DNA of 63,610 nt, the filler included, from Reclinomonas americana ATCC 50394 (lineage: Eukaryota), in assembly GCA_048213135.1 (NCBI GenBank). It is 17 parts of 17 records of this genome, joined end to end, with 100 filler letters (N's around TTAATTAATTAA, not from the genome) between each part and the next. Parts side by side here need not be neighbours in the genome. Positions count along the whole stretch, not along the records: positions 53,156 to 63,610 come from AFZH01023661.1; 16 more parts are not named here. One strand, given 5' to 3'. The position numbers and the translations under genes were made by a program. This document shows, piece by piece, positions 1-63,610 of this stretch; the stretch's first letter is position 1, and each line of letters opens with the position of its first letter. Below the pieces are notes generated by a model. The model saw only the letters and a program-made list of their open reading frames with translations, made no database searches and was not told where the DNA came from.

Positions 1-1
1 T

Positions 2-1939
2 CTACTGTGCAGCCTGCGGAGCTGGCGGCTCCTCTTCCTCGACGGCTGGTGGTGGCGGTGGTGGCGGTGGTGGCACACCGCGTGACGGGCCAGCGCTGCC
101 GCTGCGCACCTTTCGCAGCACGTGATCGAGGCGCTCCACAAACAAGTCCAACTCGTGCTCGGTGGTGCCAATCGCGCAGGCTGCCGTAACGTATGTGCGT
201 TCGTACGAATCCGAGTGCATGCCGTAGCAGCGGAACTCGGTGCCGCTGATTTTCTTGGCGGGACTCGGTGCATTGACACTGTGGAGGAGGAGAAGGAATA
301 GGGGGTGAGCTGTGTGCGTGCACTCTGATGGAGATGCATGTGCGCGAACCGAGTGCCAGAGACCGCCTTGTAGTACAGATGGGAGCCGATCATCAGCGGT
401 TTGTCGACGTTGGACAGCGTCACACCTGTGCGGCGAGGAGAACTACAAGTCAGACGCTGATCACAGACTGGGCCACGCGGCAAGAGATGCGCACCGAGCG
501 AGATGGTATTGTGTGGCGTCTCTAGTACGCGCTCGCCATGTTCGGCGGCCAACGCCATCAGCTTGTCGCGCAGCTTCTCAAACAGGACCTGGTATAGAGC
601 AAGGAGGCTAAGCCATCGAAAGAACGGCGGATGCAGAGAGTGCAAGCGAGCACCTCGCGATCATGCAGCAGCTGCTCCAGGCCGCGCACACCCATGGACA
701 GCAGCGTGATGAATAGGTCGACCACTGGCGCCGCACTAGCCCGCCCTGTTGCTCACCGAGTGAGAACAACGTAGAAATGGCCTGTGCGTCTTTGTTTTGA
801 AGTCACCTGGGTACAACTGACTGACGGCCTGCACCAAGGAGGCGTCGGGCGAGGTAACAATGGCGCCGCCGACCGGCACCATGAAATTCTTGTCCGTGCT
901 CTGCACCACCGCGTCCACTCGACCGACACGACACGCCCGATTGAGCTTCTTCATGGACGACGCGCATTGCACGCCAAAGGCATTGTTGACGACGTGCGGC
1001 ACATCCAGTTCAGCGCACAGCCGCGCCACCTTGACGATGCGATCCGGACAGCGCGGCACAAACACCGAGTTGGTGGTGAAGATGCACAACACGCGCTCCG
1101 GCCCACCAGCCTCCTCGATGGCACGCCGAATGCCATCAACATCCGTCCGCACCTCGTCGCCCTCGATCCGATTCTCGACGACCACCGGCGTCAACCCGGC
1201 CGCCACCATGCACTTGAAGCAGGTCTTCTGGTCCACTCGCGGCCACACAATGTGCGTGGCCGTCGGCCGTCGCGCACGCAGCGCCAGAAACACCAGCGTC
1301 AGCGTCATGCCCGTGGCACACGGCACCACCAGCGCCGACTTTACAAACAAGCGATCGGCTGTTGCCGACAGACACGTGAGAGACACGTCGCACAAGGAGC
1401 AAGCTGGCACCCAACGCACCACCACAGATGCGCAGCGCATGCTCCGCCAGTCGCGATGTCAGCGCCTGAATCAACGACGATCCCGCGGCCTTGGGCTGAT
1501 CCGCACTCAGCTCGCCCGAGCGCCCAACTCCATGCGCCATCCCAAAGTGCCTCCGTCGCACCAACGAGCTATACACACGTGCCTCACGCTCGCCCACACC
1601 CACCGTCTCTGCATCCACGCCCATCACTCAGCAAGCGGGCGGGTACAGTGATCGCGTCTGTGAGAGACAAACCGAGTCCATTGTTGGCATCCAACATGGC
1701 AATCTCCTCCATCAGCAGCTGCACTGTGGCCTCGTCCCATCCCTCTGTCGGCATGCATCGCTGCGAGAGCAGAGTCTTGGCCAGTCGCTGGCGATTGCGA
1801 AGACTCTGTGATGCCTGCGTGTGCGTGTGTGTGTGTGTGAGCATGTGCGCGTGAGAGGGAGAGTGAGACAGCACACCTGTTCCACATAGTTGCGAGAGAC
1901 AAGCCCACCGGCGAGCTCGAGGAACTCTGGCGTGATCAT
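2..1939 (-). CDS. SEPSECS: O-phosphoseryl-tRNA(Sec) selenium transferase (SepSecS), multi-exon
   Basis: Exons give GVGEREARV, HGVGRSG..QPKAAGSS, VPCATGM, WPRVDQKTCFK, VVNNAFG and QSTDKNFMVPVGG (PLP lysine). ATG at 1939, TAG at 2-4, GT-AG introns. Confidence 0.95.
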
Positions 1940-2014
1940 TGAGTGCTGTGTTTTTCCGACTCAGTCAGTCAGTCAGTCAGTCGCACGTTGTATTATCTCA
2001 GCGTCTCAGTCTCG

Positions 2015-5000
2015 ATGCGCACTCCTCAGCTCCTCTTGCTGCTTGTGTGCCTCATCGCTGTTGCTGCTGCGGTCGTGTCAGCAGTCGTCGTCGACAACAA
2101 CAACAATGAGGATGACAGTGTTGGCGCCACTCGCACATTCACCATTGTCGGCAACTCGTTCTACAAGGACGGCCAGCCTGTGCGTGTAACAACATCAAAG
2201 AGAGAAGAGAGAGAGAGATGCATTCTCATGTGTCTCTCTCTCCATGTGCAGTTCCGCTTGATTGCAGGCTCATTCCATTACTGTTGCGTCCGTCTTTGTT
2301 GTTGTCTTCTTGCTTGTCTTCTGCTCACAAGGAAGTGCAGTCCGGTGCCCGCCTGAGCTATGGCTTGATCGTCTGCAAAAGATGAAGGCCGCTGGACTCA
2401 ATGCGGTTCGTGAGACACCGATGAATGTGCTGCTGGTCAGTTATTTTTACGTCTTCCCTTTGTAGGTGCAAACGTATGTCGCGTGGAATGTGGTACGTGG
2501 ATGCAACAATGTTTTCTACAACAGTGTGTCTCCCTCACTGTATCCTCTGTGCAGCATCAACCAACGTCGGCCATGTTTGACTTTTCTGGACCGGCTGACA
2601 TTGGGCACTTTATATCGCTGGCCTCGGTGTGTGTGTCGTCGCGCCTCCACATTAGTCGGTGCAGTCACTCATTCTTCACCATCAGCAAGCCGGCTTGCTG
2701 GTGATTCTGCGTCCGGGCCCGTACATTTGCGCCGAGTGGGACTTTGGCGGTCTGCCGTGGTGGCTGCTCAAGGACTCACCCGACATTCATCTGCGCTCCA
2801 GTGATCCGCGCTTCCTCAAGGTGTGCTTGGTGTCAACTGCAGCTCCCTCCGTGTGTGTGCACTCATCGCGTGTGTCCATCAGCCCGTCGGCACGTGGTTT
2901 GCCCAATTGTTCTCGCGGCTGTCGCCGTATGCGTATCAGCGTGGCGGAGCGATTGTCATGTGGTGCGTCATCATGCTCGACTCTCGCGCCCCTCGCAGGT
3001 GTTCACACGCATCGATGTGGCAGGCAAGTGGAGAACGAGTACGGCTTTTACGGGCGAGACAAGGCGTACCTCGAGTTCATTCGCGACACGTATCGCCAGT
3101 ACCTGCCCAGCGATGCCATTCTGTACTCCACCGACACGTACGGCGACTCGGTTCGTCTCCCACGCCCGTTGTGCGCGCATCGCCCACTCCACACTCACTG
3201 GGCCTTGCACGTGCACAGGAACTCGCTGCAACTCACATTGACGGAGTGTACCAAGTTGCGTTCGTTTCGGCGCCGTCGAGTGAGTAGCGCTGCCGACTCA
3301 TATCTCTCACTTTTCGCCCTTGTGCGTGCGCAGACAGTGGACTTTGGCACGAACGTTGACCCGGCGGTGGCATTCAGCCATCAGCGCAAGTTTGAGCCGC
3401 AAGGCCCGCTGATGAATTCTGAGTTTTACACTGGCTGGTCAGTTGACTGTTCGTAGTTGTTCATGCTTTGTTCGTGGACACTCATCGCTGTGCACGTCAC
3501 AGGCTGACGCACTATGGAGAGCAGGTGTGTGCATGTTCTTGTGGAGTGCGCAGCTTGTCGCTGCCGGCGACTCATGTGTTATTGTTTGATGTTGTTGCTG
3601 CAGTGGGCGCATGTTGACACCGACAAGGTAGTCAGTGGACTCGATGGCATCCTGGCTCTCAACGGTGCGTGAGAGTGACTCTCGATCCCGTGCTGGCGGA
3701 CGAAAAACTGACTTGTGCATCGCAGCGAGTGTCAACCACTACATGTTCTTTGGCGGTCTGTGTCTCGCCGAGCGCTTCTCGTAGCCACAGCTGGCTCTCA
3801 TTGTTTGATTGCAGGCACTAACTTTGGCTGGTGGAACGGCGCCAACACGGGCGGTGGTAACGAGGACCCGACGAACCTGCAGGTGAGTGTGTGTGTTGTA
3901 TTTCTTCCCCCCCCCCCCCCAACCGACTCACTCTGACCGTCTTCACACAGCCGGTGGTCACCTCGTACGGTACAGTCTTTCGTCACGCAAAAAAGTGAGT
4001 GTGCTCCACTGTGCTGCTGACCGCATGCACCATGCAGATTACGACGCTCCTCTCGATGAGATGGGCAACCCGTCGGACAAGTACGTCGCCATCCGCAAGC
4101 TGCTCTCCGAAAAGTACCAGCAACCCGTCGGACCCATCCCCACTCCTGCCCCGGTCGGCCACTATGGCACGGTGAAATTCACGCAAATGGCGGCTCTATG
4201 GGACGCGCTTCCGGCGTTCAGTTCGATCAAGTCGGGCACTGTTGCGCGCTGGCACTGAGCATCGCCGAGAAGGCGCAGAGTTCTCACTGTCGCCCATTTT
4301 CGCAGACCATGACCATGGAGCAAGCTGGGCAAGGCTACGGTTTCATCCTGTACCGCAGCACCATCCCGAGCAGCGGTCGTCTGTGGATCGACGAGTGTCG
4401 CGATCGATGCCAGGTGTGCATGCGTGCTCGACGGACGCTGCGCAACTGTCTCTCACTTCTGCACTTCTGCAGACCTTTGTCGACACCGTTCCCGGACCGA
4501 TTGTCACACGCAACGACAACGCGACCTCTGCCGTGAACTTGGTACGCTCGCCAGAGGAGAGATTTGTAAAGGAGACTAATTTCTCATTCGCTCTCCCACA
4601 GAATGTGACGCCGGGCCACACGTCGGCGACGCTGGATGTGCTTGTCGAGAACATGGGTCGGTGAGTGAGTGCCATGAAGGAGATAGGGAATTGCACGCCG
4701 TTGCTGACGATTTGCGGCAGTGTCAACTTTGGTCCGTGGATGAACGACCCCAAGGGAATCACGCAAGGTCTCAACTTCAACGGGCAGTTCCTCAGCGACA
4801 TCACCATTGTGCCGATGCCCATCACGGCCGATCAACTCTCCAAAATCCCGTTCTCGCCCGCCACCGGCCCCCTCAATGTTCCCGCATTCTACAAGGGCAC
4901 GTTCACCGTGTCGGGTACTCCGCTGGTGAGTGGAGCGCTCTTCCCCTTCCCTTCCCTTTCCCCCACCCCTTGCTCACACTTGCACAGGATGCGTTCCTGG

Positions 5001-5279
5001 TCATGATTCCCGGCTGGGAAAAGGGCTCAGTGTTTGTCAATGGTTTCAACTTGGGTCGCTACTGGAAGGCAAGTGCACGCATCGCGAGAAAGAGAAGAGC
5101 GAGAAGAAGAAGGAGAAAATGCCTCTCTCATGGGAATATCTAAACTGCGCTATGTGCCTGCACAGGTCGGTCCGCAGACCAAGTTGTACGTGCCGCGTAC
5201 ATTGCTGCGCACCGGTTCCAACGACGTCATTGTGTTCGAGACGGAGCAACCGGCGCTGCTGCAGGCGTCGTTTGTCTGA
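2015..5279 (+). CDS. Secreted/lysosomal GH35 beta-galactosidase, about 20 or more introns
   Basis: Signal peptide MRTPQLLLLLVCLIAV. Motifs GSFHY, RLQKMKAAGLNAVQTYVAWN, ILRPGPYICAEWDFGGLPWWL, QVENEYG (acid/base), MNSEFYTGW (nucleophile), YMFFGGTNFG, TSYDYDAPL and NGFNLGRYW.VGPQ. Confidence 0.95.
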
Positions 5280-5361
5280 ACAGAGACGAAAAGAGAAAAC
5301 TCTCAAAAAAAGCGTAGTATACATCATGCGCCCTGCTGCTCTCTTGCGCCACCATAATCTC

Positions 5362-7601
5362 TCACACGGCGCCAACAACCGCCATGGCGGTAACCCCGTT
5401 GGCTGCCGGTGCATTGATCTCAGTGGCATCAGTGGTTGCTGACGGTTCTTCTGGCATCGTCGTGGCGGCTGCTGCTGCGGCTGCTGCGGCTCTTGCTGCC
5501 GCACCAGCCTTCTTTGTCTTCCTGCGCACGACCTTGTACGCAAAGGTCCACTGCGCGTTCTGGCGCGCAAGTCCCACCGCCAGGCTCACTCCGTCGCGCA
5601 CCAACAACTTCTCTCGGTCCTGCGTTGGAGGAGAAGAGCAGTGAGGTTCCTGGATTGCATCGCTTCGCCATGGTCATCCAGGGGTTACACGCTCACCTCA
5701 CACGCAGGCTCGTGCTTCTCGTCGTACACAAACACGGCCATCTGGTGGTGGAAGCGCACAGCGTGGCGAGTGTCCTTCATCAGTGCCCCTGCGGCAGTCT
5801 CAATGACCGATGTGCTGGCCGATCGCGAGAGTGCCGGACGACGCGGTGACGGGTTGGTGGCCGCAGTCGCAGCACGTGGCGACACGCGCGGTGAGATTTG
5901 CACTGTCGTGGCCGACGACGGTGGCATGCCCGACGCGATCTCGGTTGGCGACAAGTCGATCGTACCGTCCGACGAGTGTCGCAGCCCGATGCGGTTCAGC
6001 AACGCGCGGCTGCCACCTGCAACGTTACGCATGTGGCGTGTGAGGAGAGTGGCACAAACAACGAGTGAGCAGCGGCACTCAGGCGGTGCGGACACACCTC
6101 GGCGGAGCTTGGACTTGCGTGTCATGAGGGGCGCAGCGACGGCGGTCATGCGAAGGGCGGAACGTGGTGACGGCTCCTCGCTGGCCTCCGTCGTGGTCAG
6201 AGCGACCGGCGTCGTGAGCGGGGCGGGATCGGCAGAGCTCGACAGCGAAGGCGAGCTCTTGGACGAGGCGCTGGCGCTGCGACGATGTGCGGTGCGACCC
6301 CGTTGATTAGCCGTCGCAGAGCTCGGTGCAACGCGTGGTGAGAGACCGCGTCCCACCACCGTGTACTGGTTCTCGTCGGTGGTTTCCTTGTCGTCGCGCG
6401 CTCGCTTCTCGACCAGACGAACCCGAGGTGCCAGTGGTTCGCTTATCTTTGGTGCTGTGATGAGAGAGAGACGGTGAGACTCGCGTGACGAGAGAAGGCT
6501 ACTCGTTGCACCAGTGCACGCACCACCGGCAAGGCGATTATTGGTAGTTGGCATGATGGTGTTGTGGTTGATGTCGCCCACTGGCGAAATCTCCATCTCC
6601 GTGACCTGCGAAATCGGCGCACTCTCCTCGATCACCTTCATCGCCGGAGTGGCTTCCGGTGACGGCGAACGAGAGCGGCGTGCCAGCAAGCCGGCCTCGT
6701 CCACCATGCGTGCCAGCGCGGCGCCGAGACCAGCCAAACTCTGCGCCGGCTCCTCGTCGTCGTCCGACAGCACTTCCCGATCGCCGACCTCACTCTCCGT
6801 GCTCGTCGACAGCATGGCTCGAGTTGGCGACGCGCCACCAGGGCGCACATTCTCCTTGTCGATCGACACATCCCCGTCTGCGCCGGTGAGCGCCGCATCG
6901 CTCGAGGCCAGGTTCCACACCACCGGCTGGGTGTTGTGGTGGGTTCGCGGAGGCAGCTTCACTGGCGACGGCGAGTAGGCCGTGGGATCGGTCGACTTGA
7001 TGCTGCTCACTGTGCGAATGCCACAGCCGCTGCCGCTGCTGACGCCGCCAAAGCCAGCAGAGAGGCCGCCAAACTGGTCGGCATCGGTCTGCAGACTGTT
7101 GCTGTTGTCGGCGCTGGTGATCACTCGGCGGAACGGTGCACGACGACCGACGCCACTCGTGAGTACACGCGAGCCCGACAGACGTCGCTGGAACAAGGTC
7201 GGTGCACCGTTGACACCACCACCCGTGTTGTTTGCCGTGGGGACGGGATGCCTGTCGATTGCAACTGTCGGGAAAAAGGCACTCCAGCAACACACTCTCT
7301 CTCTCTCTGCAACCACGTACCGTTCGCTGCTGGGTGCACGCTTAAAGTAGCCGAGTGGAACGCGGCGCGGTGATGCATCAAACGACTGCTGTGCACGGAG
7401 CGGTGAGCGTCGGGTGCGCGAAAACGACCTTTGTGTGTGTGTGCAACTGCCTACCTCGGTGTCAATAAAGAGCGCAGGCTCGCCGAGCACGGCCGCCACA
7501 TCGGCCATCAGTTCGGGGCTGAGGTCCGACTCGTCACCCGCGCCAGCATCATGGGCGGTGGTGGTGGAGGAGGAGGTCTTCTGGGGAGAAAAGAAAGGCA
7601 T
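5362..7601 (-). CDS. Low-complexity S/T/P/R-rich protein of unknown function; start uncertain
   Basis: Long open frame from MPFFSPQK (7601). An intron GTGAGC...ATCCAG near 5650-5696 joins it to the last exon (..QWTFAYKVVRR..). No recognisable folded domain. Confidence 0.55.
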
Positions 7602-8431
7602 GAGCGATGGAGGAGGTGAAGAAGGAGAAGGACAACTGGCGCTGCACACGCACCACAAACGGTGCTGCAGCTCCGCGTTGAGAGACAAGAGAGCGACGGC
7701 GCATGCTGGCCACGGCAGCCGCCGGTTGTCGCATGGCAGCGACAGGAACCACCGTGTTGGACTCCAACACCGATGGCTTGCTTCGACGAGCGCCCATGAG
7801 ATTGTTGTGCAGTTGTTGTCAAAAGCTGTGTTCTGTGTGCGTGCGGGTGTGTAGGGAGGGAGTGAGTGAGTGAGTGAGTGATAGAAAGGGGTGAATGTGA
7901 GAGGAACGGGAGTGCGGTGGCACTCACCGGCGACTGGCGAGTGCCCCCGTCTCTTTCTCTCTCCTCTTCTCTCCTCCGACTGTTTGGAAAATGTGTGAAT
8001 GCGAGCGCAACGGGAGAACCGTCGGCGTGTGATGTGTGTGCAGTATGTGTGGTGGTGGTGTGGGTGGGTGGGCACGGAAGAGTGCTGTGCGTGTGTGTGG
8101 AGTTTGTGCGTCGGTTGATTTTTCCTCTCTCGCCTAATCAATGAAAATCTTCTAGACAAGCCAATTGTCCGCGAAGAAGACAACTTGAGTTGATTGGCAT
8201 GAGCACGGCCGTGCAGCGCGAGACCAGTGAATCAGGAGTGAGCATGGGCTTGGTGCATTGTTTCTCGCTGTGCGGCCCCCGATCAGTGGCTGCCACAGTG
8301 TTGAAATCACAACTACTACGGCACCACCACTGCTTTTGCTTTGCTTGCTTCACGGATCCGGACCCGGCTTTGCTTTGTTTGCCTGGCTATGGCCTTTTCC
8401 CGGATTCGATGTGCCGTGTTTGATCGCAGAA

Positions 8432-8531
8432 NNNNNNNNNNNNNNNNNNNNNNNNNNNNNNNNNNNNNNNNNNNNTTAATTAATTAANNNNNNNNNNNNN
8501 NNNNNNNNNNNNNNNNNNNNNNNNNNNNNNN
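8432..8531. other. Artificial contig spacer (first of 16)
   Basis: N-run + TTAATTAATTAA (stops in all six frames) + N-run. The others start near 12794, 16059, 18398, 20054, 27866, 29740, 32596, 34672, 37013, 39366, 41810, 43963, 48623, 50936 and 53056. Confidence 0.99.
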
Positions 8532-8620
8532 GTAAGCGTTTGTGTTCCTGGGAAGTTAAAAGAGTCGGTGACTGATGAGACTCTCTCGCTTGCCTCTTGT
8601 GCGTGTGTGTGTGTGCGCAG

Positions 8621-10436
8621 CAATTTCCCACCTGTGCGAGTTCATCGAAGACTGCGAGTTCCCGGTCCTGTGCCAGCGTGTGTTGCACTTGCTGGGACGG
8701 GAGATTCCGACCATCTCCAATCCTGCCCGTTGCATTCGGTTCCTGTACAATCGGTGCGCCACTTCTCACCATTCCTTGTGCGTGCTATGAACTCACTCCA
8801 CGTGTTTACCGACGTGTAGTGTGATTCTGGAGACGCCCAGCGTGCGTGCTGCTGCCGTGTCGGCGCTCGCTCGTGTGGCAGCCGCATGTCGCGATTTGCG
8901 AAAGTCGATTGTCTCGTTGCTGAGAAAGTGCGTGTTTTTGTTCCGCCACATTTTCCGCCGTTGTTGCTAACTCGCTGCACGGTCCTTTAGATGTCTGTAC
9001 GACTCTGACGACGAAGTGCGCGATCGGGCCAACTACTCGGTGTACTTCTTGTCACAAGACGAGGCCACCATCAAGCAGTACCTGATTGATGCGTTCCCGG
9101 TGCCACTTGGCGCCTTTGAGATCGGTCTGCGCGAGCAGGCGACTCGTGGCCAACCATTCGACATGGACGCCATCCAAGCCAATCAAGCCGTGTACAGTGA
9201 GTCGAGCACAGCAGCACATTTGCAAAACAAAATGCACGATTTGACACTCACCTCGCGCCTCATTGCAGCGGCCATGGCCGAGAGCTCAGGTATTGGAGCA
9301 GAGCCGTCGGCGGCACCGGCAAGTGTTGCTGGTGGCGTGGCTGCCCTGGCCTCCGGCGCCGCTGGCGGTGCTGGCAAGAACGCACCTGCGGGAGCTGCGG
9401 CAAGTGGCGTGCCGACGGTCAATCCGTACCTGGAGGTGTTGGCGGCTGTTCCGGAACTCAGGGCACTCGGTCCGCCAGTGTTGTCGACCGAGCCTGCAGC
9501 GCTGACACCCGACGAGACCGAGTACGTGGTCACGGTGGTGAAGCACCTCTTCCGCGAGCACGTGGTCTTCCAGTTCAACTGCCGCAACACAGTCGACACA
9601 ATACGGCTCGACAATGTCGAGGTGGTGATGGAGGAGGCGGAGGTGGATGGATTGGCCAAGGTGCGTCGTTCTCTCTCTCTCTCTCTCTTGCTCTCCTCTA
9701 TAACGCGCTGCTGACGTGTGCGGTGTTTGGCTCGGCAGATGTTTGCGGTGCCCATCCCCGCACTGGCGTACAGCGACACCTCATTGCCGTCGTTTGTGTG
9801 CTTCCGTATCACCGACATGTCGCAGCTGCCGACCGGACGCTTCTCCAACGCGCTCAAATACGTGATGAAGGAGGTTGATTCGAGCGGAGACGTCGAGGAG
9901 GACGGCTACGATGACGAGTACCCGGTGAGCGAGTGGGCGTCTCTCTCTGTTGTTTGCGCGTTTGCGCTGTCCTCACGGAATCGGGTGGCAGATTGACGAG
10001 GTGGACTTGTCGTTTGCGGACTTTGTGGTCGGCTGCTCGATCTCCAACTTTGAGACCGTGTGGGAGGAGATGAGTGAGCACTCGGCCACGGAGACCCTCA
10101 CTCTGTCCTCCATGAAGACAGTGGACGAGGCAGTCAAGGCGGTCAGCGACATTCTGGGCATGCGACCGCAGGAGAACTCGGGCACCGTGCCGCGTGACGC
10201 CCGAACGCACATCCTGCTGCTGGCCGGCCGCTACCTCAACGCTTCACTGGCTCTGGTGCACGCGCACATTTTCTACGACCAAACTGGTGAGTGCGGTGGT
10301 GCGCTGGGGAGAAACAAAAGACACGCGACTCACTTCCTCGGTCTCTCCTCACTCTCCAGGTGAAGTCAGCATGGAGATCAATGTGCGCTCGCGAACGGCA
10401 GAAGTGACGCAGGCCGTGTTGCAAGCAATTGTGTAA
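8621..10436 (+). CDS. COPG: Coatomer gamma subunit, 3' part (5' end cut by contig edge)
   Basis: HLCEFIEDCEF, RFLYNRVILE..VRAAAVSALA, D.DDEVRDRA, ETEYVVTVVKHLF, FQFNCRNT, GYDDEY and appendage C-terminus. TAA at 10434-10436. Confidence 0.93.
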
Positions 10437-10566
10437 TCAGGAGAAAAGCAGAGCCGAAACAGCCAAAAAAATAGCAGCAGCAGAGAGACACTCGACGTTC
10501 ATGAAGGGTGTGAAGTGTGCGCAATCTCAATCACAAGTCCCACGAGTCATTTTTTCTTCGTTGATC

Positions 10567-11176
10567 ATGGCGGAGAATGAGGCCGCATCGGTGGAGAAGA
10601 AGCTCAACACGATTCGCAAGCGCTTTGAGGACGGCAAGATGAAGGCCTTTGGTGCGACAAGAGAGAGAGACAGTGTGTGTATATTGTGACACATTGTGTT
10701 GACAACGTGGCGTGTTGTTGCAGGTGGAAGTCGCGGCAACGCAGAGACGCAAACCATGAACAAAATCGAAGAGATCAGAAGGAAGCAGGTGCTGCTCACC
10801 GCCAAGTACATCACCATTCAGAACAAGTTGCGGAGGGGAGAGAGAGAGAGAGACGGAATGAGTGTGTGTGTGTGTGTGTGCTCATTCACACAAACACAGG
10901 GCTACTGCACCCGATGCGCGTGGTCGCAGCGGTGTGTCACATCGCGCAGAGGACGAGTCGTTTGAGGACTTTGGACCGGATCAGTTTGAGAAGCTGTTCG
11001 CCGCCTTCCAGGAGAAGGAGCGAGAGATCGATCGCAGCGTCGTCTCTCAGTTGCACAAGGTCGGCGAGCAAATGTTGCGTTCTGTGTGCACATCACTCCC
11101 CTCCTATCGCCTCCCCTCACTCCAAGCCGCTTGTAGCAAGGACTGCTTCCCGTCCAGATACTCGGGCGAGGAATGA
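10567..11176 (+). CDS. Small coiled-coil protein, CCDC28/DUF4061-like, multi-exon
   Basis: Spliced product MAENEAASVEKKLNTIRKRFEDGKMKAFGG..MNKIEEIRRKQVLL resembles the CCDC28 pattern F..G(K/R)L.AFG...E.VR..QE.L as I recall it. Confidence 0.5.
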
Positions 11177-11213
11177 GCGCATTGTACAGCATTGTTATCT
11201 CTTGTTTAATTGT

Positions 11214-12542
11214 TCATGGAGGTAGTGGCAGCTGGCAGTTCAGGTCGATGGCCTCGCGCCACCCTCGCTCTCGAAAGTACGAGGAGAACGGGTGGTGGAT
11301 GAGTGCACGCGAGGCGTGCTCCGCATTGCGCCCTGAATCGTTAAAGTACTGCAGAGCGACGACAGTATCGTCGTTCGACGATGGCCACGGTTGGCACCAC
11401 AAGTTGGGACCCCACAATTCGGCCTCTTGCGGGTGGCCGCACATGTTCGAGTGGCCAGGCAGTCGGCGCTCCTCCATGACTTGCGGGAAGCACTTGTCGC
11501 AATCCGGCTGAGCCTGCATCGCACAACTGTGATTCACGGGCCGCGAGGGAGCAACCGACACCACTGTACCTCGTTGCAGCCGTTGCATACGTCGTGATAG
11601 AGGTATTGCTTGCCGAGTGGCGTGGACCTCAACTCCTGCAACTGCATGGCGAGTGTCACGCATCTGCACTCCCAAGAGTATCGTCTCACAAATGCTCACC
11701 ACGTGGTGGTTGAAGGCCACCTGATCCGACTCGCGCCCTTGCCACGCATCCGGCCGTGCGACGATCTCGTTGTGCCACTCGATTAGAAATCTCTCCGCAA
11801 ATGGCGCCCGTCGGAAGCCCAGCACGCCCGCGTTGATGTAGCGCCCGGCCTGAAACACCACCGACGCACTGGACTTCGCCTCGAAGAAGCGCGACAACGG
11901 CGTCGCACAGGCCACAGCCGGCGAGGCGAACCACAGATCGCTGTCGACCCACAGCACTCGATCGTGTGCGCGCAAGTTGAGCACGTGCGCCACCGCCACC
12001 GCCTTTTCAAAGAACAGGCGCGTCACACCACCGGCGCCAGTCCACACGCCCTCCGGCACCCACGCGTACACCTCGCACTGATGATGGTGACAGTACGACA
12101 ACCAGTTGCGCCACGCCGCCGGTGCCGCACTCTTCTCCGCATACTCTACACTCGTGAACATGGTCACCAGTGGCACCTCTCTTGTCCACATCGGCTGCCC
12201 GTCCCAGCTGCGCGCTGCAGCACTGCCCTCCTCCACCAAACGCCACAGTCGACAGGCAGCAGGCACCGTCTGCGCGTGAGGCCACACACGAGGAGGATGA
12301 TCAGTGTCGTCCACATCGCGTTGCACCACCAGACGACACTGGCGATGTGTGGCACTCAGAAGCGGGAGTGTGTGCTTTGGCAGCAGCGAGGCCGCAAAGA
12401 GAGAGTGCTCGTCGATCGCAGACATCGTCGATGGCCGCAAGTAGAAATGCAACAGCGTGGCACTCAGCAGCAACATGACGATCGTGATGGCACGCAGCCA
12501 CACGGACAGTGCACCGGGAGGCGACGCCGAGGGGACGCGCAT
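11214..12542 (-). CDS. Type II membrane glycosyltransferase, GT34/MNN10-like, apparently intronless
   Basis: N-terminal TM helix (WLRAITIVMLLLSATLLHFYL), YCHHH, FEK, DxD motif VLWVDSD, INAGV and DQ.AF. Confidence 0.75.
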   Translation of the reverse strand: MRVPSASPPGALSVWLRAITIVMLLLSATLLHFYLRPSTMSAIDEHSLFAASLLPKHTLPLLSATHRQCRLVVQRDVDDTDHPPRVWPHAQTVPAACRLWRLVEEGSAAARSWDGQPMWTREVPLVTMFTSVEYAEKSAAPAAWRNWLSYCHHHQCEVYAWVPEGVWTGAGGVTRLFFEKAVAVAHVLNLRAHDRVLWVDSDLWFASPAVACATPLSRFFEAKSSASVVFQAGRYINAGVLGFRRAPFAERFLIEWHNEIVARPDAWQGRESDQVAFNHHVVSICETILLGVQMRDTRHAVAGVEVHATRQAIPLSRRMQRLQRGTVVSVAPSRPVNHSCAMQAQPDCDKCFPQVMEERRLPGHSNMCGHPQEAELWGPNLWCQPWPSSNDDTVVALQYFNDSGRNAEHASRALIHHPFSSYFRERGWREAIDLNCQLPLPP

Positions 12543-12893
12543 GTCATTCGTGCTCACACTCGCAAAACCAAAACGAAGAAGTGTACACTCATAGGGGACA
12601 AGCAAGGGGAAGGACTTTTTGACGCGTCTCATGGCGCCGAACTGCCGCCGGCTGCGTGTGCTGCAGCAAGTTGCTCCACGCCTCGCCTGCGAAGCTCCAC
12701 CAGCTCCTCCTTCCAGCCAAGCATATCGCACAGCTCGAGAACCACCTGCGTGGGCGCAGAAGTTAGGCGACTTCACAGTGCAAGAACTGCACANNNNNNN
12801 NNNNNNNNNNNNNNNNNNNNNNNNNNNNNNNNNNNNNTTAATTAATTAANNNNNNNNNNNNNNNNNNNNNNNNNNNNNNNNNNNNNNNNNNNN

Positions 12894-15800
12894 ACAGACA
12901 CATACGCACCCAGTAGCCGTCGGTGCCTACAACAGCCGAGTAAACTGGATAGTCGTCAGGTACGTAACGTGCCAGGCCCCAATCGATCAGCACCGCCGAC
13001 ATGCTGGCACGTGAGAAGCACACATTGTCGCGCTTGACATCGCAGTGCACATAGCCGTGTGCTGTCGCATGTGTGAGTGCCTCAAGAAGCTGTCGTGCCA
13101 GCATTCCCGCCTCGTCAAGCGATTCTGGCCAGTCTCTGCCATAGTACGGCATGGCAAATCCAGCCCAGTCCGCAATAATCTCAACATTCGGCGAGCCGTA
13201 CGCCAGCACGGACGGCAACGTCGCCACTGTACCCGAGCGGAGCACATTCAGTATTTGTACTTCGGGTACTTGTCCGTCAACTGTGGTGTTGAATGGTCGA
13301 TGCTTCAGCCACTTGACGACAATGCCCTTGTCTGGGAAGTCGAAATTATTTTAGTTGACGACGATGCCAAAGGCAGAATTCACAAACAGAGTGACGGTTC
13401 GACATACCACAGTGAAGCAGAACGGTGCAGGTCTCTGTTTCATGCAACCTCACAAGCACCGGGAGTTCAGCGTCACAGGCACCACCGTCAGTACCAGGTT
13501 CACTTCCCAATGCCGATCCTTCATCGCCGTCGCAGTCTTCCTCACGGTCTTCTCCGCCGTCATCTCCGCCAAATCCACCATCAGCGCCGGGACCACCACT
13601 TCCACTGGGGCCACCATCTCCACTGGGTCCGGTACCATCATCGTCCGTGTGCCTCCCGTCGCGCGATCCGAACGTATCAGAATCAGAATCATCTCGAGAT
13701 CCAGGCCCACTCTTCGAGTTGCGAAGTGAACTGGGCTCGGCAGGCGTAGCTGGCTGGCGGTCGTTGCCGTTCGAGTTGACCATGTAGTCATCGTCCGCAC
13801 AGCTGACGAGTTCACGGCTTTTGATCTCCGCAGATGGTCGCAACGGTTGATGCTTCAGCGCCTGAAGCGTCTGCTGCATGCCGAGATACATCCGAGTGAG
13901 TACTCGGAGGAGCGGCTCGGTCGACATGTCTGCAAAAAAACGCATCGGTCACTCCACTTGGTAGAAAGAAACCACCCCATCCGCAGGACTCACCAAGAGT
14001 CGGCAGCCAAGTACCGACAAGTGATACCAGCAACTTGTCACGCTCGTCGCTCCAGTAAAAAACCAGCACTGAGATGCTGGTGCCCGACAGCAGCATCGCA
14101 TACGTGCGCACTTCACACCACCTGGTCCTGTCAACGCGACGCAGCAAACTGCACGTTGTCTGAGTTGCGTTCCACACGACCTTGACAAAGCCCTTGTGCT
14201 GCGTATCGCCACCGAATACCGCCCGGATGCCCGCAGATACATCTTCTTTGCCCAACTCGGCAGCGTCGCGGAGGCGAGTGGCGCTGTTGCGTGGCAAAGC
14301 AGTGAGTGGCCACGAAGAGCTTTAGCGAGACAAAGAGAAGCCATGCGAGGGTGTACACGCAACTAATCGAGCGACACACGTGCAGGTGGCGGACCGACCT
14401 CCACTTCGACCATGCATGCCACCACTCGAGACAGGTCGGGGTCATCGACTCGAAATTTCAAGTTGCAATCTTGACGCGTTGCACCATTGGTGTTCTCGAA
14501 CGCGGCGATCATGCCGTGCTCAGTAAATGTGGCGAGCAACTGGGAGGCCATGTGGACAACAACAGTCTGCTCCGAGTACGGGATGCAGTCATCACCAGCT
14601 GCAACACACACAACGCGAATGAGAATAACACTACACGCTCATCCACTTGCAATATTTGTGCATACCTCCACGAGGCGGTGGAAAATAATACTCCCAGTTG
14701 GCTGCGAAGCTCCAGTACCGTGTCAATGCACTGTCCATGCGCTTGATGAACCTGGGGGAGACAAAACGGGAATACCAACGAGTGAGCCATCGCGTCCGAA
14801 TACATGCCTTCTCTCACTATACGGTGTTTTCTCAGCACTGCGACATGCATGCACTAGTACCGCTGCACCTATGTGTATGTAGTACTCGTACCATGACAAG
14901 CATGCAGCATCTCCTTGACTGGCAACAACGAGCCTGCGCCACCTGGGACCGGTGCTGAGGCAAGCAGGCAGTGGTGGAGCCCAGTTCTGAGGGAGTACTG
15001 CCGGTGCGACCAAGTCGGCACAAGACGCCAGCGTTTTCCAGGCGCTCGGCAGTATGCCAGACAGCCAATCTGCGTGGCGATCAGATGATAATGGTGAGAC
15101 AAAGCAATCGCCACCGACAGCATCAAGAGTGAAGCACAAAACTCTTGAAAACGGTGACAGCTGCGGCGTCACGATCGCCGCTAGCGCTGGACTTGTCCGG
15201 AGACTCGCATGCACGGAGGGCCACGTCGGCATTCAGGGTAACCTCGCGAAGTCGCTGTTGCATCGATTGTGCCCGCCGCGTGAGTGGGCGCCAGCACCGA
15301 TAGTGATCGTGATCGGTCCACTCCACTGTTTCGAGAGAGAGTGCAGCCGGATCGATGACAATGTCACCGTCTTGGACGACATTCACATCGACAGAACGGG
15401 ACACTGTAGAGCGAAAAGCAAACAGAAAGACACATTACAGAACTGTGGTGGCCTGCATCAGCAGAGGATTCGAACAGACCTTGCGCAACGATGCCTTGCG
15501 TTCCATGAACTGTCCCAATCCCTCGCTGAAGGCGCTCTTCAGTTGCATGCAGGCGCTCTTCTGCTGCACGCCGGCGCTCGAACTCTTCACGCTGGCGCTC
15601 CTCTGCTGCACGCTGGCGCTCCTCTGCTGCACGCCGGCGCTCGAACTCTTCACGTTGGCGCGCTTCCGCTTGCTCGATCTCAAGGAGGCGCTGTTCCGCG
15701 AGACGCTCCACTTGCTGCATGCGCTCTTGCAAGGACTTGAGTTGAGCTTGCAAAGACTGTTCACCGTCATCGTCCACGGGCGCTGTTTCGTCGCCAGGTT

Positions 15801-15948
15801 AGAAGCGGGACACCACTGCAAGTGTCACAAGCACACTGGCACTCGTACCATCCCGACCAGCTTGCGGCAGTGGTGGAAGCTGCTCTTCGGCGCCCCCAGG
15901 CGATACAGACAACGCGTCGGTCACGGCTGCGTCGGTGTCCATCGACAT
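12894..15948 (-). CDS. Multi-exon protein: charged coiled coil, central domain, G/D-rich linker, C-terminal protein kinase (3' end truncated)
   Basis: Kinase motifs IVVK, PEVQIL, HCDVKRDN, IDWGLA and VGTDGY. N-terminal EERQRAAEERQR repeats at 15560-15660. The central exon joins are tentative. Confidence 0.7.
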
Positions 15949-16158
15949 CCTGCTGGAGGGGGAGGGAGAGAGAGAGACGGGGAGATGAGGGTGAGGGAGG
16001 GGGTGTGATAGGAGGGGGGGTGGGAGAGAGTGTGTGAGAGAGAGAGAGAGTGCATGAGNNNNNNNNNNNNNNNNNNNNNNNNNNNNNNNNNNNNNNNNNN
16101 NNTTAATTAATTAANNNNNNNNNNNNNNNNNNNNNNNNNNNNNNNNNNNNNNNNNNNN

Positions 16159-16853
16159 CGCGCCAGGGTGAAGAACCCGTCGGATTGCGGCACCGAGAAG
16201 AACCATTTGTGCCCGGTTATCAGATAGACCCGGCCGTCAGGCGTATCCTCGAGGAAACGCGCCGTGGTCTGGGTCTGGCGCAGGTCCGAGCCGCCCTGCT
16301 TCTCGGTCATCGCATAGCCGATGCTGGCGCTCTCCTTCAGCGCCACCGGTAGCGGGCGCTTGTCGTAGCGGCCCGAGGTGATCTTCTGCCGCCAGAGCGC
16401 AAATTCCGGCTGGGCGAGGCCGGGAAATGCGGCATAGGTCATGCCGGTCGGGCACCCCGTCCCGTGCTCGACCTGGTTCCAGAGATAGGAGAGGACGGCG
16501 CGAGCGAGATGGCCGTTCGGCTCGCTCGTCTTCCAGGCGAGCGAGGGCACTTCATGAGCGAAGGCCAGCGCCATGAGCTCATGCCAGGCCGGATGGAACT
16601 CGATCCAGTCGATGCGATTGCCGTAGCGGTCGTGAGTCCTGAGCTCAGGCACATGGCGATTGGCGAGGCGGGCGAGTTCCTGCACCTCGGCGTCGCCGGC
16701 CCGGGCGCCGAGCGCCGTCGCCTTGTCAGCGACCCAGGGCGCCCCGCGCGCGACGATGCCCCGCAGCACCGCATCACCGGAGAAGGCGTTCCAGCCGATG
16801 GCGGGCCGGGCCTGGTTGAGGACTTGGTGAGTCGCGTAAGCGTGGACGGTCAT
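16159..16853 (-). CDS. AidB-like acyl-CoA dehydrogenase, N-terminal part (bacterial)
   Basis: THQVLNQ, HDRYGNRID.IEFHPAWH.LM, GCPTGMTYA, AMTEKQGGSDLR and ITGHKWFFSVPQSD. Its start overlaps the upstream stop (ATGA). Confidence 0.9.
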
Positions 16854-18382
16854 TCCGCCGCCTCCTGTGTCGTCACGCGCTCCGGCACTTCGCAGCCGGT
16901 GACGCAGCAGCGGCCGGGTTGCTTGCTGACGCGCGAGCCGTCGGCGAGCACGCCGCGATCGAGCAGGCTCTCGACCAGCGCGACCTTCTCCATGACGGGG
17001 TAGTTGCGCCAGATCTCGCGCTTCATCGCCTCGGGCGAGCCGCCGCCATGCAGCGAGATCACCGAGTACCAGCCGGCCTCCTTGGATACGGTGAGGTCCT
17101 CGATGAAGCGGGCGACCTCGGCGCGCTGCTCATAGGGGATATCCGGCCGTCCGGTCAGCACGGCCGCGAGCGAGGCCGAGGTCTCGGGATTGTGGTCCTC
17201 GTCCGGACCGGGGAGGGCGACGACGAGGCCGCCAGAGACATAATGGGCGATGCGGTGCATGTCGTAGATCTTGGTAGCGAGCAGCAGCTTGCCGATATTG
17301 GCGAAAACTGCGTCGGGCATCGCCACGCCCGAAGCGTCCTTGCTGCAATAGACCGAGGCCGCGACGCCGCAGGCAAAGAAGCTCTCGGTGATGGTGATCA
17401 GCTCGACTAGCTGCTCGCGGACATGGGAGTGCCTGTCGGCATCGAGTCCATTCGCTTCGACTATCAGCGCGCCGGCACCGATCAGGAGGTCGCCGAAGCC
17501 GGCCCGGGCAGCGATGCAGCTCTGGCGGTGATGGGTGGCGTAGCTGGTGGTGAGATAGCCGGCCTCCTCTGTCTCGCCGGCCATGAACACGCGCTCCCAG
17601 GGCACGAAGACGTCGTCGAACATCACCGCACCGGTCGACTGGCCATATTTCGCCGAGAACTTGGCGGCGGGATCGCCCGGGCGCCCGGCCGGGCGCGCGA
17701 CGATGGTGATGCCCTGCGCATCGCAGGGCACGGCGCAGCAGACGGCGAAATCCTCGTCGCCCTTGGCGTGGGTGCGGCAGGGCATGACCAGGAATTCGTG
17801 GACATAGGGCGCGCCGGTGACGATCGCCTTGGTGCCGCGGATGACGACGCCGTCGGGGCGCCGCTCCTTGATGTGGACATAGGAATCGCGATTGGCTTGC
17901 TGCCCCGGCCGCAGCGAGCGGTCGCCCTTGGCGTCGGTCATGGCAACGCCGCAGGTCAGGTCCTCATCCTGGATACGGTGCATATAGGCGAGGAAGCGCT
18001 GGGTGTAATCGCTGCCGTGATTGGCGTCGGCCCGCACCGTCGCCTGCAGGATGCCGTTGAAGGCGTCATGCGTCAGGTAGCGCTGGGCGCAACCGGAGAT
18101 CTTGCAGACCAGACGAACGGCCTCGAGCTTGGCGAGCAGGTCGCTGGACGAGGCGTCGATATGGAGCATGCGGTTGACGGTCTTGCCGGACGAGCCCTGC
18201 ACCGCCGTCATGATCGGCCGATAGGCCTCGTCATGGGCGAGGTCATAGGTGATACCGATACCGTTGATCCCCGGGAGCAGGAGCTTTTCGTCGGCGACGC
18301 TCTCGACCCGTTGCCCGCCGACGAAGACGCGCGGTTGGTAGGCACGCAGGGATTCGCGGTAGCCGGCGGCGTCCATCAGCAT
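16850..18382 (-). CDS. 4-hydroxybutyryl-CoA dehydratase / HpaB-family flavoprotein (bacterial)
   Basis: 510-aa ORF with a GGAGG RBS. Motifs AMTDAKGDRS.RP, IRGTKA.VTGA, FDDVFVPWERVF, HRQS and HGGGSP. Confidence 0.88.
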   Translation of the reverse strand: MLMDAAGYRESLRAYQPRVFVGGQRVESVADEKLLLPGINGIGITYDLAHDEAYRPIMTAVQGSSGKTVNRMLHIDASSSDLLAKLEAVRLVCKISGCAQRYLTHDAFNGILQATVRADANHGSDYTQRFLAYMHRIQDEDLTCGVAMTDAKGDRSLRPGQQANRDSYVHIKERRPDGVVIRGTKAIVTGAPYVHEFLVMPCRTHAKGDEDFAVCCAVPCDAQGITIVARPAGRPGDPAAKFSAKYGQSTGAVMFDDVFVPWERVFMAGETEEAGYLTTSYATHHRQSCIAARAGFGDLLIGAGALIVEANGLDADRHSHVREQLVELITITESFFACGVAASVYCSKDASGVAMPDAVFANIGKLLLATKIYDMHRIAHYVSGGLVVALPGPDEDHNPETSASLAAVLTGRPDIPYEQRAEVARFIEDLTVSKEAGWYSVISLHGGGSPEAMKREIWRNYPVMEKVALVESLLDRGVLADGSRVSKQPGRCCVTGCEVPERVTTQEAAE

Positions 18383-18497
18383 GCTAGCCTCCTCCCGNNN
18401 NNNNNNNNNNNNNNNNNNNNNNNNNNNNNNNNNNNNNNNNNTTAATTAATTAANNNNNNNNNNNNNNNNNNNNNNNNNNNNNNNNNNNNNNNNNNNN

Positions 18498-19488
18498 ACT
18501 CGACGCCAGGCTCGCCCGCCTGCGCGCCGAGCAGGCCGATGCGACGGAGATCGACTTCCCCGAGGATATCGAGAAGGCACGGACGCCGATCGCGCGCGAG
18601 GTGATCAATGCCGAGCGCGCGCTCTTCCGCGCCCGCGCCCAGGTCTATGACGGCAAGACCCGCATCCAGCAGCGCGTGATCGAGCAGCACCAGGCCGAGT
18701 CCGAGGCGCTGCAGGCGCAAATCGACGCCGTGCGCAACCAGCGCACGCTCATCGACGAGGAGGTGAAGACGATCGCCGAGCTCTACGAGAAGCGCTACGC
18801 CAAGCGCTCCCAGCTCGTCGAACTCCAGACCCGCCAGAGCGAGCTCACCGGGCGTGCCGGCGAGATGAAGGCGCGCAAGGCCAAGGCGGAGCAGGCCGTC
18901 GCCGGCGCCGAGCTCGAGATCAAGGCGATCAGCCTCGACCGCCAGAGCGAGATCGCCAAGGACCTGCAAGACAGCCAGCTCCAGCTCTCGGAGGTGGTCG
19001 AGCGCATCGTCCAGGCGCAGGACGTGCTGCGCCGGCTGGTGGTGACCGCGCCGCAGGAAGGCATCGTCGCCAATATCCGCATGCGGACCGCCGGCAGCGT
19101 CGTCACGGCGGGCGAGGCGATTCTCGACATCGTGCCCGAGCAGGAGCCGCTCATCGTCGAGGCCAAGGTCGATCCGCGCGACATCGATTCGGTCCGGGTC
19201 GGCGCCGATACGCAGGTCAGGCTCACCGCCTTCAACGCCCGGATCATGCCCCCGCTCCTGGCGAAGGTCTCTTATGTCGCAGCCGACCAGCTGATCGACG
19301 ACAAGACCGGCAATGCCTTCTTCATTGTCCGCGCCGAGATCACGCCGCAGAGCCTGAAGGAGAACAAGGTGACCTTGCATGCCGGCATGGCGGCGGAGGT
19401 GCTGATCGTCAACGGCCGGCGTTTTGCGGCGGACTACCTGCTCTCGCCCATAAGGGACAGCTTCAATCGCGCCTTCAGGGAGGATTGA
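18498..19488 (+). CDS. HlyD-family type I secretion membrane-fusion protein (5' end truncated)
   Basis: Long helical hairpin region, then TAPQEGIV, ILDIVP, VDPRDIDSV.VG, VSYVAAD, LHAGM.AEV and DYLLSPI...AFRED. Confidence 0.92.
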
Positions 19489-19801
19489 GCCCGGCCGATC
19501 CGGCCGCCGAAGTTGGATCGTATCGCCGACCGATTCCAGATCGAAGCAATATACTTCGAAATCCGTATCAAACTCTCAGTATAATCCTCGCGTGAACAAT
19601 ATATAAAATGACGTAAACTTTGCTGCATCGCAAAATAGTCATAATATATTGCTTGATACCATGATCTTCTAGGCTACTCTCATGAGTGTCGCGCGATGGC
19701 GAACCTCTGGATCGCCATCGAAACCGCACCGTGACCCAGAACGAGCGGCGGACGTTCTCCGCATATCTGGTGGTGCTCTCTGATCACCGAGGAGGTGACG
19801 A

Positions 19802-20053
19802 ATGGCCACGATCGAAGGCAGTGCATTCGACGATTTCTTGATTGGGACACGCTTCAGTGACGTGATCCTTGCCGGCGCCGGGGACGACATCGTCCATGGC
19901 GGCAACCAGGTGGACTCTCTCTTCGGCGAAGAGGGTGACGACCTGATCTACGGCGATGCCGGCAACGACTTCCTGTCCGGCGGCGAGGGCAATGATGCGC
20001 TCTTCGGCGGCGCGGATGACGACGTGCTCTCCGGCGGCGAAGGCAATGACAGC
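19802..20053 (+). CDS. RTX-type calcium-binding repeat protein, start only
   Basis: GGAGG RBS and tandem GGxGxDxLx nonapeptides (GDAGNDFLS, GGEGNDALF). Confidence 0.85.
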
Positions 20054-20153
20054 NNNNNNNNNNNNNNNNNNNNNNNNNNNNNNNNNNNNNNNNNNNNTTA
20101 ATTAATTAANNNNNNNNNNNNNNNNNNNNNNNNNNNNNNNNNNNNNNNNNNNN

Positions 20154-23100
20154 GCACCACTTGGTTGCGCAGTGCTGTCGTCAGGTTCGAGAGCACCGGT
20201 GCAGCGGTCCACGTAGTGTCTGCCGATGGCTGTATGTCGCCACGCTGACATGTCAGTGGAGAGCTGAACAGAAAACAAAGGGAGAGCGCGGCAGGCACAC
20301 ACACCGAGATACCACGATCGACCAGCATGAGCTGTCGGAGCGTGTCCAGCATCTCCACCTTGGGCATCGCCGGCACAACTTCGGGAATTACCAGCAAATT
20401 GAACCTGGTGTGTTACCGCACGATTGTGTGAGCACACAAGACGACACATACATGTGCGTGCTGCATGCGCGCTCGCCAAACCATGTGATGGTGCCTTCAC
20501 GAATTTGACCCTCCAGAATGAAGGCCGCAGTGCCAAGGCACCGCACATCGTCACGGCAAGCCGTGAATCCGCTCGTGAATGAGGCACTCTTGTCGGAGGG
20601 CGTGGGCTCCAACGGTCGTCCCCAGGTGGTGGTCGCCGCCTCCCACGGACCAATGGCGCCGTACTCGGTGAGCATCCACGGCTGCTGATAGTCTGCGCGG
20701 AGAAGGGTCAGCGTTCATGAACGCAGCTTGCAGCTTTAGAAAACAGACGCACTCTGATTGTCGAGTTCGCCAGGAGAGAACGATGCACTGGCAAAGGCGT
20801 TGGCTCCCAGCACGTCAATGTTAGGCATGTTGGTTTGTTTCTGCACCAGTCCTGATGAGTGTATGTGCAAGCAAGGCACATAAGGAAACAGACGCACCAG
20901 AGCTGCTTTGCCGAGGAACACCGACGCCACCGTGGTTATGGTCAAGTGATTGGGGTCTGCGGCCTTGACGGCTGCGGCAACCTTGTCGACGCCAGCAAAG
21001 ATCCGCGACCATTGACTCTGCGTGCGGGAAGCGAGGGGAATAATGTCAGAAAGATCGCACTGTGAGAGAACAAGAAGCATTCACACATTGTACCTGCGCC
21101 GCCTGCAGTTCGGTCTCGTTGCCCAGCACCCACGCCATCACAGCCGGGTGATTCTTGTACTTGTTGACATTGGCCACCACTGCAGCCACCTGCGCCAGCT
21201 CGGCCGCGCTTCCCGAACCATCTGACGATGAAATGTGAGCGACGGTGTTCCCTTCTTTTTCTCAAGACTGCGCAGACGCAACAGGTGACAGTGGTGCCGT
21301 CGATGGCCAAGTCCAGGCCCACGAGACTACACGCAGAACACTACGTCAGCGCAGCAAGGAGAGGAAGTAAGAGGTGGAAAAATACACGCAACACTTTCAC
21401 GCCCTCGGAGTAGGCCTTGTCAAGGAACGTACCGCCTGCATGACACACATACACATGAGTTCGTGACGGTGACGAACCGCTGGTCGTTATTCTTGTGTCA
21501 CACACACCATTCAGCTGCTCAATCTGGTAGGTGCGCACAGTGTTGCCGCCACCTTGCACAAACGCTGCTCTGTCGCCAATACCACTGGCTCCGTAAATGC
21601 GGTAGGGGGCACCACACACTTGCAGGTTCCACCTGCTGCGCGAGCCCAATGTACCGCCGGCGACCACTGTAGTTGAGACAGTGGTGAGTGAGACTGGAAG
21701 CAGCGGGGAAGCTCCATCAAATGACAATTACCTTGTGCAGTAGAGACGCAACCGTCCACCTGCGTTGCGAGACAAAGAGATAGTACGGTATGGTGAGACA
21801 AGGTGAAACCGGCTACAGTCAGTGTAACTGCAAGACGCAACGCATTTGTCAGCGGTCGTACAAGGCGAGCCGCAGGTTGTGCCCTTGAAGCCCGGGGCGC
21901 AACGACTGTGCGCATCGTGTCAGTCTGGTGCTCTCACGATCATCGAGACGACAGGAAGACATCGCACGTACCACGTGTTCGATGGCAAGCACACACCGCC
22001 GTTCAGCTGCGCAGTAGTGCACTCAGTAAGAAAATTGGAGATGACATGAATCGTATCTTGGGTCTCTGCATTGCGCAACACAGCCACTGGTGGAACAACC
22101 GATGCCGGTCGAAGCAGTGATGGTGAAAGACTTGGTCAGCTTCGCTCCATGCGCATCAGTTGCCGTGACCGAAATGGGGATTGCTGCGCATCACACACTG
22201 GTGAGTACGATGTATCTATCCCTCAACGTGCACGAGCTTGCCAACACGCACATGCGAGAGTAAGCCCGGCAGCCTTGCTGACAAGCGACATGCCACTGAC
22301 AGCCAGTGACGACGACGCGTCGGTGAGTGTGAGCGTGAAAGTGTCGCCCACATCGGGGTCCGACACCGTGACGGTGGCAATGACAGCATTCAGTGCAGCC
22401 GGCGGCACGTAGATGAGCGACGAGAGAGTGATGTCCGTCGGCGGCTGATTGGAGGCATTCAGCGCAAAGGCTTTCAGGAAGGATAGGCCAGCAGAGTTTG
22501 TACTGCTAACGGTGAAAATCAGCGGTGCCTCTGCATGCATCACCAACAACAACAAGTCAGAATAACAGTCACACCATCGGGCTTCCTCATAACACCGCAA
22601 CTCGACAGGTTGTTCACAGCGGCCTTCAGTGACGACCCACTGAACGTCAGCAACGCGGCATCCGTGCCTGACAGTGAGTATGAAAATGAAGTATGCGTGG
22701 GATCTGGATCGGTGGTGGAGAACACGGCAATTGTAGTGCCGAGAGCCACCGGTGGCAGGTACGAGAAGGAGGTGATGGTGATGTCGGTCGGCGCCGACGC
22801 CGACATGCCAGTGAACACAAACTGCTTCTGGAAGGTCACTCCATTCGCGTCCTTGGCCTGCAGCTGCACGGTCAGCGATGTGTCGGTGAGACCGGCGACC
22901 GCGCTTTGGAGCTGTGTGTTGCTGATTGCGAGCTTGCTGGCCGACGTGCCACCAGTGATCGTAAATGTGCACGTCACTATTCACCACCCGGGTAAGCTTC
23001 CTTTTGGCGACAATGAATGCAAAGAAGTAGTGCGCCAACCTGCGGCGCCAGTAGTGTCGACAGCCGACAGTGTGGCGATGACGGCATTCAGCGCCAGCGG

Positions 23101-26100
23101 TGTGGTGTAGGTCGTTGCTGACACGCGAATGTCGGCCTGTGGTGGGCGAAAGAGACAACATTGAGTTGTCGCACGTCATGAAGGAGCTACAACAATGCAA
23201 CGTACCGGTCCCGGTTGCGTTGTAGTGCCGCCGCAGGTGACAGGATCCTTGCCGGTCACACACTGGCACTTGTCGCCAAAGTACGGACTGAAGCACACAC
23301 ATGTGCCAGCCGCCTGCACGCATGCATGTGTGAGGGAAGAGACCTGGCACCAGTCGAGAGCACCACCGAAAGTCAACTCACCGTGCATTGTCCGCGGCCA
23401 TTACATGTCTGTCGCGAAGAAAACAACGACAACAAGTCAGTTGCAAAGCTACAACTCATCTCTCTCAAACACTCGTAACTTCCACTGGTCGGCACTGGCA
23501 ATTGGCACCACCAATGCCGGCAAAGCACACGCACTGGTTGTTGGCGTTGCACAGGCCACTGCCGTTGCAGGTCTTGTAGAAATCGCACGTGTCGGTCTGG
23601 TCGCAGGCGGGGCCCTTCCAGCCCGCGTTGCACACGCAGGAACCGTCCTTGGCCGACGCGTTGCAGGTACCATTGGCGCCACACGATGACTTGAGGCACG
23701 CGCAGTTGGCACCACCGTACGCGGCGGGGCATGTGCACGCGCCGGTGCCTGTTGCGCCATCGGAACACGTGCCTCCATTCATGCACACGCACTTCCCAGA
23801 GCAGTCGGCACCGTAGAAGCCTGAAGAGGGAAGAGGTGAGAGCTCGATTCAAGGTGGAAGGAAGCGAACGCAGAATCAGACTGACCAGCTTTGCACACGC
23901 AGGTGAGGTTGGACTGGCATGTTCCGTTTCCGGAGCTGCATTATCGCGTGTGTGTGCGCGGCGGTGAGTGGTCGTGACGCGCACGCATTCAGTGAACAAA
24001 AAGGGGGCCAAACCAGTTGACAGCGTCCTCACACTGGCACTTGTCGCCGGCGAAACCCATGGTGCACACGCATGTTCCGCTCGTGGAGCCTGCGCGAGAG
24101 ATGTCTGTGAGTATTCGCTGGAGAGCATTCGCCACACATCGATGTCTGCGCAACAGAATCCGTGATTGCTGCAGCTCGTCGCGGCACTGCACTGGCACTG
24201 AGAACCGGCGGCTCCTGTCTTGCACACGCAGCCGGTGCCGGTCTTGCCCGCAGAGCACGAGGCGGTGTTGGCGGCGACACACGTCGTGCAGTCGCCAGCA
24301 CACGTGGCGCCAAAGTGATCGGCAGCGCACTGGTCGCACAACTTGCCGGTGAATCCGGTCTTGCACACACAGCTACCAGCGGTGCCAGACGTGCACTTGG
24401 AAGTCCCCTGTGCATCGCAGCTGGTGCACAAGTCTGCGCAAGTGGCACCGTAGCGATCGGTCGTGCAGTCGGCACAGAAGGGAGCCGCAAAACCGGCGTC
24501 GCACACGCAGGAACCTGTGCATCATACAGCGGTTATGCTTTGAATACACACAGATATTATGCGTGCATGCGCACCAGAGCTGCACGTTCCGTGCCCGTTG
24601 CACGTCTGAACCGGATCACAGAACTTGCTCGAGCACGAGGCACCAGTCCACCCCGGAGTGCACAGGCAAGTGCCATCCGTCTGACAGGTGCCATTGCCAC
24701 TGCACGTGGTGGCATTCGAGCATTGGCACGAGGCGCCACCGAATCCCGTGTCACTACAGCGAGGATCCGATTTGGTGAGACAGAGTAAGTGCTGTGTATT
24801 TTGTTCTGCAATCGCTACACACACGCACCATGTGCATCCACCGGCGGCGTTGCAAGTGCCGTGTCCATTGCTTTGTGCAAATCACTGGTGAGGAGGATAA
24901 CAGGCGAGATGGTGTGTGACAGGCAATCAGCAAACTCACCAGGTGGTGGCATTGGAGCACTTGCAGTTGGGTCCGCCAAATCCACTGGCGCATGAGCACA
25001 CCGCTTTGCCAAAGGTGCTCGCAGCCGTGCACGAGCCGTTGGGAGAGTTGCTGCACACAGCGGGGAAGGTGAGCGTTGCAATCGAAATCACTGCATGAGA
25101 CGCACAACCGCCCCGCACCAGTCGACCGTGTGAGAGCACGAGCAGTCGCTGCCGGCCCAGCCGGTGGCGCACGCGCAAGTTCCATCGGTGTTGCAAGTGC
25201 CGTGCCCGTTGCATGTGACAAGTGGATTGCAGTTGCAGTTGGCGTTCACCCAACCACTGGAACACTGGCAGGTGCCGTCGACGTTGCAAGAGCCGTGACC
25301 CGTGCTGAAAAGACGTGAGGCGGTGTGCATGGTGATGGAAGGTTGTCTCTTGCACGCACCAGGTGGTAGCCGCTGAGCAGGCTCCGATTGCCTGCAGTGT
25401 AATGTCTGCCAGGAAACTGAGGCCACCTCGGTCCGTGGCCACCACTGCCAGCGAGTGCACACCGGCCAGCGGTGTGGCATTGACGACCACATTCTTGCCG
25501 GAGACGGCGAACGCAGTGCTGAACGTGTGCGTGTCTCCGGCATCGGGGTCGACGGCGCTGTACGCGAGTTGGGAAAGTGAGCGTGTGTGCGAGAAGGCAA
25601 CGCGCTTTGCTGGCATGTGGACTTTACCTCAGCTGGCCGATCACCGTGCCTGACATATACAGAAGGCAGTAATTGCTGTTGAGCACACAAACAGAAGGCA
25701 AGGGGTACAAAGCAGACACTCACCAAGCGGACTCTGTGGATCAAAGGTGACGTTGCTGATCTGAATGCCAGTGGGTGCCCTGTTGCCGGCTGTGCGCATC
25801 ACAAACAGTACAGTGTGAGAGAGAGGCCGACAACACAATATTTTGGTATCACGGCGCTCACCAGTCTGGGTGATGGTAAAGGGCACCGAGACGCTGAGAC
25901 CGCCAGAGTCGGTGGACTTGACAGTGACCGACTGCGTGCCGGTGACACCGGCAATGGCCAGCTGCAGTTTGTTGCCGCTGATCGAGAACACCGACGCGCC
26001 AGTGACCAGTGAGTAGGTGAACGTGTCGCCGACGTTGGCGTCGACAGTGCTCAGCGTTCCCACAGTGTAGCCGGCGGGAGAGCCCGCTGGGTACGTAAGG

Positions 26101-38807: not shown

Positions 38808-39270
38808 AGTGCATTCAATAAATGAGCAGGTAAACAAGGAGGGGAACAAAGGCAAAGACTGAGTGGCTGCGGGCGAGAAAAGCAGGCAACAGAACGAGAG
38901 GAGAGGAAAAGTGCAATCAATGAACGAGCAGGCAAACAAGGAGAGAACGAGAGAAAGCGCAGGTCACTGATCAGAGTGAGGACTAGGCAAGAGGAGAGGA
39001 CGCAATCCACGAGAGGAGACGAGAGGCAAAGCGTGGAGAGAGAAAGGACTGAGGAATGAGAAGAGCAGTGCAATCAATGAACGAGCAGGCAACCAAGGAG
39101 AGAACGAGAGAAAGAGCAGGTCACTGATCAGAGTGAGGACTGAGGAATGAGGAATTCAAGGCAAAGAACGACATGAGAGCAGTGTGCTGGAAGGCAGATG
39201 AAGTGAGGACTGAGGAATGAGGAGAGCAGTGCAATCAATGAACGAGCAGGCAACCAAGGCGAGAACGAAG
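38808..39270. repeat. Diverged ~160-bp purine-rich tandem repeat, 3-4 copies
   Basis: AGTGCAATCAATGAACGAGCAGGCAA at 38910, 39067 and 39228, with a diverged copy at 38808. Confidence 0.8.
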
Positions 39271-39465
39271 AGAAAGAGCAATCACCACTCAGTCCAGAAA
39301 CAATGCCAGGGGTCAATGCAAACACAATCATCACTCCCCTTTCTCTCTCTCTCTCTCCTACTCTCNNNNNNNNNNNNNNNNNNNNNNNNNNNNNNNNNNN
39401 NNNNNNNNNTTAATTAATTAANNNNNNNNNNNNNNNNNNNNNNNNNNNNNNNNNNNNNNNNNNNN

Positions 39466-40552
39466 CGCTTCGTCGACAGCGGCGTCGCCGCGGCGGAGCA
39501 GGACGGCGTCGAGGTGGTGATCGAGGCGACCGGCCATCCGGCCGCCGGCGCCCGCCATGCACTCGCCGCGATCACGGCCGGGCGCCATGTCGTCATGGTC
39601 AATGTCGAGGCCGATGTGCTGGTCGGTTCCGTCCTCGCAGCCATGGCCAGGGCGGCGGGCGTGGTCTATTCGATGGCCTATGGCGACCAGCCTGCGCTCG
39701 TCGCCGAGATGGTCGACTGGGCTCGTGCGACCGGCTTCACCGTCGCAGCCGCCGGCAAGGGCACGAAGTACCTCCCGGCCTATCACCGTGTCGCGCCCGA
39801 CGAGGTCTGGAGCCATTACGGTTTGACGCCGGAAGCGGCGAAAGCCGCCGGCATGAACCCGCAAATGTTCAACTCCTTTCTCGACGGCACCAAATCGGCG
39901 ATCGAGATGGCAGCGATCGCCAATGCGACCGGGCTCGACGTGCCGGCCGACGGCCTCGCCTTCCCGCCCTGCGGCGTCGATGACCTCGCGCATGTCCTGC
40001 GACCGAAAGCGGTCGGCGGCCAGCTCGATCATGACGGCATGGTCGAAGTCGTCTCCTCGCTGGAGCGCGACGGGCGGCCGGTCTTCCGCGACCTGCGCTG
40101 GGGCGTCTTATGTCGTGCTGAAGGCGCCGAATCCCTACGCCGCCGCCTGCTTCAAGCAATATGGGCTACCGACCGATTCCACCGGCCTCTATGCGGCGAT
40201 GTACAAGCCCTTCCACCTGATCGGGCTCGAACTCTCGATCTCGGTGCTAAATGCCGTGCTGCGCGGCGAGCCGACCGGCACGACCAGGAGCTGGCGCGGC
40301 GATGCAGTCGCGACCGCCAAGCGCAACCTCAAGGCCGGCGAGATGCTGGACGGGGAGGGCGGCTACACCGTCTACGGCAGACTGATGCCGGCTGCCGCCA
40401 GCCGCGCGGCGAAGGCACTGCCGATCGGGCTCGCGCACGGTATCAGGCTCAAGAGTGATGTCGCCGCCGGACAGCCGGTGACGGAAGCGGATGTAGTGCT
40501 CGACGAAAGCCAGCCGATCGTCGCGCTGCGCCGTGAGCTTCTCGAACTTTAA
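39466..40552 (+). CDS. NAD(P)-dependent oxidoreductase with C-terminal SAF domain (homoserine-dehydrogenase-like); +1 frameshift at about 40108; 5' end truncated
   Basis: VVIEATG, MVNVEAD, GDQPAL, NSFLDGTKS and LDGEGGYTVYG. RWGV|YVV is broken by one extra T. Confidence 0.85.
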
Positions 40553-40601
40553 CCAATCATCTTGAGGTCGTCTTAAACGCCATCCCGCATGGTGCCGGGC
40601 T

Positions 40602-41582
40602 ATGCCTCAACCCGGTGAGATGGCGGAGCCAGTGGACGTTACGCAGCGATCGAACCGCTTTGCTTGGGCTACGATCGGCGCGCTGCTGCTGCTCGATCTC
40701 GTCTGGATGTCGCAGACTGCGATTTCCGTCGTGCCGCTGTCGCTCGTCGGCCCTCTCGCCATCGGCGTCGGGGCTGCGCTGCTCGCCGTCTACTACCGCG
40801 TCCGGCGGCAGGAGACGCGCTTGGCGGACGCTCTCGATCTGGTCGGCCAGATGACCGCCTTCATGGTCCTCGGGGCGCTGTTTTCCTATCTTGTCGTGAC
40901 ACCGGGGCTGCCGATGCGCGATGCAGCCCTGGACGCGGCTGATCGCCTGCTCGGACTCGACTGGCTCGGCTATCTGCGCTGGCTGGACGGCCATGCCTGG
41001 TTCGCCCGCATCCTGAGCGCCGCCTATTCGAGCTTCATGCCGCAGATCATACTCCTGCTGGTCGTCCTTCCCTTCATGGGACAGGCCCAGGCGGCGCGGG
41101 TCACCGTTTTCGCCATGATCGTCGCGGGCATCGTCACCATCGCGATCTCGGGCCTCGTCCCGGCGCTCTCGACTTTTGCCCATTACGGCGTCGATCTCGC
41201 CGATTACCCGCATCTCCGCCCGGCTGCAGCCTTCATCCATCTGCCGGATTTGCTGGCGGCCCATTCCGGGCGGCCATTGCATCTCGACCTGACGAAGGCC
41301 TACGGCATCATCACCTTCCCATCCTATCATGCGGCGCTGGGATTGCTGGCGCTGCTGGGGGCATGGTCCAACCGCTGGCTGCGCTGGCCGTTTTTCCTCG
41401 TCAACATCCTGATGATCGTCGCCACCCCGATCGATGGCGGTCACTATTTCAGCGATGTGCTGGGCGGGCTGTCGGTGGCGGCAGGGAGTTATCTTCTTGC
41501 GCGCCGTCTGCTCGTGCCGGCCGATTCCGCGATGCGGTCTGGAGAGGGGCAGCTTCCGATAGGGCAGCCCACTGCATCGTGA
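40602..41582 (+). CDS. PAP2-superfamily integral membrane protein (AUR1/IPT-like)
   Basis: Several TM helices, GIITFPSYHA and DGGHYFSDVLGG. Confidence 0.85.
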   Translation: MPQPGEMAEPVDVTQRSNRFAWATIGALLLLDLVWMSQTAISVVPLSLVGPLAIGVGAALLAVYYRVRRQETRLADALDLVGQMTAFMVLGALFSYLVVTPGLPMRDAALDAADRLLGLDWLGYLRWLDGHAWFARILSAAYSSFMPQIILLLVVLPFMGQAQAARVTVFAMIVAGIVTIAISGLVPALSTFAHYGVDLADYPHLRPAAAFIHLPDLLAAHSGRPLHLDLTKAYGIITFPSYHAALGLLALLGAWSNRWLRWPFFLVNILMIVATPIDGGHYFSDVLGGLSVAAGSYLLARRLLVPADSAMRSGEGQLPIGQPTAS

Positions 41583-41688
41583 AGACCATTGCCGGCTGTA
41601 GCCGCGTTCCCCTTGAAGCCTGAGGCTGGCGCCGTCGCCTGCCGGCATTAACCTCAGGGATCGCGCCGCCTTTTTCAGAGTGGGAATC

Positions 41689-41998
41689 ATGCGCCGGTTC
41701 TATTGCTTCGCCGCCCTTCTGTTCGTCGCATCGCTGGCTTCGCCTGCCGTCGCGCAGCAGCGCTATCCGTCCAGCGCCGGCGAGCTTGCGGTCGAGACGG
41801 TGGCGAGCGNNNNNNNNNNNNNNNNNNNNNNNNNNNNNNNNNNNNNNNNNNNNTTAATTAATTAANNNNNNNNNNNNNNNNNNNNNNNNNNNNNNNNNNN
41901 NNNNNNNNNACGTCCGGCAGGGGCCGGACGGCTTCCTCTATCTGCTCACCGACGATTCAAGCGGGAAGCTTCTGCGGGTCAGACCCGCAGCGCGCTGA
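41689..41998 (+). CDS. PQQ-dependent sugar dehydrogenase (N- and C-termini on either side of a gap)
   Basis: Signal peptide followed by SSAGELAVETVAS, and C-terminal VRQGPDGFLYLLTD..GKLLRV*. Confidence 0.75.
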
Positions 41999-42001
41999 GG
42001 C

Positions 42002-42313
42002 TCACGGCCCGCAATCCCATTCGCGCTCGACGACGAAGACCTTGCGGGTCGCAAGGTGCCCGTTCGTGTCGTAGAGGTCGCCGACATAGTATTCGGTGCC
42101 AGCAGCGTCGCGCACGCTGCGGTCGACCTGCAGCGACCAGCCATAGCCGACCCGGTTTCCGGCCTTCCAGTCGCGATGGAGATTGCCCGGCGAGGCCGAG
42201 GCGAGGATGCGGGCGCGCTCGTCGCTTGGCGAGCAGGTCGGTCCGGCAAGGGCGGCACTCGACAGAGCGGCGAGGCAAAGGGCGAGCGTCATCGGCTTGA
42301 GCAAGGCAGGCAT
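42002..42313 (-). CDS. Small secreted hypothetical protein
   Basis: Signal peptide ending AALA and two Cys in the mature part. It follows the methyltransferase on the same strand. Confidence 0.65.
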   Translation of the reverse strand: MPALLKPMTLALCLAALSSAALAGPTCSPSDERARILASASPGNLHRDWKAGNRVGYGWSLQVDRSVRDAAGTEYYVGDLYDTNGHLATRKVFVVEREWDCGP

Positions 42314-42335
42314 CCTTCGGGCAGTCCGAGCAGAA

Positions 42336-43097
42336 TCAGGTGATCGCGGCGAGCCGCGTATCGAGCGACAGAACGAGGCACCAATGTGGCTCGAAATCGG
42401 CTCCGAGCGGCCAGACCTGCTCGTTGAAGATCGTCAGCATGACCGCCTGATAGCGCTCGAACCAGTGGCGCTGGCAAAGCACGAACTTGGTCGCGCCGAC
42501 AATGGTCTCCCGGTCGATGATGCACAGCGGAACGATGCCGGGAGTGGCGGCGAGATACTCCTGCACCGCGACCATCAATGTCGGGTAGCCGGGGTGCAGC
42601 ATGTCGTCGAGCACGATCAGCCCGCCCTCGGCAAGGCAGGCGGTGGCGAGCGCAAGGTCCTTGCTCAGCGCCGCACGCGAATGTTCGCCGTCGATATGGA
42701 TGAAGCGCAGCTTCTCCCCGCCGGCATGGCCGATCAGCTCGGCCGGCGACATTGCGCCGGCATCGGCCTTGATGGTGACGCGGCGCTCGGGCGTGATGCC
42801 GTGCTTCAGGCAGTTCGCCTCGAACCGGTCCTTCACCTCGGGATTGGGCCATTCGAAGATGTCGATGCCCAGCGCGATCTCGCCGGGTTCGAGCGCATGG
42901 GCCAGCGCGACGAAGAAGCGGCCCTCGAAGGCGCCGATCTCGGCGATCGGCCCCCTGATGCCTTCCTGCGTCTGCAGCCGCAGCAGCCGCGCACAGATCG
43001 CTGCCGCAAAGCGCGAGGACATGCCGACGACGCTGTCATAGCCCTCCGCGAGATAGGCCTCGACCGCGGGATGGCCGGAGTTCGGGATCGGCGCCAT
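42336..43097 (-). CDS. Class I SAM-dependent methyltransferase (Methyltransf_24-like)
   Basis: AEIGAFEGR, GIDIF, FIHIDGEHS and GGLIVLDD. Confidence 0.85.
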   Translation of the reverse strand: MAPIPNSGHPAVEAYLAEGYDSVVGMSSRFAAAICARLLRLQTQEGIRGPIAEIGAFEGRFFVALAHALEPGEIALGIDIFEWPNPEVKDRFEANCLKHGITPERRVTIKADAGAMSPAELIGHAGGEKLRFIHIDGEHSRAALSKDLALATACLAEGGLIVLDDMLHPGYPTLMVAVQEYLAATPGIVPLCIIDRETIVGATKFVLCQRHWFERYQAVMLTIFNEQVWPLGADFEPHWCLVLSLDTRLAAIT

Positions 43098-43101
43098 AGC
43101 C

Positions 43102-43458
43102 TCAGCCCTTGGCGTGGAAGATGAAGAAGGCGCCGGCGGCGATCAGTGCGAAGCCGATGGCATGGTTCCAGGTCAATTGCTCCTTCAGCCACAACACCGA
43201 GAAGCCGGCGAAGACGCAGAGCGTGATCACCTCCTGCATAGTCTTCAGCTCAGCCGCCGAATAGACGCCGGAGCCGATACGGTTGGCCGGCACGGCGAGC
43301 ATGTATTCCGGCAGCGCGATCATCCAGCTCACCATGATCGCCAGCCAGATCGCCGTGCTCTTGTAGGAGAGGTGGCCGTACCAGGCGAAGGTCATGAAGA
43401 CGTTCGAGGCGATCAGCATGCCGATCGGCAAGAGATGGGCGGTGCTGAGAGCTGGCAT
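43102..43458 (-). CDS. DMT-family small membrane protein (DUF486-like)
   Basis: SNVFMTFAWYGHL, SW.IAL.EY.L.VPANRIG and LK.MQEVITL. Confidence 0.88.
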   Translation of the reverse strand: MPALSTAHLLPIGMLIASNVFMTFAWYGHLSYKSTAIWLAIMVSWMIALPEYMLAVPANRIGSGVYSAAELKTMQEVITLCVFAGFSVLWLKEQLTWNHAIGFALIAAGAFFIFHAKG

Positions 43459-43497
43459 GGCAGGGTCCGGGATCGTGCGGTGGGTGGGAGAAACGGC

Positions 43498-43758
43498 TCA
43501 GCCGTAGCGCAGTTTCATCGTCAGGATGATCAACACCAGCGCGAGCGTCACCGTATTGGCGCCGATCAGCGGCCAGGAGGCGATCAGCACGCCATAGGCC
43601 AGCCAAAGCACGATGCCGGTGGCGAACAGTGCCTGCGTCCACAAAGAGATGCCGCTGGTGTCGCGCGTCTTGATCGTCTGCCAGGCCTGCGGCAACCAGC
43701 AGAAGGTGGTGAGCAGCGCGGCGCAGAAGCCGAGCGCTTCGATGGCGGCGGTGGACAT
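43498..43758 (-). CDS. SemiSWEET sugar transporter
   Basis: 86 aa with 3 TM helices. Motifs LTT..WLPQA..TIKTRDTSGISL, WLAYG and PLI.AN. Confidence 0.9.
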   Translation of the reverse strand: MSTAAIEALGFCAALLTTFCWLPQAWQTIKTRDTSGISLWTQALFATGIVLWLAYGVLIASWPLIGANTVTLALVLIILTMKLRYG

Positions 43759-43903
43759 GCGGGCCTGCGGCGATTCGCGCGGAAAACGGGAACGCGTAAG
43801 ACATAACCGGTTTCGGCGCTTCGTGCTCGGCAGGCGTCGCATGGTTAACCTCCGTTAACCGCAGCGCCCTAGTTTTGCGTCAATCCTGCGATTCGGTGGA
43901 CCC

Positions 43904-43962
43904 ATGCGCGCTTCGATCCTGGCCCTGCCTTTCCTGCTCCTCGCCGCGACCGGCGCGCGGGC
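43904..43962 (+). CDS. Start of a secreted protein (signal peptide only)
   Basis: MRASILALPFLLLAATGARA, cut by the contig end. Confidence 0.45.
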
Positions 43963-44062
43963 NNNNNNNNNNNNNNNNNNNNNNNNNNNNNNNNNNNNNN
44001 NNNNNNTTAATTAATTAANNNNNNNNNNNNNNNNNNNNNNNNNNNNNNNNNNNNNNNNNNNN

Positions 44063-44358
44063 GCAGGCTGGCGCAGATGCAGGCCGGCATCGAAATCAGC
44101 GTCTCCGATCGAACGGAGGTCGATGATCTGGTGGAGCTATTCGGCCCGAATGCGGAGGGCATCGCGCGGGTCGTCGCCTTCTATTGGGGTGCGAGTTTCG
44201 TCGAGGGCGCCTTTGCCTATGCCGTTGCTGCGGCACTGATCTCGGCTTGCAAGGGCATCTGCTTCGATCCGCAGGAGGATGAGCAGTTGTCGCTCGAGCA
44301 AACCGTGCAGGCGGCGGAAGGCATGCTGTCCGCGGCCCGCAAGCAGACGGCGGATTGA
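44063..44358 (+). CDS. Hypothetical protein, 3' part
   Basis: Open frame from the contig edge to TGA at 44358, convergent with the ABC gene. Confidence 0.55.
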
Positions 44359-44364
44359 GCGGCG

Positions 44365-44671
44365 CTACCGCCGCCCTGCGCCATACTGCGCCTCGTGCAG
44401 GCGCCGGTAGATCCCCGGCCGCTGCACCAGCTCCTGATGCCGGCCCTGCTCGGCGACGCCGCTCTCGTCGATGACGATGATGCGGTCGGCGTCCTGGATC
44501 GTCGCCAGGCGATGCGCGATCACCAGCGTGGTCCGGCCCTTCGACAGTTCGGCGAGCGAAGCCTGGATCGCCCGCTCGGTCTCGGTGTCGAGCGCCGAGG
44601 TCGCCTCGTCCAGGATCAGGATCGGCGGGTTCTTCAGGAACATGCGGGCGATGGCGAGGCGCTGCTTCTGC

Positions 44672-44703
<32 letters not shown>

Positions 44704-46089
44704 CACCGTGTCGAGCCCATCGGGCAAACGCGCGATCATCTCGTCGAGCCGGGCGCGCCTGGCGGCCTCGGTGATCTCCTCCTCGCTCGCGGTCAGCTTG
44801 CCATAGGCGATGTTCTCGCGGAGCGTCCCGGCGAACAGGAAGACGTCCTGCTGGACGATGCCGATCTGGCCGCGCAGCGACGCCAGCGTCATCTGGCGGA
44901 TGTCGATGCCGTCGATGGTGATGCGACCGCCCTCGACATCGTAGAAGCGCGGCAGCAGCGAGCAGATCGTGGTCTTGCCGGCCCCTGACGGCCCGACGAA
45001 GGCGATGGTCTCGCCGGCGCGGATCGAGAGGTCTATCCCCTTCAGGATCTTGCGGTCCGCCGTATAGCCGAAGCTTACATTCTCATAGGCGATGTCGCCC
45101 TTGAGGCCGGAGACGGTGATGGCGCCGGGCAGGTCGGCGATATCGGGCCGCGTATCCAGGAACTCGGTGTAGCGCCGGAAGCCGGCGATCCCCTTCGGAT
45201 AGGTCTCGATCACCGAGTTGATCTTCTCGATCGGCCGGAAGAACACCGTGACCAGCAAGAGGAAGCCGACGAAGCCGCCGGCGCTGAGGTCGCCGATCAG
45301 CACGTAATAGGCGCCGGCGATCATCACCGCCATCTGGGTCAGGCGCATGCCGAAATAGGAGAGCGAGGTCGAGGCCGCCATCAGCCGGTAGGCGTCGAGC
45401 TTGGTGCGGCGATAGCGCTGGTTGTCGACCGCGAACAGGCTGCGCTCGTGCTCCTCATTGGCGAAGGCCTGGACGACGCGGATGCCGCCGACATTCTCCT
45501 CGATGCGGGCATTGAACGAGCCGACGCTGCCGAACAGCTTCTGCCAGTTCGCCGTCATCCGCCGGCCATAGCGGCTGGTCAGCCAGGCGATCAAGGGCAC
45601 GATCGTCGCGGTGATCAGGGCGAGCTGCGGATGCACCATCAGCATCAGCGCGAAGGCGCCGATGAAGGTCATCACCGCGATGAACAGGTCTTCGGGCCCG
45701 TGATGGGCGACCTCGCCGATCTCTTCCAGGTCCTTGGTCAGGCGCCCGACGAGATGGCCGGTCTTCTGGTTGTCGAACCAGCCGAAGGAGAGCTTCTGCA
45801 GATGGTCGAACGCCTTGCGGCGCATCTCGGTCTCGATATTGATGCCGAGCATGTGGCCCCAATAGGTCACCACCACCATCAGCCCGGCATTGATGAGATA
45901 GATCGCCAGCAGGCCGAGCGAGGCCAGCACGATCAGGCTCCAGTTTCCGTTCGGCAGCAGCTGGTCGACGAACAGTTTCACCGCGATCGGGAAGCCGAGT
46001 TCGAGCAGCCCCGATACCACGGCGCAGCCGAAGTCGAGCATGAAGAGCCCGCGATGGGGACGGTAGTAGGCGAAAAAGCGGGCGAGCAT
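44365..46089 (-). CDS. Fused permease/ATPase ABC exporter
   Basis: TM domain, Walker A GPSGAGKTT, signature LSGGQKQR and Walker B ILILDEATSALD. Confidence 0.95.
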
Positions 46090-46260
46090 GGCGGCCTGTT
46101 AGCATATTGGCGAGGTGCCGGTCAGAGCGCGAGGTACGGAGCGTCACGCACGGGTTGCATTGCGGCGATCGAGCGAGGCGGTGCGACGGAGGTACCAATC
46201 TTGCTTTGTTGACGTGCGCGGGACGGAGGTCACGATCGGCTCCTTTCGGAGGGGCGGGCC

Positions 46261-46533
46261 GTGGTCAGACTGGTGTCCATTGCTGCTGCGCTGGCGTCGT
46301 GCGCCATGCTTGCCGGCGGTCCGGCATCCGCACAGGATGGTTGCAAGCAGGTCACCAGCTCCTGCTCTGCAATGTTCAAAAGCTGCGAGCAGAATTGCAA
46401 CAAGGTCAGCAACAACGCGTCCGCCTGCATCGCCCGCGTTTGCAGCCAGCCGCTCGAAGGCTGCAAGGCGAACGGTGTCTGGCGCAGCGTCCAGAGCGGC
46501 TCGGCCTGCTGGGCGACCAAGAACAGGTCCTGA
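46261..46533 (+). CDS. Small secreted Cys-rich protein
   Basis: GGAGG RBS, GTG start, signal peptide ending ASA, and 8 Cys in about 66 mature residues. Confidence 0.7.
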   Translation: MVRLVSIAAALASCAMLAGGPASAQDGCKQVTSSCSAMFKSCEQNCNKVSNNASACIARVCSQPLEGCKANGVWRSVQSGSACWATKNRS

Positions 46534-46537
46534 GCGG

Positions 46538-48496
46538 TTATCCGCCCAGCCGATATTTCACGAACCCCTCGCCGGCATCGCCGACCGGCTGCGCCTTCAG
46601 TGTCTCCGGCTTCTTGCTCACGGCGGCAGGGGAGGTCGGGAAGGTGACGTTGACGGTCGCGGGCAGCGGCTTCAACGACCAGTTGTTGTCGGCCGCCGGA
46701 TTGATCGTCTTCTTCTCGATGATGTAGCGCACGATCACGTCGCGGTTGAGGTCGGGTGCCTCCAGCACCAGCGTCGTCTTGGTGCCCGGGAAATTGCCGC
46801 CGCCGGAGGCGCGGTAATTGTTGGTGACGATGATGAACTCCGCCTTCTCGTCGATCGGCTTGCCCTGGAAGGCGAGGTCGACGATGCGGTGCGCGTCCGG
46901 CGCGACCAGCTTGCCGTCGCCGTCATAGCGCGAGGCTTGCGTCACGTCGATCTGGTAGCTGACGCCGTCGATCACGTCGAAATTGAAGGCCGGGAAGCCC
47001 GGGTTGATCAGCGGCTGCTCCTCGGTCTTGGCGACGTCGATCTGGTTGAAGATGCCGGCCGAACGCTCTAGCCATTCGCGGATCTGCGCGCCGGTGACTT
47101 TCACGACCTGCACCGTGTTCGGGTAGAGATAGATGTCGGCGACGTTCTTGATCGCGATCGGCCCGGCCGGGATGTCGGTGAAGAAGGCCGGCCCGGCCCG
47201 CCCGCCCGATTTGAACGGCGCTGCGGCCGAGAGGATCGGCAAATCCTTGTACGGCGTCTGCGCCATCAGCGGCTTGGCATAGGCGATCTGCGCCTCGGCC
47301 ACGATCTGCACCGACGGGTCGTCGGCGACGAGGGCGAAATAGCTGTTGATCGGCGCCGTCGTGGTGCCGACAGGCTCGCGCATATAGCTCAGCGTCGCTT
47401 CATGATCGGCCTTCACTGTCGCCAGCACGGCGGCCTCGACCTCGGCCTTCGACACGATCTTTCGGTCGGGCGTGCGCTCATAGATCGGCTTGGGATCGAC
47501 CTTGAAATCGGCGATGCGCCAGCGCCCGTCGCGCTTTTCCAGCTCGAGGTCGACGATGCCGACATGCGAGCCCCAGAAGCCGGGCTGGCAGGCCGGCTTG
47601 CCATGCAGCGAGCCCTTCTTGTTGTCGACGCCCTCGATGCCGTCGAAGGCCTTGCCGCCCGGGAAGACGAGGTGCTGGTGGCCGGTCAGCACGACGTCGA
47701 TGCCGTCGAGCTTGGCGAGGTGCAGCGCCGCATTCTCCTCGCCGCCCTTGCGCTCGCCGCCGGCGATGCCGGAATGGCAGAGCGCGATGGTGAGGTCGGG
47801 ATGGGCCTGAGCGATCTCCGGCAAGTATTTCTGCGCGGCATCGACGATGTCGGTCGCGGTCACCTTGCGGTCGAGATTGCCCTTGTCCCATTGCATGATC
47901 TGCGGCGGCACGAAGCCAATCACCGCGATGTTGAGGACATGCTTCGCGCCGGCCTCGTCCTCGAAGCTCTGCTCGAAGATGCGCCAGGGCTCGATCAGCG
48001 TGCCGCCACCGACCTTATCGACATTGGCGCAGACGATCGGGAACTCGGCGCGGGCGAGGCCGTGCTCGAGGAAGTCGAGCCCGTAGTTGAACTCGTGGTT
48101 GCCGAGCGTGCCGCACTGATAGGGCAGGGCATTCATCGCGGCGATCATCGGATGGGTCTCGCCGGCCTTGAGCCCCTTCTTGTAGGCGACGAAATCGCCG
48201 AGCGAGGAGCCCTGCAGGAAGTCGCCATTGTCGAAGAGAAGGCTGTTCTTCGCTTCCGCCTGCGCTGCCTTGATCAGGTTCGCTGTCTTGGCGAGGCCGA
48301 CCGTGTCATCGGGCGCGTCGCGGAAATAGTCATAGGGCACGACGTTGACGTGGAGGTCGCTGGTCTCCAGCAACCGCAGTTTGAGCTTGGCCGGCGCCTG
48401 CGCCGCCAGTGGTGTGGCCAGCGCTCCTGCTGCGGCGATGGCGGCCCCGGCCTTGAGCGTGTCACGGCGGCTGAAACGGAGGGCGCGGTCCATCAT
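46538..48496 (-). CDS. cpdB: 2',3'-cyclic-nucleotide 2'-phosphodiesterase / 3'-nucleotidase
   Basis: Tat signal SRRDTLK. Motifs ETSDLH, DNGDFLQGS, GNHEFNYG, HSG, TGHQH, YLYPNT and NNYRASGGG. Confidence 0.93.
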   Translation of the reverse strand: MMDRALRFSRRDTLKAGAAIAAAGALATPLAAQAPAKLKLRLLETSDLHVNVVPYDYFRDAPDDTVGLAKTANLIKAAQAEAKNSLLFDNGDFLQGSSLGDFVAYKKGLKAGETHPMIAAMNALPYQCGTLGNHEFNYGLDFLEHGLARAEFPIVCANVDKVGGGTLIEPWRIFEQSFEDEAGAKHVLNIAVIGFVPPQIMQWDKGNLDRKVTATDIVDAAQKYLPEIAQAHPDLTIALCHSGIAGGERKGGEENAALHLAKLDGIDVVLTGHQHLVFPGGKAFDGIEGVDNKKGSLHGKPACQPGFWGSHVGIVDLELEKRDGRWRIADFKVDPKPIYERTPDRKIVSKAEVEAAVLATVKADHEATLSYMREPVGTTTAPINSYFALVADDPSVQIVAEAQIAYAKPLMAQTPYKDLPILSAAAPFKSGGRAGPAFFTDIPAGPIAIKNVADIYLYPNTVQVVKVTGAQIREWLERSAGIFNQIDVAKTEEQPLINPGFPAFNFDVIDGVSYQIDVTQASRYDGDGKLVAPDAHRIVDLAFQGKPIDEKAEFIIVTNNYRASGGGNFPGTKTTLVLEAPDLNRDVIVRYIIEKKTINPAADNNWSLKPLPATVNVTFPTSPAAVSKKPETLKAQPVGDAGEGFVKYRLGG

Positions 48497-48722
48497 CGGC
48501 TCCTGAGCGAGGTGTTGGCAGAGACGCTAGCACCATGGCAGGACCGTGACACGGGGGAAGATGGTACTACCGGCTCACGCCCTCCATCCGCACGCGCCCG
48601 TCGGCACCTTCCGTCCAGGCCGNNNNNNNNNNNNNNNNNNNNNNNNNNNNNNNNNNNNNNNNNNNNTTAATTAATTAANNNNNNNNNNNNNNNNNNNNNN
48701 NNNNNNNNNNNNNNNNNNNNNN

Positions 48723-48757
48723 GCCACCACCAGGACTCCCTCGAGAGCGTTGGTCAT
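48723..48757 (-). CDS. Probable start of a CaiB/BaiF family III CoA-transferase
   Basis: Only MTNALEGVLVVA is visible, which matches the usual L.G..V..L start. Confidence 0.35.
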
Positions 48758-48981
48758 CAGTCAGTCACGCGCCTTCCGTTCCGCGCGAGAGATCGCTGTC
48801 AGCCCGATGAAGTCAAATAGCGTTTCGCGATGGCCGCCATAGCGCCAGCTCCATAGAAAAACCCTATGGCCTTCATCGCTTTATCCTTCTTGTCCGACTG
48901 CTGGCTCTATGCGCCCCTTTTCGCCGGACGAGGCGCCGCTCAAGAGCGCCCGATGTCATGCGAGGTTCAGGGAGGACGCTC

Positions 48982-50277
48982 ATGAAGACGATGAAACTGG
49001 TGGTTGCCGCATTGGCCGGCACGCTGCTCGCAGGGCACGCGTTTGCGCAGGACAAGCCGAAGGAACTGGTGGTCGGCATCGCCACCTTCCTGTCGGGCCC
49101 GGCCTCGGTCTTCGGCGTGCCTGGCCGCAATGCCGCCGACCTGCTGATCGCAGAGATCAACGCCAAGGGCGGCGTACTCGGCGTGCCCCTGAAGCCGGTC
49201 TATGTCGACGAGGGCGCCGGCACCAACCAGCTCCTCTCCGAATATCGCCGCGTCGTGCAGGAGCAGGGCGCGCAGGTGATGCTGGGGGCGATCTCCTCGG
49301 GCTCCTGCAATGCGCTCGCACCCGTCGCCGAGGACCTCAAGGTCGTCAACGTGATGTGGGATTGCGGCACGCAGACCATCTTCGAGGACGGCAAGTGGAA
49401 ATATTCTGTCCGGACGCAGGCTCATGCCGGCGCCGAGATGATGGCGACGCTGCTCTACCTGATGAAGGTGAAGCCTGACTTCAAATCGGTCGCCGTGGTC
49501 AACCAGGACTATGCCTGGGGCCGTGAATCCTGGGCGCTGCTGCAGGCCGGCCTGAAAGCGCTGAAGCCGGACGTCAAGGTCGTCGCCGAGCTCTTCCCTA
49601 AGTTCGGCGCGCCTGATTTCTCGACCGAGATCACTCGCCTCTCGGCACTGCGGCCCGATGTGGTGATCTCGACCTCCTGGGGTGGCGATCTCGACACCTT
49701 CGTCCAGCAGGCGGCGGCGCGCGGCCTGCTGAAGCAGTCGACCTTCGTGCTGCCTCTGGCCGAAAGCTCGCTGGAGCGGCTCGGCAATGTCCTGCCGGAA
49801 GGCGTGATCGTCGGCTCGCGCGGCGATCATTACTGGCGCCATCCCAAGCACAAGGACACGCCGGAGATGCAGGCCTTCGTCAAGGCGTACAAGGACAAGA
49901 CTGGCGTCTACCCGATCTACCCGACCTTCCACATGCAGCAGGCCCTGACCGGCCTGGTGAAGGCCTATGAGAAGGCCGGCGCCGGCGGCAAATGGCCGAG
50001 CAAGGAAGAGGTCATCGCCGCCTTCGAGGGGCTGGAGTTCAAGTCGCTGACCGGCACGATCACCATCCGCCAAGACCACCAGGGGCTGGAGGACCAGTTG
50101 CTTGGCACGACCAAGCGCGTGCCGGAGTTTCCCTTCGCGGTCTACGACAAGATGGCGCTCTATCCCGGCAAGCTGGTCACCACGCCGCTCGGCGAGAAGT
50201 CGCTCGACTGGTTCGCCAAGGTGAAGCCGGACCTCGTGACCGACAAGTCGATCGAGACCTTCGACTACGCGAAGTGA
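48982..50277 (+). CDS. ABC transporter substrate-binding protein, LivJ/branched-chain type
   Basis: GGAGG RBS, signal peptide, LSGPAS.FG, INAKGGVLG and DYAWGRE. Confidence 0.92.
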   Translation: MKTMKLVVAALAGTLLAGHAFAQDKPKELVVGIATFLSGPASVFGVPGRNAADLLIAEINAKGGVLGVPLKPVYVDEGAGTNQLLSEYRRVVQEQGAQVMLGAISSGSCNALAPVAEDLKVVNVMWDCGTQTIFEDGKWKYSVRTQAHAGAEMMATLLYLMKVKPDFKSVAVVNQDYAWGRESWALLQAGLKALKPDVKVVAELFPKFGAPDFSTEITRLSALRPDVVISTSWGGDLDTFVQQAAARGLLKQSTFVLPLAESSLERLGNVLPEGVIVGSRGDHYWRHPKHKDTPEMQAFVKAYKDKTGVYPIYPTFHMQQALTGLVKAYEKAGAGGKWPSKEEVIAAFEGLEFKSLTGTITIRQDHQGLEDQLLGTTKRVPEFPFAVYDKMALYPGKLVTTPLGEKSLDWFAKVKPDLVTDKSIETFDYAK

Positions 50278-50297
50278 GTGACCAGCCGGTGCTCGTT

Positions 50298-50379
50298 GTC
50301 ATTGCGAGCGCAGCGAAGCAATCCAGCAGCGCTCCTGCCGCCCTGGATTGCTTCGTCGGCTTCGCCTCCTCGCAATGAC
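50298..50379. repeat. Intergenic palindromic REP-like element of Hyphomicrobiales type
   Basis: Outer inverted repeat GTCATTGCGAG/CTCGCAATGAC and inner CGAAGCAATCCAG/CTGGATTGCTTCG. Confidence 0.85.
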
Positions 50380-50417
50380 GGTGAGGCGCCTCGGGCAAGA
50401 TCTGAAGAACGGACCGC

Positions 50418-50935
50418 ATGCCTCCTGAAATGCTCCTCCTCGCCGCGCTCGACGGCCTGGCCTATGGCTCGCTGATCTTCCTGGTCGCGGTCGGGCTGTC
50501 GCTGATTTTTGGCGTGCTCGGCATCGTCAACGTCGCCCATGGCTCGTTCTATGCGATCGGCGCTTATGTCGCGGCGGCCGGCGTGCTCGCCATCGGCGCG
50601 GCCGGATTGCCGACCTGGCTCGCCTTCCCGACGCTACTGATCGCGGCTGCGCTGGTCGGCATCCTCGTCGGCGGCCTCGTCGAGATCGCCTTGCTGCGCC
50701 GCGTCTACGGCAAGGAGGAGGTGCTGCAGCTGATCGTCACCTTCGCCGTCTTCATGATCCTGGAAGACGCGCAGAAGGTCGTCTTCGGCGTGCAGCCCTA
50801 TTTTGCCAACGCGCCGATGAACTGGCTCGGCACGGTCGAGGTCTTCGGCATCTTCTACACGACTTACCAGCTCATCCTGATGCCGCTGGTCGCAGCTGCG
50901 GTACTGCTCGGCCTGCGCTTCTTCCTGCGCCGGAC
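50418..50935 (+). CDS. LivH-type branched-chain ABC permease (3' end truncated)
   Basis: GLAYGS..FLVAVGLSLIFG...VNVAHGSFY.IGAY. Confidence 0.92.
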
Positions 50936-51035
50936 NNNNNNNNNNNNNNNNNNNNNNNNNNNNNNNNNNNNNNNNNNNNTTAATTAATTAANNNNNNNNN
51001 NNNNNNNNNNNNNNNNNNNNNNNNNNNNNNNNNNN

Positions 51036-53651
51036 GAACAAACAATGGTCAGTCGGTCAGTCAGTCAGTCAACTTTCATCTGCACACGAAGAGGTGAACC
51101 CGGACGCACCAAGTTTGCGGGGTTGTTGTCGACACCAGGCAACACAGCCAGGTGCAGAGCAGTCTCGCAAAAGTTGGAAATGTATGCCGTGTCCACACCG
51201 GGGCCAGCCTCGAAGACGGCCTTCTTGTCGCTGTAGCTCTGGTCGGCGAACACCTGGCGGAACTGGTCGGGACTGATTGTCCGCGGCTGGCAGAACGACG
51301 CGATGGTCAGTGGCATCTTGATGCCGGCACCGAATGCGCGTCCGTTGACACTATTATGATGAGGGAAAGAGTTAGTGGGGGAGGATTAATATCCACCGGA
51401 AAAAACGGGCGCAAACGCAACGAGTATGAGAGCCTGAGAATAGGCGCATCCGAGAACGGGGCGTAGCACTCGCACAGGTAGAGCAGGAGGCCTTGAGCAC
51501 CACCCTCAAGAGCGAACGGGTTCTTGCTCTCCTTGAAACGCAGGCCTGCAGCACAATCATCAGCATCAGCATCAAAAGCATCAACTTGACAAGCAATGGC
51601 AGGCATGTCACTCACCGTGGACTTCGTCAATCTCGCCAGTCAGCTCCGACACTTGTGCGCTCGACTTGTTGTACAGGTAGAAGCCAATTTGTGCCAGGCG
51701 ACCATCCTTGAACTTGCCACGGTAGGTCACGGTCAAGAATTGATCTGCAACAGCAGACACAATAAGATCCACGCCTATCTCCTAATCCCTCAGATCCAAA
51801 AAGGATGGCGACTCACCGTCGTGCACCACACCCTCGCCGTTGCGAATGACATCGTCGTACGCCTGCAGGTTGTCGGCGGTCGGTGTGAAGTTCACGCTGC
51901 CACCGCTGCTGCCAGCAGACGCCGCCGCTGGGCCCATGTCGAACATGTCCATAAAGTCGCCACCCTTCTTGGCACCGCCACCTGCGCCGGCGGCTGCTGG
52001 TGCAGACGAGGGACCACCGAAAATGTCCATAATGTCGACCGTGGTCCTGGAGCCAGACGCTGCCGGTGCCGCGGCCGCTGGGGCACTCGGCTTCGAGCCA
52101 AACATGTCGTCACCACCGAACAGGTCGGCAGCACCGCCACCACTGGCCGCCTTTGTGCGCACTGCCGGAACCGGCGGCGCCTCGGCCTCCTCCAGACCAC
52201 CCTCGCCGAACTGAGCCTCGGCCTGTACATCGACGAAAGGAGGTAAGCAACTGTGGTGCGGCATGTGGTTCACCACCGGCAGTAACAACAACTAACCGCC
52301 ACCCAAATGTTGCGATCCTCGGTGGCACGCTGGCGCTCCTCAATCAGCTTCAGCAGTGAGCTCTGGCGCTCGAACTCGGGCAGCGTGCTCAGGGTGAAGT
52401 TCTGCACATCGGGAAAAACCACAATCACAATGTGCTCACTCTGACGGTCACATGATCGGCAAGCCGAACGAACCACCACACCCGGACCAGCCTGCACGAG
52501 TGCCTTGAGCTCGCACGCGCGCTGCTGCAACTCCGTGTCCATCGAGTCAGTGAACTTGTCGAACAGCTTGAACACGGCCTGTTGCAGACGGCGGTTGTTC
52601 TGCACATGCGTCGTGACACGACGTGTCAGAAGGCGCACCAAGTGAAATAGCACAGACTTGACGTGTGGGGCGCACCAGATCACGCTTGAGGATCTTCGCG
52701 AAGGCGTTGAGCAGAATCGCGCGAGTGGTGTTGGTGACCGTGGCGAACTTGGTGTGCAGCACCTCGAACTGGCGCTCTGGTGGTGTCTCATCGTCAATGA
52801 GGAAACCAAACTCGCCGATGATGTAGCCGCCAATCTTGACGGCGTTCTCGTGAGCGGCGGGCGACTCCAGAGCCTACACACAAGACACGCAATCACATTA
52901 TTATTAATATCATCACGTCGGCAACCCACGACACGCTGCGACACGCACCTCCAACACCGTGGAAGAAGCGTATCGCTTGAGTGCCGTGTCGGCGTTGGTG
53001 ACGATTTGAATCACACGGAACCAAATGTCGTCCGAGACGTAGTCGCCGGCGTAGGNNNNNNNNNNNNNNNNNNNNNNNNNNNNNNNNNNNNNNNNNNNNT
53101 TAATTAATTAANNNNNNNNNNNNNNNNNNNNNNNNNNNNNNNNNNNNNNNNNNNNGCGTCGGAGGAGAGCGGAGTGTGCACCGAGGGCCAAGTAGAGCGA
53201 GGGTGGGAGGAAGACGCATCATGACCTCACAAAAGGACGAGCAAGTCCTCACACACGCACATACCAAGACAAGGAGACACACACGCACATGAAGACAAGC
53301 AAGCAGAGTGGTAAAGTCACTAGTGCATGTGTAGCCGCAGAGGGCGGCGGTCTCCGTCACCGAATCTGCTGCCTCACTGCAACTGCATCACGTGCTGCAT
53401 GACAATCGACGAGTGCATGCTCAACTACACCAGCAGTCAATCGCTCCCTGTCTCACCACTCACTACGACGCAAGAGAGAGAGCGACGCAAGAGAGAACAA
53501 ACGTGTCGCGTGCGTGTCTTCTTCTACTGCTGGTGCGAGCGCGCGCGCGCACATGTCCATCTCCTCTCCCCGCACGCACACGCCAACACACACACACAAC
53601 GCAACATCCGCGGATCTCCGCGATGAAGTTCTGCAATCCTCGCATCTCCAT
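51036..53651 (-). CDS. AP2A: AP-2 complex alpha-adaptin; first exon at 53651, middle lost in the gap, trunk end, hinge and ear at 51036-53055
   Basis: [59 protein letters not shown] and P.FERQSSLL. Confidence 0.93.
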
Positions 53652-53900
53652 GGTAGGCGGCCTGTCAAAACACACACACCACTCCCTGCAAAATCAAGAT
53701 GTGCCTAATGTGTTTGCGTCACCCATCAGATGAAACACAAACACAAACACAGTGAAACAAAAGCGCAGAGAGAGAGGAGTGAGTCACACACAAAGTGGGA
53801 TAGGCGGGGAGGAAGCGACACGTGCGCACTACGCACCCTGCAGGCGATAGCTATCCGTTGATCCACTATCCATCGTCGTTCAATCGTCAATCCCATCAAA

Positions 53901-56043
53901 ATGCTCGGCGCAGTTGCGTCTCACTCGCACACACTCACACACACACTCTCTCTCTCCAAGCGCACACAACGCACACACTCACACACGCGCATATGTCTGC
54001 ATGCATGCGAGATGGGGCACAAGTGTGCGCTTCATGTCGCCATTTACCGCGCACTCTCACACGCTTCTTCTTCTCTCCTGTGTGTGCAGTCGCGTCGCTA
54101 CTTCTCACTTGATGTGAGCCGCCTTGGGCGTGGCCCACGTGGCTTGGGTGGCCGCTCGTCTGTGTCGGGTGTGGTGGCCACTGTGTTTGGCAACACGGGC
54201 TTCCTCGGTCGTTACACTGTCAATCGCCTTGGTGCGTGTGTGTGCTGCAGTGACCAACCTGCTGCATGAGTGAGTGACGACTGTGGGTGTGTCTATATTC
54301 AGGCAAGATTGGCTCGCAAGTCATCATTCCGTACCGCGGCGATGAGCACGACTATCGTCATCTGAAGCTCATGGGAGATCTGGGTCAGATTGCGCCCATT
54401 CGCTTCCATGTTGCGTCGCAACACACACCTCTACTGCTCTCTTCCTCTCTTTCTCTTGGACGCGTGGTCCTTAGATCTGCTGCTCCCTCCAATCACTTTG
54501 GAGGTGTTCCCTGAATGTGGGGTGCATGTCGTGAGTAGCAAATGAGTCATAACTGCGCAAGAAGGATTTTGAGGGGAAGCTTTTTGCTGGCGGAAGCAGA
54601 AAGGGGGAGCGGAAGAGAAGGTCGCCTCGTGCTTCCTTTTTCTTTCCTCTCTCTCTTTGTGCGTCGCTGGATAGACACACTGCTCCGGAGGGAATGTTGG
54701 GCGCTTGTCACTGGCTCGGGAAGAGTTTTTCTTCCCACTGCTGTGGCACGCCCGACGCAACCTCGGTTGTCTTTCGGGGCTTCGTGGCTGATGCGGATGC
54801 ACTGCGGTCGCTCTCTCTGTGCGACTCGCATATTCGTTATCAGTTCCCACATTTTTATATCAACTTTCACTCCCCGCCTTACTTTCTCTCTCTCTCTCTC
54901 TTCCACTCTCCGATCGCGCTTTGCGTCCCACATGCCGCCCCTCCTCACCTCTGTATCCTGCGTCGTTCCACTGCAGCCGCGAGACCAGGACTCAATCAAC
55001 TTGGCCGTGTCGCGCTCCAATGTGGTGATCAACCTGATGGGCAGCAGCCACCCCACACGCAACTACTCGTTCGAGTACACCAACGTAACACTGGCCGAGA
55101 ACGTGGCAAGGGTGCGGTGTGCGCAGCCTTGAGTCCCAGTGTGCACTTGGGAGCTCACTCGCGTAAAAAATGCAGGCATGCGCGGAGAACGGCGTGTCGC
55201 GCTTGATCCACGTCTCTTGCCTCGGTGCCGACAAGTATTCGCCCTCCGAGTCGCTGGCCACCAAGGTCTGGCGCCTCTGCGTGGCGAGAAAAGAAGATTG
55301 TTTCTCATCACGATGTGTGTGGTGCTCTTGACGCAGGCTGCGGGCGAGGAGGCCGTGCTGAAGGCGTTCCCGTCGGCGACGATTTTGCGCCCCGGCCTGC
55401 TCTTTGGTCCCGAGGACAACTTCCTCAACGCGCTGGCCACCAGCATTCGTGTGTTGTCGTTTGTGCCGATGATTGCCAGCGGCCGCGCCAAGCAGCAGCC
55501 AGTCCATGTTTCGTCCGTGTGATCACTGCGTGGTGATGCTTGGCGGCCGTTGAGCGGGATACTGACACACATACAACAGGCCGCCGATGTGGCTGACGCC
55601 ATTGTCGAGAGCATTTTCCACGAGGATTCAATGGGTCAGACGTACGAGCTCGGCGGGCCCGAGGTTATGCGTCTGCAAGAGATAACTGACCTCATTTTCG
55701 AGGTCACCGAGCGCAAGCCTCACTTGCTACCAAGTGAGTGCTTCCTCTTCTCTTGGTGTGTCTGTCGTGTTGCTGCTCATGCACGCTAACTTGCTCTCTG
55801 CGATTCCCAGTGCCGCTCACGTTGGCCAAGTTGTATGCCGCTGTGCTGGAGAAGCTGCCAAATCCGCCAATCACTCGTGATCAGATTGTTCGCCTCGGTC
55901 TGCAGAACACCGTGTCGCCTAACGCCAAGACGTTTGCCGACTTGCACATTTCCCCGCGGTCTCTGCGAACGGAGGCTCCCTTCTTCCTCAAGCGTTACAG
56001 GAAGATGGGCGGCAATCCGGATCCCGCAGTGGACAGCGAGTAA
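53901..56043 (+). CDS. NDUFA9: NADH dehydrogenase (complex I) 39-kDa accessory subunit
   Basis: [69 protein letters not shown] and YELGGP. The start codon is tentative. Confidence 0.94.
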
Positions 56044-56120
56044 GCACTTGCGTGCGGCCACCGCCACTGAGAAAAAGAAGAAAGTGTACGCACGCTCGTG
56101 TTGATTTGTATGACAAGTGA

Positions 56121-59100
56121 GTGATTGATGGAGAAGAAAGAAAGAGAGAGAGAGAGAGAGGAAGGCAAAAAAGAAGTGAAGAAGTCGCCGGTCAGCCTCA
56201 CGAACTCGGTACTTACACCGAAATGCAGTGGACGGGACTCGGTAGAGACACAGACAGACTTCTTCGACCTGGAAACGGTGTCGAGCATGCTGTACTTGAG
56301 CACAGCACAGTGATCCTGGCGAGTGAGCTTGTGGGTGAGGAGGGAGACTGCATGCTCAGAGAGAGAGAGATTCTTGTTTCGGTAGTTGCATTGTATTCAC
56401 ACTGGCAGCACAGTGTGGACCAGTCCAGCAGCAGTTGTCACCGATCCAGATGGTGGCAAGCTATACTCAGGCGACAAAAGATGAGAAGAGGGATAGGAAG
56501 CAAAAAAAGAAGCGAAGAAGCCGCCGGTCTGCCTCACGAACTCGCCACTGACACCGAAATGCTATGGACGAGACTCGGAAGAACAGACACAGACGGACTT
56601 CTTCGACCCGGAGATGGTGCCGAGCATGCTGTACTTGAGTGCTGCACGGTGAGGCTGGTGGGTGAGCTTGTGGGCAAGGAGGGAGACTGCATGCTCAGAG
56701 AGAGTGAGAGAGTGAGATTCTTGTTCGGTATTTGCATCTCAGTGTGAACAGTCCAGCAGCAGCTTGTCACCGATCCAGATGGTGGTGTACATGTTGCACA
56801 CGAGCGACAAAAGAGAGTGAGAGAGGAGCAAAAAAGCGAAGAAGCCGCCGGCCAGTCTCACGAACCTGCCACTGACACCGAAATGCAGTGGACGAAACTC
56901 GGAAGAGACACAGACGGACTTCTTCGACCTGGAGATGATGCTGAGCATGCTGTACTTGAGTGCAGCACAGTGACTCTGGCGAGTGAGCTTGTGGGTGAGG
57001 AGGGAGACTGCATGCTCACAGAGAGAGAGGGAGATTCTTGTTTCGGTATTTCATTTGTTCACACTTGCAACACAGTGTGGATCAGTCCAGCAGCAGTTGT
57101 CTCCAATCCAGATGGTGGTTCACATGCTGTACCTGAGTGGCAAAAGGAAATAGAGAGAGAAAGCAAAAAAAGAAGTGAAGAAGCCGCCGGCCAGTCTCAC
57201 GAACTCGCCACCGACACCGAAATGCAATGGACGAACTCGGAAGAACAGACACAGACGGACTTCTTCGACCTGGAGATGCTGTCGAGCATGCAGTACTTGA
57301 GCGCACTATAATGATCCTGGAGGGTGAGCTTGTGGGCGAGGAGCGAGACTGCATGCTCGCAGAGAGAGGGAGTGATTCTTGTTTCGGTATTTCATTGTTT
57401 TCACACGTGCATCGCAGCGGCAACACAGTGTGGATCAGTCCAGCGCAGTTGTCACCGATCCCGATAGTGATTCACATGCTGTTCTCGAGCGAAAAAAGGA
57501 AGAGAGATAGAGAGGGAGCAAAAAAAGAGCGAAGAAGCCGCCGGCCAGTCTCTCGAATTCCGCCACTGACACCGAAATGCAATGGACGAGACTCGGAAAC
57601 AGACACAGACGGACTTCTTCGATCTGGAGACGGTGTCGAGCATGTTACACTTGAGTGCAGCACAGTGAGCTCGGTGGGTGAGCTTGTGGGTGAGGAGAGA
57701 GACTGCATGCTCACAGAGAGAGAGATTCTCGTTCGGTATTTACACTGACAACACAGTGTGGATCAGTCGAGCAACAGTTGCCTCCAATCCTGACGGTGGT
57801 GCGCATGTTGCACAAGAGCGACAAAGAGAGAGAGAGAGAGGAGAACAAAAAAGCGAAGAAGCCGCCGGCCAGTCTCACGAACCCGCCAGTGACACCGAAA
57901 TGCAATGGACGAGACTCGGAAGAACAGACGCAGACGGACTTCTTATCTGGAGATGGTGCCGAGCATGCCATACTTGAGTGCCGCACAGTGATCCTGGAGG
58001 GCGAGCTTGTGGGTGAGGAGAGAGACTGCATGCTCAGAGAGAGAGTGAGAGATTCTTGTTTCGGTATTTCATTTGTTCACACCGGCAACACAGTTCCAGC
58101 AACAGTTGCCTCCAATCCAGATGGTAGTACACATGCTACGCTAGAGCGACACAAGGAAGAGAGAGAAAGCAAAAAGAGAAGTGAAGAAGCCGCCGGTCAG
58201 TCTCACGAGCTCGCCACTGACACTGAAATGCAGTGGACGAGACTCGGAAGAACAGGCACAGACGGACTTCTTCGATCTGGATATGGTGCTGGGCATGCTG
58301 CACTTGAGCACGGTATAGTGAGTCTGGTGGTTGAGCTTGTTGGTGAGGAAGGAGACTGCATGCTCAGAGAGAGAGAGAGATTCTTGTTTCGGTATTTCAT
58401 TGTTTTCACACTGGCAACACAGTGTGGAGCAGTCCAGCAACAGTTGCCTCCAATCCTGACGGTGGTGCGCATGTTGTACACGAGTGACAAGAGAGAGAGA
58501 GGAGACAAAAAAGCGAAGAAGCCGCCGGTCTGCCTCACGAGCCCGCCACTGACACCGAAATGCAATGGACGAGACTCGGAAGAACAGACACAGACGGACT
58601 TCTTCGACCTGGAGGTGGTGTCGAGCATGCAGTACTTGAGCACACCATAGTGAGCTCGCTCAGTGAGCTTGTGGGTGCGGAGAGAGACTGCATGCTCACA
58701 GAGAGAGATTCTTGTTCAGTACTTCATCGTTTTCACACTGGCAACGCAACGTGGATCAGTCCAGCAGCAGTTGTCACCGATCCAGATGGTGGTGCACATG
58801 CTGTTCTCGAGCGACAAAATGAAAAGAAGAGGGAGATGAAGCAAAAAGAGAGCGAAGAAGCCGCCGGTAAGCCTCACGAACCTGCCACTGGCACCAAAAT
58901 GCAGTGGACGAGACTCGGAAGAACAGACACAGACGGACTTCTTCGATCTGGAGGTGGTGCCGAGCATGTTATACTTGAGTGCCGCACAGCGATCCTGGTG
59001 AGTGAGCTTGTGGGTGAGGAGGGAGACTGCATGCTCAGAGGGAGATTCTTGTTCGGCATCTCATTTCATCACACTGGCAACACAGTCTGAAACAGTCCAG

Positions 59101-62062
59101 CAGCAGTTGTCACCGATCAAGATGGTGGTGTACATGTTGCACACGAGCGACAAGGAGAATGAGAGAGAGAAAGCAAAAAAAGAAGTGAAGAAGCCGCCGG
59201 TCAGTCTCACGAACCCGCCACTGACACCGAAATGCAGTGGACGAGACTCGGAAGAGACACAGACGGACTTCTTCGACCTGGAGGTGGTGGTGAGCATGCT
59301 ATACTTGAGTGCAGCGCAGTGAGCCCGGTGGTTGAGCTTGTGGGTGAGGAGGGAGACTGCATGCTCACAGAGAGAGAGAGAGATTCTTGTTTCGGTATTT
59401 CATTTGATCATGATCACACTGGCGCCGGCAACACAGTACGGATCAGTCCAGCAGCAGTTGTCACCGACCCAGATGATGGTACACATGCTGCACAAGAGCG
59501 ACAATAAAAGGGGAGAGAGAGGAAGCAAAATAAAAGCGAAGAAGCCGCCGGTCTGCCTCACGAGCTCGCCACTGACACCGAAATGCAGTGGACAGGACTC
59601 GGAAGAACAGACACAGACGGACTTCTTCGACCTTGAGATGGTGTCGAGCAAGTTATACTTGAGTGCCGCACGGCAAGCTCAGTGGACGAGCTTGTGGGTG
59701 TGGAGGGAGACTGCATGCTCAATGAGAGAGAGAGAGATTCTTCTTGTTTCGGTATTTCATTGTTCACACTGGCAACTCAGTGTGGAGCAGTCCAGCAACA
59801 CGCAGCGGGTTGTCTCCACTGATGGTGCACATGCTGTACAAGAGCAACAAAAGAAGGAAGCAAAAAGAGAGTGAAGAAGCCGCCGGCCAGTCTCACGAAC
59901 CCGCCACTGACACCGAAATGCAGTGGACGAGACTCGGAAGAGACACAGACGGACTTCTTCGATCTGGATATGGTGTCGAGCATGCCATACTTGAGCACGG
60001 TACAGTGAGTCTGGTGGTTGAGCTTGTGGGTGCGGAGGGAGACTGCATGCTCAGAGAGAGAGATTCTTGTTTCGGTATTTCATTTTGTTCACATCGGCAA
60101 CACAGTGTGTAACAGTCCAGCAACAGTTGCCGCGAATCCAGTTGGTGGAGCACATGTTACACTCGGCGAGCAAAAGAAAGAGAGAGAAAGAGGGAGACGA
60201 AGGAAAAAGAATGAAGAAGCCGCCGGCCAGCCTCACGAACTCGCCACTGACACCGAAATGCAGTGGACGAGACTCGGAAGAACAGACACAGACGGACTTC
60301 TTCGACCTGGAGGTGGTGTCGAGCAAGTTATACTTGAGCGCACTATAATGAGCTCGCTCAGTGAGCTTGTGGGTGCGGAGAGAGACTGCATGCTCACAGT
60401 GAGCTTGTGGGTGCGGAGAGAGACTGCATGCTCACAGAGAGAGATTCTTGTTCGGTATTTGATTGTTTTCACACGTGCACCGGCAACACAGTGTGGATCA
60501 GTCCAACAACAGTTGTCACCAATCCTGGTAGTGGTACACATGCTGTACTTGAGTGACAAAAGAAAGAGAGAGAAAGAGGGAGACGAAGGAAAAAGAATGA
60601 AGAAGCCGCGGCCGCCGATCAGCCTCACAAGCCCTGCCACTGACACCGAAATGCAGTGGACGAATCTCGGAAGAACAGACACAGACGGACTTCTTCGATG
60701 TGGAGGCTGTGTCGAACATGCTATACTTGAGTGCCGCACGGCAAGCTCAGTGGACGAGCTTGTGGGTGAGGAGGGAGACTGCATGTTCACAGAGAGAGAT
60801 TCTTGTTTTGGTATTTCATTGTTCACACTGGCAACACGGTGTGGACCAGTCCAGCAGCACTTGGCTCCAATCCAGACGGTGTTCATGCTGTACTCGAGTG
60901 ACAAAAGGAAAAGAGAGAGAGCGAGAGAAAGCAAAAAGAGTGAAGAAGCCGCCGGTCAGCCTCACAAGCTCGCCACTGACACCGAAATGCAGTGGACGAA
61001 ACTCGGAAGAACAGACACAGACAGACTTCTTCGACCTGGAGGTGGTGTCGAGCGTGCCATACTTGAGTGCAGCACAATGAGCCTGGAGGGTGAGCTTGTG
61101 GGTGAGGAGAGAGACTGCATGCTCACAGAGAGAGAGAGATTCTTGTTCGGTATTTCATTTGTTCGAGAATATTGCACCTCAGTGTGGATCAGTCCAACAG
61201 CAGTTGTCACCGATCCAGTTGATGGTGCACATGTTGCACTCGAGCAACAAAGGAAAGAGGGAGAGGAGGTGGGGAGAGCAAAAAAGAAAAGTGAAGAAGC
61301 CGCCGGTCTGCCTCACAAACTCGCCACTGGCACCGAAATGCAGTGAACGAAACTCGGAAAACGGACACAGACGGACTTCTTCGGTCTGCCTCACAAACTC
61401 GCCACTGGCACCGAAATGCAGTGAACGAAACTCGGAAAACGGACACAGACGGACTTCTTCGATCTGGAGACTGTGCCGAGCATGCCATACTTGAGTACAG
61501 TACAGTGGGCTCGGTGGGTGAGCTTGTGGGTGACGAGCGAGACTGCATGCTCACAGACAGAGAGAGAGAGATTCTTGTTTCGGTATTTCATTTGTTCACA
61601 TTGGCAACACTGTCCATCAACAGTTGTCACCGATCCTGATGATGGTGGTACACATGCTGCACCTGAGCAACAAAAGAAGAGAGATAGAAAGGAAGCAAAA
61701 AGAAGTGAAGAAGCCGCCGGCCTGCCTCACAAGCCCTGCCACTGACACCTAAATGCAGTGGACGAAACTCAGAAGCACAGACACAGACGGACTTCTTCGA
61801 TCTGGAGATGATGTCGAGCATGCTGTACTTGAGTATCGCATCGTGTGCTTTCTGGTGGAGCTTGTGGGTCACACACAGGCTGCACGTCACCGAGATTCCC
61901 TTTCCCTCTTCCCCACTGTCTGCACGCTCGCTGAACATACCGACCAGTTACGCATCACTGAGAGTTCCTGCCGGCGTTGTCCAAGCAGCTGCTGTAGAAA
62001 AAATGATTAAAGCACAAAAAGAACCAAAAAATAGGAGAGAGAAGCCGCCAGTCACGCCACTT
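56121..62062. repeat. Tandem array of 17 diverged ~325-355-bp units plus a terminal remnant
   Basis: The anchor GAAGAAG(C/T)CG starts at 56178, 56514, 56838, 57177, 57531, 57855, 58183, 58515, 58854, 59187, 59538, 59873, 60213, 60599, 60942, 61293 and 61707. A remnant lies near 62040. Confidence 0.97.
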
Positions 62063-62247
62063 ATCCTCACTCGACCGAGTTAAGTTTACAACCTAGCAGA
62101 TAGACTCGAGTGGCGGACACATGCGGTCTTCTCCGACAATGACACAGCGACCGCGCTTGCACTTTTGCGGCTGCAGTGGCCAGTGTGTTGGGGAAGGATT
62201 GTGGGACAGGCAGTGTGCGGATCACAAAAGTTATACATGCACACAAT

Positions 62248-63372
62248 TTACGACATCAAAATGACTAGAAGAACAATCAGCACTGCCAGTAAGCAGCAAA
62301 TGATGCACCACTTGCCACTGTCTGCACACACGATCGCAGTCGGTGAGTGAGACCGCTGAGTGAACGTGGAGGCACGCACGCAATACCTTTGGTATTCTTC
62401 AAGAGGTGATCGATCTTGCGCAGACTGCGTTCCAGTCTGCTGTTCGTGTTGTCCAGCGCGGCGTCGAGCTTTCTCAGTTCACTGTCACGGCATTAGTCAT
62501 CAAGCGCCACGGCACCATGGAGACGACGAGGACTGACGCAACGGCTCCTGTGCAGCGAGTTCCTGGTTGATGCCGAGGCTGACATCGTGCAATCGCTTCA
62601 CCGCGTCCGACAAGTCGTCCAGTCGCCTGTCTTGCTTGGCGATCATCACCTGCGTGCGCAACCGCCACCCTCGTCAACGCGCTGTCTTCTTCTTCTCTCA
62701 GCAGTGGACTGCACTTACCTGCTGCTGTGAATAGTGCTGCGCCAACCGCTCAGTCGGGCTGACAGCGCGCCCTCCTCCTCCTCCTCCAAGACCATTCATC
62801 GCTGCTGCTGACGATGACGACGACGATCCACTCGTTCGCCGCCCACTGCCAAGACCCAGCGCCTCACGAAAGTCTGTGCCACCATCAGCGATCGGCGCTC
62901 GACCGCGCTCCACATCGCCTCCATCGTCATCATCATCGTCGCCACCGCCACCGCCACGTCCTCCTCCTCGACCGAATCCCGACGTTCTTATGTCCCTTAC
63001 ACGCACACCACCCAGCGCATCACCGCTGCCGCCACTCGCACCGCGCAAGAGCAACTGCACCACGAATGTGTGTCACGCGTGTCAGTTCAACTTCGTTCAT
63101 CACACAGCAGATAGGAGAGAAAGAAGAGAGAAAGAAGAGAGAGAGAGAGAGAGAGGCACAGATCATTGGTGCACATCAACCTCACTAGGGACACGCACAC
63201 AGGCCTGTCCCTCTCTTGTGCGCGCGTGTGCTGACCATGGCTGACCATGGTCACCCACTCTCCAACCACTCTCCCACCTTCACTCCACCCATCCGCATAC
63301 ACTCGCTCACAAACACACCTCACGCTCTTCCCGATCGTTGTGCTTCTTGCGCCCTGCGCCTGGCCGTGACAT
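62248..63372 (-). CDS. Qc-SNARE (syntaxin-6/8-like), 5 exons
   Basis: Spliced product QQQVMIAKQDRRLDDLSDAVKRLHDVSLGINQELAAQ..LRKLDAALDNTNSRLERSLRKIDHLL, then a C-terminal TM helix (WCIICCLLAVLIVLLVILMS*). Confidence 0.88.
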
Positions 63373-63610
63373 GTTGTGTTGTGTATGCGAGGGTACAATC
63401 GCGACTCGCGGCACTCGCCCGTTACTGCGTCTTTCTGGCATGAGGTGGAGAGAAGGTATGAAAATCAGTGGGAGAGTTCACGGACCACGCGAGATGTTCG
63501 CTCTTCGCAACGTTTTGCACCGGCGGGAAGAGGAGAGGGACAGTGGTCCGTCCATCGGCCGCCACTCTTTTTCGTTAAGTGTTTTTTTGTCAGTGACTTG
63601 GAGAGGAAGT

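Follow-up and report, generated by a model that had tools for sequence, protein, structure and literature searches.

A tandem array of minus-strand hairpin units between convergent genes of Reclinomonas americana as a candidate family of small structured-RNA genes

Between the convergent 3' ends of two genes in Reclinomonas americana ATCC 50394 (assembly GCA_048213135.1, record AFZH01023661.1) lie at least 18 tandem copies of what we judge, with a probability of about 0.5, to be a small structured-RNA module carried on the minus strand. The array looks more like a set of hairpin-RNA genes, of a type not described so far, than like a satellite in decay, and the class of the module is possibly snRNA-type or Pol III-like. 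In one module, about 200 nt are constrained, comprising upstream boxes, a hairpin and an oligo-T run, on the same strand as the SNARE gene that lies upstream. The window referred to here is the whole stretch analysed, i.e., 63,610 nt with filler included, in which 17 parts of the genome are joined, and all coordinates (Table 1) count along it.

The tandem array of units of about 340 bp described in the first-pass annotation is real, given that Tandem Repeats Finder returned a period of 339 with 15.4 copies, 75% matches and 11% indels over 56153-61382, and delimitation by the GAAGAAGCCGCC anchor gave 17 clear units, the first starting at 56178 and the last at 61707. The span originally proposed, 56121-62062, falls short at its right limit, where a degenerate 18th copy reaches 62134. 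This copy matches the consensus at 62 of 91 positions (68%) and still folds into a 33-bp hairpin (-42.7 kcal/mol, z -4.3), with the plus and minus strands folding about equally well. The copies at the edges are the worst kept: unit 17 stands out by its low overall identity, the 18th copy by its weak match to the model, and unit 1 by its broken stem pairs. Units 1-16 have pairwise identities of 76-87%, adjacent units being no more alike than distant ones, unit 17 shares 64-68% with the others, and no RIP signature was seen across the units; judging from the first and last of these features, the array appears to be old and stable.

Conservation within the unit is strongly uneven, as had been suggested, with mean diversity of 0.03-0.05 in some segments and 0.37-0.46 in others. 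The CTCAAGTA box has a mean diversity of 0.031, followed by the hairpin 5' arm and loop (0.047), the upstream block (0.054), the hairpin 3' arm (0.118), the 24-nt spacer (0.365) and the first pyrimidine tract (0.456), and indels are absent from about 180 nt of the unit and frequent in the remainder. Each of the near-invariant blocks recognised earlier occurs once per unit, and the purine tracts between them do vary in length; two homopurine-homopyrimidine tracts are found in each unit, and the minus strand of the array is pyrimidine-rich. The absence of a frame open across the array was also borne out, the longest stop-to-stop frames reaching 445 codons on the plus strand and 240 on the minus strand, with the register shifting between units.

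Table 1. Positions of the array, its hairpins and associated elements in the window (fold energies in kcal/mol).
Feature	Position	Strand	Remarks
NDUFA9 last exon region	55738..56043	+	stop 56041-56043; converges on array
Whole tandem array	56150..62134	-	17 clear units of 324-414 bp (GAAGAAGCCGCC anchor) and degenerate 18th copy
Hairpin unit 1	56178..56265	-	-28, z -1.5; 6 unpaired stem cells; edge unit, weakest copy
Hairpin unit 2	56514..56604	-	-44.2, z -6.7
Hairpin unit 3	56838..56925	-	-38.2, z -4.1
Hairpin unit 4	57177..57266	-	-40.8, z -4.7
Hairpin unit 5	57531..57620	-	-43.9, z -5.5
Hairpin unit 6	57855..57945	-	-35.9, z -3.3
Hairpin unit 7	58183..58273	-	-45.0, z -4.8
Oligo-T run (T6), unit 8	58507..58512	-	3 nt downstream of hairpin
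Hairpin unit 8	58515..58605	-	-49.5, z -6.7; representative unit
CTCAAGT box, unit 8	58634..58640	-	invariant; -35 from hairpin
24-nt hypervariable spacer, unit 8	58641..58664	-	-36 to -59; gaps in 0 of 24 columns
Conserved 33-nt upstream block, unit 8	58665..58697	-	-60 to -92; holds CCCACAAGCTC and GAGCATGCAG; gap-free
Hairpin unit 9	58854..58944	-	-37.7, z -4.0
Hairpin unit 10	59187..59274	-	-44.5, z -5.8
Hairpin unit 11	59538..59628	-	-46.1, z -6.2
Hairpin unit 12	59873..59960	-	-44.8, z -5.5
Hairpin unit 13	60213..60303	-	-44.8, z -6.0
38-bp internal duplication, unit 13	60359..60441	.	Tandem Repeats Finder
Hairpin unit 14	60599..60696	-	-38.6, z -2.2; 6-nt insertion near 3' end
Hairpin unit 15	60942..61032	-	-41.1, z -5.1
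Hairpin unit 16	61293..61382	-	-38.0, z -4.1
78-bp internal duplication, unit 16	61304..61466	.	Tandem Repeats Finder
Partial second hairpin, unit 16	61383..61446	-	from 78-bp duplication; 49.6 bits, model positions 15-79
Hairpin unit 17	61707..61798	-	-43.0, z -4.5
Degenerate 18th copy	62038..62134	-	covariance model; about 114 nt downstream of SNARE stop
Qc-SNARE-like gene, last exon	62248..62321	-	stop 62248-62250; upstream of array, on hairpin strand

The best-kept block of the unit is a minus-strand hairpin of 88-98 nt, present in all 17 clear units and folding in each as one long hairpin with an imperfect stem of about 38 bp and a UUCG loop, so that the structured-RNA part of an earlier proposal (a cluster of structured or guide RNAs) is retained. 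On this strand, the mean minimum free energy is -41 kcal/mol (range -28 to -49.5, median z -4.8) and 15 of the 17 copies are more stable than all 200 of their shuffles. The plus strand folds too, the element being an inverted repeat, with a mean of -29 kcal/mol (-23 to -42, median z -2.7) and only 8/17 copies more stable than all shuffles; with DNA parameters the difference between strands is small (-16.5 vs -14.5 kcal/mol). For the spacer of about 245 nt, z is close to 0 whichever strand is folded.

The 5' arm is nearly invariant, and the variation of the 3' arm is restricted to changes compatible with pairing. Pairing is found in 619 of 636 stem cells (97.3%) on the minus strand against 522 (82.1%) in the plus reading, a comparison that is circular in that the structure was derived from the same sequences, and whose cells, coming from paralogous units, are not independent. 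Thirteen stem pairs vary one-sidedly through G-U-compatible changes, G-U occupying about 106 of the 636 cells and A-C at most 17, and all seven stem polymorphisms present in at least four units retain pairing by way of G-U, with each disrupting variant confined to at most two. Among changed stem cells, 46 keep and 17 break a pair, where spacer-like mutation would give 49.8 and 79.9, respectively; counted as variant types, 13/28 keep the pair (0.33 expected), an excess that is not significant (p = 0.10). Strict covariation was not found: across the 17 units, 0 of 38 stem pairs have substitutions at both positions, and the observed values do not stand apart from those of the shuffle control.

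Upstream of the hairpin, GAGCATGCAG stands at -92, CCCACAAGCTC at -70, CTCAAGT at -35 and CTCCAG at -9, and these positions hold in 16 of the 17 clear units, unit 6 being shifted by 2 nt; in unit 16, the boxes precede the partial hairpin copy. The stretches between boxes vary in sequence and are fixed in length, the 93-nt stretch upstream of the hairpin being indel-free in 13 of the 15 units measured. The guide idea is not supported as such, as the 24-nt hypervariable stretch, indel-free between fixed boxes, fits a fixed-length spacer and a guide equally well. In the consensus, the CTCAAGT box is followed by a TATA-like GTATAG that varies between units, and no conservation of a TATA-like element at -30 was found across them. 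Past the hairpin, a run of 4-7 T starts within 3-8 nt in 17/17 units, and these runs are embedded in a generally pyrimidine-rich tract. The case for a promoter and a terminator in these elements is weak.

From the observed hairpin, its strand bias, the fixed spacing and the T runs, we infer transcription, the polymerase and a role for the RNA, as follows. Each unit would be a small-RNA gene in its own right, with an external promoter of the snRNA type or Pol III-like, the oligo-T run would terminate its transcript, and the product would be a hairpin RNA of about 100 nt with a U tail, of which the invariant 5' arm may be the working part, for example as a guide cut out by Dicer or as a platform for protein binding.

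Among known systems, plant U-snRNA genes, as representatives of the snRNA-type and type 3 Pol III genes, have an upstream sequence element (USE) with the consensus RTCCCACATCG at about -70 and a TATA box at -28 to -30, according to PMC9845283. The array units share with them the fixed-distance boxes with free sequence between, a box with CCCACA at -70 (GTCCCACA at -71 in the 18th copy), and a short coding part followed by a T run. On the other hand, only 6-8 of the 11 positions of the USE, as given there, match the array box, and the TATA-like element differs between units. The likeness to the USE is only a lead, because this element is reported to be absent from the U6 genes of chlorophytes and liverworts in a preprint (10.64898/2026.10.23.761446). 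The product matches no known snRNA in Rfam; no other Rfam family was found for the array or its hairpin, even at E up to 10, and no tRNA was found in the array.

The zebrafish miR-430 array is an example of a tandem cluster of miRNA or hairpin-RNA genes, with which the present array shares many head-to-tail hairpins of precursor size, one arm far better kept than the other, and a variable arm that still pairs. It differs in its 4-nt UUCG loop, its long stem and its six single-nucleotide bulges, all of them in the 5' arm (an unusual shape for a substrate of Dicer or Drosha), as well as in the putative promoter boxes and T run of each unit, and none of the Rfam miRNA families scored above chance for the hairpin. 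Spliced-leader RNA genes also form tandem arrays with a few hundred bp per unit, and here too an invariant 5' segment, with GU after it, pairs with downstream sequence, a U run with a following G lies downstream, and the upstream boxes keep fixed distances. However, the present copies are only 76-87% identical overall, the putative leader, at about 50 nt, would be tied up almost completely in a helix of -41 kcal/mol, a clear Sm site and a 3' stem-loop are lacking, and the genes in the window lie in both orientations, with neighbours that have ordinary GT-AG introns; a literature search for the sequence found nothing. The unit of newt satellite 2 measures about 330 bp and contains a hammerhead ribozyme. 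The array resembles such transcribed satellites in its units of near 340 bp, each with a structured element, and differs in that no ribozyme family of Rfam matched, even at E up to 10. Satellite-derived small RNAs, a further case of this kind, are described for Toxoplasma (PMC2877743).

An ordinary old satellite or minisatellite with an imperfect palindrome in its unit (a foldback or MITE-like relic, or a dimerised monomer of about 170 bp), in which the RNA would be irrelevant and either homology-dependent gene conversion or a function at the DNA level would preserve the blocks, is unlikely, although it has to be taken seriously. The head-to-tail period of about 339 bp, the weak similarity between the two halves of the unit (a score reached by 4 of 500 shuffles), the folding of both strands, the lack of double compensatory changes and the damaged edge copies are all in keeping with it, and variants of the variable block are shared in a mosaic pattern among non-adjacent units, which points to gene conversion. 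Conversion tracts, however, would not leave an invariant arm of 46 nt next to a 40-nt arm with several variants at intermediate frequency, nor does constraint on the duplex predict the excess of G-U over A-C cells; the indel-free 180 nt, the lack of any sign of recent homogenisation, and the absence, by eye, of terminal repeats with a target-site duplication around the hairpin also speak against it. An array that acts as DNA, i.e., a centromere-like, boundary or termination element whose dyad symmetry and (GA)n tracts form non-B structures or bind proteins, would suit the location between convergent genes, a unit of about twice the nucleosome repeat with a weak internal half-repeat, and the dyad symmetry and two homopurine-homopyrimidine tracts of each unit. 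It is nevertheless very improbable, given that 6 kb with this degree of divergence is unlike homogenised centromeric satellites and that the G-U strand bias favours a single-strand reading.

The hairpins may also be real RNA elements without being separate genes, if one long minus-strand transcript, either SNARE read-through or an RNA of its own, were cut into many hairpins as in a polycistronic miRNA or hairpin-siRNA cluster, with convergent NDUFA9 transcription possibly contributing double-stranded RNA. The position on the SNARE strand, directly 3' of that gene, with NDUFA9 converging, agrees with this, as do the 18 similar hairpins with their invariant arm and the sense-orientation pyrimidine tracts, but a simple precursor needs neither boxes at fixed spacing nor a T run in each unit, Pol III, if involved, would terminate at every such run, and the small loop with one-sided bulges is unusual for known Drosha or Dicer-like substrates, so that we consider it rather improbable. 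Hardly credible is the reading of the units as minus-strand exons or small protein genes, each with a frame of about 110 codons (EHAVSLLTHKL...SRSKKSVCV...RPLHFGVSG...GGFF...CCWT) and with AG and GT dinucleotides positioned like splice sites around a block of about 130 nt. Stop-to-stop frames of 97-126 codons do span single units in several copies, the AG-to-GT block measures 129 or 132 nt in 11 of 16 units, and the 93-nt upstream stretch is free of indels. Yet searches of 5.8 billion clusters and 1.84 billion representatives gave no protein homolog, no Pfam family reached the cut-off, and the language-model recognition score (1086) is within the range of shuffled proteins, which, together with the pN/pS of 0.67 in this frame (0.49-1.09 in the five others, some of them stop-filled), leaves the proposed exon-cassette array unsupported. 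The variation has no 3-base periodicity, the frame is kept through the variable pyrimidine tract in about 8/16 units (chance would give one third), stop codons are scarce on the pyrimidine-rich strand anyway, and there is no downstream exon on the minus strand because the region there is NDUFA9 antisense.

Of the genes on either side, NDUFA9 is as named in the first-pass annotation, being recognised by PDB matches to NDUFA9 chains (E 2.7e-11). The minus-strand gene on the second flank has three GT-AG introns and can be read as coding for a tail-anchored Qc-SNARE, with only a weak SNARE match in Pfam for its last exon (E 0.12), and the pyrimidine tract just upstream of its start codon resembles the minus-strand tracts of the array.

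The tandem array that lies between the convergent NDUFA9 and Qc-SNARE-like genes may be read, at roughly even odds (a probability of about 0.5), as a family of small modules whose hairpin RNA is expressed from the minus strand. Its repeats are arranged head to tail according to Tandem Repeats Finder, its plus strand is purine-rich along the whole array, and the three near-invariant blocks described in the first-pass annotation were each found once per unit. The same annotation had reported that no frame stays open across the array, and this holds as well, given that the longest frames have 445 codons (+) and 240 codons (-) and that the register changes between units. Units 1-16 share 76-87% identity in a star-like pattern, in which adjacent units are no closer than remote ones, while unit 17 has 64-68% identity with the others, and internal duplications of 38 bp and 78 bp are found in units 13 and 16, respectively. 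RIP was rejected, as its indices are equal inside the array and in the rest of the window. No further copies of the unit were found elsewhere in the window, where the blastn matches were to (GA)n only, and a metagenome scan with a 20-nt invariant block returned four single matches, all without the other blocks and taken as chance. With up to 3 mismatches allowed, none of the hairpin 21-mers has a complementary site in the window.

Positions and strands of the features discussed, counted along the window
Feature	Position	Strand	Details
Repeats (Tandem Repeats Finder)	56153-61382		period 339 bp, 15.4 copies, 75% matches, 11% indels
Starts of the 17 units, anchored on motif GAAGAAGCCGCC	56178 to 61707		unit length 324-414 bp
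Variable-block variants	56266-61292
Partial duplicate of the hairpin	61383-61446
18th copy	62038-62134	-	20.3 bits, E 0.0085
NDUFA9 stop codon	56041-56043	+
Apparent long NDUFA9 intron	54400-54940		~500 nt, rich in CT/CA tracts
Qc-SNARE-like gene, stop codon	62248-62250	-
Palindromic GAC/GAT/GTC triplet-repeat stretch	62801-62940
(GA)n/(CT)n tract upstream of the likely SNARE start codon	63115-63155		sense orientation
Other (GA)n/(CT)n tracts	9670-9695, 32188-32362, 34533-34963, 39339-39365, 54881-54910, others
N run, read as an assembly gap	~53050-53100		X in translations
Gene before the N run	~52270-53010	-
Four long intron-less ORFs	16850-18442, 44365-46089, 46538-48523, 48811-50274	-, -, -, +
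ORF without Pfam family	5685-8231	-	848 codons
ORF without Pfam family	11214-12845	-	543 codons

Two further traits of the repeats concern their history. Variants of the variable block form a mosaic, in which non-adjacent units have them in common (e.g., 8/13, 4/13, 11/14, and 7/12), and this is a sign of short-tract gene conversion inside the array. A stretch of ~55 nt is also common to the two halves of the unit (consensus plus ~70-125 vs. ~242-297, a score reached in 4 of 500 shuffles), so that the 339-bp unit may have arisen long ago by dimerisation of a ~170-bp monomer, with the hairpin kept in one half only.

The best-conserved block was folded by RNAalifold into one long hairpin on the minus strand, while the outer stem alone was predicted on the plus strand. 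When folded individually, each of the 17 copies yields one common hairpin, 88-98 nt long, with a stem of ~38 bp capped by a UUCG loop; the mean column identity in the hairpin is 87%. The minimum free energies range from -28 to -49.5 kcal/mol on the minus strand (mean -41.4) and from -23 to -42 kcal/mol on the plus strand (mean -29.4), with median z values of -4.8 and -2.7, respectively, and none of 200 shuffles was equally stable in 15 of the 17 copies on the minus strand and in 8 of the 17 on the plus strand. With DNA folding parameters, the hairpins are far weaker and the strands nearly equal. The other ~245 nt of each unit have a z near 0 on both strands and contain no significant structure, and the mean fold z of the 93-nt upstream domain is -1.0. 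An 8-bp helix, GAGCATGC/GCATGCTC, can be drawn around the variable block, with one compensatory change in unit 14, which is too little to build on.

Pairing was scored on the 17-row alignment of the hairpins, in which standard pairs occupy 619 of the 636 stem cells on the minus strand (97.3%) vs. 522 of 636 in the plus reading (82.1%). Thirteen pairs vary on a single side, through changes that are G-U-compatible, and no double-sided pair changes were found among the 17 units. All seven polymorphisms present in at least four units keep the pairing, no disrupting variant occurs in more than two units, and the edge unit, unit 1, holds 6 of the 17 unpaired cells. Using the substitution spectrum of the spacer as the neutral model, 46 pair-keeping cells were observed vs. 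49.8 expected, and 17 pair-breaking cells vs. 79.9, which indicates that pair-keeping changes accumulate at an approximately neutral rate and that pair-breaking changes are reduced nearly five-fold, in counts whose cells come from non-independent paralogous units and whose structure was derived from the same sequences. The shuffle control on pairing fails to discriminate, and when variant types are counted, pair-keeping changes show no significant excess (13/28, p = 0.10).

The constraint is also uneven along the unit. In the minus-strand sense, the mean nucleotide diversity per column is 0.031 in the CTCAAGTA box, 0.047 in the hairpin 5' arm and loop, 0.054 in a gap-free upstream block of 33 nt, and 0.118 in the hairpin 3' arm, and it reaches 0.209 in the second half of the unit, where indels are numerous, 0.365 in the 24-nt stretch between block and box, where no unit has an indel, and 0.456 in the first pyrimidine tract. 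The first-pass annotation had named uniform neutral divergence as one mark of an ordinary decaying satellite, and this is not the pattern of the array, given that diversity differs about tenfold between segments. No 3-base periodicity was found in the variation among units.

The 17 hairpins served to build a covariance model, which was used to scan the whole window with the filters off, and it recovered these hairpins, the partial duplicate, and a diverged 18th copy, with no other match at E < 0.1. The 18th copy retains 62 of the 91 consensus positions and forms a 33-bp hairpin (-42.7 kcal/mol, z -4.3), altered on both arms, for example in the second pair, where A-U became G-C. A T6 run was read from the sequence 9 nt past this hairpin, and GTCCCACA at -71. 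The plus-strand fold is about equal to the minus-strand one, and the copy thus supports the retention of the dyad rather than the choice of a strand.

Of the 17 clear units, 16 have conserved boxes at fixed distances upstream of the hairpin, namely GAGCATGCAG at -92, CCCACAAGCTC at -70, CTCAAGT at -35, and CTCCAG at -9. The boxes of unit 6 have a 2-nt shift, those of unit 16 stand before the partial hairpin copy, and in 13 of 15 measured units the interval that runs from the first box up to the hairpin has a length of exactly 93 nt. Beyond the hairpin, a T4-T7 run begins after 3-8 nt in all 17 units. CTCAAGT is invariant, and the TATA-like GTATAG that follows it differs between units. We infer that these boxes may act as a promoter, in an arrangement that recalls the snRNA-type, or type 3 Pol III, genes, which likewise combine boxes at fixed spacing, free sequence between them, and a short structured product followed by a T run. 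In plants, the USE (RTCCCACATCG) lies at about -70 and the TATA box at -28 to -30 (PMC9845283), and a preprint reports the USE to be absent from the U6 genes of chlorophytes and liverworts (10.64898/2026.10.23.761446). Given that only the CCCACA core is common to the USE and the array, that the TATA-like element is variable between units, and that those U6 genes reportedly lack the USE, the resemblance to USE/TATA promoters is only a lead.

If the hairpin-RNA reading is correct, the more likely mode of expression would be separate small genes, each driven by an external promoter and ended by an oligo-T terminator, and a single long precursor that is subsequently processed would be the chief alternative. 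A sequence-specific use of the 5' arm is suggested by its invariance, which extends to the bulged U residues. A more specific and rather unlikely proposal is that of a battery of 'shRNA-like' genes, in which a snRNA-type external promoter, a ~91-nt hairpin, an oligo-T terminator, and a functional 5' arm would define a new multi-copy small-RNA class without an Rfam relative, and the arm would yield guide RNAs on processing or serve some other sequence-specific function. Clusters of miRNA or other hairpin precursors resemble the array in having precursor-size hairpins that are more stable than their shuffles, but miRNA precursors have mostly symmetric mismatches and few one-sided bulges, whereas the array consensus has six single-nucleotide bulges, all in the 5' arm, and matches no miRNA family described in Rfam. 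A variant of the 'shRNA-like' proposal, an unusual spliced-leader-type RNA, is less likely. The arrays of these RNAs consist of near-identical copies, unlike the present units. As to an Sm-binding site, which in such RNAs lies between stem-loops of the intron part, the array shows a pyrimidine-flanked U run and then a G, and no 3' stem-loop was seen. The searches against Rfam gave no match in the array over 8.6 kb at E up to 1, and, for one unit at E up to 10, chance-level miRNA matches only, far below the gathering scores. ARAGORN found no tRNA genes, and neither C/D boxes, H/ACA boxes, nor a hammerhead core were seen by eye; for a ribozyme satellite, snoRNAs, tRNAs, and a 5S array, no family-model match was found in the array (Rfam, ARAGORN). 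The literature returned only unrelated primers for the invariant sequences and nothing specific for the concept of such an array.

The first-pass annotation had also proposed a centromere-like satellite and an array of exon cassettes. For the latter, the pyrimidine-rich minus strand does offer a frame of ~110 codons per unit, which, in our reading, about 8 of 16 units keep intact across the variable tract. Its pN/pS is 0.67, within the 0.49-1.09 spanned by the other five frames, and the recognition score of the unit translation, 1086, falls within the range of shuffled sequences (Protein Atlas). Pfam yielded no family at cut-off for the array translations, and there was no match for a nine-unit translation alignment in a word-indexed search of 5.8 billion clusters (50-219-residue range), nor when 1.84 billion representatives were scanned in full with HMMER. 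The cassette model also has no downstream exon, because the array, on the minus strand, runs into the NDUFA9 antisense. Exon cassettes and tandem small protein genes were rejected, being without homologs, a distinctive pN/pS, 3-base periodicity, or consistently intact frames, and it is highly improbable that the units code for protein. An ordinary old satellite whose core forms a palindrome, although unlikely, is a serious rival. Homogenised centromeric satellites are also head-to-tail repeats, but they have a high identity between neighbours, an effect not seen in the array. A purely DNA-level role is improbable. Should no hairpin RNA be made, the array would still be an unusual old satellite in which the constraint is sharply block-wise. 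If it is made, the array would represent an undescribed multi-copy small-RNA family. Its layout of external boxes, hairpin, and T run would then offer a way into how small RNAs are transcribed and processed in a little-studied eukaryote, and the paralogs of this one locus would provide a clean case in which selection on RNA pairing can be seen.

The genes on either side are those named in the first-pass annotation, NDUFA9 (+), with PDB matches at E 2.7e-11, and the SNARE gene (-), with weak Pfam support. NDUFA9 has several exons, with several short introns in addition to the long one and approximate exon boundaries, and its best PDB matches are presumably plant or green-algal entries. The N run lies between the preceding gene and the NDUFA9 start. 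The other flanking gene appears to encode a tail-anchored Qc-SNARE and has three introns of the GT-AG type, each of ~55-70 nt. These two flanking genes show that the source is an intron-bearing eukaryote. Its N-terminal part apparently includes the triplet-repeat stretch, where weak mir-598 matches on both strands (23.7 and 22.6 bits vs. a gathering score of 69) were taken as chance. The (GA)n/(CT)n tracts occur across the window, and one of them immediately precedes the likely SNARE start codon, which suggests that tracts of this kind are a regular element of promoters or 5' UTRs in this genome.

Elsewhere in the window, two long ORFs have no Pfam family, and the larger one has no homolog in the word-indexed search; both may be either lineage-specific genes or frames that are open by chance in GC-rich DNA. 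The four intron-less ORFs contain bacterial-type Pfam domains, namely HpaB, an ABC exporter, a 5'-nucleotidase (with a weak TAT-signal match), and a periplasmic binding protein, and they may be transferred genes, given that they occur in the window, treated here as the same contig, alongside the intron-bearing NDUFA9 and SNARE genes. The exact protein sequence of the ABC exporter ORF is present in public collections, and the Protein Atlas gave only bacterial-type ABC clusters for it.
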